DNA of 64,000 nucleotides from a virus. Taxonomy: Duplodnaviria; Heunggongvirae; Uroviricota; Caudoviricetes. The notes beneath the pieces were generated by a model. That model was not told the DNA's origin. It ran no database searches and saw nothing but the letters and a program-made list of their open reading frames with translations. Shown one piece after another: positions 1-64,000 of this stretch. Each line of letters opens with the position of its first letter. The stretch's first letter is position 1. The translations under genes were made by a program, and so were the position numbers. The DNA lies in the IMG/VR virus record IMGVR_UViG_650377940_000003, positions 87,323-151,322 of that record; one strand, given 5' to 3'.

Positions 1-32
1 CCGAAAAATATTTGTAAGCTTGGTATCGTAGA

Positions 33-356
33 TTGAGAGGAAATTTGAAAATGAATAACGCTCGTAGAAAAGCTATTAAGCAGACTATTGATCGTTTTGA
101 TTCCATCCGTAAGAAACTGGATGAGCTTGTAGCAGAGGTCGAAAGTGTAAAGTCTGACGTTGAGGATATCCAGTGGGAAGAAGAAGAGTATCGTGATAAT
201 ATGCCGGAGAACCTGCAGGGAAGTGAACGATACGATAAGGCAGATAATGCTTGCACGAATCTGTCTGATGCTGTGGATGCTCTGGATGATATGATTGGTG
301 CTCTGGATTTTGACTTTGGTGATGTGACTACATCTCTGGAGGAAGCAATGGAATGA
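33..356 (+). CDS. hypothetical phage protein (acidic, helical)
   Basis: ORF with GAGG-type RBS upstream; no recognisable motif. Confidence 0.3.
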   Translation: MRGNLKMNNARRKAIKQTIDRFDSIRKKLDELVAEVESVKSDVEDIQWEEEEYRDNMPENLQGSERYDKADNACTNLSDAVDALDDMIGALDFDFGDVTTSLEEAME

Positions 357-635
357 TTAAGGCCACATATCCATTGAAAAGAAGTGCATGGGCTGTGTTC
401 TTGTACAGAGGCAGGCAAGTTTGTTCATATCTTTTGCGTAATAGCAATCTTGGGGACAAGGAACGTATGGTAGAGTTGCTGGCACGAAGGTACATGACAG
501 AGCCTGAGAATATTGTTGTAGATATTGAATTTAGAAATTGAGGTGATAAAGAATGACCGCGTTTATGATGTTTACTTTCAATGTGGCACTGATAATAGCA
601 GTGAATAGTAATCCGTTTGCATTTTAAGTGGAGAC

Positions 636-869
636 ATGAATATGAAAGAGCTGGAAGAAATTTACAATCGATTATATGATGAATACATTGACGCTAGACG
701 AGAGCATATTAAGTCTACTCTCGATATGAAAAAGAATGGTGACAGAATATATCTACATGGAAAAATGCATGGGTTAGAAATTGCTATTAGCATCGTCGAT
801 GAAGTGCTAAATGGGGATAAGGCAGAATGTATCAAGGAAGCTTTTGACGTAGACCCATATAAAACCTAA
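636..869 (+). CDS. hypothetical phage protein
   Basis: ORF with RBS; no motif recognised. Confidence 0.3.
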   Translation: MNMKELEEIYNRLYDEYIDARREHIKSTLDMKKNGDRIYLHGKMHGLEIAISIVDEVLNGDKAECIKEAFDVDPYKT

Positions 870-890
870 ATTCTTTGGAGGAAAAACTAA

Positions 891-1409
891 ATGATTATTA
901 CTATGTATCGAAGAAAATGGAAATTCTCGGTAATGAACGCAGAAGATGCAGAAAACTTTATCCGACAGCCACATTTTGAACGAATTCGGTTCATCTCAAT
1001 CACTGAAGCTAATGGTTATCATATTGATTTTCATAAGTGTAAGGGCAATATTACTTTTCTACCGCTGAAGTTTGATGATTGCACTACTGATTTAGAAGGC
1101 ACCTGTATCACTGATGTTCAAGCTAAGAATATCGTGAATTTTGTTCTGGACAACCATGAGGAAGATAAGACAGATTGGTTCTGCGTGAATTGTGGTGCTG
1201 GTAAATCAAGATCTGCAGCTGTGTGCGCTGCTGTTATGAAAATTCTGTGTAATGATGATATGCCGGTATTTACAAACAGCTACTTCGATCCGAATATGAC
1301 GGTGTACAGAGAGGTGCTAAATGCTTGGGTTAACCGTCTGTCTGATGAAAATGAAAGTGTTTCGACTGAGATACGGAATACTGTAAATAAAGATATAGTA
1401 GAGGAGTAA
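891..1409 (+). CDS. CX5R-motif phosphatase-like protein (PTP/DSP/rhodanese superfamily)
   Basis: Active-site-like loop C-G-A-G-K-S-R-S (CxxGxxRS) within FCVNCGAGKSRSAAV. Confidence 0.4.
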   Translation: MIITMYRRKWKFSVMNAEDAENFIRQPHFERIRFISITEANGYHIDFHKCKGNITFLPLKFDDCTTDLEGTCITDVQAKNIVNFVLDNHEEDKTDWFCVNCGAGKSRSAAVCAAVMKILCNDDMPVFTNSYFDPNMTVYREVLNAWVNRLSDENESVSTEIRNTVNKDIVEE

Positions 1410-1412
1410 AAC

Positions 1413-1676
1413 ATGAAATACACAAAGCGTGAAATCATTAGCGCATATCGAATTCTCACGAAGAATATTCAACAGAATGATCTCGGCTGGCGTGGAAAAA
1501 TGATTTTAAGTGATGTGCTTGATGACTATTTCAGCCGTATTGATGGTGAAATAGTTGTTGTCGATCCAAAGTATGGAAATTTTCGTTGTCCAAAATGCAA
1601 TACGGTAATTACGAGTAGGTATGATCACTATTGCAGAGATTGTGGTCAGAAGTTTGATTGGAGAGAAACAAGATGA
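1413..1676 (+). CDS. zinc-ribbon protein
   Basis: CPKC...CRDCG paired cysteine motifs. Confidence 0.35.
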   Translation: MKYTKREIISAYRILTKNIQQNDLGWRGKMILSDVLDDYFSRIDGEIVVVDPKYGNFRCPKCNTVITSRYDHYCRDCGQKFDWRETR

Positions 1677-2193
1677 AGATTGATTTGACTCTTAATGAAG
1701 CACGAGTAATCCAAGACGCACTTGATGCGACGAGCCTGTGCCGTTCTGGATGCTACATGGGTTACAAGAGTGGTGATGAGGATTTGTGTTTCAAACTTGA
1801 TAAGGATGGAAATTATCGCTGCAAGCTAATGCGAGAAATTGATTCTATCAATGGCAAGCTTGAGGATGTAATAAATAAAGGCCGATAAAATCCGGGTTCT
1901 TGTGGATACTTAACAAAAGGATGTGCAGACCGATGATATAACTATTGATGACGTAGGATTATTAGTAAAATTTTGGTAATTTTGATAATTGTGTTGAATA
2001 ATCTCTTTGTGCGGTGTATGCTTGAGACAACCTCAATACAAGATGGTCAAGCCAAAAGAATGTGAGGTTAATATAATGTGGATTATGATAATTTTACTTA
2101 TGGTATTGGATGCCGTGTACGCACTTAGTCTGTTAGGAGCGCTTTCCGATGCCGATGATCAGAGTGGGCGGCTGGAAATGAAACAGGGAAGGA

Positions 2194-2433
2194 ATGGTCG
2201 AAATGGATAATTTGAAACCGTGTCCATTTTGCGGTGGAGAAGTTACTATTGCAGAGGGCGGTTATCGCCAAACACGATGGATGTATGTTACGAGAGGAAA
2301 CAAAGAAAATAGGTGCAACTGCTATGTTATCATGGAAAGCAAAACTTACGACTTTGATTCCTCTGAAATGGAAAAAGCAAAAATTAAAGCCGATCTTATC
2401 GAAGCATGGAATAAACGGATTTATAAAAACTAA
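2194..2433 (+). CDS. Lar-family restriction-alleviation-like zinc-ribbon protein
   Basis: N-terminal LKPCPFCGG motif typical of small Lar-family proteins; 79 aa; in the phage accessory arm. Confidence 0.4.
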   Translation: MVEMDNLKPCPFCGGEVTIAEGGYRQTRWMYVTRGNKENRCNCYVIMESKTYDFDSSEMEKAKIKADLIEAWNKRIYKN

Positions 2434-2453
2434 GTTCTAATAGAGGTGATTCT

Positions 2454-3207
2454 ATGACAAGAAATGAATTGTTTGGAGCGTTATGCTTCCCAGAATATAG
2501 TTTTCTTCGGGAGAATGAGCATCTTGGCAAGCATATGATGTTCGTAACGGTCGGTGGCAGTCATGCTTACGGGACAAATGTTGAGGGCTCAGATCTTGAC
2601 ATTCGAGGTGTAGCATTGAATTCAAAAGAAGACCTTCTTGGTCTCGGTGAGTTTGAGCATTATGTGGACACTCAGACCGATACAACGATTTATAGCTTTA
2701 ACAAAGCTGTGAAATTGATGTGCAGTGGAAATCCCAATATGCTGGAACAGTTAGGAAATGCCGATGAACTCGTTATTAGCTATAACCCAATGACGCAGCT
2801 ACTTATGGACAACAAAAACCTATTCCTTTCAAAGCGTGTGATTTTACTCGTTTGGAGGTTTTGCAGGCAAGCTGATTCAGAAGTCTGATACATTAGACAA
2901 AGATCCAATCTACCATAATTCAAAGAAAATGCACAAGACGGTAATGAATGCAGTTCGTGTATACCTGATGCTCTTTGACATCTTGGAAAAAGGTGAAATT
3001 AAAACCTATCGAGACAATGATCATAACTTCCTGACGCAGCTTCGCAACGGTGAATATGATTACAAAGAGATTCGTCAGCAACTGATTCCGGCCTATGAAA
3101 GCAGATTGTCAGTTGACAAGAGCGAGACTTACCTGCCGGACAATGTTGATTGGAAGCGGGTCAACGAGCTTGTGATGACCGTAAATGAGGAGTCTTTAAA
3201 GATCTGA
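2454..3207 (+). pseudogene. nucleotidyltransferase (Pol-beta superfamily, GS..DxD motif) interrupted by an apparent 1-nt frameshift near 2842
   Basis: Frame 0 encodes GGSHAYGTNVEGSDLDIRGV (NTase motif) and decays to nonsense after ...LFLSKRV; frame +1 is open from 2842 with protein-like sequence FYSFGGFAGKLIQ... continuing into ORF 2929..3207; junction at T4 run 2842-2845. Confidence 0.5.
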
Positions 3208-3231
3208 TAAAACCAATATTTTTGAAAGGAA

Positions 3232-3858
3232 GTGATTCTTATTAACTCTAATTTGTTAATAAATCGTGAGCAAAGTATTGCTATTGTGTGTATAATGTGC
3301 CTGCTGGCGGGGAATCTTGTATCGAAGATCAGTCCGGTAATTCAGAATCATGGTGATTCATACCTTTATAATAATAGCCCTCCGGCAGTGAGTGTAGTGC
3401 AGCAAGAGGAAAAGGAGCCAGAAGTCATTGTAGAAACCGTTACTGAGATGCGGATTGTAAACTTTGGTCAGGGCAAACATAAACTCACTGATGACGAACG
3501 TGCTCTTGCGGAGCAGATCGTTGCTTGTGAAGCAGGTGCTGACAGTTTGGAAGGCCAGATGGCTGTGGCCCAATGCCTTTATGATTCCGCTGTACTTGAT
3601 AGTCTAACCATCCAGCAGGTCTTTAAGAAGTATGGTTATAGTTCCTTATATAATAGGAAGGTGACGGCAGAGAACGAACTGGCTGTGTCTATGGTGTTTG
3701 ATTACGGCGCTAAGATTTCAGACAAACCTATTCAATGGTTTGTAACCCCGGCGGCTGCTCCAGGCAGTTGGCACGAGCGCGGAGCAACCTTTGCTGGACA
3801 ATTTGGCGCACACAGGTTTTATTATGACGCGAAGCTGGTTGTGGATGATGCTGAGTAA
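3232..3858 (+). CDS. cell wall hydrolase, SleB/Hydrolase_2-like, with N-terminal TM/signal
   Basis: ERALAEQIVACEAGADSLEGQMAVAQCLYDS and C-terminal W..TP....G.H.FY pattern typical of SleB-type hydrolases; start codon uncertain. Confidence 0.55.
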   Translation: MILINSNLLINREQSIAIVCIMCLLAGNLVSKISPVIQNHGDSYLYNNSPPAVSVVQQEEKEPEVIVETVTEMRIVNFGQGKHKLTDDERALAEQIVACEAGADSLEGQMAVAQCLYDSAVLDSLTIQQVFKKYGYSSLYNRKVTAENELAVSMVFDYGAKISDKPIQWFVTPAAAPGSWHERGATFAGQFGAHRFYYDAKLVVDDAE

Positions 3859-3982
3859 ATGGCATCATCTAAAATTTTGATAAAGTAGCACAACAAAATG
3901 GTGTGGTACATATTGACGAAAACAAAAAGATGTGTATAATATATCTTGGAAGTTGTTTATGTGATCGGAAGGCGGTATTTCG

Positions 3983-4309
3983 ATGAGTGAGAAAAAGGTT
4001 TTGGGAGTTATACAGGTTGAGAACTTTTTGAAGTACATAAGAAAAAAGCGAGTGTGGGTCTGTTTTATTTGCAATGGTGTGGATGTTCACATGATCTGCA
4101 AAAAGATGGACGACATTGGCGTAGAGACGCATGGGATTGTCAAAGGCATTGGATTTTTTGGAAACGAAAGTCATATTGAGTTGCGGCAAGAATGTCACGA
4201 AGTAAGGAGGGTTGAGTTTAGGCCGGGCGATAAAGAGAAAGCGTATGAGATGATATTCGATAACACCAGCGTGTTCGTATCAGAGAATCCAGAGTTGTAC
4301 GGGCACTAA
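3983..4309 (+). CDS. hypothetical protein
   Basis: ORF with RBS; Cys/His rich. Confidence 0.25.
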   Translation: MSEKKVLGVIQVENFLKYIRKKRVWVCFICNGVDVHMICKKMDDIGVETHGIVKGIGFFGNESHIELRQECHEVRRVEFRPGDKEKAYEMIFDNTSVFVSENPELYGH

Positions 4310-4328
4310 AAATATTTTTGAAAACCTA

Positions 4329-4357
4329 TTGACTTCTGTAAAGGTATCCTGTATAAT
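4329..4357 (+). promoter_or_regulatory. consensus sigma70/sigmaA promoter TTGACT-17-TATAAT overlapping an inverted copy of the phage motif
   Basis: TTGACT at 4329-4334, 17-nt spacer, TATAAT at 4352-4357; drives the MazF-like gene. Confidence 0.7.
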
Positions 4358-4400
4358 ATAGCTATGGAACGGAGCTACACTATTATAGAGGAGAAAGACT

Positions 4401-4820
4401 ATGGACAACAATATTGACCCAAAGGTCGGAGAGGTTTGGTTGGTTGATCTATCCAATGCGACAGGTCATCAGCAGCGCGGTATTCGACCGTTCGTTGTGA
4501 CGAGCAACAATAAGCGCAACTTCTTTAGTCCAACAATTAAAGGGAATCCGTTGTCTTCCAGAATATACAAGCGCTCTCCGGTTCATGTTCTACTCTCAAA
4601 GGAAGATTGTGATTTCCTAGAGGTTGATAGTATCGTTCTATGTGAAGAGACTGATACACTTAACAAAGGACAGTTCATTAAAAAACTTGGTGTCTTGTCG
4701 GAGCGTCAGATGAATATGATCGCAATGGCAAGATGCAAGGATGAACCGTTTTTGCTTGCAGCATTCCTGAGCGGCGTACAACATACCATGGAATTTCAGA
4801 ATTTTGCCGCATTTGCTTGA
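4401..4820 (+). CDS. MazF/PemK/Kid-family endoribonuclease toxin homolog (solitary)
   Basis: GEVWLVDLSNATGHQQRGIRPFVVTS matches Kid/PemK signature GEIWLV.LDPT.GHEQ.G.RP..IV; no antitoxin-like ORF adjacent. Confidence 0.65.
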   Translation: MDNNIDPKVGEVWLVDLSNATGHQQRGIRPFVVTSNNKRNFFSPTIKGNPLSSRIYKRSPVHVLLSKEDCDFLEVDSIVLCEETDTLNKGQFIKKLGVLSERQMNMIAMARCKDEPFLLAAFLSGVQHTMEFQNFAAFA

Positions 4821-4873
4821 TTTTTTATAAGGTTTAATGGTACACTACATATAATAAGAAGGAGTGTGCCACT

Positions 4874-5800
4874 ATGCTTACTGAAGAAAAAATCAAAGCT
4901 TTTGCCGAAAAGTATTCTGATAGAAGCGGTGAGTTTGTTGCATCGACGATGCGTCACGTCATGGATTACGAGGCCGAGCGTGGGTATGAGTTGTTTGACT
5001 TCACAAAAGATGATTTCGTAAAGATGTTTGCCAAATATAATTGGGTGAATTCGAGTCGTTCGTTTAAAAATGTGAAGTCAATAATCACAGGCTACATCAA
5101 AAGTGAAAACGAAACAAGCATGTATGATCTGGCTGACTTTTCAGAGAGCGATGTAAGCGCAGATGATATGTACAATGACAGTTATTTTGCGTCGGTTGAC
5201 GAATTTGTTGACTTCTTAAATAAGTACGAAGAGCCATATCAGATTCGTATGAACGTAATTGCTGTTTTGTACTGGATTGGTCTTACTTCCGATGAGATTT
5301 CTAATCTAACAATTAACGATGTGGATTTTGAATCTAATACCGTTCTTGATAAGACTGATGTTGACGCAAGGTTAATGGATATTATCAAGCAATGTTACGA
5401 GATGAAACAGTATGATGCCCCCAATAAGAGCGGTTATAGAACATTTTATGTCATGAATGGCGATTATATCCTACGCAAAACGAAGGATAAACCCGGTGTA
5501 AACAGTGATCCAAAGACGTCTATAATTTCAATTCATGTCTATTTTTCGAGGTTGAACGATATCCTCGAAAAAAGGCATCATTCAAAAACCTTAGATCAAA
5601 GATATTTAGCCAGAAATTGTGAGTATATCAAGGTTTATAACTACTGTAAAACTCATCCAAAATTTAATCTTGCAGAACTTAGTTTCGGAAATGGTAAAGG
5701 TCCTCTTGCGGACATTATCGGAAGAAAGTGCAGTAAAGTTGCCTATCTTAGTTTCCGGCAAGGATATAAAGGTTGGGTTGAATATTTCCATGAAAATTAA
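4874..5800 (+). CDS. hypothetical protein with tyrosine-recombinase box-I-like segment (likely non-catalytic)
   Basis: IRMNVIAVLYWIGLTSDEISNLTINDVDF resembles integrase core-binding/box I region; no clear RHRY. Confidence 0.25.
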   Translation: MLTEEKIKAFAEKYSDRSGEFVASTMRHVMDYEAERGYELFDFTKDDFVKMFAKYNWVNSSRSFKNVKSIITGYIKSENETSMYDLADFSESDVSADDMYNDSYFASVDEFVDFLNKYEEPYQIRMNVIAVLYWIGLTSDEISNLTINDVDFESNTVLDKTDVDARLMDIIKQCYEMKQYDAPNKSGYRTFYVMNGDYILRKTKDKPGVNSDPKTSIISIHVYFSRLNDILEKRHHSKTLDQRYLARNCEYIKVYNYCKTHPKFNLAELSFGNGKGPLADIIGRKCSKVAYLSFRQGYKGWVEYFHEN

Positions 5801-5833
5801 AAACAGGGGGCTTCGGCCCCTTCATTTTAACAT

Positions 5834-5856
5834 GCTAACTATATAACACAGGATAC
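5834..5856 (+). promoter_or_regulatory. phage conserved motif copy (ACTATATAACACAGGATAC)
   Basis: One of 7 copies of core TAWWYACAGGATAC; 16 nt upstream of RBS of the Pnkp-ligase gene. Confidence 0.6.
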
Positions 5857-5877
5857 CTATTAGAAAGGGAGATGCAG

Positions 5878-8091
5878 ATGAGAACACTTTTACTGTTCCG
5901 TGGAGCACCCGGTTGCGGGAAGTCCACCTATATTAAAGAGCATAATCTTGAGCAGTACGTATTGAGTGCTGATACACTTCGCCTTATGTGCCAGAGCGCA
6001 CAGGAAACACCTGATGGGCAGATGGAGATTTCTCCGCAGAATGATGATGTTGTATGGGAGATGCTTTTCAAACTGCTTGAGGTGCGGATGAGCCATGGCG
6101 AGTTTACTGTGATTGATGCAACGAATTCCAAGACGGTCGAAATGAATTGTTATAAGAATCTTGCAAAACAGTATCGTTATCGGATGTATGTTATTGATAT
6201 GACGGACCTTCCGATCGAGGAATGCAAACGAAGAAACGCTCAGAGAGAATGGCTAAAGCGAGTTCCTGAAGCGGCTATTGATAAGATGTACGCTCGGTTT
6301 GCTACTCAAAAAGTTCCTTCTGGCGTGACAGTTCTTCCTTCTACTACGGATGTGATGTCCGATTTGAACTACTGCCCGAATGACTTTAACCAGTGGAAAA
6401 AGATACATATCATCGGTGATATTCATGGCTGCTATACCTGCTTGAGTGAATACCTTGGTGAGATGAAGGACGACGAGCTTTATATCTTCGTTGGTGATTA
6501 TCTCGATCGTGGCATCGAAAACGTTGAGGTATTCAAGTTCTTGTGTGATGTTGTAAATAACAACCGCAAGAATGTGATCCTTTTGGAAGGGAACCACGAG
6601 CATTGGCTGAACAAGTGGGGGCATGATAAACCGGTTCAAAGTGAAGAGTTTGCAAACTACACTCGTCCGCAGCTCTTTAAAGCCGGTATTGACAAGAACA
6701 CTGCTCGTAAGATCTATTCCAGAGTCGGCCAGTGTGTCTACTTTGAGTATGATGGTAAGCGGTATTTCGTAAGTCACGGTGGTCTGAGCTATCTTCCTTA
6801 TTTTCTTCCGTTCGTGTCTGCGGATCAGATGATTAAAGGCGTAGGCCGCTATCCTGATATACTGACCGTGGCTGAGTCTTGGGAAAAGTCGATGCCGGAT
6901 AGCTATATTCAGATCTTCGGCCATCGAAATGTACAGGATGTTCCTATTGATATGGGTCATCGGTGCTACAATCTTGAAGGCAAAATCGAGTTTGGTGGAT
7001 ATCTTCGTTGTGTGGAGCTTGAACACGGTCAGCCTATCAAATGCGTAGAAACCAAGAATGATGTATTCCGAAAAGAGGAGCCAAAGACTGAAACTGCCGT
7101 TGAAATGAAAACTGAGTTCGATAACGCAGAACTTGTTAGTAAGATGCGTCAAAGCAAATATGTGTTTGAGAAGCGATTCGGAGATATTTCTTCTTTCAAC
7201 TTCTCTCGTGAAGCATTTTATAAGAAGCACTGGGATGAGGTTTCTACCAAAGCAAGAGGGTTGTTCATTAACACAAAGACGAATAAGATTGTAGCTCGAA
7301 GCTATGATAAGTTCTTTGCGGTTGATGAGCGGAATGAAACGAGAATTGGAAACCTACAGAACACTTTGAAGTTCCCGGTGACTGCATATCTAAAAGAGAA
7401 CGGATTTCTTGGTATCATTTCGTATGATGCAGAACAGGATGGTCTGTTCATTGCAAGTAAATCCACTCCTGATGGGCCTTTTGCAGATATGTTCCGAAAG
7501 ATTCTCATGGATACGACTTCTGATGAAGATCGTAAGAATCTGAAAGAAGTTGCAAAAGAGAATGGCTCCATCATCTTCGAGGTGATTGATCCTGTGAATG
7601 ATGCACATATCATCGAATATAAGAAACCGCACATTGTTTTGCTGGATATTATTGCAAATGATATGAATTTCAGTGTAATGGATTATGATGATTTGAAGCG
7701 TGTAGCCGAGAAGTGTCATCTGCAGATTAAGGAGAAGGTTAAAACCTTTGAGAACTGGAGTGAATTCTATCCTTGGTACGAAGAAGTCATGAACGAGAAC
7801 TATCTGCATCATGGTTTTGAACACGTTGAAGGCTTTGTTTTGCGAGACAGCAATAATTTCATGTTTAAGCTGAAGCTTCCGTATTATAAGCACTGGAAGT
7901 TCTTGCGTGGTGTCATGCAGAGCGTTCAAAAACGTGGCTATTATGAAAATACCGCAAAGTTGTTTACTGCCGAGGATAACCTGTTCTATGGTTGGATGCG
8001 TGAACAACGAGAGAAAGATCAAGAGTCTTTCTGCAAGAAGGGTATTATTCAGCTGCGGAATGAGTTCTACGCAAGTCAGCAGAAGAGCTAA
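5878..8091 (+). CDS. trifunctional polynucleotide kinase-phosphatase-ligase (Pnkp/CthPnkp-like RNA repair enzyme)
   Basis: N-terminal P-loop GAPGCGKST kinase; central calcineurin-type phosphoesterase GDIHGC...GDYLDRG...GNHE; C-terminal nucleotidyltransferase ligase motifs KENG (I), IIFEVID (III), EGFVLRD (IV), FKLKL (V). Confidence 0.7.
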   Translation: MRTLLLFRGAPGCGKSTYIKEHNLEQYVLSADTLRLMCQSAQETPDGQMEISPQNDDVVWEMLFKLLEVRMSHGEFTVIDATNSKTVEMNCYKNLAKQYRYRMYVIDMTDLPIEECKRRNAQREWLKRVPEAAIDKMYARFATQKVPSGVTVLPSTTDVMSDLNYCPNDFNQWKKIHIIGDIHGCYTCLSEYLGEMKDDELYIFVGDYLDRGIENVEVFKFLCDVVNNNRKNVILLEGNHEHWLNKWGHDKPVQSEEFANYTRPQLFKAGIDKNTARKIYSRVGQCVYFEYDGKRYFVSHGGLSYLPYFLPFVSADQMIKGVGRYPDILTVAESWEKSMPDSYIQIFGHRNVQDVPIDMGHRCYNLEGKIEFGGYLRCVELEHGQPIKCVETKNDVFRKEEPKTETAVEMKTEFDNAELVSKMRQSKYVFEKRFGDISSFNFSREAFYKKHWDEVSTKARGLFINTKTNKIVARSYDKFFAVDERNETRIGNLQNTLKFPVTAYLKENGFLGIISYDAEQDGLFIASKSTPDGPFADMFRKILMDTTSDEDRKNLKEVAKENGSIIFEVIDPVNDAHIIEYKKPHIVLLDIIANDMNFSVMDYDDLKRVAEKCHLQIKEKVKTFENWSEFYPWYEEVMNENYLHHGFEHVEGFVLRDSNNFMFKLKLPYYKHWKFLRGVMQSVQKRGYYENTAKLFTAEDNLFYGWMREQREKDQESFCKKGIIQLRNEFYASQQKS

Positions 8092-8208
8092 ATTAAAAAA
8101 TAGACATTTTATCGTGATTTTCGTTAGAATAATTAACGAAGTATAGTGATATTTCTTCCTCCGAAAATGCCCTGCGCGGGGCTGACAGCCGGGAAAGACC
8201 GGCAATAT

Positions 8209-8293
8209 GGGGATATGGTGAAATTGGCAGCCACGCTTGATTCAAACTCAAGTGTCGAAAGACGTATCGGTTCAAATCCGATTATCCCTACCA
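8209..8293 (+). tRNA. tRNA-Leu (anticodon CAA)
   Basis: Hand-folded cloverleaf: acceptor GGGGATA/TATCCCT, anticodon loop TTCAAAC, long variable arm, T-loop TTCAAAT, CCA encoded. Confidence 0.75.
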
Positions 8294-8494
8294 TGAAGAT
8301 TAGTTGTTCTAGCTCGTTCGGGGATTGGCCGTACATTGGCGACCGGAAAGACGTCACACCGGTAAAGGACGTCAAGCCAGACAAGAAGAGAAATAAGGTG
8401 TAAGCCGACTAGCTATCGGATAAATACTCTTCGGTTCGCCAGAAAACTAGAATGTAAAACGAATGGTTGGCTGTTTCTGATCTTCTTTTTATAT

Positions 8495-8577
8495 GCGCCC
8501 GTGGTGGAATCGCAGACACAGGAGACTTAAGATCTTCTGCCAGAGATGGCGTGCGGGTTCAAGTCCCGCCGGGCGCA
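8495..8577 (+). tRNA. tRNA-Leu (anticodon TAA)
   Basis: Acceptor GCGCCCG/CGGGCGC, anticodon loop CTTAAGA, long variable arm, T-loop TTCAAGT. Confidence 0.7.
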
Positions 8578-8584
8578 TTTATAT

Positions 8585-8660
8585 CTGGGCGTAGCGAAGT
8601 TGGTATCGCACCTGTTTTGGGAACAGGGGACCGCAAGTTCAAGTCTTGTCGCTCAGACCA
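8585..8660 (+). tRNA. tRNA-Pro (anticodon TGG)
   Basis: C1:G72 acceptor typical of tRNA-Pro, anticodon loop TTTGGGA, T-loop TTCAAGT, CCA encoded. Confidence 0.7.
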
Positions 8661-8748
8661 GTCCGAAAGGGCATGTAGAATTTTTCATTCACATTATTCC
8701 CAGCTCTCTGGAAACGGAGCAGTGTGACGTAGTAAGCTGGGTATATGA

Positions 8749-8819
8749 TGCGCCATCGCCAAGCGGTAAGGCAGAGGACTTTGACTCCTCCATCACAGGT
8801 TCGACCCCTGTTGGCGCAA
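8749..8819 (+). tRNA. tRNA-Gln (anticodon TTG)
   Basis: U1:A72 acceptor TGCGCCA/TGGCGCA, anticodon loop CTTTGAC, T-loop TTCGACC. Confidence 0.65.
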
Positions 8820-8824
8820 TTTAT

Positions 8825-8906
8825 GCGGATATGGTGGAATGGCAGACACGCCAGATTTAGGATCTGGTGCTTCGGCGTGTGGGTTCGATGCCCACTATCC
8901 GCACCA
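8825..8906 (+). tRNA. tRNA-Leu (anticodon TAG)
   Basis: Acceptor GCGGATA/TATCCGC, anticodon loop ATTTAGG, long variable arm, T-loop TTCGATG, CCA. Confidence 0.75.
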
Positions 8907-9007
8907 CGGTCATGAATCGTTGTTGTTCATGGTTGAACTCCTTTGACCACTATTATTCCCGGCTCGCCAGTGATGGTGCAGTAGTGCTTTGTAAGCTGGG
9001 TTCTCAT

Positions 9008-9082
9008 GCAGCGGTCGTACAACGGCTAGTATATCAGCCTTCCAAGCTGAGGATGAGGTTTCGACTACCTTTCGCTGCTCCA
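9008..9082 (+). tRNA. tRNA-Gly (anticodon TCC)
   Basis: Acceptor GCAGCGG/TCGCTGC, D-stem GTAC/GTAT, anticodon loop CTTCCAA, T-loop TTCGACT, CCA. Confidence 0.6.
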
Positions 9083-9264
9083 ATTTCGTATGGGTAGGGA
9101 TTTTAAGCGGTCAGATCCGGCTGCGCCTGTGCGAGATACCACCCCGAAAGGGGCTAACGAAATTATCCATGTACGTTATTCTCGGTTCGCTCGAAAGAGT
9201 ACAGCGTGCCTTTGCAAGCCGAGCATCCCAGCCTAGTGATGCCAGTTGCTAGGTTGGTTCTTAT

Positions 9265-9340
9265 GCGACTGTAGTTCAATTGGCAGAGCGTCAGATTTCC
9301 AATCTGAATGTTGCGGGATCATACCCCGTCAGTCGCTCCA
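9265..9340 (+). tRNA. tRNA-like, second Gly(TCC)-type with atypical T-loop (ATCATAC)
   Basis: Acceptor GCGACTG/CAGTCGC, D-arm GTTC..GAGC, anticodon loop TTTCCAA, CCA; non-canonical T-loop, so possibly a pseudo-tRNA. Confidence 0.4.
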
Positions 9341-9567
9341 CACGCAGCCCCTTACGCTGCACCGGTTACTCAGAGCCGAAAGAAACCTATATGTTACGAC
9401 ATGGTTGCCAAGAGTGATCATATTGGAACGCGACGTAGCTTGGATAGTGAGAATTAAATTCTGAGGTATACGGCTGGATAGCTTAATGGTAAAAGCGCTC
9501 GGAAACGCCGAGAGATGAGGTTCGATTCCTCCGCTGGCATCGCGCCGACGAAAGTCGGCGTTTGCAT

Positions 9568-9644
9568 GGGATAGTAGCTCAGTTGGTCAGAGCTGGCGGC
9601 TCATAACCGCTTGGTCGCGAGTTCAAATCTTGCCTGTCCCACCA
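9568..9644 (+). tRNA. tRNA-Met/Ile2/fMet type (anticodon CAT)
   Basis: Acceptor GGGATAG/CTGTCCC, D-loop TAGCTCAGTTGGTCAGAGC, anticodon loop CTCATAA, T-loop TTCAAAT, CCA. Confidence 0.75.
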
Positions 9645-9747
9645 GCCCGATAGGGCATACATAAAATCTGCTAGAACTTTTGTTTTATAAGCGAATGAAT
9701 AATATGACGTTAATACGTCTATTATTTTTCGCTTATTTTCGGAGTTT

Positions 9748-9768
9748 TAGCTATGTAACACAGGATAC
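9748..9768 (+). promoter_or_regulatory. phage conserved motif copy (TAGCTATGTAACACAGGATAC)
   Basis: Copy of TAWWYACAGGATAC 12 nt upstream of AAAGGAGG RBS of the methyltransferase gene. Confidence 0.6.
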
Positions 9769-9779
9769 TAAAAGGAGGA

Positions 9780-11256
9780 ATGAAAACTGAAGCATTACGG
9801 AGATATCACACAACTCCATGGATGGCAGATTGAACCGGTTTCCTGTATCACAGGAGGCAGTCCCTGCCAAGATCTGAGTCAAGCCGGTAAACGTGAAGGT
9901 TTGGCTGGTGAACGCTCTGGATTGTTCCTTGAAATGATTCGTGTGATTACAGAAATGAGGGAGGCCACTAATGGAGAATATCCAAAATTCGCAATCTGGG
10001 AAAATGTCAGAGGAGCTTTCAGCTCAAGCAAAGGTGAAGACTTCAGATGTGTGTTGGAAAGATTTGCACGCATTGTCGAGCCAGACGTTTCAATTCCTCG
10101 ACCTTCAGGAAAGAACGGAAAGTGGGCAAAATCTGGAGCGATTTCCGGTAATGGATGGTCTCTTGCATGGAGATTGTTCGACGCTAAATACTGGGGAGTC
10201 GCCCAGCGTCGCCAGAGAATCGCGCTTGTCATGGATTTTGGAGGACAACGTGCCTCAGAAATTCTATTTGAGCGCACGAGCATGTCAGGGGATTCTTGTG
10301 AGAGCATCCCGGCGTGGAAAACCTTTGCCCGAACTCCTGAAGCAAGCGTTGCTGGATATGATCGAATGGTGGAATCCAGGAACTCTGTCACAGGTGGTGC
10401 AGAAAGTGAAGGAACAAGAAGGTCTGGAAGAGAAGGAATTGGACGAGTATTGGAGTCAGACCATCGAGAGACTTCGACTCGATGCACAGAACCTGCAGCC
10501 TACACTCTAAAAATCCGTTCTGGATGTGAAGGTGGCGGTAAAGGCGCTCTTGTTCAAACTGAATTGAGCGCAACGATTTCTACGTTACAAGACCAGACGC
10601 TGATTTGCTTGGCAGAAAATCCCTCCTTACATAATTTAAAACAAAATATTTCGCCGGTGGTGTTTGAGAGCCACAGTCAGGACGCTCGATACACTCAGCA
10701 GAGTGATACAAGTCCGACTTGTACTGCTCAGTGGGGAACTGGTGGCAATAATATGCCACTGGTCATTGAGAAGAAAGCCTTTGCGATGCAACGCATTGGT
10801 GAATACAAGGAAAGTGAACAGGCTAGTACGATGAAATCTCGTGACTACAAGGACGCTACTGACCTGATTACAGAGAAAGAAACGAAGAATCTACGATGGA
10901 TTGTTCGCCGTTTGACTCCTTTGGAGGATGAACGGCTTCAGGGGTTCCCTGATGGATGGACAGATATCGGTGACTGGATTGATGAGAACGAAAAGAAGCA
11001 TAAAACTTCTGACGCAGTTCGTTATAAGGCACTCGGCAATTCAATCGCATTACCGCAATGGTATTGGATTTTTCAGAAGATGAAATCGTATATCGGTGAG
11101 AATCCTACTCTTGGTAGCCTCTTCGATGGGATCGGCGGCTTTCCGCTAGTATTTCAAAGCACATATGGTGAAGGTACTGCCATTTGGGGGTCAGAAATTG
11201 ATAGCTTTTGCGTTGCAGTAACTAAGAAGCATTTTCCAGAAAAGCAAAGAGGATAA
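9780..11256 (+). CDS. C5 cytosine DNA methyltransferase, circularly permuted (motif order III/IV-VI-VIII-TRD-IX-X-I-II); ATG at 9780 is 1 nt out of frame (A4 run 9783-9786)
   Basis: Frame +1 from 9784: KLKHYGDITQL...GGSPCQDLSQAG (IV), ENVRGA (VI), QRRQRIALV (VIII), RRLTPLEDERLQGFPDGW (IX), KALGNSIALP (X), then LFDGIGGF (I) and SEID (II) before stop at 11256; RBS AAAGGAGGA precedes ATG 9780; deleting one A gives M-KLKHYGDITQL. Confidence 0.6.
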
Positions 11257-11578
11257 AAATGGGAGCTTTTATTGCAAGACAGCCTAACGGTTTGCTGTGT
11301 CGGTTTTCTTCGGTGGTCGATTGTGTCACCGATTACAACATGACCGAAGAAGAATATATCGAGATGTGTGCTGAAAAGGCACGAAAAGAAGCACGAGATG
11401 TTCTTGACCATTATATTAAGCCGTTTGAAATGGTTGACAGGTGTTTCTTCCCGAACAACATGACAATCGAAGAACACAAGCGGATTATGAAGGAAATGGA
11501 AAAGCCCGTTGACAAAGCAACTCATATTCCGTAATAAGAAAATCTCATAAAAGGCCAATTCAAACAAGAGGTGACACG

Positions 11579-11809
11579 ATGAATACCAAAATTCCTATCA
11601 ATGTAACCATTGATTCCGGTTCCTTGAGTCTTCCGGCGAGTCCAATTTTCCAGAAGGAAAAGAGCACATATCTCTGTCCGTTCTGTGTGACGAAGCTGGA
11701 GAAGCTTGAACCGAAATGTCCAGAGTGTCAACATAAAATGGATTGGGGTGTATGGATGGATAAGAATGCAAAGCACAATTATGCATTTGCTGAAAGTGGT
11801 GTGTTATGA
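11579..11809 (+). CDS. zinc-ribbon protein
   Basis: CPFC...CPEC pairs; RBS. Confidence 0.3.
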   Translation: MNTKIPINVTIDSGSLSLPASPIFQKEKSTYLCPFCVTKLEKLEPKCPECQHKMDWGVWMDKNAKHNYAFAESGVL

Positions 11810-12174
11810 AAGATTGGATGCACGCAAAGAAAAAAGAGATTGAGAACATGACTTTTGACCAAGCAAAGGAAATTGTAGAGAAACAAATTCGTCTTGGTAA
11901 AGAAGGCGGGCAATGGTGTCCTCGTGAGCATTTAACAAAGGCTCTCGAAATTATTCTTTCAAAAGCTGAACTTTATGAGTTTAGAACAGATTACAAAGAG
12001 CCTCTTCACGATGACGTTTATAAACGTTATGAGTGCCCGGTTTGTTATTACACACTATCAAATCTTGATAACTTCTGTCCACGTTGCGGACAATTACTTG
12101 ATTGGCGATTTGTAAGGCATTGGGAAAGAACGATTCGTCCCACGCTTGAAAGACTGCAGAATGGGGAGGTGTAG
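11806..12174 (+). CDS. zinc-ribbon protein
   Basis: CPVCYY...CPRCG; start overlaps previous stop. Confidence 0.3.
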   Translation: MKDWMHAKKKEIENMTFDQAKEIVEKQIRLGKEGGQWCPREHLTKALEIILSKAELYEFRTDYKEPLHDDVYKRYECPVCYYTLSNLDNFCPRCGQLLDWRFVRHWERTIRPTLERLQNGEV

Positions 12175-12473
12175 GGTTGAATATAGATTTCTTCCAACGG
12201 CGTAAGACTCAGCTTGAAGATGCACTTCTTTTGAAAAATCAGGCGGTCGATATGCTTGATTATCTAAAAACGCACTGCGTCAACAATGACCAGTATTGTG
12301 CAATTCGAGATTACATTGAAGAAGCTGCGAAGATTCTGGAGAGTGACCTCGAATACGCAAACAACAAGCTGCAGTCAGCATTCAGACCTAAGTATGGTCG
12401 GAACAGTAGACTGACTCGTGCTCAATCTAAGATGTTCCGTGATAGAGAGTATTAAAAATGGGGTGATGCCGCT

Positions 12474-12686
12474 ATGAACACATGTAAGAAAATATGTAAC
12501 TGGTGTGGTCGTGAAATCAAGCCGATAGGTAGCGAGCAGGGAATCAGTTTTGAGCATCAATACTCTTATGGTAGTCAACTTGATGGTTCGTTTTTGAGTT
12601 TTGATTTGTGTCCTGAGTGTTCAGAACGGCTCCCAATAGTGCTCGGCGCAATGTTTGTACATAATCCATTAAAGGACGATTTCTAA
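12474..12686 (+). CDS. zinc-ribbon protein
   Basis: CNWCG...CPECS. Confidence 0.3.
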   Translation: MNTCKKICNWCGREIKPIGSEQGISFEHQYSYGSQLDGSFLSFDLCPECSERLPIVLGAMFVHNPLKDDF

Positions 12687-12831
12687 CGGCGAGTGCCGTA
12701 TGAAATATAAGCCATCAATAAACCAGACGGAGGATAACATATAGAATGAATAGTGCATGAATTGATTTAAGACGATAACAGAAAACATAAGTGATTATCA
12801 ATGAAACAAAATTACATAAAGGAGACTTGAT

Positions 12832-13935
12832 ATGGCAGATAGAATTTTTAATCTTCCTCAGACCCGTGGTTCTTTTGAGATGGCTGGTAAGGTCACCGGC
12901 ACCCAGCGTAGTAACTTCTATAACGAGAAGGAGACTAAGAGTGGTGCTATGCGCCGTGTCCTGAGCTTTGGCGTTCAGACTTCCAATGAAAACACTTTCT
13001 ATGTTGATCTGGCTGGTATGCCTCGTGATAAGGTTTACTTCTTCCGCCGTGCCGATAAGGACAAGGGCATCGAGAAGGATAAGAAGGAAGTCGCTTGGAA
13101 GGATCGTCTGACTTATGTTGCACCGGAAGGCTATGATATGATTGGCGTTAAGGTCGGTGTTACCAAGAAGACGAATGAGTCTGGTAAGGTTATCAATGAT
13201 AACAAGACTCTGACTGATTTCGATGCAGCCAAGGAGATCTCTGAGAACCTGCATGACGGTGATAACGTGTATGTCCGTGGTAACATCGAGTACAGCACTT
13301 ACAACGGCAAGCACCAGATTCGTTTTGTTCCTACTCAGGTTTCTCTGAGTTCTAAGGAAATCGACTTCGATGCAGAGGGTTTTGAAGAGCTGGCTCTGTT
13401 TACCCAGACCATTGTTTACACTGGTTGCCGCAAGAGTGATGAGGGCGATGAAGTAGTTGTCGATGCAAAGATCGTGAATTACAACACTATTGAGGATGCA
13501 GAGTTCTTCATTGACTATAAGGCAAACACTCAGAATAAGGTTCTGGCCGATTCTATTCGTAAGCGTTTGAAGCCTTATACTAGTTTCGAGTGTTTTGGTC
13601 CCATCGTTAATCAGCAGAAGGTTGAGGAAGTTGAGACTGAGAATATCTGGGGTGGTCCTAACAAGATGAAGCGTCAGAGCACTCCGGCAGTTCGTAAGCT
13701 GTATATCGAGGGTGTTAATCCTGATTCCTTTGATCCGAATCCCGGCGATAAGGATGCAGAGCCTACCTATACTGAGGACAATATCTCCGAGGCACGGGCA
13801 AAGATTGCTGCCAACGCTCAGGCTAAGAAGGACTTCGATGGCAAGGCAGCTGAGAACGATACTTCTTGGTGGGGTGGTTCTAACAAGTCCACTGCGACTC
13901 CTGCTGATGAGGAAGAGGATGACTGGGGAGTGTAA
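12832..13935 (+). CDS. putative single-stranded DNA-binding protein (acidic aromatic C-terminal tail)
   Basis: C-terminal ...DEEEDDWGV tail resembling SSB/T7 gp2.5 tails; host-like optimal codons; adjacent to Sak4-like ATPase as in phage recombination modules. Confidence 0.35.
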   Translation: MADRIFNLPQTRGSFEMAGKVTGTQRSNFYNEKETKSGAMRRVLSFGVQTSNENTFYVDLAGMPRDKVYFFRRADKDKGIEKDKKEVAWKDRLTYVAPEGYDMIGVKVGVTKKTNESGKVINDNKTLTDFDAAKEISENLHDGDNVYVRGNIEYSTYNGKHQIRFVPTQVSLSSKEIDFDAEGFEELALFTQTIVYTGCRKSDEGDEVVVDAKIVNYNTIEDAEFFIDYKANTQNKVLADSIRKRLKPYTSFECFGPIVNQQKVEEVETENIWGGPNKMKRQSTPAVRKLYIEGVNPDSFDPNPGDKDAEPTYTEDNISEARAKIAANAQAKKDFDGKAAENDTSWWGGSNKSTATPADEEEDDWGV

Positions 13936-13945
13936 TTTTTAGTCT

Positions 13946-13966
13946 TAGCTAAGTAACACAGGATAC
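13946..13966 (+). promoter_or_regulatory. phage conserved motif copy (TAGCTAAGTAACACAGGATAC)
   Basis: Copy of the motif in the intergenic region before the Sak4-like gene, followed by TATCGTA/TACGATA inverted repeat. Confidence 0.55.
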
Positions 13967-14056
13967 TTATAAAAGAAAAGTTTTATCGTATTTACGTCAA
14001 AATAAATATCGTAGGTACGATAAATAATTTTGATAAAAACGGAGGAATTTACATAT

Positions 14057-15193
14057 ATGGCTATGATTCGTAAGGCAAATGCCATTCGCAAGAAAATTAA
14101 GATTCTTGTCTATGGCGAACAGGGTACTGGGAAATCTCGTCTGGCTATGCAGATGTGTTATTTGAAGAATGCAGATGGCCGTCCATTTCGTGTTTTATAT
14201 ATTGATACCGAGAATGGCTCTGTTGACAATTACACAGAGGAACTTGAGGCAAACGGTGTTAATCCTGAAAACCTGCTTGTTGTATATACGCAGTCTCTCG
14301 CAGAGGTACAGGATTTCATTAAGACTGTTGCTGACGATGAAGACTTTGAGTATTCGGATGGAAGTGTAATTCTCGATGCGGATGGTAATCCATTCCGTGC
14401 TGATGCGATTGTTGTTGATTCTACGTATATTTTGACCCTTACTTGCAAGCAGGGGCTTTCGGAATTCTCGAAAAAGCGTGCAAAAGTAAAAGCAAACGCA
14501 CAAGGTTTGACTGGCGATGAAAAGGCAGTCAAGATTGAGGGCGCTGGTATGGAGCTGAAGGATTACCAGCAGTTGAATTTCAAGGGGCAGTCTTTGATTC
14601 TGGATCTGAATGCAACTGGTGTTCATTATGTTGTTGTCTGCCGCGAAAAGGACGAGACTGAAAACAAGATTGTGAATGGTTCTTCTGTCAGCGTATCGAC
14701 TGGTCGAAAGATTCCTGATGGATTTAAAGGTCAGGGTCATAATGTTGATACTGAAATTCGTCTGTACAAACAGAACGGTGCACATCTTGCTTATTTCGTT
14801 AAAGACAGATCTGATGTGCATCGAGACGAAGAAATTGTTGAAGATCTTACCTTGCTGGAATACCAAAACCTTATCTCTAATAGTGCAAAGAATAAGGATT
14901 TCGTTATTAAAAACGGACTGAGCGATGCAGTCAAGACTGAAATCAAGCTGAATATGCGTGACCTTGGTCTTGATGAGAATGAAATTGAAGAATCTTCTGA
15001 TGTAAAGAAAGAACTTTCGCTTGATGAGCTAAAGGCCAATCTAATCAAGATGTTGTCTGATGCATCTCCGATTAAGAAAAACGCAGCAAAGAATGCGGTT
15101 GAGGAAGCTGGCCTGTCTACTCGATTCCGTTCCATGACTGATATCGAGGAACTGAAGAAGGTTGCCGCAATCATGGAGAAGGAACTGGCTTAA
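14057..15193 (+). CDS. P-loop ATPase, RecA-superfamily (Sak4/AAA_24-like recombination protein) with acidic C-terminal extension
   Basis: Walker A ILVYGEQGTGKSRLA; synteny with SSB-like gene. Confidence 0.45.
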   Translation: MAMIRKANAIRKKIKILVYGEQGTGKSRLAMQMCYLKNADGRPFRVLYIDTENGSVDNYTEELEANGVNPENLLVVYTQSLAEVQDFIKTVADDEDFEYSDGSVILDADGNPFRADAIVVDSTYILTLTCKQGLSEFSKKRAKVKANAQGLTGDEKAVKIEGAGMELKDYQQLNFKGQSLILDLNATGVHYVVVCREKDETENKIVNGSSVSVSTGRKIPDGFKGQGHNVDTEIRLYKQNGAHLAYFVKDRSDVHRDEEIVEDLTLLEYQNLISNSAKNKDFVIKNGLSDAVKTEIKLNMRDLGLDENEIEESSDVKKELSLDELKANLIKMLSDASPIKKNAAKNAVEEAGLSTRFRSMTDIEELKKVAAIMEKELA

Positions 15194-15885
15194 TGGAATT
15201 AACCCGTAAATGCAAGATTTGCGGGAAGAACATTTTCATCGAGCGAGACCGTAGCACGTTTTTCTACGACAAGACTGGCTTTTACCATAAGGATTGTTTT
15301 GTAGAAAAAAAGAAAAATCAAAAACGCCCTTGGACAGATGACCTGCTAAGGGCATTTTTTGACAAAGTGAATGACACTACGGATAAAAAGGTCGATGATC
15401 TTCTTTCCAAAAAGAGAGAGCAAGACCACAATCGTGAGCTTGCACATATCAAACAGGAAGAGAAAAAGATTCTTTTCGACCATATTCGAGATATATACGC
15501 CCCGGCGGTTGTTCCTGGCAGCTTTTACTCGAAACTTACGCAGTTAATTTCCGGTAATTATTACAAATATAGAGGTTCTATTCCTCCGCTAGAACTTTAC
15601 GATATGTGGGTTTTAGCGAAACCCCGACTAGATAAGATAATTGCCGAGAAAGAAGCAAAGGGTTGCGATATGAGCCAGCGATGGAATTACGACTTGGCTG
15701 TTTTATTGGCTCAATATCCTAGTTATCTCGAACGAAAAGAAAGACTTGCTTCGATTCGCAGTGAAAGCGAAGACAAAACGAAGGAAAATCTGACTGAAAC
15801 GGTACTGAAACGGATGAAAACAGCACCGAAACAGAGTAAAAACGAGAATGAAATTGATATAAGTGCAATTCTCGATGAGATATAA
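15193..15885 (+). CDS. hypothetical protein with N-terminal C4 zinc finger
   Basis: CKICGK...HKDC; start overlaps previous stop. Confidence 0.3.
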   Translation: MELTRKCKICGKNIFIERDRSTFFYDKTGFYHKDCFVEKKKNQKRPWTDDLLRAFFDKVNDTTDKKVDDLLSKKREQDHNRELAHIKQEEKKILFDHIRDIYAPAVVPGSFYSKLTQLISGNYYKYRGSIPPLELYDMWVLAKPRLDKIIAEKEAKGCDMSQRWNYDLAVLLAQYPSYLERKERLASIRSESEDKTKENLTETVLKRMKTAPKQSKNENEIDISAILDEI

Positions 15886-15900
15886 AAGGGAGGTGGATGA

Positions 15901-17424
15901 GTGGAGCTCATTTCAAATATCCCGAACGAAATTCTATTTGTTGGCGCAATTTACAAGCATCCTGACTATTTAGTCGAGTATGGGCATTATGTCAAGAGCA
16001 AGTACGATTTTGCCGATGAAGCAACAAAATTTTTCTACGATGCAGCGTTGATTATTTACGAAACTCGGACTCAAGAATTTAATAAAACGTCTGTTTTAAC
16101 GTTTATGGCTGAAGACGAGTCCAGATTGTCCCAATATAAGCGGCTGAAGGGCTGGTCAACCATTGAATACTACATGAGTCTTGCGAATGACGATGATATC
16201 AAGGGATATTTCAATATCCTGAAGAAATATTCGCTACTTCGTGAGTATCAGCGTAATGGGTTCAATATTGAAGGAATCTTGAAGCACCGGCAGTTTGAAA
16301 TGTTTGGTGCTCAGGACATTTATAAACTGATTCGTGGCAAGGCCGACAAGATCAATACGGTTATCATTACAAACGATGATGCTGAGATTTTGAATAACGG
16401 TCTGCTGCCGATGGTTAATGAACGTTTGAGTGTTCCTGATATGGGCTTGCCGTTCCAGTATCCTATCATGAACGATTTGTTCCGAGGATTGAAGCTGGGC
16501 ACCGTGATGTTCAATGGTATGCCATCTAATGCTGGTAAGACTAGATACATGATGGCGATTGTTGCATACGTCACATTGGTTCAAAAGCAAAAAGCACTCC
16601 TGCTGCTGAACGAGATGGATCTTGAGTCAGTCCGATATTGCTTACTGGTCACCGCCATCAATAATCCTGAGTTTCAAGAGTTGCATGGTCATCGTTTCCA
16701 TAAGGACGAGCGAGAAATTACCCTTGGAATGTACCGGGATGCAAACGGAAACTTCATCTTCCGAAAGCAAAACGAAGATGGAGAATACATAGAAAGCATT
16801 GATGAGTTTACCGCTCGTGTCTACGAAGAAAGCGAAGAGTACCGCAATGTGCTTGATGTTTGCCAGTGGATTGAGAACGAATCACAAGGCTTGATTATAG
16901 CAAAAGATGTTTCTGCTGATTATAGTGACAAATCCCTGCGATTTGAAATCCAGAAGGCAGCTCTCACGCAGGGAGTTAAGTATGTGTTCTACGATACTCT
17001 AAAGAACGACATTGCATCTATTGGTGAATGGGCAGCGTTTAAAGTCACAGCCACAGAGCTTGAAGAGATTGCGAAAAATCTGAAGATCTTTATCTATGGT
17101 AGTATCCAGTTGGCCGAAAACGCTCATGAGTATCTTCCTGATGAGCTGAATTCAAACAACATTGCTGAGTCAAAAATGATTAAGCATGTTGCTTGGACGA
17201 TGGTTCTGTTCAAGGAGATTCCAAAAGATAAGTTCGCGAAGTATCAATACATCTCTCATGACCCTGAGTGGGGCGGTGACTGTGCCCATCGGCTAAATCC
17301 AGATAAGCGGTATTACGTTGGAAACATCGATAAGAACCGCTTTGGTGAGAAAAAGAAAATCATGTTTGAAGTGAATTTGAATCAGAATATTTGGAGAGAG
17401 GTCGGTGTCTGCACCAGAAAGTAA
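15901..17424 (+). CDS. replicative DNA helicase (DnaB-like)
   Basis: GMPSNAGKTRYMMAI Walker A and NEMDLESVRYCLL (DnaB SLEMS...R region); GTG start with AAGGGAGGTGG RBS. Confidence 0.55.
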   Translation: MELISNIPNEILFVGAIYKHPDYLVEYGHYVKSKYDFADEATKFFYDAALIIYETRTQEFNKTSVLTFMAEDESRLSQYKRLKGWSTIEYYMSLANDDDIKGYFNILKKYSLLREYQRNGFNIEGILKHRQFEMFGAQDIYKLIRGKADKINTVIITNDDAEILNNGLLPMVNERLSVPDMGLPFQYPIMNDLFRGLKLGTVMFNGMPSNAGKTRYMMAIVAYVTLVQKQKALLLLNEMDLESVRYCLLVTAINNPEFQELHGHRFHKDEREITLGMYRDANGNFIFRKQNEDGEYIESIDEFTARVYEESEEYRNVLDVCQWIENESQGLIIAKDVSADYSDKSLRFEIQKAALTQGVKYVFYDTLKNDIASIGEWAAFKVTATELEEIAKNLKIFIYGSIQLAENAHEYLPDELNSNNIAESKMIKHVAWTMVLFKEIPKDKFAKYQYISHDPEWGGDCAHRLNPDKRYYVGNIDKNRFGEKKKIMFEVNLNQNIWREVGVCTRK

Positions 17425-17433
17425 GGAACTACA

Positions 17434-18456
17434 ATGGTAAATATCGCAGATCTGAAAAATTACATTCTTGAAGAACAGCAGATTGAACCGATTCTGGAGG
17501 AACTTGGTTGTCATCATATCAGTCACAAGACTGGTTATTACCAGTGTGCAAATCCAGATGGTGACAATAGAACGGCACTCTGTATCTACGAGAATGAAAA
17601 TCTTACTGCGGTAGATTACACACGAGATATTGCCAATGGAAAGACCAGTTATGATTTGATTTCTGTCGTCCAGTTCTTTCTGGAACTGTCTTTCCCAAAA
17701 GCTATTAAGCAAATCTGCGAATGGGTTGGACTTGACTACTATCACAACTTCGAGGAAGACCTTCCTAAAAGTATGTTGATTCTAAAAGAACTCATCGCCA
17801 TGCAAAGTGAAGGTGAAGAACACGAGGATGACCGTCCGATAGTCCCAATCTCCGAAGCCATCCTCGGTTATTACAAACCTTATGTAAACCAGATTTTTGC
17901 TGACGATGGGATATCTTATGAGACGCAGCAGGAGTTTGAGATTGGCTTTGATGAACTGACAAATAGAATCACGATTCCAATCAGAGATGAAATTGGTACT
18001 CTGGTTGGTGTAAAGGGAAGATATTTTGGTAAGCCGCCTGAAGGTGAATTAAAGTATCTATATCTTGAGCCGTGTGCCAGAAACCGTATTCTGTATGGCC
18101 TGTATAAGACAGAGCCGTACATTAAGAATGAAGGTCTGGTATATGTTGGTGAAGCTGAAAAGTCTGTCATGCAGATGTGGAACATGGATGTCTACAACTG
18201 TGTGGCGACTGGCGGTAAGAAGGTTTCACAGAATCAAATTGAAATTTTAACACGTCTTTGCGTTGATATTTGTTTTGTATTTGATAAAGACGTTCAGCTT
18301 AGTGAGCTTATGGTTCTCGCTAATCGATTTGTCGATGGCGTAAGTGTGTATGCTGTAGTAGATGATAAAGGGATTCTGGATGAAAAGGAAGCCCCGACTG
18401 ATAATCCTGAAAAATTTAAGGCATTGATTGAAAACTGTGTTAGGAGAATTAAATGA
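17434..18456 (+). CDS. DNA primase (DnaG-like zinc-binding + TOPRIM)
   Basis: CHH...C zinc-binding region; TOPRIM EGLVYVGEAEKSVMQMW...VATGG and VFDKD. Confidence 0.6.
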   Translation: MVNIADLKNYILEEQQIEPILEELGCHHISHKTGYYQCANPDGDNRTALCIYENENLTAVDYTRDIANGKTSYDLISVVQFFLELSFPKAIKQICEWVGLDYYHNFEEDLPKSMLILKELIAMQSEGEEHEDDRPIVPISEAILGYYKPYVNQIFADDGISYETQQEFEIGFDELTNRITIPIRDEIGTLVGVKGRYFGKPPEGELKYLYLEPCARNRILYGLYKTEPYIKNEGLVYVGEAEKSVMQMWNMDVYNCVATGGKKVSQNQIEILTRLCVDICFVFDKDVQLSELMVLANRFVDGVSVYAVVDDKGILDEKEAPTDNPEKFKALIENCVRRIK

Positions 18457-20195
18457 ATGTAAAACTCTGGAAGGGGAGTAGGAACGACCTATCAGACCCG
18501 ATTGGAACGATTATGGAGAACAGAGGGGTTAAGGATTATAAGATCTACATGAACCTAGATGATTCTTGTCTGAATTCTCCGTGGGAACTGGACAACATGG
18601 AAGATGCTGTCCGGCTGTTGAACAAACATATCTGGAATAAGTCTATTATCTCTATCCTTGTAGACTGTGATGTGGATGGATTCACAAGTGCTTCAATGAT
18701 GTTTCAGTATTTGAAGACGATTGGTTATTTTGGAAAAATCAATGTTCTGCATCATAGTGGCAAAGAACACGGACTCTCTAAAGAAATTGAAGTTCCACCT
18801 GAAACTACCTTGCTGATTATTCCTGATGCTGGCAGCAATGATGTTGAGCAGTGTAAGGAACTTCGTGATAATGGCATCGATATTCTGATTCTTGACCATC
18901 ACATCTGCGACAGAGAGAATCCTTACGCAGTAATCGTCAATAACCAGAATGGTACATATCCTAATAAGGAATTGTCTGGCGCTGGCGTGGTGTATAAGTT
19001 CCTTCAGGCTGTTGATGAATATAATTGGACTGATGTTGCAGACAGGTATCTTGATCTAGTGGCCGTCGGAAATATCGGTGACGTCATGGATATGCACTCA
19101 CACGAGACAAAGCGCCTTTGCACGAAAGGTCTTGCGAGAATTGTGAATCCAATGATTTGCGCTCTGGTTGAAGCGAATAGCTTCAATATTAAGGGTGACC
19201 CGACTATCAATGATGTTCAGTTCTACATCGTTCCGATGATGAATGCACTGATTCGTGTTGGTTCATCCGAGCAGAAGAAGCGGATGTTCCGTGCAATGGT
19301 CGGTGAGGAACAGACATTCCAGTACACTCCGACTCGTGGCAAGAATGCCGGTGTCACGATTGACGAGACTCTGGCACAGCATGTAGCTCGTGAGTGTTCG
19401 TCTTGCAAGTATCAGCAAAACAAGACCAAAGACAAGGCTGTCGCAGAGCTTCAAAACTGGATTTCTAAGTATGGAGCGGACAGAAGTAAAGTTTTGTTTT
19501 GTAATTCCACTGGCATTCTGGACAGTAATTTGACTGGCGTTGTAGCAATCAAGTTGGCTGAAATGTATGGTAAACCTTGCGTACTACTTCGAGAGATGGC
19601 CTGCCCTGAAGAGCCAGACGAGAATCAAGAGTATTTTGGTGGTTCAATGAGAAATCCTGACGGTTCTCCGATTGAAAGTTTAAAAGAGTTTTTGATGAGC
19701 ACCGGAGATTTTGAGTCGGTTCTTGGTCACGATAATGCCGCTGGCGTAAAAATCAAGAAAAAAAACGTACCAAAGGCGATTGCGGATTGCAATGAACTGC
19801 TTAAAGATGTCACGATGAGTAAGGCGATCGTGGTCGATTTTGATTTTGACTATAGTAAGTTGACTGTTGCATTGCCGAAGACCATGTATGAAATGCATAA
19901 AATCTGGGCACAGGGAATCTCCGAACCGTATTTCTACATTAAAAACATTCCGCTGATTCATAGTGGATGTGCTCCGATGGGCAAGAATGGTAATATGTGG
20001 AAATATTCTGATGAAGAAAAAGGCATTGATTTTGTGTGCTTTGCTGATAATGGCCGGATGATTGGCTGGATCAACAATGACTTTTATGGTGATCAGGAAG
20101 AAAAATACATCAATGCTGTATGCCGGTTATCTTTAAATCAGTACGGGAACAAAGTAACTCCGCAGGCGCAGATTGTTGATTTTGAGGTGATTTGA
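18453..20195 (+). CDS. DHH-family phosphoesterase, RecJ-like ssDNA exonuclease
   Basis: DHH motifs DCDVDG, IIPDAGSND, ILDHHI; ATGA start/stop overlap with primase. Confidence 0.6.
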   Translation: MNVKLWKGSRNDLSDPIGTIMENRGVKDYKIYMNLDDSCLNSPWELDNMEDAVRLLNKHIWNKSIISILVDCDVDGFTSASMMFQYLKTIGYFGKINVLHHSGKEHGLSKEIEVPPETTLLIIPDAGSNDVEQCKELRDNGIDILILDHHICDRENPYAVIVNNQNGTYPNKELSGAGVVYKFLQAVDEYNWTDVADRYLDLVAVGNIGDVMDMHSHETKRLCTKGLARIVNPMICALVEANSFNIKGDPTINDVQFYIVPMMNALIRVGSSEQKKRMFRAMVGEEQTFQYTPTRGKNAGVTIDETLAQHVARECSSCKYQQNKTKDKAVAELQNWISKYGADRSKVLFCNSTGILDSNLTGVVAIKLAEMYGKPCVLLREMACPEEPDENQEYFGGSMRNPDGSPIESLKEFLMSTGDFESVLGHDNAAGVKIKKKNVPKAIADCNELLKDVTMSKAIVVDFDFDYSKLTVALPKTMYEMHKIWAQGISEPYFYIKNIPLIHSGCAPMGKNGNMWKYSDEEKGIDFVCFADNGRMIGWINNDFYGDQEEKYINAVCRLSLNQYGNKVTPQAQIVDFEVI

Positions 20196-20196
20196 T

Positions 20197-20544
20197 ATGG
20201 GAAATTGGAAACGTGCTATCGCCATCGACTTTGATGGCACTCTCTGTGAAAATAATTACCCTGATATCGGTGAGCCAAATTGGAATGTCATTTATCAAGC
20301 AATTCAGGAACAGAAACACGGTGCTGGTCTGATTCTCTGGACTTGCCGTGAAGGAAAGCTTTTGTATGATGCAATGGAGGCTTGCTTTGATTGGGGCATT
20401 CAGTTTGATGCAATCAATGAGAGTCTTCCTGAGTGGAAAGAGCATTTTGGCACTGCTCCTAGAAAGGTTGTAGCTGATGAATATTGGGATGATAAGGCTA
20501 AGGTTGTAAAAAATGGAGAGTTGATTGACAATGCTGATGCCTGA
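20197..20544 (+). CDS. small HAD-like hydrolase
   Basis: HAD motif I AIDFDGTL. Confidence 0.3.
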   Translation: MGNWKRAIAIDFDGTLCENNYPDIGEPNWNVIYQAIQEQKHGAGLILWTCREGKLLYDAMEACFDWGIQFDAINESLPEWKEHFGTAPRKVVADEYWDDKAKVVKNGELIDNADA

Positions 20545-20716
20545 ACAGTTTGAAGCAGACGTTAAAGAATTTATCGCAGAATGCCAAAGCCATCCAGTGA
20601 TAGATTTATCAAAAGATGATCCATGCGAAGGATGTCGCTTTGAGGACTTTTGCGATAGGTTTTATCCGGGCGATGGTAGCACATGGCATTGGCGAGTTTA
20701 TGAGAGGGGTGAATGA

Positions 20717-21478
20717 ATGGTTTACATTACAGGCGATATTCATGGCGATTTTAATCGTCTCTTAGAGTTAAATAAATTTTGCATTAAACACAATCTTGGA
20801 AAGAATGATTGGATTATCTGTCTTGGTGATGTTGGTCTAAACTATTATGGTAAGGATAACATCAACGAATGGAGAGTTAAGACCATTGCTGCGGACATCC
20901 CTGCGAATTTATTCTGTATTCATGGAAATCACGAACGCCGCCCGTCTCGTAAGGATGGTTATAGGACAAAGGAAATCAGTGGAGATATTTGTGGTAAGGT
21001 GTGGCATGATTCACATTATCCCAATCAGTATTTTGCTATTGATGGCGAAGTTTACCAGATTCTTGCTGATAGGGAAATTCTGAACTGTCTTGTTTGCGGC
21101 GGAGCATATTCTGTAGATAAATATTATCGGTTGGAACGTGGATGGAACTGGTGGCCGGACGAACAGCCTAATGAGAAGACTAAGAAAAAGATCTGGAATA
21201 TTACACATGACCCTCAAATCGATGATATTGATGTTATGCTCACGCATACCTGTCCATTTCGGTTCATTCCAACTGAATTGTTTATCGGTGGTATTGATCA
21301 AAGCACAGTAGACCAGTCAACTGAAATATTCTTTGATAATATATACGAATGTTATCCTAACGATTGTAAACCATTCTGGTACTTCGGCCATTTCCATGGC
21401 AACAAGTACACCGATGACTATGTGATGCTTTTCGACGATATTATTAAGTTTGGAGATAAGGTGAATACGAATGAGTGA
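20717..21478 (+). CDS. calcineurin-like metallophosphoesterase
   Basis: GDIHGD...GDVG...GNHE motifs. Confidence 0.6.
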   Translation: MVYITGDIHGDFNRLLELNKFCIKHNLGKNDWIICLGDVGLNYYGKDNINEWRVKTIAADIPANLFCIHGNHERRPSRKDGYRTKEISGDICGKVWHDSHYPNQYFAIDGEVYQILADREILNCLVCGGAYSVDKYYRLERGWNWWPDEQPNEKTKKKIWNITHDPQIDDIDVMLTHTCPFRFIPTELFIGGIDQSTVDQSTEIFFDNIYECYPNDCKPFWYFGHFHGNKYTDDYVMLFDDIIKFGDKVNTNE

Positions 21479-21744
21479 ATATCATGTGAGCTGTGGTATG
21501 TTTGGTATTTACGCAGGAACTGTTAAAAAGAATGGAACCGAATGGAAGGATAAAACTCGTGTCACGGATGAAGCTATCGAGGCAGTTCGTGATTGGCTTC
21601 TTTCTGAAGCTCAGTTCAACAATAGAACTTTTGGTGGATACACATGGACAACAAAGGACGGTAAGACTGTAACTTTGAGAGTGTCTATCGAAGATAAGGA
21701 GCAGACAGAATGAATTTAAATAGTATGAAAGGTGGTGTTGCCTG

Positions 21745-24700
21745 ATGAGTAGCAGTTTACATATGCACTCATACTTTTAGCTTGCTCGATGGGTTCTCTT
21801 CTCCTGAAGAAAATCTAAAAAGAGCATCGGAACTTGGCTTGAAAGCTATTGCCATTACGGAACATGGTGAGGTGACAAGCTGGCCGTATTACTCAGAACT
21901 AAAAGACAAGTATCCTGACGTAAAGCTTCTTTATGGTATCGAGGCATATGAGTGCGAGGATAGGGAAGTAAAGGACAAGAACAGTAAATACTGGCATCTG
22001 ATCATCATCGCAAAGAATGAGGCTGGTCGTCAGACGGTTAATCGCTTATCTACACTCGGTCATCTTCATGGCTTTTATAGCCGTCCTCGTATCACAAAAG
22101 AGGATATCGCTAAGGAAGATACGAATAATTTGATTATCCTGTCTGCTTGTTTGGCGAGTAGACTGTCCAAAACGGATGATTATGACACTTGTGTCAAGCT
22201 AGTTCAAGAGTATAAGAGTTTATTCCCTCACTATTATCTTGAGGTTCAGGCTCATGCAAATAGTGAACAAGCAAAATACAATCAGAAAATCATGCGGTTG
22301 GCAAACGACACTCATACAAAAGTAGTCGTCACAAACGATGTTCATGCTGCCACAAAAGAAGCTCTGTATTATCAAGACTACTTTCTGAGAATTGCTCATG
22401 ATACAGAAACTGCCGCAGAAATCTACGAAGAATGCTACTTTATGTCTCGCAGGGAGCAACATGAAGTCCTTGACGGTCAGATTGGATATGATGCGGCAGA
22501 ATGGTGTATCAACAATACCGATGAGATTGCTGACCTATGTGATTATGTGGATATGCCTTGGCACGAACCTGAACTTCCCAAAATCGAGATTCCTCCACAG
22601 TATTCCAACTCAGCAGCTTACTTAAAAGACCTTGTGAAAGAGGGATGGAAGAAACGCGGCATTGACAAGTTTGATGTAGAAAAGCAGAAGATCTATCGTA
22701 AGCGTGTTGATGACGAGCTGTTTGTCATTGAGAAGAAAGACTTCTGTGATTATTTTTTGATTCTGGTTGATTACATCAACTGGTGTAAGAAAAATGATGT
22801 CATTGTTGGCCCTGGTCGTGGTTCTGCCGCTGGTTCACTTGTATGTTACCTGATTGGCATTACGCAACTTGATTCCATCAAATACGAGCTTGATTTCGGA
22901 CGATTCCTTACCATTGAACGAAAAGACCTTCCCGACGTTGATGTAGATGTCAGTGATCGTGCCAAGGTTGTCGAGTATCTGACACGGAAGTACGGTGAAG
23001 ATCGAGTAGTTCAGGTTATGAATATCGTGTACACCACTCCGGTCACTTCGATTCAGGATGTTGGCAAGGTGCTCGGTTTCCCGTATGCTGAGATTAGAAA
23101 AATCAGCGAGAAATTCGTTCAAAAGACATGGAAGGATTGTCTTGAAGCAAATCCAGAAGTGGCTGAGAATCCGAGATACAAAGAACTGCTTGATATTGCA
23201 GAGCACATCAATGGTCGCCCACGAGGGTATGGTATCCATGCTGGCGGTGTTATTGTCTGCCGACATCCTTATTATGAGTATATCGGTATCCGACACGGTG
23301 CCGATGGAGAGCACGTTATCTCTGTTGATAAGGTGATGGACGAGAAAATTGGACTTGTTAAGTTTGATATTCTTGGCGTTGCATCGCTTGTGGCTATTGA
23401 TGAGGCAAAGCGTGAGGACAATATTCCAGACTGGGAAATTGACATTAACAATCCTGAGTTTGAAAATGACAAGGCATCCTATGATTTGATTTGTTCTGGC
23501 CGGACAGACAATCTATTCCAGATTGAGTCGTCTGGTATGAAGGATCTGGTTGCACAGCTTCAGCCGAGGTCGATTGAGGAGCTGTCAGCATTGATTGCTC
23601 TTTATCGTCCTGACGCAATGCCGTCTATTCCTACATACGTTGATTGCAAGTATCATCCAGAACACATTCATTATTTCCATCCTGATATGGAACCAATTTT
23701 CCGCAGCACCTATGGCGTGAACATCTATCAGGAACAGAGTATGAAGCTCACAAAGGTCTTTGGTGGCCGAAGCGATGCTGGTGCTGATAGAATGCGTAAG
23801 TGCTTAGCAAAGAAGAAACCTGAGAAGGTCAAGGAAGAGGTAGAACTTCTTCACGATGAAATTCTTGCAAATGGATACGATAAAGCAACCGCCGAGTATA
23901 TTTGTAACGAGTTGTCAACGAAGGGCGGCTACGGCTTCAACGCTAGTCATTCTCAAGCATACGCCGTCATCTGTCTTCAGACCGCATACTTGAAAGCCCA
24001 TCATCCGCTTGCGTTCTTTAAGGCTATGCTGAACCTGAATAAAGCAAAGGTCGGTAAGGTCAATAAGATTATGGTGGACGCACGCAGCTTTGATATTCAG
24101 ATTCTTCCTCCGAGTATCAATCGTTCCGGCATGGATTTTACTGTGTCAAATGGTAAAATCCTATTTGGCTTGTCTGCTATCGGTGGTATTGGCAATACAC
24201 TTGCTGAGACTATCATTGCAGAACGAGATAGGAATGGAAAATTTAAGGGACTTGATGATTTCACGAGTCGTGTTCGTGCAACGAAAGCGCAGATCATTGC
24301 GTTGGTCAAATCCGGTGCGATTCCTACAAAAAACAAACGAATATTCTTGGAAAAGTACATTGCCAGCGGTTTGGAACAATCTGAGTTTAAACCAGTCAGT
24401 ACACTTCCTACCAAGGCAGTTTTGCTGAGTAAGTGGGATATTGATACAGAGCATTATAAGGTTGGTAAGAAGGTTGATAAAGAAACCGTCCTACGAATCT
24501 ATAATGAAAAGCGCCGTGTCGTACATGAAACTGAAAAACTCAAGAAAAAGGAAGCGTACATGGCCGAGCAGTCAGAGAAGTATTTGAAGGACGAGCAATT
24601 CTGGGAGTTCCAGACGTTGCAGACGTTTATTATCGATAAGAATCCGTTTGAAAAGGCATACGAATACATTAAGGATTTCTCTGAGCTTGAAACTGGTGAC

Positions 24701-24961
24701 TCCTGTGTACTGGTTGGTATTATCGCAAAGATTCAAAAGAAGAAAACAAAGACTGGTATGCAGTTTGCGTTTGTGAATCTGTATTCTGGCGATGGTATCA
24801 TTGAGTTGACAGTATGGCCGAGAATCTTGTCAGATTATCAGGATTTGATTGTAAAGGGAAGTCAGGTAGCTGTGCTTGGAAAGAAGGAAGATGAATCACA
24901 CGTTATTGCAAACGACTTCAAACCTTACAAGCAGTGGCTACATGATAGAGAGATAGCGTAA
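21745..24961 (+). CDS. dnaE: DNA polymerase III alpha subunit (DnaE-type); N-terminal 12 codons (MSSSLHMHSYF) out of frame because of an extra T in T4 run 21775-21778
   Basis: PHP start HMHS.YFSLLDG split across frames; GPGRGSAAGSLVCYLIGIT palm motif; 1059-aa main ORF 21782..24961; RBS GAAAGGTGGTG before ATG 21745. Confidence 0.85.
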
Positions 24962-24973
24962 GAGGGTTATAAA

Positions 24974-27304
24974 GTGGCAGATAAGAAATTTAATGAAAAT
25001 ATGATTCGTTGCTACATCAGGATAAAACGAGTCTTTTATCCGAAAGATGGGAGGGAGGTGGAGCCCGGCGGCTTCGCCACTTTCTCTGCCGAGGTGGTAA
25101 AAGTCAAGCAGGGAAATCCTATCATGAGTCGATATAGTGACCTCCGACTGAAGGGCAATGTCCCTAGTCTTGATATGAATAAAACTTATTCGTTCTGTGG
25201 TGAGTATGTTCATCATGAAAAGTTTGGTGATCAGTACAAAATCATCTACATGAATGAGTTTCAAGAGATCACTGACCCGGAAGAACAAAAAAGCTTTCTC
25301 CGTTTTATTTTGACCGATCATCAGTTTGAGATGCTTTATGAAGCATTCGATAATCCGTATGAAGTTATCAAGAATGGTGACATCAAGGCTCTTTGTACTA
25401 TTAGCGGTATTACGGAAGGTCGAGCACAAAAGATCATTGACTCTTTTGAACGCAACATTGATAACAGTGAAGCGTACACAAAACTGATTGAGTACGGTCT
25501 GACTCCCAGTGCTATTGAAAAGCTTGTTCGTCAGTATCACGGTGCAGACATTCTGGTAAAAAAGATTGAGGAGAATCCTTACGTCCTGATTGATGATGTG
25601 TATGGTATCGGCTGGAAAAAAGCTGACGCTATTGCTTTGAATATGGGCTTAAAGCACAATTCGCAATTTAGAATCGAAGCTTACGTCATGCATTTTCTTG
25701 CCGCTCGTGCCGAAGAAGGTAACTCTATTATCCCGGCAAACCAGACAATCAATAGCTGTATTAAGGAACTTGATTTGAACGAGGGTGATCAAGAAGTCAT
25801 CAAAAGGGCACTTTTCCATTTACATGATGTCCGTGAAACGCTTTGGTGGAGTGATGACCGTCAGGAATTTGCTTTAACTAGAGTGTGGAATCTTGAAGAT
25901 AAAATCGCAAAGGAAATCAAGCGACTGGCTGATGCACCTGTTGAGCCGATTGGTCGAAACATGGATGCTGCAATCAATGAAGCCGGGAATGCGCTTGGCA
26001 TCGAGTATACTGAGGAGCAAAGAGATGCTATTAAAAAGGTATGCTCTAGCAACGTCTGTATCTTAACAGGCTACGGCGGAACTGGTAAAAGTACCGTTGT
26101 CGCTGGTGTTTTAAAGGTTCTTCGTGGCAAGTCTTTCGCTCAGACTGCACTTTCTGGTCGTGCCGCAGCTCGTATGCAGGAGATTACTGGTCAGGATGGA
26201 AAGACCATTCACCGTCTTCTTGGCTACGACATCGAGAATGGTGGTTTCATCCATAACAAGGACAATCCTCTTGAAGAAGACATTATTATTCTGGATGAGA
26301 CCTCTATGGTTGGAGCTCAGTTATTCTATGACTTGATTCAGGCAATCGAGACCGGCAAGCGATTCATCATGATTGGTGATGACGGCCAGCTTGAGAGTAT
26401 TGGTATGTGTAACATCTTCAAGGATATGCTTGCATCTAAGGTTGTTCCTGTGGCTCGTTTGACTAAGATCCATCGTCAGGCAGCTAAGTCTGCAATTATC
26501 ACGGAAAGCATTAAGGTTCGTAACGCTACGCAGTTGGTGCCTTATGGCTGGGCTGGTAGTGAGATTCGTGGTGAACTTCGTGATTTGGAGCTTGATATCT
26601 ATAAGGATGCAAGTGAGTCGTTCAACCATATCATCAATCAGTACCGTACCTTATATAATAAGGTGGGGAATGATAGTGCGAAGATTCAGATTGTACTTCC
26701 ACAGAAGCTTCGTGGCAGTATTTGCACCTACGAAGTAAACAATGCTATTCAGGAGATTGTAAATCCGAGTCGTGGTCAGGCGGAAGCAAAGGTCACTATC
26801 TATGGAGATGGCAAGGACAGAGAATATACTTTGCGTGAGGGCGATCAGGTCATCATCAACAAGAACAACTACGAGCTTCACACATACAATCTCAAGACAA
26901 AGAAAAAGGAAGAGAAGTGTCCGGTGTTCAACGGAAACCGTGGCATTATCCGAAAGATTGAGAGCAGCTTTATTCTGGTTGATTTTGACCAGTGGGGCAC
27001 GATCTTTATTCCACATTATTTTGGTGGGAATAACATCTGGGCAACGCTTGAACTTGCCTATGCTCTGAGTTGTCATAAACTGCAGGGCAGTGAGGCTCCG
27101 TATGTGATTGTTGGCATGGACAATTCTGCGTACCTGATGTTGACGAGAGAATGGCTCTATACGGCCATCACTCGTGCCAAGAAGTATTGTGTGATTTGTG
27201 CCGAAACTCATGCTCTTGATCGGGCTGCAAAGACTTCGAGAGTTCCATATAAGCGGACGTTCTTGAAGGAATTTTTACGGAAAGAATTTGCAGAAAAGCA
27301 TTGA
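24974..27304 (+). CDS. RecD/Dda-like SF1B DNA helicase with HhH region
   Basis: Motifs GYGGTGKST (I), IILDETSMV (II), IMIGDDGQLESIG (III), IHRQ (IV), VGMDNSAYLMLTREWLYTAITRAKK (VI). Confidence 0.7.
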   Translation: MADKKFNENMIRCYIRIKRVFYPKDGREVEPGGFATFSAEVVKVKQGNPIMSRYSDLRLKGNVPSLDMNKTYSFCGEYVHHEKFGDQYKIIYMNEFQEITDPEEQKSFLRFILTDHQFEMLYEAFDNPYEVIKNGDIKALCTISGITEGRAQKIIDSFERNIDNSEAYTKLIEYGLTPSAIEKLVRQYHGADILVKKIEENPYVLIDDVYGIGWKKADAIALNMGLKHNSQFRIEAYVMHFLAARAEEGNSIIPANQTINSCIKELDLNEGDQEVIKRALFHLHDVRETLWWSDDRQEFALTRVWNLEDKIAKEIKRLADAPVEPIGRNMDAAINEAGNALGIEYTEEQRDAIKKVCSSNVCILTGYGGTGKSTVVAGVLKVLRGKSFAQTALSGRAAARMQEITGQDGKTIHRLLGYDIENGGFIHNKDNPLEEDIIILDETSMVGAQLFYDLIQAIETGKRFIMIGDDGQLESIGMCNIFKDMLASKVVPVARLTKIHRQAAKSAIITESIKVRNATQLVPYGWAGSEIRGELRDLELDIYKDASESFNHIINQYRTLYNKVGNDSAKIQIVLPQKLRGSICTYEVNNAIQEIVNPSRGQAEAKVTIYGDGKDREYTLREGDQVIINKNNYELHTYNLKTKKKEEKCPVFNGNRGIIRKIESSFILVDFDQWGTIFIPHYFGGNNIWATLELAYALSCHKLQGSEAPYVIVGMDNSAYLMLTREWLYTAITRAKKYCVICAETHALDRAAKTSRVPYKRTFLKEFLRKEFAEKH

Positions 27305-27329
27305 CAATTATGTGCGTATCCTGTATAAT
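27301..27329 (+). promoter_or_regulatory. consensus sigma70 promoter TTGACA-17-TATAAT overlapping an inverted motif copy
   Basis: TTGACA 27301-27306, TATAAT 27324-27329; motif GTATCCTGTATAATATAGTT at 27317-27336. Confidence 0.65.
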
Positions 27330-27341
27330 ATAGTTACAAAA

Positions 27342-27360
27342 AGTCTCCGCCCCGGAGGCT
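27342..27360 (+). terminator. short GC hairpin between inverted motif copies
   Basis: AGTCTCCGCCCCGGAGGCT stem-loop; weak T tract. Confidence 0.35.
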
Positions 27361-27375
27361 TAAAATTCTCTCTTT

Positions 27376-27464
27376 AACTATATAATACAGGATACGGGAA
27401 AGAAATGGCTTGCTCGTAACGACAAGCCTTTCTTTATTAGCTATAACTATATAACACAGGATAC
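27376..27464 (+). promoter_or_regulatory. two direct motif copies (27376-27395 and 27438-27464) flanking a tiny ORF/hairpin (GGCTTGCTCGTAACGACAAGCC) upstream of the ligase gene
   Basis: AACTATATAATACAGGATAC and TAGCTATAACTATATAACACAGGATAC; hairpin followed by TTTCTTTATT. Confidence 0.55.
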
Positions 27465-27477
27465 GCAAGGAGGCTTT

Positions 27478-28809
27478 ATGACAGATAAAGAGCTCATAGG
27501 TAAGCTTAATGCGATGGTTAAGGCATTGCAGAAAGCAAAGAAAAAGACGGACAAGACCCGCATTTTGTTGGATGCACGTAAGGATTTTGGAGATGAAGCT
27601 GACGAGCTAATGGCATTCTTCAAATTCCTGCTTGACCCAGCGATTGTGACTGGCCTGTCTGATGCAAAGATCAACAAGAAGGTAACGGCAAAGCCTGATA
27701 TCGATATTCAGTATCTCAGCTGCGGATACCTTTATATTATGGGTGCTGGGCATAATACTGGCTCTGATGCATCCATTGTAACAATCCAGAATTATTTACA
27801 TAAAAATCCTGAATACGAAGAGTTTCTGAAGCGACTGTTCACTAAGAACTTGCCGATTGGAGTCGAGGCAGCGACCATCAATAAAGTGTACGGCGAAGAG
27901 ATTATTCCAGTCTGGGAGGTCCAGCAGGGATATCCGATTGATAAGGTAAAGCTGAAGGATGGCATTTGGTTCAGTTTGAGCCAGAAGATGAATGGCAATA
28001 GGGGCACCATGTATAAAGGCGAGCTCATCTCTCGGCAGGCTCAGAAGTTTAAAGGGCTCGACCATATAAAGAATGATCTGCTCGCTCTATACGACGAAGA
28101 CGCCTCAAGGCGAGATGCGTGGGTGTTTGATGGTGAGCTGATCTACAAGAACCCAGAAAGAATGTCGGACGGAGAGGCTTTTCGTTATGGCACTGGCCTA
28201 CTTAATTCTGATAACAAGGACAAGACTGGAATCAAATTTGTGATTTTTGATGTGATTCCTGTTGTAGAGTTCGACCGTGGAAAGTGTACTATCCCATATA
28301 AAATTCGCCGTATTGGGTTAAATTGTCTTCGCGCAGAGATTACTCGCAAGCACCTTGAGAATATTGAAATTGTTCCAATGGTATATGAAGGTACTGACCA
28401 GAGTGTGATTCCGAAGTGGCTTGATTATGCTGTCGAACACGATTGGGAAGGTCTTATGTTGAACACGGATGTCCCTTATCGCCGGGCTCGTCACAACGGA
28501 TGTCTCAAAATCAAGCGATTCTATACGGTCGATCTGCGAATCACAGCGATTGAGGAAGGTCAGAACCGTCTGGCTGGTACGATGGGCGCTCTTGTTGTTG
28601 ACTACAAGGGTAACGAACTTCGTGTTGGTTCCGGTTTTGATGATGCTACGAGAGCTGCTGTGTGGGCGAATCCCGATAATTACATCGGTAAGATTGTGGA
28701 ATGTAAGTACAAAGAGGTCACGATGGACAAAAAGACTGGCCTTGAGTCTCTGCAATTCCCGACGTTTGTACGATTCCGAGATGATAAGAACGAAGTAAGC
28801 TACGGCTAA
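27478..28809 (+). CDS. ATP-dependent DNA ligase
   Basis: Motif I KMNGNRG, motif III FDGELI, motif IV FVIFDV, motif V EGLMLN and LKIK. Confidence 0.75.
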   Translation: MTDKELIGKLNAMVKALQKAKKKTDKTRILLDARKDFGDEADELMAFFKFLLDPAIVTGLSDAKINKKVTAKPDIDIQYLSCGYLYIMGAGHNTGSDASIVTIQNYLHKNPEYEEFLKRLFTKNLPIGVEAATINKVYGEEIIPVWEVQQGYPIDKVKLKDGIWFSLSQKMNGNRGTMYKGELISRQAQKFKGLDHIKNDLLALYDEDASRRDAWVFDGELIYKNPERMSDGEAFRYGTGLLNSDNKDKTGIKFVIFDVIPVVEFDRGKCTIPYKIRRIGLNCLRAEITRKHLENIEIVPMVYEGTDQSVIPKWLDYAVEHDWEGLMLNTDVPYRRARHNGCLKIKRFYTVDLRITAIEEGQNRLAGTMGALVVDYKGNELRVGSGFDDATRAAVWANPDNYIGKIVECKYKEVTMDKKTGLESLQFPTFVRFRDDKNEVSYG

Positions 28810-28819
28810 GGAGAAAGCT

Positions 28820-29092
28820 ATGAATCTTTCTAAGAAGTCCATTAAGCACATTCTTCGGATTCTGGATAACAAATGTGTTGAAGTTCCTACAAAGGCATCT
28901 GCTTATAGCAATGGTGGACGTAGAATTTTGACTCGTGATTTTGAACCAAAGGAGTCACACGGAATGAATGGCTGGCAACGGATCGTCTATGTACCGTCCG
29001 AAGGATATTTCTACGGAATTTATAATGGAAAATCGGAAGAAGATTGGGATATTCCAGATATCTGGTCTCCTGCACAGCTTGCTGATTTGTGA
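28820..29092 (+). CDS. hypothetical protein
   Basis: ORF with RBS. Confidence 0.3.
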   Translation: MNLSKKSIKHILRILDNKCVEVPTKASAYSNGGRRILTRDFEPKESHGMNGWQRIVYVPSEGYFYGIYNGKSEEDWDIPDIWSPAQLADL

Positions 29093-29768
29093 GGTTTTAT
29101 AATGTTTATTTTGACGCAGCATCGAGCCGAAATTGTTGATACCAGTAAATGTTTTGGAATTTGCATTGTAGACGATACGACAGTTATTAGAGCGTATTGC
29201 AATGATACAAGTAACTGGATAATGCTTGGTTTCTACAAAACAAGAGAACGAGCAAAGGATGTAATTCAAGAGATTAACACTGCTCTTTGTGAAAACCGTA
29301 TTAGCTTCGATATGCCGGAGGATTAAAATGCTACTTTTAACGCTAGATGGAGAGATTATAAATCTTGACCGCATGGCAATCATTGATACCGCAAGCCTTA
29401 ATGTTTATGCAAGGCAGGGCATGGGTGAGCGTGGAATTGTTCTTGGCAGCTATGACTCCGAAAGTAGATGCTATGACGTTATTGCAAATATTTTTGACTG
29501 CTATCGAAAAAATGAGAAAGCATACATAATGCCAAAATGAATGATTTTAAAAAACTAGCTATCCCAAAGAAAGAACGACTTGAAGTTCAACTTACGGATG
29601 GCACAGAAGAACACAATATATTGTACATAATCACATCTCTAGCCACTATTAAAGGTGCTGAGATTTTTAAAAATTTTCGTTTGTATTCTGTAGGCTCCGC
29701 CGGGGAGCTCAACTTATTAGAGAAGCGAGACGGCGATCCCTACTTTGATAAGCTGAAAGGAACAGAAT

Positions 29769-30116
29769 ATGAGTAATTCGATGAATCGAGAAGACTGGCG
29801 CAGAGAGCAGCGTAAGGCACGAATCCTTGCCCGGCGAATCAAGAAGGCTGGTGGCCCCGACTTTCTGGCCGGAATGCCAGCAGAGGAATGGGAGCCAAAG
29901 ATTGGTGATGAAGTCACTATCAAGGTAAAGAGGATTCAAGGAAAGAAGGATTTCTTCAAGATGAGTTCTCAATATCAGGACTTTATCAATAGCCTTGAGG
30001 ACGGAAAACCTTACAAAATCACCAGTACCGGCATGAAGGGTCAGGTTTACGGCATTGACGCACATCCTTATTTTCAGATTTGGAAGGGTGATATGGAACC
30101 CTACAAGGAGCCCTAA
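29769..30116 (+). CDS. hypothetical protein
   Basis: ORF in overlapping-stop operon 29537-30561. Confidence 0.3.
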   Translation: MSNSMNREDWRREQRKARILARRIKKAGGPDFLAGMPAEEWEPKIGDEVTIKVKRIQGKKDFFKMSSQYQDFINSLEDGKPYKITSTGMKGQVYGIDAHPYFQIWKGDMEPYKEP

Positions 30117-30955
30117 TGAAGATGTACTTCAGGACGGACTATTATGCCGATGTTGGCATAGATGAAGTCGTTCGGCTTCAAAGAGGAATTACATACGAAG
30201 TGGTTTCAGAAACTGAATTTTTTTATTTTATCGTAACTGATAATGAATCGTTCAGAAAAATGCTAAACATTGTCATGATTCCCAAAGAAGACCTTGAAGA
30301 TGATGTATATGTCGTGACTGGTAAGAGCGAAAAACTTGAGGAAGGAGGTGGGGCGATATGATTGGTATTGACCATCGTGAGCAGGGTCGTAAGGAACGAG
30401 CCCTTGCAGAATATTACAGAACCTTGGCTAGATATCCTACTGAGTGTGGAGATCCGATTACATATCAGTTGTCAGAAGAGCAGCTTAAACAGGTTCTTTG
30501 TGGAGAGGTTACTGTTGATGAATTGATTGGAAGAGGTGAGGTAAGTGAGAGACAGGATTAAGATGTGGATCGCGTTCATTAAGATTTTTAAGGATTATCT
30601 TATTGCGGTCGGAATCATGATTGCGTTGTGGCTGCTGTCTTGCCTTATCAAGTATGGGATTTCAGTATCCAACTTCCCAGATTGGTTTAAATTTGCACTT
30701 CTAAAATAAAGGAGGATTAAATGGTAACCGATATTCTTAATAGAGAGATTCATGTTGGCGACACAGTTCTTAGAGCTAGAACTCGAAATGGTCGCGGAGT
30801 TCTTTGGAGCATTCGTAAAGTTGTCTCAATTATGAACGTAATGATTAAAGTTCAAGACGGAAAGTACACAACGAATGTTGCACCTAGGAATTGTATCGTA
30901 ATTGACGAGAGTGACATTCCTGAAAACTGGCAAGACGAATATTAAGGAGAGTTGA

Positions 30956-31672
30956 ATGACAGTTGATTTGATCGCGTATACACAGCGAGTTGTTCCTACA
31001 AGTGATAAGAATCCTTTAGATATTGTGGAGGAAGCTGCGAGTATTTGTTACAATTCTTCAATGACTGACGATTATAAGATTGCCAAGGGATGCAAGGCAA
31101 GCGGTCACTATTCTGTGCTCGAGCACATCAATTTTACGTTTTACGTCAAAGATGTAAGCCGAGCACTTCTGGCACAGATTAGTCGTCATCGACATATTAG
31201 CATGAGCTGTCGCAGTCAGCGCTATTGTAGTGAGGATGGGTTTAAGTATGTAAATCCGTTTACCGGTGAAGATGCTGATGTTTTCGATAATATGATGTCG
31301 GACATTGATACCGATTATCAGATTCTCAAGAAGTATCACAACGCCAAAAACGAAGACGCCCGTGCAGTTCTGCCAAATGCTTGCTGTACAGAGTTTTACA
31401 TTACGATGAACGCTCGTGCTTTGATTGAAATGAGCCATCTTCGACTTTGTTCTAGGGCTCAAAAAGAAATCCGCGAGATGTTTACAGAGATGAAGAGGGA
31501 AGTTGCACAGGTTTGTCCTGAAGTAGCAAGCTGGATGGTTCCTTCTTGCGAGGCTAATCCGAAGTATCCGTTCTGTCCAGAGGGTCGTGGTTGCTGTGGC
31601 CGTCATCCTCTGTTGGCAGATGTTTATAAGCCTATTGAAAAGAACAAGGAGGTCGTTGATGGAAACACTTGA
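30956..31672 (+). CDS. thyX: flavin-dependent thymidylate synthase ThyX
   Basis: ThyX signature RHRHISMSCRSQRY (RHRx7S...QRY). Confidence 0.8.
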   Translation: MTVDLIAYTQRVVPTSDKNPLDIVEEAASICYNSSMTDDYKIAKGCKASGHYSVLEHINFTFYVKDVSRALLAQISRHRHISMSCRSQRYCSEDGFKYVNPFTGEDADVFDNMMSDIDTDYQILKKYHNAKNEDARAVLPNACCTEFYITMNARALIEMSHLRLCSRAQKEIREMFTEMKREVAQVCPEVASWMVPSCEANPKYPFCPEGRGCCGRHPLLADVYKPIEKNKEVVDGNT

Positions 31673-32189
31673 CGAAATTAAAAAGAATGTCGAGCACCCA
31701 GCTCATTACGGCGGTGCAGACAATCCTTATGAAGCAATTAAAGTGCTACGGGAGTGGCAATTAGACGAGGATGCTTATCTTTGGAATGTTGGTAAGTATT
31801 TAAGCCGAGCAGGGCACAAAGATGGCAATTCTCCGCTTCAAGATTTAATGAAGGCACGTTATTATTTGGACTATAAAATCCGGCTTTTAGAGGAACAGCA
31901 GAAGATTGCCGAAAGTGTCGTAGATACGCTCAAGAAGATTCCTGATGAGGCAAATGATAAGCTGGCTACGATGCCGAAAAAAGACAGCCAAGGAAATTTT
32001 TACGATCCTAGACTTAATTGTTGGGTAAACGATTGTGTTTATCGTCCAAACGCATACGAGCAGAACATCGAAACTGCCGTGGTTCCGAGTGTTCATAATG
32101 ATGCTATGTCTCCGAATAACAAAGGAGTTAATAAGGTTGACCATTCGATGCTGAACTCTAAAGTCCATGTCGATGAAGTCAAGTTTTAA
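31659..32189 (+). CDS. DUF3310-like phage protein
   Basis: HPAHYGG...YEAIKV...LSRAGHK...DLMKARYYL pattern; start overlaps thyX stop. Confidence 0.4.
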   Translation: METLDEIKKNVEHPAHYGGADNPYEAIKVLREWQLDEDAYLWNVGKYLSRAGHKDGNSPLQDLMKARYYLDYKIRLLEEQQKIAESVVDTLKKIPDEANDKLATMPKKDSQGNFYDPRLNCWVNDCVYRPNAYEQNIETAVVPSVHNDAMSPNNKGVNKVDHSMLNSKVHVDEVKF

Positions 32190-32202
32190 GAGGTTTACAT
32201 AA

Positions 32203-32760
32203 ATGAGATACAACTGGAAGTTACCTATTATCGTTATTTGTGTCGTGTTAATTTCCATTCTTGGCATGACCTTTATTGTGCAGGGACCTAAGAACACGGC
32301 CATCTCTTATGAAGAGCAGATTCAGGAAGCTAAGTCTGGCATTGGGAATCAGGAGAAGCGCAGAGCTGATCTGATTCCAAATCTGGTTGAAACCGTCAAG
32401 GCTTATGACCAACATGAGTATCAGACTTTGATGGATGTTGTGAATGCTCGTGGCACTTCCGGCCAGACCGCTCAAGAGATTACGACTCAGATTGCAGCTA
32501 TTGCGGAAGCATATCCTGAACTGAAGTCTAGCGACAACTACAAGGAGCTTATGAATGAGCTATCCGTCACTGAAAATTTGATTGCAAACTATCGTGGCGA
32601 TTACAATCGTGTCGTGAAGGAATATAAGCAGAGCGTTCGTAAGTTTCCGAACTCATTTCTGCTTGGTCTGACTGGATATGAGGTTCAGAATTATGAGTAT
32701 CTGTCCTATGAGGGGAATGAGGCGGCACCGGCAGTCGGTAACCTTTTTGGAAATCGGTAA
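32203..32760 (+). CDS. LemA-family membrane protein
   Basis: N-terminal TM then RADLIPNLVETVKAYDQHEYQTLMDVVNAR LemA signature. Confidence 0.65.
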   Translation: MRYNWKLPIIVICVVLISILGMTFIVQGPKNTAISYEEQIQEAKSGIGNQEKRRADLIPNLVETVKAYDQHEYQTLMDVVNARGTSGQTAQEITTQIAAIAEAYPELKSSDNYKELMNELSVTENLIANYRGDYNRVVKEYKQSVRKFPNSFLLGLTGYEVQNYEYLSYEGNEAAPAVGNLFGNR

Positions 32761-32782
32761 TGCCGAAATTACTTATCGTGAA

Positions 32783-33484
32783 TTGATCGTCAGTGTTGGT
32801 ATTGTGTTCATTATGCTGATACTTGGTAGCGTTATCGCTGGAAATATCACCAGAGATTCACTTGAGCAGAAAAAAGAATATAATACAGCAATTTCGATTG
32901 AGTCCGAAAATATGTTCGATTATGGAATGAGAACCAACGTAGGTAATGCGTTTTGCCAAGGCGCACTAGAAGCAGTAGATACCGTAAGCGATCCACGTAT
33001 CGACGGCCAGTGGATGTACATCTATTGCGAAGAAAAGCACTATACGATGCATACACGAACTGTCACTACTACGGATGGTAAAGGCCATACAAGAACAAGA
33101 GTCGAAACGTACTGGACTTGGGACTATTACAGCTCAGAAGAGCACAGTTCCAAAAATGTAACGTTTCTGGGAAAAGAATTTAAGTATGGTGACATCAAAA
33201 TGCCATCCAGCAAGTACCTGACCACTGTACAAGTCAGTTCTCATGTAAAGTTCGAGTTTTATGTCAAAGATGTTCGTTATGGTGGTACATTATACGCGAA
33301 TTTGAGCGATAAAAGTATACATGATGCACAATTCATTAAGGATAAAAACATCGAAGAAGCACGAGATTATATGATTTCTGCAGCTGGTACACGAGTGATT
33401 TGGTTTTGGGTATTCTGGGTCGTATTGATGGTAGTTGCGGTTGGAGCTTTCTATGTGGCAGAAAATCGTTGGTTGGAAGATTAA
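32783..33484 (+). CDS. membrane protein partner of LemA (two terminal TM segments)
   Basis: Hydrophobic N- and C-termini; start codon uncertain (TTG 32783 or downstream ATG). Confidence 0.3.
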   Translation: MIVSVGIVFIMLILGSVIAGNITRDSLEQKKEYNTAISIESENMFDYGMRTNVGNAFCQGALEAVDTVSDPRIDGQWMYIYCEEKHYTMHTRTVTTTDGKGHTRTRVETYWTWDYYSSEEHSSKNVTFLGKEFKYGDIKMPSSKYLTTVQVSSHVKFEFYVKDVRYGGTLYANLSDKSIHDAQFIKDKNIEEARDYMISAAGTRVIWFWVFWVVLMVVAVGAFYVAENRWLED

Positions 33485-33495
33485 GGAGTGATTGC

Positions 33496-35691
33496 ATGGA
33501 ATATGTGATTAAACGCGATGGAACGAAAGTTCCTTTTGATAAAAGTAAGATTGTAAATGCGATTGAGAAGGCAATGACGAATACGACTGGAGGAGTTGAT
33601 TCTCGCGTATCTAACGCTATTGCAGACTACATCGCGGACATCCATGATACGATGTCTGTAGAGCAGATTCAGGATGTGGTTATTGACCAGTTGAAAAATA
33701 GCCCTCTTTCGGATGTGGCTGACGCTTATAGTCACTGGCGTATTCTTCGGCAGGAGATTCGTGAGAAACAGCGAGCGTATGGCGAAATTCTTTCCATCTG
33801 TGATGTAGACAATGAGAAGGTCAAGCAGGAAAACAGCAACAAAAATCCTGTTGTGAATAGCGTGCAGCGTGACTATATGGCTGGCGAGGTTTCCAAAGAT
33901 CTGAGCTTCAATCTGCTTCTCCCGAAAGATATTGTGGACGCTCACTATGATGGCCGAATTCATTTTCACGATTCCGACTATTTTGCCCAGCACATGTTTA
34001 ACTGCTCGCTAGTCAATCTGGAAGACATGCTTCAAAACGGCACTGTGATTTCTGGCACTGGAATCGACAAACCACATAGTTTCTCTACAGCGTGCAATAT
34101 TGCAACCCAGATTATTGCACAGGTTGCTTCCAACCAATATGGTGGTCAGAGTATTACTCTGTCTCATTTGGCTCCTTTCGTGGACGTCTCTCGAAAGAAG
34201 ATTACGGGTGAAGTCCATGAGGAGTTTTACGACATGATTCAAAACAATGAGATTGACAAGATGCCAAATCAGGAGACTATCAATCGAATTGTAGAGAAGC
34301 GTTTACATAAAGAAATCGTTGCAGGCGTTCAGACTATTCAGTATCAGGTTATTACTTTGATGACCACTAACGGGCAAGCTCCTTTTATTACTATTTTTAT
34401 GTATCTGGATGAAGTTCCTGAAGGCCAGACCCGTGATGACCTTGCAATTATCATTGAAGAAGTCCTTCGTCAGCGTATTAAAGGCGTGAAGAATGAGACT
34501 GGTGCATGGATTACTCCGGCTTTCCCAAAGCTGATTTATGTGCTGGAAGAAGATAACATTCGAGATAATTCTAAGTATTACTATCTGACTGAACTGGCAG
34601 CTAAATGTACGGCCAAGAGATTTGTACCTGACTACATTTCTGAGAAGAAGATGTTGGAGTACAAAGGTGCTTGCTACCCCTGTATGGGATGTCGCAGCTT
34701 CTTGACTCCTGATCGAACCACCGAGAATGTTTCTGGTGCCATGAATTGGGAGAAGGGCCACAAGTACTATGGTCGCTTTAATGCCGGTGTTGTCACCATC
34801 AATCTGGTAGATGTTGCTTGTAGCTCTAAGAAGGATGTTTCTGAGTTTTGGGAAATTTTTGATGAGCGTCTTGAACTGTGCCATCGAGCACTTCAGATTC
34901 GGTATAAGCGATTGATGGGTACGCCTTCTGATGTGAGTCCAATTCATTTTCAGCATGGTGCAATCGCACGTTTGAAGAAGGGCGAGAAGATTGATAAATT
35001 GCTGTTTGACGGATATGCAACCATCAGTTTAGGTTACGCAGGTCTGTATGAATGCGTAAAGTACATGACCGGTAAGAGCCATACCGATGATGAAGCAAAA
35101 CCTTTTGCTCTTGAGATTATGCAGCACATGAACGACAAGTGCAGTGAGTGGAAGGCAGCAGAAAATATTGATTATAGTCTTTACGGCACCCCGCTGGAAT
35201 CCACCACCTACAAGTTTGCCAAGTGCCTGCAAAAGCGCTTTGGCATCATTCCAGATGTAACAGACCATGATTACATCACCAACAGTTATCATGTCGTGGT
35301 TCGTGAGCATATTGATGCATTCAAGAAGCTGAAGTTTGAGTCTGAGTTTCAGCAGCTGTCTCCAGGAGGAGCGATTTCTTATATTGAATGCCCGAACATG
35401 ACCAACAACATCCCCGCTGTGATGAGTGTCATCAAATACATCTACGACACTATTATCTACGCAGAGCTGAACATCAAGTCTGATTATTGTCAGGTTTGTG
35501 GTTATGACGGCGAGATTAAGATTGTTGAAGATAACGGCAAGCTCGTTTGGGAATGCCCGAACTGTGGTAATCGTGACCAGAATAAACTGAATGTCGCCCG
35601 TCGCACCTGCGGATTTATTGGCACTCAGTTCTGGAATCAGGGTCGCACTCAGGAAATTCGAGATCGAGTAGTTCACCTGAGCGATAACTAA
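33496..35691 (+). CDS. nrdD: anaerobic ribonucleoside-triphosphate reductase NrdD (class III RNR)
   Basis: ATP-cone start MEYVIKRDGTKVPFD; C-terminal zinc ribbon CQVCGY..CPNCG and glycyl-radical motif RRTCGFIG. Confidence 0.85.
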   Translation: MEYVIKRDGTKVPFDKSKIVNAIEKAMTNTTGGVDSRVSNAIADYIADIHDTMSVEQIQDVVIDQLKNSPLSDVADAYSHWRILRQEIREKQRAYGEILSICDVDNEKVKQENSNKNPVVNSVQRDYMAGEVSKDLSFNLLLPKDIVDAHYDGRIHFHDSDYFAQHMFNCSLVNLEDMLQNGTVISGTGIDKPHSFSTACNIATQIIAQVASNQYGGQSITLSHLAPFVDVSRKKITGEVHEEFYDMIQNNEIDKMPNQETINRIVEKRLHKEIVAGVQTIQYQVITLMTTNGQAPFITIFMYLDEVPEGQTRDDLAIIIEEVLRQRIKGVKNETGAWITPAFPKLIYVLEEDNIRDNSKYYYLTELAAKCTAKRFVPDYISEKKMLEYKGACYPCMGCRSFLTPDRTTENVSGAMNWEKGHKYYGRFNAGVVTINLVDVACSSKKDVSEFWEIFDERLELCHRALQIRYKRLMGTPSDVSPIHFQHGAIARLKKGEKIDKLLFDGYATISLGYAGLYECVKYMTGKSHTDDEAKPFALEIMQHMNDKCSEWKAAENIDYSLYGTPLESTTYKFAKCLQKRFGIIPDVTDHDYITNSYHVVVREHIDAFKKLKFESEFQQLSPGGAISYIECPNMTNNIPAVMSVIKYIYDTIIYAELNIKSDYCQVCGYDGEIKIVEDNGKLVWECPNCGNRDQNKLNVARRTCGFIGTQFWNQGRTQEIRDRVVHLSDN

Positions 35692-35705
35692 ACAAAGGAT
35701 GAAAT

Positions 35706-36038
35706 ATGGATACTACACAACAGATTTTAGAGCGAGATTGGGATAATGGTTTTGTTAAAAAGATGCAGAATCGTATTTTGGTATCTCATTATAAATATGG
35801 TTGGATGAATCAAACATATCCAGACTTGGCTCAAGCTGTAAAGGAAATTTATCCAAGAGTCAAAAAGTATTTAGAGACAGGAAATACAGAATGGCTCATT
35901 GATGCTGCTAATTTTGCAATGATTGAGTATTTGCATCCTAGTGTTGTTGGAGCGCATTTCAAAGGAACGGATAGCGAAGAGTCTCCGGGACTGACAAGTG
36001 GAATCAGCTACAAAGAACTCGAAGAGAGTATGAAGTAA
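35706..36038 (+). CDS. hypothetical protein
   Basis: ORF with RBS AAGGATGAAATATG. Confidence 0.3.
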   Translation: MDTTQQILERDWDNGFVKKMQNRILVSHYKYGWMNQTYPDLAQAVKEIYPRVKKYLETGNTEWLIDAANFAMIEYLHPSVVGAHFKGTDSEESPGLTSGISYKELEESMK

Positions 36039-36162
36039 AATTTGAATATAAGTGGTGGGTTGGTGGGATTATTTATGAAAGAAATCATTGTTTTCTTTGT
36101 GATTGTATGGGTTATCTCCTATTACATTCTAAAAGACAACTATAAAGATTAAGGAGATACTT

Positions 36163-37014
36163 ATGAAAAAGTTTATGGCAATTTTCGTTGCATTCCTCAT
36201 TGCAGTTGGTGCAGTGCTTTGCACCGAGCGAGTACATACTGGTTATGTTGGTGTTATTTATTCCGCAAAGGGTGTTGAACAGCAGACTATCTCTCAGGGC
36301 TGGCATTTTATGAGTCCTCTGAAGCATGTGTCTGAGTTTCCGATTACTCAGCAGCGAGTGGTATTTTCTAATGCTCCGTCCGATTATGGCGCAAAGGAAC
36401 ACGCAGACTGGCATATCGACGCTCCTGCAAATGGCGGTACGATTGCAATCAACCTGACCGTCAATTATAACTTCCTGCCGGAGCATGTTGTTGAACTGTA
36501 TACCAAGTTTGGCGGCATGGACGGCGAGAGCCTGATGGAGAGTAAGATCCAGAACGATATTATTGCTTATGTCAAGGAAGTTACTCCTCAGTTCAGTGTT
36601 ATGCAGATTTATTCCGATGATCGTGCAGGTGTCAATACTGCAATCACCGACTATTTGAATGAGAAGCTGACCGCAGAATATGGAATCAATGTCTCTTCCG
36701 CACTGATTGTTGACGCACAGCCTGACGATACCCTAATGCAGAAGATTCGTGCCAAGGAGCAGGCAAAGCAGGATGCAGAGATTGCAGAACTGAATAAGCA
36801 GACTGCTCTGGCTCAGGCAGAGACTGATAAGGTTAAGGCACAGACGGAAGCCGATGTTAAGATGATTGAAGCACAGGCCGAGGCTGATGCAAATAAGGTG
36901 CTTTCCGAGTCTATTACTCCTGAGCTAATTCAGATGAAGGAAGCAGAAGCTCGTCTGAAGCATGGTTGGGTTACCGTACAGGGTGCAGATACTGTCGTTA
37001 CCAAGGGTGAATAA
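36163..37014 (+). CDS. SPFH/band-7 domain membrane protein
   Basis: N-terminal TM, GYVGVIY....GWHF..P SPFH start, coiled-coil AQ-rich C-terminus. Confidence 0.55.
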   Translation: MKKFMAIFVAFLIAVGAVLCTERVHTGYVGVIYSAKGVEQQTISQGWHFMSPLKHVSEFPITQQRVVFSNAPSDYGAKEHADWHIDAPANGGTIAINLTVNYNFLPEHVVELYTKFGGMDGESLMESKIQNDIIAYVKEVTPQFSVMQIYSDDRAGVNTAITDYLNEKLTAEYGINVSSALIVDAQPDDTLMQKIRAKEQAKQDAEIAELNKQTALAQAETDKVKAQTEADVKMIEAQAEADANKVLSESITPELIQMKEAEARLKHGWVTVQGADTVVTKGE

Positions 37015-37432
37015 GTAATACATTATTGAAAAAATAAGAACAGGGTGGGTTGGTGGGACTATGAGGTTAATATTATATGGTTTACGGAATTAAAGATGCT
37101 CCGCGTGATAAGTATCTGTGGTGTACTGGATATCGTTTCGACAAAACTAAGGCAGGTATTAACTGCAAGCCTTGTTATGGAAAAATCAAGGATAAGGATG
37201 ATGGTAATAGTATTTTTACTGTAATGGGCAAAAAAGACATTACTGTTCTGCAAAATGGTAAGAGCCGTGGATACTCTTTCTCTGACGATTACGAAGACGC
37301 CGTTCGTACATTTAATATTGCGGTTATTATTTATGAAACCGAATACGAAGATAAACTTAACAAAATCAAGAGTGCAAAAATTGAGGTAAAGAAGTAAACG
37401 AGGCTTTATAAAATGAAAATTTTTGAAAGAAG

Positions 37433-37660
37433 GTGATTAACATAAACGCATGGAAGAAATTCTTTAAGGCACTTGGTTCTTTTCTTGGAATCATTCTGAT
37501 TTTTGTGGCTACATATTTTATCTCGTGGATTACCACGATCGGTATTATCTGGCTGATTTTTAAGCTGCTGAATATTATGTTTACCATCAAAGTAGCAACC
37601 GGTATCTGGCTGATACTGATTTTGCTTGAATGTTTTATCAAAGGTAGCCGAGGTAAATAA
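37433..37660 (+). CDS. small two-TM membrane protein (possible NfeD-like partner)
   Basis: Highly hydrophobic 75 aa; GTG start with GAAAGAAGG RBS. Confidence 0.3.
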   Translation: MININAWKKFFKALGSFLGIILIFVATYFISWITTIGIIWLIFKLLNIMFTIKVATGIWLILILLECFIKGSRGK

Positions 37661-39214
37661 ATAAACTAGTAGGGTGGGTGTGGTGGCATGAAAGGAGCTA
37701 TATGGATTATTGGTCTGTTGAAGTAATGTATTACGATGATGGGAATCAGGCATTCAATACATATATGGTAAAGGCGCAGGATCAGAATGACGCTATGAAT
37801 AAGGCACATCATCGCTTTGAGAAGGCGCATCCTAACATGAACTGCATGATTCACAACGCAGAAAAGGCAGGTGGCTGAGGTGGAAGACGATAGCGTTATC
37901 TATGAAAACATCAATTCCAAAGACGATGATGAAAAATTTGTTCTAGCGCCTTGGGGTTGCCTTAATTGTGCATTCAAGGATTTCGGTTTAAAACTTCCTA
38001 AAATCTCCAGAAAGATGGCAGAAGCTTTAATGGATGATTTCTTTGAAATTATGGAAATGTCCGGCATTATAGAGAGGGAAAATGAACCTTGATAAAAGTG
38101 CCGTTTTATCGTAAAATTCTATCAAATTTATAACGTAGATACGTTAAATAACAGGAGACAAAATGAAGAAGTGGACAGAAAAGCTGCTTGAAGCTGAAGG
38201 ATACGAGATCCGAAATGCACAAATCAAGAATGTTAGCCTTAACATGGCCGATCATGGAGTTTTGACTTCTGATTTGACGTTGGATGGTCATGGATGGGGC
38301 GTTTGCTATGGAGGATATGTTCTTGGTAAAGGATATGTAGGAGCAAAAACTTTCAAAGGATATGCTTCTGGTATGGAAGCCATCATGCGAATCATGGACA
38401 CTGTTGGCTGCGATAAGTACGAGAACATGAAAGACAAGTATATCCGTGTGGCAACTAAAGGCTGGGGTAGTACAGTAAAAATTATCGGCAATATTCTTGA
38501 GGATAAGTGGTTTGATTATGAATCTTTCTTTGATGATATGAAAAACGACACTGCCGATGATAAGGGTACTGAGGTAATATGGAGAAGAAATACGTAAAAA
38601 TCTTTAAATGCCGTGGATGCAATCGCGATATCATTAAAAATGATGTTGATTTATCTATTGCTGAGAAATGGACTCTTTCAGGAATGTTTCAAGATGGGTG
38701 TAAACCCGTTGAAGTGTCTGGCGGGTCTAGGCTTTCTGGACAGAACAAATTCCTGCTTCATCGGTGTGATCCAGAGAAGCTTTGTATTTGTGATTTCATT
38801 GGATGGAAAGAAATCGAGGCTAAAAATGATTAACAATCCTTTTGCAGAAAAAGGTATTATTGCCTGCCAGTGCTGTGACAGTGGTGAATATCTCTTTAAT
38901 GAAGATGGTAACCGTAATGGTTACTGTGGTAACTGCGGAGCTAGAATCGACTGGCCGGAGGACGAAGACGGTTGGAAGAGTACAAATACTGACCTGCCAA
39001 AATATGGAGTGCTGTGCAAGATTAAATATAAAGATGGTCGAGAGGATACGGCTGTTTTAAGTTCTTGTGTTGGATGGCATACTGAAGGCATACTTAATAC
39101 TCTCAAAGAGCCGGATTATTGGCGATACATAATTGAGGAAGAGAAGAATGGGGCTTAAAGAACACAAAACCGGATGCGCTTTCTAAAATTCCGCTTTTAA
39201 CAGAAAGGAAAAGT

Positions 39215-39523
39215 ATGTTTAAGACTTTCAAAAATACTGCCGTATGCGTACTTCTAGCAGCGATTATACTGACTGGATGCAGTACAAGTGTGAAAAACTC
39301 AGTAGGGAATGTAGCCAAAGAGAATGACTGGTTCTATCGTATTGGTGACACTCCTGTGGTGTACGACAAGGATACACACGTTATGTATTACTTGTTCAGT
39401 AAAAGTGGAGGCAACCATGCTTACGGCTACATGTCTCCTTATTATAATGAGCACGGTCAGATGTGCTACTACGTTGATGGTCAGGTTATTCCAATCGAGG
39501 AGGTGCTAATCGATGTTAACTGA
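39215..39523 (+). CDS. lipoprotein
   Basis: Signal peptide with lipobox LTGC. Confidence 0.4.
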   Translation: MFKTFKNTAVCVLLAAIILTGCSTSVKNSVGNVAKENDWFYRIGDTPVVYDKDTHVMYYLFSKSGGNHAYGYMSPYYNEHGQMCYYVDGQVIPIEEVLIDVN

Positions 39524-39994
39524 GATTGCTTGGCTCATGACCAAAGCTTATATTATTTTGATTTTCGCCGCAGCTGTGATTCGCTCTGAACAGATTCTGT
39601 ATGATACCTCTACATACATTTTTCGAGGCGACAAGATGAATGTAATGTATGGTTGCGTCGCACTGAATGTTTTTATTATCGTTTGTGCAAGCATGTGGAC
39701 GAAGGTGATTTGAGATGAGACCTATTGATGCAGACATGGTTATTCCTGCCATTTATAATAAAGGACTTCATTTAAAATATGAGCAAATCTCAGATATGTC
39801 TGACGCAATTAAATCTATTCCAACGCTTGATTTAGAAAATCTTCAAAAAGTAGATTATCATTGTTATACCGATTGGTATAAAAGTTCTTTTTGGAAATGC
39901 AATATATGCGGTGGAGAAATTAAAGGTTTTGAGGACCCTGAACTTATGGGATATAGTTTTTGCCCATATTGTGGATTAAAACCGAGGTGGATAA

Positions 39995-40552
39995 ATGAAT
40001 TACATGAAAGTTGTTCCTTGTGATATTGCGAATGGGCCAGGCGTAAGAGTCACGTTATTCTGCGCGGGGTGCAATCACCATTGCCCCGGTTGCCAGAATC
40101 CTACTACATGGGACCCGAATGGTGGTCAGCCATTCACAGATAAAACGCTTGATAAAATTGTAGATTTACTTCGACCTGATTATATTCAGGGGCTGACGCT
40201 CACTGGTGGAGACCCACTGTATCAAGAGAACAGGGAGATGATTTGCAAAATTCTAATAAGAGTCAGACACGAGTTTGAAGGAAGCAAAGACATTTGGATG
40301 TGGACTGGATATACATGGGAAGAATTGATTCAACAGGCGGCAGAAGAATTGAAATATCAAACTATTCCGACAACGGTAACAATTATTCGAAACATAAACG
40401 TGCTAGTCGATGGCCCATATATTGAATCCAAACGAGATATCTCTTTGCCGTACATGGGGAGTTCCAATCAACGTGTAATCGGCTGTAATAAGAGTTTTGC
40501 TTTACGAAGACCAGTCCTTTGGTGGACTCCAGAAGAGAAGAAAGGAAAATAA
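39995..40552 (+). CDS. nrdG: anaerobic RNR activating protein NrdG (radical SAM)
   Basis: CAGCNHHCPGC radical-SAM cysteine cluster; GLTLTGGDPL. Confidence 0.8.
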   Translation: MNYMKVVPCDIANGPGVRVTLFCAGCNHHCPGCQNPTTWDPNGGQPFTDKTLDKIVDLLRPDYIQGLTLTGGDPLYQENREMICKILIRVRHEFEGSKDIWMWTGYTWEELIQQAAEELKYQTIPTTVTIIRNINVLVDGPYIESKRDISLPYMGSSNQRVIGCNKSFALRRPVLWWTPEEKKGK

Positions 40553-40553
40553 T

Positions 40554-41087
40554 ATGGATTTAGGAAACGCAACTACTAATCTTGGCTATGGCATGAGTCG
40601 GATGCCGTATCGCCCCAGCATTAAAATCAACAAATTGCACGACGATGCTCATCTGCCGACTTATGGTTCTGCAAATGCTGCTTGTGCAGACCTGTACGCC
40701 TATATCGGTTTTGATGACGCAACGATGGTAAACAAGAATGGTGATCGCTGCATTATGATTCAGCCGCATGAGACCGTTAAGGTACATACTGGTTTACGGA
40801 TGGCTCCGCCGGAAGGTTGGTATGTCGCTATCTATGCTCGCAGCGGTCTAGCAACCAAGCATGGTTTAGCCCCTGCAAATAAAACAGGGATTTGCGATCA
40901 GGATTATCGTGGAGAATATATTGTGGCACTACATAATCATTCTAACATCCCGCAGATGATTACTCATGGTGACCGCATTGCTCAGATGGCAGTTGTTCCG
41001 TTCTGGCAGGCTGATTTTGAAGAAGTTTCCGAATTGGACGAAACTGAGCGTGGAGCCGGTGGGTTTGGATCTACTGGTAAACAGTAA
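40554..41087 (+). CDS. dut: dUTP diphosphatase (trimeric Dut)
   Basis: Motifs AACADLYA, RSGLATKHGL, GICDQDYRGE, C-terminal ERGAGGFGSTG. Confidence 0.8.
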   Translation: MDLGNATTNLGYGMSRMPYRPSIKINKLHDDAHLPTYGSANAACADLYAYIGFDDATMVNKNGDRCIMIQPHETVKVHTGLRMAPPEGWYVAIYARSGLATKHGLAPANKTGICDQDYRGEYIVALHNHSNIPQMITHGDRIAQMAVVPFWQADFEEVSELDETERGAGGFGSTGKQ

Positions 41088-42690
41088 TCGAGGTGTTTAT
41101 GGGAAAGACGATTGATACGTCCGAGCTTCTGTATCGGATGGGCAAGTACGCAGAAATCGATGTTGAAGAAGAAAAACATGATGCGTTTATGCATTTCATG
41201 CTTCTTTTGACACGCACAATTGAAAAGATGCCGAATGCTGCATTGATTCATAAAAATCCGATTGATGATGAGATTATGGAAAATCAGTACAAGTTGACGA
41301 ACGCAATCTCACTGGTAACTGGCCGTACTCGAAACGACGGCTGGTATTCTACTTGGATTGGCATGACTATGAAGATTGTGCGTCTGAAGAGTGGAGAATC
41401 AGCTGGTTTCCGGTACATTAAAGATAATGAGGGACATGATTATCCGGGCACAATGCATACATCTTGTGTTGTTGATTATTACATCTCAAGTGACAAGAAA
41501 AATGTTATTGTCCAGACTGAGAACACAATTTATAAGTTTGAAAAGGTTAAGGAGGACTAAATTATGGCTAAGTATTTTTATGTTTACAATATCGCCGGTG
41601 TCGAGGATTCTATTGTAAAGATGTTCAACACTGATACTGGTGCAATGGGCGAGAAAAGCGTCAAGAAGGATCGCATGGATGGCTTTATTGATGGTATTAA
41701 GACGAGCGGCTTTGTTTTGAATAAAGAACTGGCGGAGGCTGACGTTGCAGAGGCCGAAGCAAAGCGTGTTCTTGCAGAGAAGATGACCGCTTATCAGGCA
41801 GCTCGCGATGACTATCACAGCAAAAGTGAAACTCTGAAGAAGGTCAAGGCCAAGTACGGTATCAAGTAAGGAGAATACATAATGAAGTATTACGCTATCG
41901 AATCTCATTACGAGAAAGAAGCTCCATTTGGAATTGCATGGCAAGTAAAGCTGTTTGACGGGCATACGCTTTTGGAAGAGTACGACCACATCTTCTATAA
42001 CGAGATTGCTGGCTACTGCAAATGTCTTGAGGATATGGGGTTTATCGAGAATGTCGAAGTGAAACTGGACATCGAAAGCGAACTGAAGAAGCTACAGGAT
42101 TTCCAGAAGAGTATCGATGAAATCACGGCGAAGGCCGCGATACTGGAAAATCCTGCAAAAAGTGTAGAAACACCTTCAATTAGAACAAAATCTTTATCCT
42201 GGTAAAAGGTAAATTTTACGGAGGATTTATGGAGGGGAATGAAATCGGTTTCCTGCAAGCGACAGACGGAATTTACAACGTAGATATTGGCGTAAGAGTC
42301 TCGAATGGCTCTGTTGAACTTGCATATTATAGTGATGCTCCAGATATGGAATTGAGCTCTGCAACACTTACAAAAGAAAAGACAAAGACTTTAATTTTGT
42401 ATTTGATATATGCACTTGAGCAATTAGAGTAAATATGTTTTATGGGTGGGTGGGAGGAATAAAAATCATTATGCACAAGACTGATAGTTTGAAAAATCCA
42501 GTAATCGTGTTTCCTTGTAAGAACTGCGGTTGCACAACTAAGATTCGAGTAACTTCTTTTGAAAATCCTGATTTGGATATTCCTGAGAATAATGTGATTG
42601 CGTGCTATAGATGTAGAGCGGAAGTTGCTGGGGCTGAGTTTATTTCTTGGAAAGAAGCAACTAAAACTATTTTTACCGTGGAGGTGCCAG

Positions 42691-42924
42691 ATGGCGATTA
42701 AGATTATTGAACACAAACATGAGCGAAAGAAAACAAGATATGCCGTTAAATTCCTTTGTAAATGTGGATGCGTATTTTGGGCTGATGAAGAAGATACGAA
42801 AATTCCAAAAGAATTTGATTGGACTGAATACTCACCGGTTAAACAGGCGATTTGCCCAGAATGCAACACAGAAGTTTCATCTTGTTTATCTGCAGTTCCA
42901 AGAGAAAAGATTTTTGTGGATTGA
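42691..42924 (+). CDS. small zinc-ribbon protein (paralog A)
   Basis: MAIKIIEHKHERKKTRYAVKFLCKCGC..CPECN; tandem paralog of the next gene. Confidence 0.35.
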   Translation: MAIKIIEHKHERKKTRYAVKFLCKCGCVFWADEEDTKIPKEFDWTEYSPVKQAICPECNTEVSSCLSAVPREKIFVD

Positions 42925-42932
42925 GGTGCCAA

Positions 42933-43232
42933 ATGGCTATACGAATTGAAGTCCATGGTAAAGAAAGAGAAAAAACAAAATACTCAGTAGAGTTTAGATG
43001 TTCTAGCTGCGGTTGCGAGTTTTGGGTTGATGCAGATTCTCTTGGAGAGTTTAAGCCAGCCAATTATTGTGATTTGAAATATAACTGTCCTGAATGTGAT
43101 TCTAGTTCTTATCCTGTTGATATTATGGAGAACAGCCGTATCTTTAATAAACACAAGTGGAAACCTATATTTTGGCAGATTATCGAATCTCCGTTTCATC
43201 GGTATTGCAGAATTTGCGATAAAGAAAAATAA
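42933..43232 (+). CDS. small zinc-ribbon protein (paralog B)
   Basis: MAIRIEVHGKEREKTKYSVEFRCSSCGC..CPECD. Confidence 0.35.
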   Translation: MAIRIEVHGKEREKTKYSVEFRCSSCGCEFWVDADSLGEFKPANYCDLKYNCPECDSSSYPVDIMENSRIFNKHKWKPIFWQIIESPFHRYCRICDKEK

Positions 43233-45960
43233 TATGCCAAAGCAAGTTTATTTTCAAGAATGTATGTTTTAGAAAGAGGTGAGAAAAAATGGCTATTTGC
43301 AGTAAATGTCTACATAAAGAAGTATGCGCTTTTAGGAAGCAAACAAGAGATAGCTGCGCCGAATCTTGCGAAGACTTCCTCGGTTGGGTCAAGGTTATGG
43401 ATGAGCGTCCGATTCTTTTAAAAGATAACGTTGTAATAAGCGATTATGGTTTGTCATTTATTGGATATTATGATTACAATAAGAGAGATCGAGAACACTT
43501 TTGCGATGCAAACACATTTGAAAAAATTTATGAATGTCCATCTTACTGGATGAAAGGACTTGATTTGCATGAGCAAGAACGAATCGCTAACAACGAGTAC
43601 AAACAACGATTGGTGGCTCGCAAAGAAGCGGAGAGCGTACTTCAAACTGTTTCTGATGCAAACGAAGGTTGACTTCTGTGATGCGATTTGTAGAGTGTGT
43701 GAGAGAATCGAAGGATGGTGTAAGAGATGAAGGTTGTGGAGCTTATCAACAAACTAAACGAAATCGGATACGACGAGAATACTGAACTGACATTTGGATT
43801 CGCAGACGGTAATACTGGAGAATGGTACGAAGCTCCATTTGATGAGATCACCTATGGTATTGATTTGACCGGAGAACCATACCATAATGATGTAATCAAT
43901 ATTGACATGGATGTTGATTCTGTAAAAGAATATCAAAAAGATAAAGCAGAGTGCGCTGTTATTGATATTGTAGAAGAAATGCAATATGTTTTAAATAAAT
44001 ATCAGCGTAAGCTTATTTTTTAAGAACTAGACTTTTATGAGGTGACTTATGGGTGACTTTGCATTTTGTAGTACATTCACAGAAGATTATAAACTTTTCA
44101 GAAAAAAACTTGAAGCTGGTACGCTTACGGAAAAAGAACTAATAGAGTTTGATAAAAAATATGGCTGCAAATTAGAATACACTTATTATGCAGATCAAAC
44201 GCCTGAATATCTCAGACATCTTTTTAAACAAAAGAAAAGTATCTATAATAATCCAATCATTAAAAGTCGGTAACGTAAATGGTAAATAAAGATTTTTCAA
44301 TCGAAAAGAATCACTGGGAAATACAAAATCCAGAATGGGAAAACTATTCTCATTTCATCTGCACTAAAGACCATTATTGGACTGGTGTACACGGTATCAG
44401 CAACTATTTTCTTCAATATAAGAATTTTGGCAGAAGTAAACCAGTCGAACGATTTTCTGTAGAATGGCCGAACTTCGTAAAGCACATGTGGTTTATCCAT
44501 TGGCGTGGCCCATGGGATTATATTTTTGCTTCATATAAATTATCCGAAATCAAACGATTTTTAGAACTTGATATTGACGCTATTAAAAAGAACCATTGGC
44601 CGGATGGCCGCTGCACTTGCTACAGTATTTATGACTACGTGACGAAGAAATGGTACTATTTTAAAATCGAAAATTTGGGAACATTTTATGGATGCACGTG
44701 GCCGTTGGGTGATGATACGGGGGATGTGATTAGTTGTGACTAAACAAATAGGCTATTATAAATCCGACTGGTACATTATGGGCATTGATGGAAAATATAA
44801 CAAAGCCTGTATCTCGCATACAGAATCGTAGCTTCGATATACAGTTCCAAGGTCGCCAGAATGGACAATCAATGGATTGGGTTTTGCTTATCTTAGAGAA
44901 CATGGATTTGAAGATTATCCTGAACTTTATGGTATTGTATTCTATGATATGGAGTGGTGGCGACGAAAACGCTATCCGGGTGACTTTTATGTAGAAATAC
45001 CGATTTGCGATTTGTGCGGAGATGCCTTTCATTTAAAATGGCGTTGTAAGGAATTTCGTGTACATCAATGGTCTTGCTTGCGTAAAGAAACAAAGTGGGT
45101 GAAAGGCAGAAGTAACTACACTATTTATGAGCTTGCCGATAAGTTGCCACACGAAGAATTTATAGAATATCTTAAAGACAACGGTATCTATATTGTAAAC
45201 GAAGGTGGTGTTGAACTTGGATGATAATAACGAAAAACTCACTCTTGGAGAAAAGATCTTGTTTTTGACAGTCGGTGTGCTCATTACTCTTATTGTTGGA
45301 TATTTTGTATGGGCGATTGGCGACGGTATCTATCGTCATTATAATCCGATTAAGTGGACTGCCACTATTGAAGAACTGGAACCGGGTATCTACGGATATA
45401 CATCTACTATGGTATCTAATATCCCAGCAGAAAATTATGAGATGCTTACAGTTCTTTGTAATGGCACATACATGAATATCAAAGGCCATGTACAGATTGT
45501 GTACGATAGCAATACTCCGTATATCGAATATAAGTCAACCAATACTGTTAATGCTGACTCTGTAATAATTCATGTTCAAAAAGGACAGATTAAAAATAAT
45601 GGAGTTAGTACAGTAACGAGGTAATTTTTATGGAAGAATTAGGGTTTTACAAAGGAGAATGTTTATAATGGATTACAAAGATGCAGATAGTCTTTCTTCT
45701 AAAATATTTGCGTTGATTGCTTCGGCCACAGTGTTGATTATAGCCATTGTTTTTCTTCGTATTATTCAAGTGGATTTTAATAATGCCAAGTGGCATGATG
45801 GTATCTGTCTAAAGGATAATACTCATTGGCAGTATAGTAATAGCACCCACAACAGATTTTGGAGATGCGACTATTATATATGCGATAACGGTCATGTCAT
45901 TGAACTTGTCAACGATTATGAAATACGATAAAACTTGGATTCTTATAAAGGAGGTTCACA

Positions 45961-46794
45961 ATGATTATTGACTGCAAATCTATTGCACAAGATATCAAAA
46001 ATAAAATCAAGAATATTATTGCAGAAGATGGCTACGCTCCTGTTTTATATATTTATCAAGTAGGAGACAACCCTGCGTCTAATGCTTATATCCGTGGCAA
46101 GCTGCGTGACTGTGAAGAGGTGGGAATCGAAGCAAAACTTATCAAGTTGTCAGAGAATATTACTGAAGATGAATTGAACAACAAGATACTGGAAGATTAT
46201 AATTATAATTGGGAAGATATGGACGGTATCATCGTCCAGCTTCCATTGCCAAAACATATCAATCCCAAAAATATCTGTATTCCAGACGCGGTTGATGTTG
46301 ATGGTTTTAATTCTACATCTCCATTTCAGCCGTGCACTCCGCTGGGTGTTATGAAGATTTTTGACTCCATCGGCTACAATCTGGATGGCAAGAATGTGCT
46401 TGTGTGTGGTCAATCTGATATTGTAGGTCGTCCACTGGTCGATATGCTGATTAAGCGGCACTGTAATGTGATCTCTGTGAATAGCACTGGTTCCACTATG
46501 AAGGCAATTGCTCTTGAATTTGAAATTGTCGATGTGATTATTTCTGCTGTGGGTAAGCGCAACTTTCTCATACCGTTTGATATTGATCGGGTTAAAGTGT
46601 GTATCGATGTTGGTATCAATTATGACGAGAATGGGAAGCAGCATGGAGACTGTTCCGATGATGTCTATGATATGAAAGATATCAAAGTGACTCCTCGAAT
46701 CGGTGGGGTTGGACTAATGACACGCGCCATGCTTCTTTATAATATGTGTGTGGCAAGGTATGGGGAGCATAAGATGGAGGAGGTGATTGGATGA
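45961..46794 (+). CDS. folD: bifunctional methylenetetrahydrofolate dehydrogenase/cyclohydrolase FolD
   Basis: GIIVQLPLP, DVDGF, PCTPLG, GQSDIVGRP, TPRIGGVGLMT signatures. Confidence 0.8.
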   Translation: MIIDCKSIAQDIKNKIKNIIAEDGYAPVLYIYQVGDNPASNAYIRGKLRDCEEVGIEAKLIKLSENITEDELNNKILEDYNYNWEDMDGIIVQLPLPKHINPKNICIPDAVDVDGFNSTSPFQPCTPLGVMKIFDSIGYNLDGKNVLVCGQSDIVGRPLVDMLIKRHCNVISVNSTGSTMKAIALEFEIVDVIISAVGKRNFLIPFDIDRVKVCIDVGINYDENGKQHGDCSDDVYDMKDIKVTPRIGGVGLMTRAMLLYNMCVARYGEHKMEEVIG

Positions 46795-46985
46795 AAGAAG
46801 TCCCAATCTGGGAAAAAACGACGCTTACTGTGGAAGAAGCTGCTGCATACTCTAATATTGGCACACATAAACTAAGAGAAATCACAGACAAGGACGACAA
46901 GCAGCTTGTGCTGTGGGTTGGATCAAAACGCTTGATTAAACGCAAAGCACTCGAAAAATACATAGACCAGTCTTATTCGATTTGA
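46791..46985 (+). CDS. xis: excisionase/HTH_17-type DNA-binding protein
   Basis: LTVEEAAAYSNIGTHKLREI helix-turn-helix; directly upstream of integrase. Confidence 0.55.
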   Translation: MKEVPIWEKTTLTVEEAAAYSNIGTHKLREITDKDDKQLVLWVGSKRLIKRKALEKYIDQSYSI

Positions 46986-47058
46986 AATCAGAGCTTTGGT
47001 GTGGTATACTTATAGTGTCACATCAAGGCTCTTTATAATAAATGTAAGGAGTCTATTT

Positions 47059-48216
47059 ATGGAAAGACGTAAAGATAGTAAAGGTAAAGTCTTAAAAGAC
47101 GGCGAAAGCCAAAGAAAGGATGGAATATATCAATATCGATGGACTGATAAAACTGGAAAACGTCACACAATTTATGCGAAAGATTTAAAAGTTCTTCGAG
47201 AAAAAGAAAATAATGCTAACAAAATAATTTCTCAAGGGATAGATTTTGAAGGCGGTAAAATAACAACATATCAGTTTCTTATAAGATATTATGAATTTAA
47301 GAAAACATCAATAAAGAAATCGAGTTTGAAGACATATTATACAACGACAAACAAGTTGAAGGATACGTCTATCGGTAATACAAAAATTATTGACGTAAAG
47401 ATTTCAGACGCAAAACAACTGATTATTGATTTGAGCCAGAATGGATTGAAATACAGTACAATAAAAACTATAAAAACACTGATAAAAGCTGCATTTAAAA
47501 TGGCTCAAGAAGATGATTTAATTTTAAAGAATCCGTTTGATTTTCAGCTGAATGAAGTTATAAAAAACGACACTAAAAAAAGAGTCGCATTAACCGAACA
47601 ACAGTATTCTGATTTGCTTGAATTCGTTTTATGTGATCGAGTCTTTCGTAAGTATTATGATGACATCGTATTTTTGTATGAAACTGGAATTCGCGTAAGT
47701 GAATTTTGTGGATTAACACTTTCGGACATTGATTTTGTGAAACATGAAGTTGTAATTGATAAACAACTCATCAAAACCTCAAAAGGAGAACTCTACATCA
47801 CAGATCCAAAATCAAAAGCTGGGTTTCGGACGATTCCATTGAGCGCTGAGGCATATCACGCGATTAAAGCCATTATCAATCGTCGGCCACAAACAAACGA
47901 GATGATGGTCGATGGCTATTGTGGTTTCATCTCAATTCATTCAAATGGAACCCCGAAGACCGCTTGGAACATTGAATATGAGCTAAGAGAAATTGCAAAG
48001 GCGTATAACAGTCTTTACCCAGAGTGCCAATTACCAAATCTCACACCTCACGTTCTTCGACACACTTTTTGTACCAGAAAAGTTAGCAGCGGCATGAACA
48101 TCAAGGCAGTTCAATATCTAATGGGGCATAGCTCAGTACAAATTACACTCGATGTATACACGTCAATCGACGCTGATATGATAAAAACTGAATTCGCAAA
48201 AGTGGCACAGATGTGA
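47059..48216 (+). CDS. int: tyrosine recombinase/integrase (Tn916 Int-like)
   Basis: HVLRHTFCTR (HxxR) and LMGHSSVQITLDVYTS (catalytic Y); RBS TAAGGAG; marks the right prophage end. Confidence 0.85.
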   Translation: MERRKDSKGKVLKDGESQRKDGIYQYRWTDKTGKRHTIYAKDLKVLREKENNANKIISQGIDFEGGKITTYQFLIRYYEFKKTSIKKSSLKTYYTTTNKLKDTSIGNTKIIDVKISDAKQLIIDLSQNGLKYSTIKTIKTLIKAAFKMAQEDDLILKNPFDFQLNEVIKNDTKKRVALTEQQYSDLLEFVLCDRVFRKYYDDIVFLYETGIRVSEFCGLTLSDIDFVKHEVVIDKQLIKTSKGELYITDPKSKAGFRTIPLSAEAYHAIKAIINRRPQTNEMMVDGYCGFISIHSNGTPKTAWNIEYELREIAKAYNSLYPECQLPNLTPHVLRHTFCTRKVSSGMNIKAVQYLMGHSSVQITLDVYTSIDADMIKTEFAKVAQM

Positions 48217-48393
48217 GAGTTACTACACCAATCACTACACCAATTTTGGTGAAAATACGCCAAGATATGCAAAGATATGCCATACCATGCGGCACATAAT
48301 AGATTATTGAATACAAATAATTCACGAATTAACGTAATAAAATGTCAATATGTTAAAAAACTGAAAACTTTCTCATAAAAATTGCAAAACCCC

Positions 48394-48422
48394 TTGATTT
48401 TTCAGAGCAAGATGAGTACAAT
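48394..48422 (+). promoter_or_regulatory. groESL sigmaA promoter TTGATT-17-TACAAT
   Basis: Hexamers at 48394-48399 and 48417-48422. Confidence 0.6.
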
Positions 48423-48426
48423 ACAA

Positions 48427-48453
48427 TTAGCACTCAGAGAAAAGGAGTGCTAA
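48427..48453 (+). promoter_or_regulatory. CIRCE element (HrcA operator) TTAGCACTC-N9-GAGTGCTAA
   Basis: Perfect match to CIRCE consensus immediately upstream of groES. Confidence 0.9.
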
Positions 48454-48534
48454 ACCACTGCGGAGCACACACGAAGCCCCCGCAGGACACAACAAAGTTT
48501 CAAATAAATTCAATATAATTGGAGGGCAAGAATT

Positions 48535-48822
48535 ATGAAAATCATTCCTCTTGCAGACCGTGTTGTCATTAAGACTGTTGAAGTTGAGGAGACCACCAAG
48601 GGCGGCCTGATCCTGACCGGCAGCGCAAAAGAGAAGCCGCAGGTCGCACAGGTCATTGCTGTCGGCCCCGGCGGTGTCGTGGACGGCAAGGAAGTCAAGA
48701 TGACCGTCAAGGTCGGCGACAAGGTCCTCACCAGCAAGTACTCCGGCACTGAGGTCAAGGTGGACGGCGAAGAGTGCACCATCGTGCGTCAGAGTGATAT
48801 TCTGGCTGTTGTGGAAGACTGA
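48535..48822 (+). CDS. groES: co-chaperonin GroES
   Basis: MKIIPLADRVVIK...GGLILTGSAKEKPQVA..V.AVGPG; high GC (host). Confidence 0.9.
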   Translation: MKIIPLADRVVIKTVEVEETTKGGLILTGSAKEKPQVAQVIAVGPGGVVDGKEVKMTVKVGDKVLTSKYSGTEVKVDGEECTIVRQSDILAVVED

Positions 48823-48847
48823 AACTGAATTTTCCCTTTTCAATTGA

Positions 48848-50509
<1,662 letters not shown>

Positions 50510-50622
50510 TAGCTGCCAAAAAACCGCATGAATCCTTGGTTTTTGGAGCGTGCAAAAGCGGATTTACGCCAAACTTACGCCACTTACGCCAAAAATCAAA
50601 GCGCATTATAGGGTAACAGAAT

Positions 50623-50656
50623 CGGCACCCGCTGAAAAGCGGGTGCCGATTTTTTG
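50623..50656 (+). terminator. rho-independent terminator of groESL
   Basis: CGGCACCCGC-TGAAAA-GCGGGTGCCG followed by TTTTTTG. Confidence 0.8.
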
Positions 50657-50793
50657 TGTCTATTTGAAGACTCATGAAACCCACTGATGGATTCTGCGAG
50701 CGGCAGACTGTCAGCGGCTTTATTGTTGACGAAAAACAAAGGTAGGGATACAATAATAAAAAAGAATGTAAAACCGGAAGGGAGTGTGCCGCC

Positions 50794-51021
50794 TTGGAGA
50801 ATCAAAAGGACTTCTGCACAGAATGCCGCAGAGAAACGACTTATACCCTAAAGAAAATCAAAATCAACCAGACCATCCGGGAAAAGAAATACACTTTTGA
50901 GATCACGGCTGCTTTCTGCAACGAATGCGGCGGCGAAATGGGGATTCCCGGCTTGATGGACTACAACATGAAGGAAATCGACGAGCAGTATCGCAAGGCC
51001 AGTGACAACATTGGTGGATAA
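50794..51021 (+). CDS. zinc-ribbon protein (YgiT/MqsA-type zinc-finger-like)
   Basis: CTEC...(23 aa)...CNECGGEM; TTG start with GGAAGGGAG RBS; promoter TTGACG-17-TACAAT upstream (about 50723-50752). Confidence 0.4.
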   Translation: MENQKDFCTECRRETTYTLKKIKINQTIREKKYTFEITAAFCNECGGEMGIPGLMDYNMKEIDEQYRKASDNIGG

Positions 51022-51055
51022 GAATAGAAATAATCAAAAAGAGGCTGATAATATG

Positions 51056-51820
51056 TCAGAAGAAATTATTCGGTATGAAGAAGTTTCACCAACGGCCAAA
51101 CTTTGGCGTTACATGGATTTGGCTAAGTTCATTTCTTTGATTGGAAAGAAAAAGTTGTACTTTGCGTCATTGGAATCGTTTGAGGATATATTTGAAGGTG
51201 CAAAGGGAATTATAGAACGTAAGGGAATATGGAACGAATTTTACACGGAGTTTCTTGAGTGGGCTATACGAACGCCACCGGAGGGAAATACGAGAGATTT
51301 GACGGATGAATATGTGGAAAAGAACGCGGCGATGATTTTGTCAAATCTTGAAAGAGTGGGCGTAAGCGAAAGAAAAGATATCTTCGTAAGTTGTTGGCAT
51401 TGTAATCAATATGAATCAGAGGCTATGTGGAAATTATATTCTACAAACGTGGAAAATGCGATTGCAATTCAGACAACTAGCCAACAATTATATGAAGCAC
51501 TTGGAAAAGACCCATCAGTAGAAATAGGAAAAGTACGCTATATTGATTTTACAAAGCAGTTTGCACCTATAAATGGCTCGTATTGGTGTAAACGAAAATC
51601 GTTTGAGTATGAACAAGAAGTAAGGGCAGTTACACATATGAGAAAAGCTGCTTGCTGTGGTGTTGAAAAAGATGTCGATATTGAGAAATTGATTGCAGGA
51701 GTCTATATTTCGCCGTATGCACCTAAATGGTTTGAAGATGTAGTGCGTGATACTACAGAAAAGTATGGGTTGAATAAGCCAATCTTTTATTCGGAAATGA
51801 AAGCAAAACCATTTTACTGA
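51056..51820 (+). CDS. DUF2971-family protein
   Basis: KLYFASLESFEDIFEG matches DUF2971 hallmark (hydrophobic-Y-F.S...FND..E); RBS AAAGAGG. Confidence 0.55.
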   Translation, partial: SEEIIRYEEVSPTAKLWRYMDLAKFISLIGKKKLYFASLESFEDIFEGAKGIIERKGIWNEFYTEFLEWAIRTPPEGNTRDLTDEYVEKNAAMILSNLERVGVSERKDIFVSCWHCNQYESEAMWKLYSTNVENAIAIQTTSQQLYEALGKDPSVEIGKVRYIDFTKQFAPINGSYWCKRKSFEYEQEVRAVTHMRKAACCGVEKDVDIEKLIAGVYISPYAPKWFEDVVRDTTEKYGLNKPIFYSEMKAKPFY

Positions 51821-51848
51821 TATGCAATTATAAACAAACAGCCGCCCA

Positions 51849-51886
51849 GCGACCTTACGGTCAACTGCTGGGCGGCTGTTGTTGTA
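51849..51886. repeat. hairpin repeat copy 1 (CAGCCGCCCAGCGACCTTACGGTC...GCTGGGCGGCTG), bidirectional terminator
   Basis: Near-identical to copy at 52331-52376. Confidence 0.6.
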
Positions 51887-51893
51887 CTTATAC

Positions 51894-52271
51894 TTACGCC
51901 AGATGGAGTTTCTCTTTCAGCGCATCCTGAAGGACGCCGGAAAAGTTGATGTGTGCCGATTCGGCGGCATCGTTGAGCCAACCGGGAATGGAAAGGGTTT
52001 TCTTTACGGGTCTGTACCGCTTTTCGTACTCTTCCATATCGAAGGGCACCATCACCACAAAATCTTCCGGGTCAACATGGAGTGCAGAAGGGACAGAAGG
52101 CTCCGGGCAGACTTTGCAATCTTCCAGCATAAGGCCGATGGCATCCTGTGCCATGCGGACAGCTTCGTCCATGGTATCGCCTTGGGTGAAGCAGCCCTCA
52201 ATATCGGGGATCTCAACAGAGTACCCGGTTTCTTCCGGGTGAAAAATTGCAGGATAGAAAATAGCGTTCAT
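51894..52271 (-). CDS. hicB: HicB-family antitoxin (RNase H-like fold + RHH DNA-binding tail), orphan
   Basis: YPAIFHPEETGYSVEIPDIEGCFTQGDTMDEAVRMAQDAI HicB signature; C-terminal RHH-like segment; own promoter TTGACA-17-TATGAT with TACGTA repeats; no hicA ORF found. Confidence 0.6.
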   Translation of the reverse strand: MNAIFYPAIFHPEETGYSVEIPDIEGCFTQGDTMDEAVRMAQDAIGLMLEDCKVCPEPSVPSALHVDPEDFVVMVPFDMEEYEKRYRPVKKTLSIPGWLNDAAESAHINFSGVLQDALKEKLHLA

Positions 52272-52330
52272 AATGTGACCTCATTTATTGTATCATATAC
52301 GTATTTTACGTATTTGTCAAGAGGGCAAAA

Positions 52331-52376
52331 ACAGCCGCCCAGCGACCTTACGGTCTCGCTGGGCGGCTTATTTTTT
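52331..52376. repeat. hairpin repeat copy 2 followed by T tract (terminator)
   Basis: AGCCGCCCAGCGACCTTACGGTCTCGCTGGGCGGCTTATTTTTTG. Confidence 0.6.
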
Positions 52377-52670
52377 GCGTTTCCACAACAGATATTCTTC
52401 GTAGCGGTGCATCTCGTTCTGTTCTTCTTCGGTCAGGCGCTGGCGCTGTTTGCGGGCTTCGTCCGAGGGGTCGATGTCGGTCAGGCCCAGCAGGTAGTCG
52501 GCGGAGGTGCCGTAGAGCTTGCAGATGGCAAGCAACACATCGCTGGGTGGCGAATTGCGTCCCTGCTCCCAAGCGCTGACAGCCCAAACGGTAAGCCCTA
52601 GCTTATCCGCAAGGCTTTTTTGTGTGTCATGGTAGTTCTTTCGAATCTCTGCCAGTCGCTCTCCAAGCAT
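52368..52670 (-). CDS. XRE-family HTH transcriptional regulator
   Basis: MLGERLAEIRKNYHDTQKSLADKLGLTVWAVSAWEQG Cro/C1-type HTH; RBS AGGAAAGGTGG; upstream ACTAGTATA operator-like repeats (52690-52812). Confidence 0.65.
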   Translation of the reverse strand: MLGERLAEIRKNYHDTQKSLADKLGLTVWAVSAWEQGRNSPPSDVLLAICKLYGTSADYLLGLTDIDPSDEARKQRQRLTEEEQNEMHRYEEYLLWKRKK

Positions 52671-52845
52671 TATCAATACCACCTTTCCTGTTACTAGTAT
52701 AGGGAATTCTACTAGTTTTTGACGAAAGACGCACTTAAAATGCTGGACATGGTACAAACAAGTAGTTATAATGCTAGTATAAGGCAGAACTAGTATAAAA
52801 ATACTACTTCTGCCGCAACGCTAAGGCAAAGCGAGGAATACCCCG

Positions 52846-54861
52846 TTGGAACAACTGATCGACTTTCACGCACCGGAAGTGCAGGCGGTGCTGGATACAC
52901 TTCTAAAAGACCGCTCCACCGGTAAAAACATCATCTGGGCCACCGACCCGCCGGAGGAACTGCAAACGGTGATGTACGAACCTGTCACGGATAAATCCCA
53001 GATCACCACCCAGCAGCTCGGGCTGACCCACTACGAGGTGGTGCTGCCCCGGATGATGAAGCAGACCGACACCCAGCAGCAGCGCACCCGCAAAAAAGGC
53101 GAGGTGTTCAGCCCCGCATGGGTCTGCAACAAGATGAACAATGCACTGGATGCCGACTGGTTCCGTGGGCTGGGGGCAGGGGAGACCGCCGGGCAGTTCA
53201 CGGTGGAACTGCCCCAAGGCTGGCAGACGGTGGAAACGCCGGTGCGGTTCCCAGCTTGCGGGGGCAGGACCCCGGCATGGGTGCAGTATGTGCAGAGCCG
53301 CCGCTTGGAGGTGACCTGCGGCGAAGCCCCCTTTCTGGCGTCTCGGTACGATGCCGCCACCGGCGAGATGATCCCGGTAGCCCGGCGCATTGGCATTTTG
53401 GACCGCAAGCTGCGTGTGGTAAGCGAGAACGCCGCCACAGAGGACGAGTGGCGCAAATATGCCACCCATGCGGTGCAGTCCACCTACGGCTACGAGTATC
53501 AGGGTGATAACCTTTTGCTGGCGAGGGTCAACCTGCTGCTGACCTATGCAGAGCATCTGCAAGCCCGCTGGCAGCGCAAACCCACAAAAGAAGAGTTACA
53601 GCCTATCGCCAACATCATCAGCTGGAACCTGTGGCAGATGGACGGCTTGCACCTCTCTGTGCCCGGCGGCAAGCCCCAGCCGGAGACAGAACAGCTTGAC
53701 CTCTTTTCCATGTTCGGGGCGGCAGAGCCGCAGCTGCCCACGGTATCCTGTAAAGTGAAAAACTGGCGCAAGGGCAGCCATGGAACCGCCCAGAACTTTG
53801 AAACCATTCAGGAAGGGAGTACCAGCATGAAGTTTGATTATGTCATCGGAAACCCGCCGTATCAGGATGAAACCCTTGGCGATAACAAAGGCTTTGCACC
53901 GCCAGTATATAACAAATTTCTGGATGCGTCTTATGAAATTGCGGATAAGGTGGAAATGATTCACCCTGCACGGTTTTTGTTCAATGCTGGCTCTACGCCA
54001 AAAGCATGGAATGAGAAAATGCTGAGTGACCCGCACTTTAAGGTTTTGCACTATGAAGCTGATGCAAGCTCGATTTTCCCGAATACTGACATTAAAGGAG
54101 GAGTGGTTGTTTCATATAGGGATAGCTGTTCGGATTTTGGCGCAATCGGAGTGTTTACTAAATATGCAAAACTGAATGCGATTCTCCATAAGGTCACAGA
54201 AACGGCTGATTTTATTTCGTTAAGCAATATTGTGGTGACGAGAACAGCATATAGATTGACCGACAAAATGCACGAGGATCATCCAGAAGCAATCGGTCAG
54301 TTGAGCAAGGGTCATGCTTACGATATGGCAACAAATATATTTGACCGATTGCCACAAATATTTTTTGATGCGAAGCCAACAGATGGAAACGATTATATCC
54401 GAATATTAGGACGAACAAACAATGAACGTGCATATAAGTATGTGAGAAGGGATTATGTCAACAAGGTGAAAAACCTTGATAAATTCAAGCTGTTTATTCC
54501 GAAAGCAAATGGAATAGGTGCGTTTGGAGAAGTAATATCGTCACCAATCACGGCAACACCCGGAGTTGGTTCAACTGAAACATTTCTGAGCATTGGTATC
54601 CTAGACTCCGAGTATGAGATGGGTGCAGCATTAAAATACATAAAAACAAAATTTGCACGGGCATTATTAGGTGTTTTGAAAACTACACAAGATATTACAC
54701 CAGACAAATGGAAATACGTTCCCCTTCAAGATTTTACCGCCCATTCCGACATTGATTGGAGCAAGTCGGTGGCGGAAATCGACCAGCAGCTTTACCGCAA
54801 GTATGACCTGACTGCGGACGAGATCGAATTTATCGAGACCCATGTAAAGGAGATGGCATAA
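52846..54861 (+). CDS. gamma-class N6-adenine DNA methyltransferase (Eco57I/TaqI-like) with C-terminal TRD
   Basis: Motif X GEVFSPAWV near N-terminus, motif IV FDYVIGNPPYQ; stop overlaps start of next gene (TAATG). Confidence 0.7.
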   Translation: MEQLIDFHAPEVQAVLDTLLKDRSTGKNIIWATDPPEELQTVMYEPVTDKSQITTQQLGLTHYEVVLPRMMKQTDTQQQRTRKKGEVFSPAWVCNKMNNALDADWFRGLGAGETAGQFTVELPQGWQTVETPVRFPACGGRTPAWVQYVQSRRLEVTCGEAPFLASRYDAATGEMIPVARRIGILDRKLRVVSENAATEDEWRKYATHAVQSTYGYEYQGDNLLLARVNLLLTYAEHLQARWQRKPTKEELQPIANIISWNLWQMDGLHLSVPGGKPQPETEQLDLFSMFGAAEPQLPTVSCKVKNWRKGSHGTAQNFETIQEGSTSMKFDYVIGNPPYQDETLGDNKGFAPPVYNKFLDASYEIADKVEMIHPARFLFNAGSTPKAWNEKMLSDPHFKVLHYEADASSIFPNTDIKGGVVVSYRDSCSDFGAIGVFTKYAKLNAILHKVTETADFISLSNIVVTRTAYRLTDKMHEDHPEAIGQLSKGHAYDMATNIFDRLPQIFFDAKPTDGNDYIRILGRTNNERAYKYVRRDYVNKVKNLDKFKLFIPKANGIGAFGEVISSPITATPGVGSTETFLSIGILDSEYEMGAALKYIKTKFARALLGVLKTTQDITPDKWKYVPLQDFTAHSDIDWSKSVAEIDQQLYRKYDLTADEIEFIETHVKEMA

Positions 54862-57800
54862 TGGCTGGCATAACCCTGCGCACTGCCCGGCAGGTGGTGC
54901 CCATGATCTACGCCTATACCACCCCGGAAATTGCCCGGCACAACGGCTGGACGAAGATCGGCTACACCGAGCAGTCGGTGGACAAACGCCTGAAACAGCA
55001 GACTCACACCGCCGATGTGCTGTTCCATGAGGAGTGGCGGGGCAATGCCGTCTACGATGACGGCAGCGGCGAGGTGTTCACTGACCACGATTTCCACGCC
55101 TACCTCCGCAAGCTGAATGTGGAGAACGACCGCAAAAATGAGTGGTTCCATCTGGATGGACAGCAGTCCCGGCGGTATTTTCAGGATTTCCGCATGAACC
55201 GGGGTAGGGTGCAGCTGGATGCCGCCATCGCCTACACCCTGCGGGAAGAACAGGAAAGGGCTGTCCGCGACACCAAAACCTATTACCAGAGCCACCCCGG
55301 CGGGGAATACCTCTGGAACGCCAAGCCCCGCTTTGGCAAGACCCTCTCCGTCTACGACTTCTGCAAGCAGGTCGATGCACAGACGGTGCTCATCGTCACC
55401 AACCGCCCTGCCATCGCCAACAGCTGGTACAGCGACTATGTGCGCTTTCTGGGCAGGGAGTCCGGCTATCTGTTCGTCAGTCATGTGGATGCCCTTGCCG
55501 GGCAGCCCCATGTGCTGGACGAGCAAGGCTATCTGGATGCCGCCGCACAGGGCGAGGAACTGTATAAGCGCATTGAGTTCGTCAGCTTGCAGGACATGAA
55601 AGGCTCCAAGTATTTCGGCGGCGAGTACGACAAGCTGCGCCACCTGACCGAGCTGAACTGGGATGTGCTGGTCATCGACGAAGCCCACGAGGGCGTGGAC
55701 ACCTACAAGACCGACCTTGCCTTTGACCGCATCCGCCACAAGTTCACGCTGCACCTGTCCGGCACGCCCTTCAAGGCACTGGCGAACGACAAGTTTGCCG
55801 GGGATGCCATCTTCAACTGGACTTACGCCGACGAGCAGGCCGCCAAGCGGAACTGGCAGGGCGCACCGGGGCAGCAGAATCCCTACGCAAACCTCCCTAT
55901 GCTCAACCTCTACACCTACCAGATGTCCGAGATCATCCGGGACGAGATCCGGCAGGGCGTGGAGATCGACGGCGAAACGCAGGAATTTGCCTTTGACCTG
56001 AACGAATTCTTCAAGGTGAAGTCGGGCGGCAGCTTTGAGCACGAAGCCGAGGTAGACCGCTTTCTGGATGCCATGACCACCCAGAACAAATTTCCGTTTT
56101 CCACCCCGGAACTGCGTGCCGAACTGAAGCACACCTTCTGGCTGCTGAACCGGGTGGACAGCGCCAGAGCGCTGGCGAAAAAGCTGCAGGCGCACCCGGT
56201 ATTCCGGGACTACGAGGTGATCCTTGCCGCCGGTGACGGCAAGCTGGACGACACGGACGAGAACCAGAAGAGCTTTGACCGGGTAAAAGCCGCCATCGCC
56301 CACCACGAAAAGACCATCACCCTGTCGGTGGGGCAGCTGACCACCGGTGTCACCATCCCGGAGTGGTCGGCGGTGCTGATGCTCTCCAACCTGAAAAGCC
56401 CGGCACTGTATATGCAGGCAGCGTTCCGTGCCCAGAACCCCTGCCTTTTCCACGAAAACGGCACCTTCCGCCGCAAAGAGAACGCCTATGTGTTCGATTT
56501 TGACCCCGCCCGCACCCTGCTGATCTACGAGCAGTTCGCCAACGATCTTTCACAGGACACCGCCAGCGGCAAGGGCGACACCGAGGAGCGCAAGGCGCAC
56601 ATTCAGAATCTGCTCAACTTCTTCCCGGTCATCGGCGAGGACGAGGAAGGGGAGATGATCCCGCTGGATGCAGAAAAAGTCCTCAGCATCCCCCGGAAGA
56701 TCAAGTCCAAGGAAGTGGTGCGGATGGGCTTCCAGAGCAACTTCCTGTTCCAGAACATTTCCAACGTGTTCAGTGCCCCGCAGGAGGTGCTGGACATTCT
56801 GCAAAACTTCCAGCCCATCAGCGAGGCAAAGGCAAAGCCCATCCAGATCACCCCGGAGACCGGCGCAGACCTCTCCCTGAACGACAAGGGCGAGGTGGAT
56901 TTGGACGAGGGCTACGTCATCGGCAAGGCAGCGGATGTGTTCGGGGAGAAGATCTACGAAAGCACCCCGGCACTGGACACCGCCCTGCAAGACCTGACCG
57001 ATGCCCCGGCTCCTGCCAAAGAAGAGCATCTGGAACCACTGAAAAAGAGCATCACCAAGGAAATCATCACCCCTATGGTGGAACAGGCAAAGCAGGAGTA
57101 TGGTCGGGACCTGAAGCTGTCCGACCAGAAGCGGTTCGAGAGCACCGCCAAAGCCAAGATGGACGTGGCGGTGAACAAGGTGGTGGACAACTACCGCATC
57201 GACCAGAGCCAGCTGGAGACCCAGCGCACCCAGCAGCTGCAAAGCTGCGCCACCGCCCAGCAGCGCCAGCAGGTGAACCGGGAGTTTGACGCAAAGCAGC
57301 AGCAGAGCACCGCCGCCCTGATGGAAAACCTGCAATCCACCATCCAGCAGACGGCGCAGGAAATGCAGCAGACCATCGTGCGCACCGTGGAGACCAACCA
57401 GAAGGAGCAGGAGAAAAAGGGCTACGAGGACACCGTCCGTGACCATCTCCGGGGCTTTTCCCGCACCATCCCGTCCTTCCTCATGGCCTACGGCGACGAG
57501 ACCGTGACACTGGCGAATTTTGACCGGATCATCCCGGACAAGGTCTTTCAGGAGGTCACCAGCATCACGCTGGAGCAGTTCCGTTTTTTGCGGGACGGCG
57601 GGCCGTACATCAACCAGACCACTGGACAGGAGGAGCATTTTGCAGGCCACCTGTTCGACCCGGTGGTGTTTGACGATTCGGTGAAGGAGTTTTTGAACCT
57701 GAAGGTCAAACTGGCGGATTACTTTGACGAGAGCCGCACCGAGGATATCTTCGATTACATCCCGCCCCAGAAAACCAACCAGATCTTTACCCCCAAGTGG

Positions 57801-58169
57801 GTGGTGAAAAAGATGGTGGACCTGCTGGAGCAGGAAAACCCCGGCTGCTTCGATGACCCCGGCAAGACCTTCCTGGACCCCTACATGAAGTCCGGTCTGT
57901 ACATTACGGAAATCGTCAAGCGCCTTTACCGCAGCGAGAAGATGCGGCAGGCTTTCCCGGACGATAACGCCCGGCTGGAACATATCTTTGCCAAGCAGGT
58001 CTATGGGCTTGCCCCGACAGAGATCATTTACCGCATTGCCATCAGCTACATTCTGGGTTTTGCAAAGGATCACGGCATCACCGCCCACCATATCCGTCAG
58101 GCGGATACGCTGGAATTTGCCAAGGCGGGCACCATGGAAAGGGAACTGGATAAGATTTTCAGAGACTGA
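54861..58169 (+). CDS. GIY-YIG-like nuclease + SF2 (DEAH) helicase fusion with Q-rich linker and C-terminal MTase-N-lobe-like segment
   Basis: N-terminal MIYAYT...KIGYT (GIY-YIG-like); helicase motifs NAKPRFGKT (I), VIDEAHEG (II), LSGTPF (III), TTGVTIPE and QAAFRAQN (V/VI); C-terminal IFTPKWVVKKMVDLL...FLDPYMKSG resembling MTase motifs X/I. Confidence 0.6.
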   Translation: MAGITLRTARQVVPMIYAYTTPEIARHNGWTKIGYTEQSVDKRLKQQTHTADVLFHEEWRGNAVYDDGSGEVFTDHDFHAYLRKLNVENDRKNEWFHLDGQQSRRYFQDFRMNRGRVQLDAAIAYTLREEQERAVRDTKTYYQSHPGGEYLWNAKPRFGKTLSVYDFCKQVDAQTVLIVTNRPAIANSWYSDYVRFLGRESGYLFVSHVDALAGQPHVLDEQGYLDAAAQGEELYKRIEFVSLQDMKGSKYFGGEYDKLRHLTELNWDVLVIDEAHEGVDTYKTDLAFDRIRHKFTLHLSGTPFKALANDKFAGDAIFNWTYADEQAAKRNWQGAPGQQNPYANLPMLNLYTYQMSEIIRDEIRQGVEIDGETQEFAFDLNEFFKVKSGGSFEHEAEVDRFLDAMTTQNKFPFSTPELRAELKHTFWLLNRVDSARALAKKLQAHPVFRDYEVILAAGDGKLDDTDENQKSFDRVKAAIAHHEKTITLSVGQLTTGVTIPEWSAVLMLSNLKSPALYMQAAFRAQNPCLFHENGTFRRKENAYVFDFDPARTLLIYEQFANDLSQDTASGKGDTEERKAHIQNLLNFFPVIGEDEEGEMIPLDAEKVLSIPRKIKSKEVVRMGFQSNFLFQNISNVFSAPQEVLDILQNFQPISEAKAKPIQITPETGADLSLNDKGEVDLDEGYVIGKAADVFGEKIYESTPALDTALQDLTDAPAPAKEEHLEPLKKSITKEIITPMVEQAKQEYGRDLKLSDQKRFESTAKAKMDVAVNKVVDNYRIDQSQLETQRTQQLQSCATAQQRQQVNREFDAKQQQSTAALMENLQSTIQQTAQEMQQTIVRTVETNQKEQEKKGYEDTVRDHLRGFSRTIPSFLMAYGDETVTLANFDRIIPDKVFQEVTSITLEQFRFLRDGGPYINQTTGQEEHFAGHLFDPVVFDDSVKEFLNLKVKLADYFDESRTEDIFDYIPPQKTNQIFTPKWVVKKMVDLLEQENPGCFDDPGKTFLDPYMKSGLYITEIVKRLYRSEKMRQAFPDDNARLEHIFAKQVYGLAPTEIIYRIAISYILGFAKDHGITAHHIRQADTLEFAKAGTMERELDKIFRD

Positions 58170-58192
58170 CAAATAGAATACAGCATAAAAAC

Positions 58193-58233
58193 AAAGGCGG
58201 CTGTCTGCATGGGTGCAGATGGCCGCCTTTTTG
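58193..58233. terminator. bidirectional terminator between convergent genes
   Basis: GGCGGC...GCCGCC hairpin then TTTTTG. Confidence 0.6.
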
Positions 58234-58312
58234 TGCTATGCCTGTTACAAAAATGAAAGCTGTTGAACGTCCGGCAAATCGTTTTCAGGTGTGGAATGAT
58301 TGGCTTTTTTCA

Positions 58313-60100
58313 TCATGTTTCCAATGGTTTTTTGATGGTGGACTTGGTTTCGATCCCTTGCTTGCGCATCTTTGTATCATTGGTGTTTTTTTGAACCGAG
58401 CAGATACTGGATTTCAAGATACGATTGTAGAAGTCCATTGCCATGATATTCGTCCGCTCATTTATATCAATCGTGGACTTTCCAGCATATCGCTGAGCGA
58501 TATTCCGTGCGGTATAAAACATTGATGTTTCATAAATTTTAAGTTTGCTGGCGAAATCTTTTCCATTGCACCGTGAATTTAGGCTGTCTTCAAGAGGAAT
58601 CAAATTCCCAATAATGCCATTTTCAGGGGAATTTGTATCATCCAAGATATGTTCGATCGTGAAGGCAGCACACTGCTTACTGGCACATTTGTATCGTTCA
58701 AGGACTTCCAAAACAACTTGCACACGTTCCTTGTTTCGGTCATCGTCGTAATACCCAGCGTGATGTGACCACCCTAAATTGGAGAATGCTTTGAGAAAGA
58801 CTTCTTTGCTGGGAAGTTTATTCTTTAACTCTGAGATAAAGCATTCCAATGCGGAGTCGGAGTAGTGGTTTTCGAGAATACTGGAATTTTTGTAAATCGC
58901 ATTTGTTATTTTGTTCGAATTTTCTTGTCCAATAATGGTATAGCAGATGAAAAAATCATAGAGAAACAGAAGGGTCTCCTCGTACTTCTCTTGGCTGAGG
59001 TGACCGAGTTCATATTGATGAATTAGACTTAAAAGGATAGGACGAATTTGTTCTTGCCGATGCTTTTTGAAAAAAGCATACACTTTAAATTCAACATTCG
59101 AACAGTTTGCAGATTCCTCAGATTGAGAAGGAGAAAGAAGGCGGTTGTAGTAGATGGACTTCTGATAAATATCGTCAAGAAGCGGAACAGTTGGAATGCC
59201 TTTGTTGGAATCACGAATGAGTTTATAATCGCTGATACCTTCCTGAACAGAGGTTCTATATTTGTGGGTTGCATAATGTTTTACAAAGCGTTCGATGTTG
59301 TTACCTAAAAGCGATTCGATCTCCGACCAAGTGGTTTTCGCAGTGTCGACATCTCCATCGGGTCTAATGCCTCTTAGAATAAAGTTCTTTAATAGTTCAT
59401 GCCCTTCCAATGCTGAGCCGCGAGCGTTTAAAATCTCAAAAATCGTGTACGCATCTTCCTCGGAAGATGCGGTAATATCAACATATAGCAGATTGTCCGT
59501 TATGGCGGTTCGTAAATTGAGTAGGACTTGAATTGGGGAAAGAGTAGATTCTTCAATATGTTTATAGATGCTGTTTATGAAAAACACAAAGGCAGCTGCG
59601 AGATTCTTGTTGTTTTGAGAAAACTGCTTTACAAGTGCTGCGGTTTCAAAACGCTTTGCCATATTTGGAGAAATTGAAAAGAGTCCAGTAATAATTCGCT
59701 CTAGTGCAATATATTGCTCAGACTTGATGACCATGGCTTCCTGATTTAAATCGTCACGAGTGAACAAATACTGCTTTGTTCCTCGAAATTCGTCGTCAAA
59801 TTCATAGCAATGAAGGCAAAAGGCTACACTTGCAAGAAAAATTGTTAGGGAAATAATTCGTTGTTGACCATCTACAATTGTAAAATATGAGATGCCGTTT
59901 TTGCGGTCGTTCTCTTTGTAAAGAACGATACTTCCGATGAAGTGGGTTGCTTCTTTTCCGGTAGCAACGAGCAAGACATCATCAAATAACTCTTGCCAGT
60001 TTCTTTTGTTCCATACATACTGTCGCTGGTTTCGGGGCGTTCCATAACAACGCTTGGTGAAAAGGTCGTAGACGTGTTTGTCATCTGCTTCAAAACTCAA
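58313..60100 (-). CDS. GmrSD-like Type IV (modification-dependent) restriction endonuclease, DUF262 + DUF1524
   Basis: N-terminal ParB-like DGQQR motif (TIVDGQQRIISL); C-terminal HNH-like EHILD...N...PLEDSLNSRCNG; low GC (about 40%) inside high-GC island. Confidence 0.7.
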   Translation of the reverse strand: MSFEADDKHVYDLFTKRCYGTPRNQRQYVWNKRNWQELFDDVLLVATGKEATHFIGSIVLYKENDRKNGISYFTIVDGQQRIISLTIFLASVAFCLHCYEFDDEFRGTKQYLFTRDDLNQEAMVIKSEQYIALERIITGLFSISPNMAKRFETAALVKQFSQNNKNLAAAFVFFINSIYKHIEESTLSPIQVLLNLRTAITDNLLYVDITASSEEDAYTIFEILNARGSALEGHELLKNFILRGIRPDGDVDTAKTTWSEIESLLGNNIERFVKHYATHKYRTSVQEGISDYKLIRDSNKGIPTVPLLDDIYQKSIYYNRLLSPSQSEESANCSNVEFKVYAFFKKHRQEQIRPILLSLIHQYELGHLSQEKYEETLLFLYDFFICYTIIGQENSNKITNAIYKNSSILENHYSDSALECFISELKNKLPSKEVFLKAFSNLGWSHHAGYYDDDRNKERVQVVLEVLERYKCASKQCAAFTIEHILDDTNSPENGIIGNLIPLEDSLNSRCNGKDFASKLKIYETSMFYTARNIAQRYAGKSTIDINERTNIMAMDFYNRILKSSICSVQKNTNDTKMRKQGIETKSTIKKPLET

Positions 60101-60639
60101 TGAAAGTCACCTCTTTTTCAGTGGATGGATTTGACCATTTGCTAATTAAGTTCATTTTAACCCATAAGAGCCAGAAAATCAACATTAACGCTATGATTTG
60201 GAAGTTGCGGTTTACCGATGAAAAAACGGAATGGACTGAAAAGCTAATAATATAGAAAAACCAATACTGACTTCTACATAATCGCAAGCGACAGTTATGC
60301 GACAGTATGCTAGTGCAGGCTTCATCTAACGGATGCGGTTTACGGGTTTAGGTGTTCCCAATAAACATTCCGCAAAACGAAATGCCGTTTATATGCTGAC
60401 GAATTGTTGGCTTACGCTACGGAGACTCCTAGGGGGCTTTCCAAATTTCAAAGCCATTTTGTAAACCAGACCGTCAGCTTTCAACTTTGACTTGAAACTG
60501 GCGGTTATTTCATAACCTAGATGATTTTCGAGTTCACAACACCATATCAAACAGGATAGGCTACCTTGTTCTCTATCTTTTTGCCAAAGTTCCCCTTACA
60601 TTTTCTTGCAAGCTGCCGAAAGTATCGTATTTTCAAAAC

Positions 60640-60810
60640 TTTTTGTTGACATGGCTCGATTTTTGTGGTAGTCTATCTCAACAATTTAATATAACATATT
60701 TACTTAGAGTTCCAGCTCGGCTCCCGAAGGAGCCGGAGCAAGTTTTTGACTTTCTTATCGCTACATAACGAACCCGAATCAAGGCCATCCCTGAAGGGAT
60801 GGTCAGGTTC
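60640..60810 (+). ncRNA. putative small RNA: promoter TTGACA-17-TAGTCT, short transcript ending in two GC hairpins and T tract
   Basis: TTGACA at about 60649; hairpins GCTCGGCTCC-CGAA-GGAGCCGGAGC (60713-60738) plus TTTTTG, and GGCCATCCC-TGAA-GGGATGGTC (60781-60803). Confidence 0.3.
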
Positions 60811-61029
60811 AGGTTGTTGTGTGGCGATTTTTTATTGCCAAATCCAGCACCGCACCTTGAAAACCGCATGACCGTCTGCATGGGATACCCGGCGATGACC
60901 CCGCAAGGGAGAGCCGGAAAACGCCGCCGGAAGGGGGCAGGAAATCCATGCAGGGAGAACGGCACACCCAATATCAATTGGTCAAAATGGCCAGTTGATC
61001 TGGTGAATGACGCTTTGTGTCATTCACCA

Positions 61030-62250
61030 GAAAAACCTTATGTGTTACGGCTTACCTCATGTGGACAAATTGTCTACATGAGGTAAATTGGCCGCAGCTT
61101 GAATCAATGTAGACAATTTGTCCACATTGACTCCGTTCGTGTTACGTTTGACCTCGACTCGACATTTTGTCAAGCCACGGTGAAATCTGGTAAGTGCTGA
61201 TTTCCGGTACTTACCAGATTACTGTAACACGATCGTTCTGTGGCGGGTTACGAAAACCGCAACTCACCACTTGGAAGTGGTAAATGGACAAAATGTCCAC
61301 TTACCACCCAGCCATAACGCACAGATTTTAGTTGGTGATCATTTTGATCACCAACCAGACAATCGTAACGCTTTATTATGTAAAAGTGGTGGTTACCATT
61401 TTGGTAATCACCATATACCCGTAACATTTGGGGCAAATAATGCTTTTCATTATCCACCACACACCCGTAACAGCCAAAGGAGGATGCCTATGACAACAGA
61501 ACAATGGGAACGTGAAAATCAGGACACCCTGATGGAATATTTCATTGATGGCGACCCCAGTGTGCGCAGAATCCAATGTGAATACTGCCGCAAGGTCATC
61601 TACACCCAGACCCGGAACCGCAAGTATTGCAGCTTCCAAACCTGCGGTCACAAGATGCTGAATCTGCGGAAAAGCCTTAAAAAGCGCGTTGAGCGAGGAA
61701 AGTATACCTGCGCTTGCTGCGGGGAGCAGTTCTTACCGATTCGGGCAGATGCCAGATATTGCAGCAATGCCTGTCGGCAGAAAGACTACCGCCAGCGCAA
61801 AGCGAATGCTGCTTCTATCCTGTAAAGTGGTGCTTCCCATTTTGGGAAGTACCACTTTACCGTAACGCCTAATCGCTCACTCCCAAATCCCCAAAGTGGG
61901 AATTGGGGCTGTCATCTGAAATCAAATTATCAAAATGGTAACTTGATTTCATCCGTGGCAGAGCCACCGGAGTTCTCATTTTGATAACTTCGGTTTTACC
62001 TGTAACACGTCACTCCCACTCGTAAAAATCAGGTGGTCAAGATGACCACCTGATTCCACCTGTAACGCTGCAAGGCCTATTGAAAATCAGGTGCCGCCAC
62101 CCGGCACTTGATTCTACCCGTAACAGAATCAGTTGGTCATTTTGGCCAACTGAAAAAGCCGGACAAGTTGGTGGACAGGGATTCGCAAATCTTTGACCGC
62201 CAGCTTGCCAAAATCAACGGGCCAAAATGGCCCGTTGAAGGGAGTCAAGG
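61030..62250. repeat. array of about 15 distinct imperfect palindromes, many followed by a CGTAAC/CTGTAAC motif (iteron/oriT/ori-like region)
   Basis: For example TTACCTCATGTGGACAAATTGTCTACATGAGGTAA, AATCTGGTAAGT..ACTTACCAGATT, TTGGTGATCATTTTGATCACCAA, AATCAGGTGGTCAAGATGACCACCTGATT, CAGTTGGTCATTTTGGCCAACTG, AACGGGCCAAAATGGCCCGTT. Confidence 0.6.
61490..61825 (+). CDS. small protein with two FCS/YCS-type zinc-finger repeats (YCSxxC...YRQRK)
   Basis: RKYCSFQTCGHK and ARYCSNACRQKDYRQRK; RBS AAAGGAGGA; embedded in the palindrome array. Confidence 0.35.
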   Translation: MTTEQWERENQDTLMEYFIDGDPSVRRIQCEYCRKVIYTQTRNRKYCSFQTCGHKMLNLRKSLKKRVERGKYTCACCGEQFLPIRADARYCSNACRQKDYRQRKANAASIL

Positions 62251-62259
62251 GGGAACGCC

Positions 62260-63615
62260 TTGCCCAGTGATATGATGCTGTGCGTCATATCCTACTGGGT
62301 ATTATCTGGCGCAAAATGGCGGCAGATCCAGCAGCTTCGCTGCTGCGCTTTCCCCGCCAAGCTGTTGAAACGGAGGGATGTCTATCTGAAATTAACGCGA
62401 CACAACGGACGAGCCGGAACCCACGGCACCTATAACCCAAAACACAATGACCGCAGTTTCAACCTTGCCAACAGTGAGCACATCGACCCGGAACGAGCCA
62501 AGGGCAACATCTACTGGGACTGCTTTCACGGTTTCCGTTCGGCTCTTGACCCACAAGACCCGGACGATCTGGCGGTAACCTTCTCGGATGTGGAACGGCA
62601 GTTCTACGAAACCCACTACACGGCCTTCGTTGAAAGCCAGAACGAGCGCAACGCCAAGATCCGGCACACAGAGCGCAACCGCTCCATTCCCGACCTGTTG
62701 TCCAGCCGCAAGACCTGCCCAGAAGAAACCATCTATCAGCTCGGAACGTTGGATGAACACGCTTCGGCAGAGGACTTGCTGAGCGTCGTCACAGAGTTCA
62801 TCGAGGAGTTCAAGGCAAAGTTTGGCGACCACGTTCATGTGCTGGACTGGGCGCTGCATTTGGACGAAAGCACACCCCACATCCACGAGCGTCATGTGTT
62901 CGACTGTGAGAACAAATACGGTGAGGTGGCACCCCAGCAGGAAAAGACGTTGGAAGCGTTGGGCTTTGAGTTGCCCGACCCGGATAAGCCCCTCAGCCGC
63001 CGAAACAACCGCAAGATCACTTTCGATGCCGCCTGTCGAAAGATGCTATTCGAGATCGCCAAGCGGCATGGGCTGGAATTGGAGGAAGAAGCGGAGTACG
63101 GCAACCGCAAGTATTTGGAAAAGCAGGACTTCATCCTTGCAAAGCAGAAGGAGCAGCTTGCCGCCCAGCAGAACAAGCTGGACAAGCTGACCCTGAAAGT
63201 TTCGGACATGGAAACACTGATCGACGAGGTATCGGCTGCGGCTTACGACAAGGCGGTGGAGGTCGTGACGGACGTGGTGCGCACCGAGACCCGGAAAGAG
63301 GATATGCGGATGATCGAGGACACGAAGAAGTGGTTGCTGTCCCCTGAACGCAATGCTCCGCAGGCCACGAGAGAGTACGCCGCTCACCGTTTGGACACCG
63401 TGCTGGACAAGTTCCTCAAGACCATGCAGACCACTGCTACTCGCTTGCAGGAAAAGCTCCCGAGACCGGATGTCCGGCAGAAAGGCAGGGATCAGGTCAA
63501 GGAGAAAGCACGGGATTCCGTTCTGCAACTGTTGAGCCGTTTGCAGGCAGAACAGGCGCAGCGGAATCCATCTGCACCGCCTACCGCCGAGAAGTCAAAA
63601 AGTCGTTTTCAATAA
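62260..63615 (+). CDS. mob: MobV/Mob_Pre-family relaxase (plasmid recombination/mobilization enzyme)
   Basis: HLDESTPHIHERHVF (HxDE..PHxH motif III) and N-terminal HNGRAG...HNDR; long coiled-coil C-terminus; start uncertain (TTG 62260, ATG 62272 or TTG 62365). Confidence 0.55.
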   Translation: MPSDMMLCVISYWVLSGAKWRQIQQLRCCAFPAKLLKRRDVYLKLTRHNGRAGTHGTYNPKHNDRSFNLANSEHIDPERAKGNIYWDCFHGFRSALDPQDPDDLAVTFSDVERQFYETHYTAFVESQNERNAKIRHTERNRSIPDLLSSRKTCPEETIYQLGTLDEHASAEDLLSVVTEFIEEFKAKFGDHVHVLDWALHLDESTPHIHERHVFDCENKYGEVAPQQEKTLEALGFELPDPDKPLSRRNNRKITFDAACRKMLFEIAKRHGLELEEEAEYGNRKYLEKQDFILAKQKEQLAAQQNKLDKLTLKVSDMETLIDEVSAAAYDKAVEVVTDVVRTETRKEDMRMIEDTKKWLLSPERNAPQATREYAAHRLDTVLDKFLKTMQTTATRLQEKLPRPDVRQKGRDQVKEKARDSVLQLLSRLQAEQAQRNPSAPPTAEKSKSRFQ

Positions 63616-63634
63616 TAGTACGAGGTGATGTTTA

Positions 63635-64000
63635 TTGAGCAAAGAAGTCAATCAAGAAGAACGTGCTCCCCGAACCGTTGCCGATGTGAAAGAAATGCTG
63701 ACCAAGCACTCCAACGGCGAGATCCAGCGGACGATCCAGAACTGCATCACGATTTTGCAGAACGACCATGTGCTGGCCGATGCCATCCGGCTGAACCTTT
63801 TGAGTGAACGCATTGACATTGTAAAGCCTGTGGGCTGGCCCCGCTCCGGCAAGACGCTGAACGACACTGACATGAAGTATATCCTGCGGAGAATGGAGAA
63901 GTACGGCATTTCCAGCGAAAAGAAAATCGAATCTGCTATCCGCATCGTTGCCAACGAGAACCGTTATCATCCCATCCGGGACTATCTGAACGGCCTGTAA
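63635..64000 (+). CDS. VirE-like primase-associated protein, N-terminal part (truncated by window end)
   Basis: VirE_N-like region NCITILQNDHVLADAIRLNLLSERIDI; ORF runs off the window. Confidence 0.4.
   Translation: MSKEVNQEERAPRTVADVKEMLTKHSNGEIQRTIQNCITILQNDHVLADAIRLNLLSERIDIVKPVGWPRSGKTLNDTDMKYILRRMEKYGISSEKKIESAIRIVANENRYHPIRDYLNGL

What the first reader, a model, noticed from the sequence alone, without database searches (positions are those of the whole stretch)
60640..62260. Dense array of about 15 different palindromes ending in CGTAAC-type motifs plus a putative sRNA, upstream of a MobV relaxase: origin/oriT region of an integrative mobilizable element
Between the GmrSD gene and the relaxase, about 1.2 kb is packed with imperfect and perfect inverted repeats of 20-35 bp. 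Most have A/T-rich centres (CATTTTG, CAAATTG). Many are followed within a few nt by CCGTAAC, CTGTAAC or CGTAACA. A small double FCS-zinc-finger protein is encoded inside the array. Upstream, a promoter drives a short transcript that terminates at twin GC hairpins (antisense/RNAI-like). This density of non-identical palindromes sharing a common flanking motif is unusual. It suggests multiple protein-binding sites (iterons, relaxosome accessory sites or a centromere) rather than simple terminators.
Basis: seen in the sequence. Interest (0 to 1): 0.6.

Follow-up and report, generated by a model that had tools for sequence, protein, structure and literature searches.

The report
Hairpin array beside a transfer origin
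A very common gut-bacterial mobile element carries, next to its DNA-transfer origin, about twenty different DNA hairpins kept foldable by compensating mutations; many end in a shared GTAAC motif that co-occurs with a small zinc-binding protein of unknown function, and this combination has not been described.

Summary
Twelve of the 18 strongest hairpins in the 64-kb window, and 11 of its 37 YGTAAC sites, lie in 1.35 kb; shuffles give 0.02 hairpins. The array is orthologous in Faecalibacterium-type MOBV1 integrative mobilizable elements, and its stems are maintained by compensatory changes.

It is not the oriT. The oriT is a separate invariant hairpin plus tail at 62244-62313. Relaxase relatives at 50-63% identity share that oriT but have only 0-2 hairpins upstream.

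Mismatch spectrum, A/T triloops and loop flips indicate DNA-level palindromes, not RNA hairpins or terminators. The adjacent leader, by contrast, behaves as genuine RNA.

YGTAAC density tracks the small double zinc-ribbon gene inside the array: 7.5/kb or 3.8/kb with it, 0.9/kb without.

Best reading (about 0.35, inferred): single-strand DNA hairpin-plus-tail sites at the 3' end of the predicted transferred strand. The zinc-ribbon protein would bind them to prime or organise complementary-strand synthesis, in the manner of sso/ssi sites.

Rivals are a duplex or cruciform protein-binding array, UTR RNA hairpins, and functionless palindrome expansion.

A conserved ~110-nt leader RNA with no Rfam match (60855-60963) is an extra lead.

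The parts
60646..60674 (+). Promoter-like site: TTGACA, 17-nt spacer, TGgTAGTCT (extended -10, weak hexamer)
   Evidence: Read from the sequence. Conserved in orthologues as TTGACA...TGGTAATCT. Not flagged by the simple consensus scan.
60715..60747 (+). First terminator-like RNA hairpin (GCUCGGCUCC-CGAA-GGAGCCGGAGC) followed by U5
   Evidence: RNA fold; conserved.
60757..60833 (+). Long RNA hairpin with three U.G pairs read by eye on the + strand only, followed by U6: the end of the candidate small RNA or leader
   Evidence: RNA fold z = -4.0 for 60676-60975. The same architecture with different sequence occurs in L017 and L081.
60855..60963 (+). Conserved ~110-nt structured leader RNA domain (core ATGACCGTCTGCATGGG ... 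GGGGGCAGGAAANCCATGCAG)
   Evidence: Found in 13 viral and 120 or more metagenome stretches; about 30 of the stretches analysed were chance 17-mer hits. Consensus fold of 43 sequences: one-sided changes are almost all G.U, and loops are GNRA. No Rfam match. It precedes zinc-ribbon, ParB-like or P4-primase genes.
60974..61470 (.). Left half of the hairpin array: 10 palindromes. YGTAAC lies on the - strand at 61044-61049, 61141-61146 and 61247-61252, and on the + strand at 61223, 61364, 61420 and 61466
   Evidence: covariation.
61490..61825 (+). Gene for a 111-aa double zinc-ribbon protein (2 x CxxC...YCSxxC plus basic helix), RBS AGGAGG at 61478-61483
   Evidence: pN/pS 0.08-0.15. Narrow family of 180-311 clusters, all unnamed. 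No Pfam hit above threshold and no NCBIfam or PDB relative. The AF2 model is poor, pLDDT 63.5.
61822..62240 (.). Right half of the hairpin array: 9 palindromes, several of the AATCAGGT...ACYTGATT family. YGTAAC lies on the + strand at 61861, 62001, 62061 and 62119, with a period of about 58 nt
   Evidence: covariation; whole-hairpin insertions and deletions between orthologues.
62244..62313 (+). oriT proper: IR CAAGG/CCTTG, outer IR CCCAGT/ACTGGG enclosing the inner hairpin 62269-62291 (GATATGA-TGCTGTGCG-TCATATC), then the tail TATTATCTGGCGCA. The nick is predicted on the + strand at 62284/62285 (GTGCG/T) or 62308/62309 (CTG/G)
   Evidence: Invariant in 11 orthologues. The architecture is conserved in relaxase relatives at 50-63% identity. 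Known MOBV1 nick sites are TAGTGTG/TTA and TAGTGCG/TTA on the mob coding strand (PMC3105389, PMC5090054).
62386..63615 (+). MOBV1-type relaxase gene. The probable start is CTG at 62386, after RBS GGAGGG at 62372-62377
   Evidence: Weak Mob_Pre hit; more than 4600 homologue clusters; relatives start at the same place with TTG or ATG.

Best explanation
The stretch is a lineage-specific cis-acting module of a Faecalibacterium-type MOBV1 integrative mobilizable element. Its order is: leader RNA, about 10 hairpins, a zinc-ribbon gene, about 9 hairpins, then the oriT.

The hairpins act at the DNA level. What is conserved is the ability of each palindrome to fold, together with a CA-WWW-TG apex and, in about half of them, a 3' tail TWnCYGTAACR.

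I propose that they fold when the + strand is single-stranded. By homology with pMV158 and IMESag-rpsI, the + strand is the strand that is nicked and transferred. The array would then be its last-transferred 3' end. The + strand is also single-stranded when displaced during rolling-circle or helicase-driven replication of the excised element.

Each hairpin-plus-tail would be a landing site for the co-encoded zinc-ribbon protein. The sites would start or organise complementary-strand synthesis, like the single-strand origins (sso) of rolling-circle plasmids and the ssi priming sites of RSF1010.

The minority of units on the - strand lie to the left of the + units. By geometric reasoning, that is the overlapping arrangement needed if both strands are primed in leading-strand-only mode.

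Shown: the array, its conservation, compensatory evolution, the DNA-like rather than RNA-like mismatch pattern, the separate oriT, and the co-occurrence of motif and zinc-ribbon gene.

Inferred: which strand is transferred, that the zinc-ribbon protein binds the motif, and the priming function.
For: - Density far above chance and ssDNA folding z-scores of -9 and -12.
- In 11 orthologues, 92.4% of cells are paired against 28-41% when partners are slid. Twenty-one pairs changed on both sides against 1-4 when slid, and 0-1 of 500 shuffles reach the observed values.
- The mismatch spectrum G.T:A.C:other is 183:145:175, and 94:70:37 in 243 unique hairpins. That is close to a neutral spectrum.
- In the adjacent leader, one-sided changes are about 54 G.U against about 7 C.A (my tally).
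- The A/T triloops occur in both orientations, and one 7-nt loop is inverted between orthologues.
- The array lies immediately 5' of the oriT on the mob coding strand. MOBV1 nicks were mapped on that strand (PMC5090054).
- The + strand motif predominates: 8 against 3 in the window, and 146 against 69 unique contexts.
- The hairpin plus a 0-8-nt spacer plus the motif resembles RSF1010 ssiA, where the hairpin is nt 7-27 and the primer starts at T32 (PMC8567376).
- Motif density tracks the zinc-ribbon gene: 7.5/kb and 3.8/kb against 0.9/kb. This includes an element with a RepA_N/DnaC replication module instead of VapE.
- That pMV158 carries ssoU just upstream of its oriT is recalled from memory, not checked here.
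Against: - No primase is encoded, and the VapE helicase gene is split in this copy.
- The zinc-ribbon protein has no detectable relative of known function.
- The known sso signature CS-6 is absent.
- Twenty copies is far more than any known sso needs.
- The + strand bias of mismatches is weak (1.3:1), and a third of motifs are on the other strand.
- Hairpin-to-motif spacing varies from 0 to 8 nt (one - strand site lies about 25 nt away).
- A few arrays persist without the zinc-ribbon gene in cis: L199, L179, L109.
- Relatives with the same oriT manage without an array.
- For ICEBs1 it has been argued that an sso upstream of oriT risks premature integration (PMC4595007).
Confidence: 0.35

Rival explanations
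1. Duplex or cruciform protein-binding array. The zinc-ribbon protein (or the relaxase, or a host factor) binds GTAAC/GTTAC and extruded cruciforms in supercoiled double-stranded DNA. This builds a nucleoprotein complex next to the oriT that works as a relaxosome accessory structure, a transcriptional operator/insulator, or a second iteron-like control locus for the VapE replicon. This is essentially the first reader's view.
For: - The motif occurs in both orientations and sometimes as an inverted pair GTTACRG...CYGTAAC closing a longer palindrome (L009, L081).
- GGTTACA repeats at 11-12-nt spacing flank an AT-rich stretch after the VapE gene in relatives, so GTAAC-type sites are read as duplex DNA somewhere in these elements.
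- There is almost no strand asymmetry of mismatches.
- AT-rich centres favour cruciform extrusion (general knowledge).
Against: - The arms differ between units and co-vary, so no sequence-reading dimer fits.
- Cruciform extrusion of 11-18-bp arms in vivo is generally inefficient (general knowledge).
- The GGTTACA repeats also occur in elements without the zinc-ribbon gene (L001, L004, L013), so they probably belong to another protein.
- Relatives with the same oriT and relaxase type lack the array, so it is not a general relaxosome requirement.
Confidence: 0.25
2. RNA-level function. The hairpins are 5'- and 3'-UTR structures of the zinc-ribbon mRNA, transcribed through from the leader. They would act as stabilisers, processing sites or nut-like hairpin-plus-box sites, with the arginine-rich zinc-ribbon protein binding YGUAAC in RNA.
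For: - All parts are co-oriented with a conserved promoter and a genuine leader RNA.
- In zinc-ribbon-less relatives a single hairpin of the same type, with a short U-run, sits between the leader domain and the first gene, like an expression platform (L021).
- Small zinc fingers that bind RNA hairpins exist, for example Mu Com (from memory).
Against: - A.C and transversion mismatches are as frequent as G.U, unlike in the leader next door.
- Loops are A/T triloops in either orientation rather than stable RNA loops.
- Two terminator-like hairpins precede the region.
- Three units in the window, and a third of all motifs, are on the other strand.
- There are no U-runs.
Confidence: 0.12
3. Functionless or selfish palindrome expansion. 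One ancestral hairpin was amplified by slippage and unequal recombination. Arm complementarity is then kept by intrastrand template switching or gene conversion rather than by selection, and the GTAAC motif is inherited with the repeat unit.
For: - Unit number varies from about 4 to 14 between close relatives, with whole-hairpin insertions and deletions and deletions between paralogous arms.
- Paralogous stem families exist: AATCAGGT..., AAGTGGT..., CATGTGGACA....
- Loop inversions show active hairpin-mediated rearrangement.
- Relatives do without the array.
Against: - The array persists in thousands of metagenomic copies. The exact zinc-ribbon protein is listed in 3752 blocks of the collection.
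- The motif is conserved at positions outside the stems and tracks a gene under strong purifying selection.
- Double compensatory changes are well above the controls.
Confidence: 0.15

Closest known systems
Single-strand origins (sso) of rolling-circle plasmids and ICEs (pMV158 ssoU/ssoA, ICEBs1 sso1)
   Same: Hairpin-rich non-coding DNA that works only when single-stranded and is needed to convert the transferred or displaced strand into duplex (ICEBs1 sso1: PMC4595007). From memory, not checked here: in pMV158 the ssoU lies just upstream of the oriT of a MOBV1 relaxase, the position of this array.
   Different: Known sso are one unit of 150-300 nt with family-specific conserved sequences (for example CS-6 TAGCGT in ssoA, recalled from memory; that sequence is absent here). 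Here there are about 20 short independent hairpins with a shared 3' tail, units on both strands, and a dedicated small protein. No sso activity has been tested.
RSF1010 ssiA/ssiB primase recognition sites
   Same: A hairpin followed a few nucleotides 3' by the start site (hairpin nt 7-27, start at T32; PMC8567376). Two sites lie in inverted orientation, allowing leading-strand-only replication. Here the - strand units lie to the left of the + strand units.
   Different: RSF1010 has two nearly identical 40-nt sites read by a dedicated primase, RepB'. Here there are many sequence-divergent hairpins and no recognisable primase, only a 111-aa zinc-ribbon protein.
Integron attC arrays
   Same: Recombination sites whose structure, not sequence, is conserved: imperfect palindromes with variable arms, short conserved motifs at the base, function in single-stranded form, and arrangement in arrays on elements that receive ssDNA by conjugation (from memory).
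   Different: The defining core motifs RYYYAAC/GTTRRRY are absent from the array. No IntI-type integrase or attI is nearby. There are no cassette ORFs between units apart from the zinc-ribbon gene. Unit spacing is about 57 nt.
Accessory iteron arrays (P1 incA, P4 crr) and relaxosome accessory sites (F TraM sbmA-C)
   Same: Many copies of a short protein-binding motif clustered near an origin and separate from the origin core, with a small DNA-binding protein encoded beside them (from memory).
   Different: Those sites are direct repeats of one conserved duplex sequence. Here the conserved element is only 6-11 nt and is attached to palindromes that all differ and co-vary.
REP/BIME palindromic repeats with RAYT transposases
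   Same: Clusters of short imperfect palindromes in alternating orientation, each with a conserved single-stranded tetranucleotide next to the stem, recognised as ssDNA hairpins by an HUH enzyme (from memory).
   Different: REP stems are conserved within a genome and dispersed over the chromosome. No RAYT is present, and the only HUH-type enzyme here is the relaxase, whose own site is distinct. The flank motif is YGTAAC on the 3' side, not GTAG on the 5' side.

Membership tests
MOBV1 (pMV158-type) oriT | Inverted repeats just upstream of the mob gene, with a nick sequence of the GTGYG/T type on the mob coding strand | tested here: met
   Met for 62244-62313: inner hairpin 62269-62291 with GTGCG/T, and a tail GGGTATTATCTG/G that resembles pMV158 AAGTATAGTGTG/T. 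The exact nick position was not determined.
MOBV1 (pMV158-type) oriT | The array hairpins themselves carry the nick-region consensus and are shared by elements with related relaxases | tested here: not met
   YGTAAC does not match GTGYG/T. Relatives at 50-63% relaxase identity keep the oriT core but have only 0-2 upstream hairpins.
Single-strand origin (ssoA type) | Conserved CS-6 (TAGCGT/A) in a terminal loop, and the RS_B site | tested here: not met
   No TAGCG[TA] in the array on either strand. RS_B was not tested because its sequence was not at hand.
Single-strand origin (generic) | Orientation-specific promotion of second-strand synthesis | not testable with these tools
   Needs ssDNA-accumulation or plasmid-stability assays, as in PMC4595007.
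Integron attC | R'' RYYYAAC and R' GTTRRRY core sites at the base of the palindrome, with an IntI integrase and attI nearby | tested here: not met
   The only matches lie inside the zinc-ribbon ORF (61688, 61694), none in the array. The integrases seen are Tn916/lambda-type with arm-binding domains.
Iterons / centromere repeats | Several copies of one conserved duplex sequence, usually direct repeats at helical spacing | tested here: not met
   The arms all differ and co-vary, and only a 6-11-nt tail is shared. True GGTTACA repeats at 11-12-nt spacing exist elsewhere in relatives.
Intrinsic terminators | GC-rich stem followed by a U-run | tested here: not met
   Stem GC is 23-59%, with at most 4 T in the 8 nt after any array hairpin on the + strand and no consistent run on the - strand. 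Met only for the two leader hairpins at 60715-60747 and 60757-60833.
Any Rfam RNA family | Covariance-model match | tested here: not met
   The only hits at gathering thresholds are tRNAs elsewhere in the window. A relaxed scan of 60300-62450 gave only chance miRNA-hairpin matches far below threshold.
FCS / CGNR zinc-finger proteins | Pfam model match above the gathering score | tested here: not met
   zf-CGNR 16.4 bits (cut-off 24); Ecl1 23.1 bits (cut-off 28.3); no zf-FCS hit; nothing in NCBIfam or PDB.

The most novel reading that the evidence does not exclude
The small zinc-ribbon protein and its roughly 20 structure-specific hairpin-plus-GTAAC sites form a previously unknown multi-site system. 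It would act on the single-stranded trailing end of a mobilized element, as a new kind of second-strand initiation or establishment module. It would be switched by a new class of about 110-nt leader RNA that also controls ParB-like and P4-primase replication genes in many gut mobile elements.
Probability: 0.25. Interest if true: 0.75.

Novelty: new variant of a known kind. Interest (0 to 1): 0.55.

Why it matters
These MOBV1 elements are among the most abundant mobile elements of the human gut. The relaxase family has thousands of clusters, and the exact zinc-ribbon protein is listed in 3752 blocks of the collection.

How mobilizable elements that encode no primase establish themselves after entering a cell as single-stranded DNA is poorly understood. 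A dedicated protein plus a redundant array of hairpin signals would be a testable answer.

The array would also be a second natural example, after integron attC sites, of DNA sites conserved in structure rather than sequence.

The leader RNA domain is a separate candidate for a new regulatory RNA class that controls replication genes of gut mobile elements.

Tried and rejected
- Rfam, at gathering thresholds and with a relaxed scan: nothing for the array or the leader.
- Zinc-ribbon protein against Pfam, NCBIfam and a PDB sequence profile, plus a second profile search of the 5.8-billion-protein set: no informative relative and no names. The PHROGs call failed on a coordinate error and was not repeated.
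- The AlphaFold2 model of the zinc-ribbon protein reached only pLDDT 63.5, so I ran no fold search.
- BLAST of the region against the annotated plasmid and phage collections: no plasmid match, and only unannotated gut 'Bacteriophage sp.' contigs.
- CGTAAC as the nick site: rejected. It does not match the MOBV1 nick consensus and is absent from relatives that share the oriT.
- Terminator array on either strand: rejected.
- attC, CS-6 and REP motifs: absent.
- GGTTACA repeats after the VapE gene as zinc-ribbon-protein sites: doubtful, because they also occur in elements without that gene.
- I first took GTGCG/T as the definite nick. The inner loop varies among distant relatives, whereas the 3' tail is invariant, so two candidate nick positions remain.
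- Strand asymmetry of wobble mismatches was too weak (1.3:1) to name the folding strand.
- About 30 of the stretches that carry the 17-mer (window and earlier loci included) were chance hits without the domain and were set aside.
Full report
**1. Observation check**

Reading 60000-64000 and scanning for inverted repeats shows a run of different palindromes between about 60970 and 62300.

- A uniform hairpin scan of the whole window found 18 strong hairpins. Twelve of them lie in 60950-62300, whereas 200 dinucleotide shuffles of that stretch averaged 0.02.
- At a looser threshold there are 16. ssDNA folds add three more, and the two halves score z = -12.05 and -9.07.
- Of the 16, 13 have 3-nt loops, and 11 of those have a CA-WWW-TG apex.
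- Eleven of the 37 YGTAAC sites in the window fall in 61044-62124, where about 0.6 would be expected.
- Eight are on the + strand (61223, 61364, 61420, 61466, 61861, 62001, 62061, 62119) and three on the - strand (61044-49, 61141-46, 61247-52). Each lies 0-8 nt 3' of a hairpin on its own strand, except the 61247-52 site, which is about 25 nt away.
- Across related loci the extended + strand motif is TWnCYGTAACRc.

**2. Context**

The host DNA is about 40% GC. From about 48.4 kb the window enters a 55-60% GC island. The island carries:

- a GroEL-like gene;
- an Eco57I-like methylase;
- a T5orf172/ResIII helicase;
- GmrSD;
- the hairpin array;
- a relaxase with a weak Mob_Pre hit;
- the start of a VapE-like gene.

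The relaxase family is very large in gut metagenomes. A scan of species-representative genomes returned 80 loci. Those at about 90% identity are nearly all Faecalibacterium; others at 49-63% come from diverse Clostridia.

In relatives the element continues with a VapE helicase, an HTH_17 excisionase and a tyrosine integrase. This matches the MOBV1 integrative mobilizable elements catalogued in Faecalibacterium (PMC12084326). That paper does not mention hairpins.

**3. Conservation**

The whole upstream region is orthologous at 80-94% identity in at least 10 genome loci. Shorter versions exist in others.

On the 11-sequence alignment, with 185 pairs in 15 helices defined on the window:

| Measure | Observed | Partners slid by 1-3 columns | Shuffles reaching the observed value |
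|---|---|---|---|
| Cells paired | 92.4% | 28-41% | 0 of 500 |
| Pairs changed on both sides | 21 | 1-4 | 1 of 500 |

Examples include GGTGG/TCACC against GGCTG/CAGCC, and TTGG/CCAA against TGGG/CCCA.

Units are gained and lost as whole hairpins, and deletions join paralogous arms. Arrays have about 4-14 strong hairpins. Complementarity is therefore maintained while the sequence drifts.

**4. DNA or RNA?**

Two internal contrasts bear on this.

- *Mismatch spectrum.* In the array, mismatches are G.T:A.C:other = 183:145:175, or 94:70:37 in 243 unique hairpins. That is roughly what random recent mutations give. In the leader domain 100 nt upstream, one-sided changes are about 54 G.U against about 7 C.A (my tally), the usual RNA signature.
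- *Loops.* Leader loops are GNRA tetraloops. Array loops are A/T triloops found in both orientations (CAAAATG 46, CATTTTG 22, CAAATTG 20). One 7-nt loop is exactly inverted between orthologues (GCTTTGT against ACAAAGC).

There are no T-runs after the hairpins on either strand, and stems are 23-59% GC, so they are not terminators.

I conclude that the array is selected as DNA palindromes. The data do not name one strand: the + bias of wobble mismatches is only 1.3:1.

**5. Where the oriT is**

The most conserved non-coding piece is 62244-62313, and it is invariant in all 11 orthologues. Its parts, in order, are:

- IR CAAGG/CCTTG;
- outer IR CCCAGT/ACTGGG;
- inner hairpin GATATGA-TGCTGTGCG-TCATATC;
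- tail TATTATCTGGCGCA.

Relaxase relatives at 50-63% identity keep this architecture. The inner stem varies but stays compensated, and the tail ACTGGGTATTAYCTGRCGCA is invariant.

Mapped MOBV1 nicks are TAGTGTG/TTA in pMV158 and TAGTGCG/TTA in IMESag-rpsI, the latter shown on the mob coding strand (PMC3105389, PMC5090054).

The window has GTGCG/T at 62280-62285. It also has a pMV158-like GTATTATCTG/G 9 nt after the outer hairpin. Either would put the nick on the + strand. Which one is used remains open.

The same distant relatives have only 0-2 hairpins in the 1.5 kb upstream (0.51/kb against 0.14/kb elsewhere). The array is therefore an accessory of one lineage, not part of the core oriT, and CGTAAC is not the nick motif.

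**6. The zinc-ribbon gene and the motif**

The ORF at 61490-61825 is under strong purifying selection, with pN/pS 0.08-0.15. It belongs to a narrow, unnamed family. The longer ORF starting at 61271 is an artefact that runs through the hairpins.

Using the leader core as a probe, I collected 13 viral and 120 metagenome stretches. I compared the region between the leader and the relaxase gene:

| Class of locus | Number of loci | YGTAAC per kb | Strong hairpins per kb |
|---|---|---|---|
| Window-type zinc-ribbon gene | 18 | 7.5 | 8.1 |
| 46-66%-identical zinc-ribbon gene | 20 | 3.8 | 3.8 |
| No zinc-ribbon gene | 77 | 0.9 | 2.0 |

- The second class includes elements whose replication module is RepA_N plus DnaC rather than VapE. 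The motif therefore follows the zinc-ribbon gene, not VapE.
- In the divergent versions the motif often forms an inverted pair GTTACRG...CYGTAAC that closes a longer hairpin.
- There are exceptions. Six loci keep an array although the gene has been deleted between hairpins. Faecalibacterium genomes hold several copies of such elements, so supply in trans is possible.
- Binding of the motif by this protein is an inference from co-occurrence only.

**7. The upstream RNA**

A conserved promoter-like site (60646-60674) is followed by two terminator-like hairpins with U-runs (60715-60747 and 60757-60833). The second has U.G pairs that exist only on the + strand. It keeps its architecture, with different sequence, in diverged elements. 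A short structured transcript is therefore plausible. It runs in the same direction as its neighbours, so it is not an RNAI-type antisense RNA.

- It is almost invariant in sequence across elements whose flanks are unrelated.
- It has RNA-type covariation and no Rfam match.
- It precedes the zinc-ribbon gene in 36 loci, a ParB-like/HTH gene in 37, and a P4-type primase/D5 helicase gene in 22.
- It is sometimes tandemly duplicated.
- In zinc-ribbon-less relatives a single hairpin of the array type, with a short U-run, lies between this domain and the first gene. That hairpin may be the seed from which the array expanded.

**8. Mechanism**

Variable, co-varying arms rule out a duplex-reading dimer and call for folded DNA.

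Folded DNA arises naturally on the transferred or displaced strand. By homology that is the + strand, and the array is its 3' trailing end. A single priming event placed there can copy the whole element.

A hairpin followed a few nucleotides 3' by a short recognition sequence is the layout of RSF1010 ssiA (PMC8567376). From memory, it is also the layout of the G4-type priming site.

The - strand units lie to the left of the + strand units. By geometric reasoning, this is the overlapping arrangement needed if both strands are primed in leading-strand-only mode.

I therefore favour an sso/ssi-like multi-site array read by the zinc-ribbon protein, at about 0.35.

Arguments against:
- there is no primase, and VapE is split in this copy;
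- no known sso signature is present;
- copy number is very high;
- spacing varies;
- there is no clear strand asymmetry;
- relatives lack the array;
- an sso upstream of oriT may risk premature integration (PMC4595007).

The rivals are a duplex or cruciform protein-binding array (0.25), neutral or selfish palindrome expansion (0.15) and UTR RNA hairpins (0.12).

**9. Comparison with known systems and novelty**

The array shares position and logic with sso/ssi signals. It shares the principle of 'structure conserved, sequence free' with integron attC sites. It fails the defining sequence features of ssoA, attC, iterons, REP elements and terminators.

I found no description of it in the literature searched and no annotated relative.

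I rate it a new variant of a known kind, namely hairpin-based cis signals beside a transfer origin, with an unexplained dedicated protein. Interest is moderate to high because the element is so abundant and the hypotheses can be tested directly.

**10. Limits**

- All functional statements are inferences from sequence.
- The related copies are not phylogenetically independent, so counts of compensatory cells overstate the number of events.
- The hairpin structure was defined on the window sequence, which inflates 'cells paired' relative to the slid controls. The count of two-sided changes is less affected.

Noticed in passing
window 60855-60963 (+); e.g. L021 3954-4076, L081 3661-3783, L089 1204-1326 and 1519-1641: A conserved structured RNA domain of about 110 nt with no Rfam match. 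It precedes zinc-ribbon, ParB-like/HTH or P4-type primase genes in about 100 gut metagenome and viral loci whose flanks are otherwise unrelated. It is tandemly duplicated (315-371 nt apart) in several loci. It is a candidate new leader or riboswitch-like RNA class.
   Followed up: partly
L008 8597-8810 (equivalent to about 2.5 kb right of the relaxase start, beyond the window end): GGTTACA/TGTAACC repeats at 11-12-nt spacing flank an AT-rich stretch between the VapE helicase gene and xis/int. They look like a SaPI-style replication origin or an Xis/regulator site. They are also present in relatives without the zinc-ribbon gene.
   Followed up: partly
window 62372-62391: The relaxase appears to start at CTG 62386, 8 nt after RBS GGAGGG; relatives have TTG or ATG at the same place. 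A three-codon mini-ORF, ATG TCT ATC TGA (62378-62389), overlaps that start. ORF callers instead extend the gene to TTG 62260, straight through the oriT.
   Followed up: partly
window 63635-64000: The VapE-like ORF ends with a stop codon at the last base of the window (121 aa). In elements that encode the identical zinc-ribbon protein beside the same GmrSD gene, from other samples, a separate VapE-domain ORF follows about 80-260 nt later. The replication helicase gene therefore seems to be split in this element type.
   Followed up: no
window 48400-64000: A 55-60% GC island sits in a host of about 40% GC, so a Faecalibacterium-type element is in a low-GC host. Its cargo includes a high-GC GroEL-like gene (48875-50509), an Eco57I-like methylase, a 1102-aa T5orf172/ResIII helicase and a lower-GC GmrSD gene. 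A Tn916-type integrase gene (46996-48216, 33% GC) lies just to the left of the island.
   Followed up: no
window 61012-61018 and many hairpin apices: The 7-nt loop GCTTTGT is exactly inverted (ACAAAGC) in most orthologues while the stem is unchanged. Triloops flip between AAA and TTT. These are small hairpin-mediated inversions of the kind known from organelle DNA.
   Followed up: partly
L087, L089-L091, L099, L101 (200-300 nt upstream of the leader domain): Elements of the ParB-like class carry a different set of repeated short hairpins (CCGGAAnnnnnnnTTCCGG followed by T-runs) ahead of the same leader domain.
   Followed up: no
window 8209-9641: A cluster of nine tRNA genes on the + strand.
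   Followed up: no
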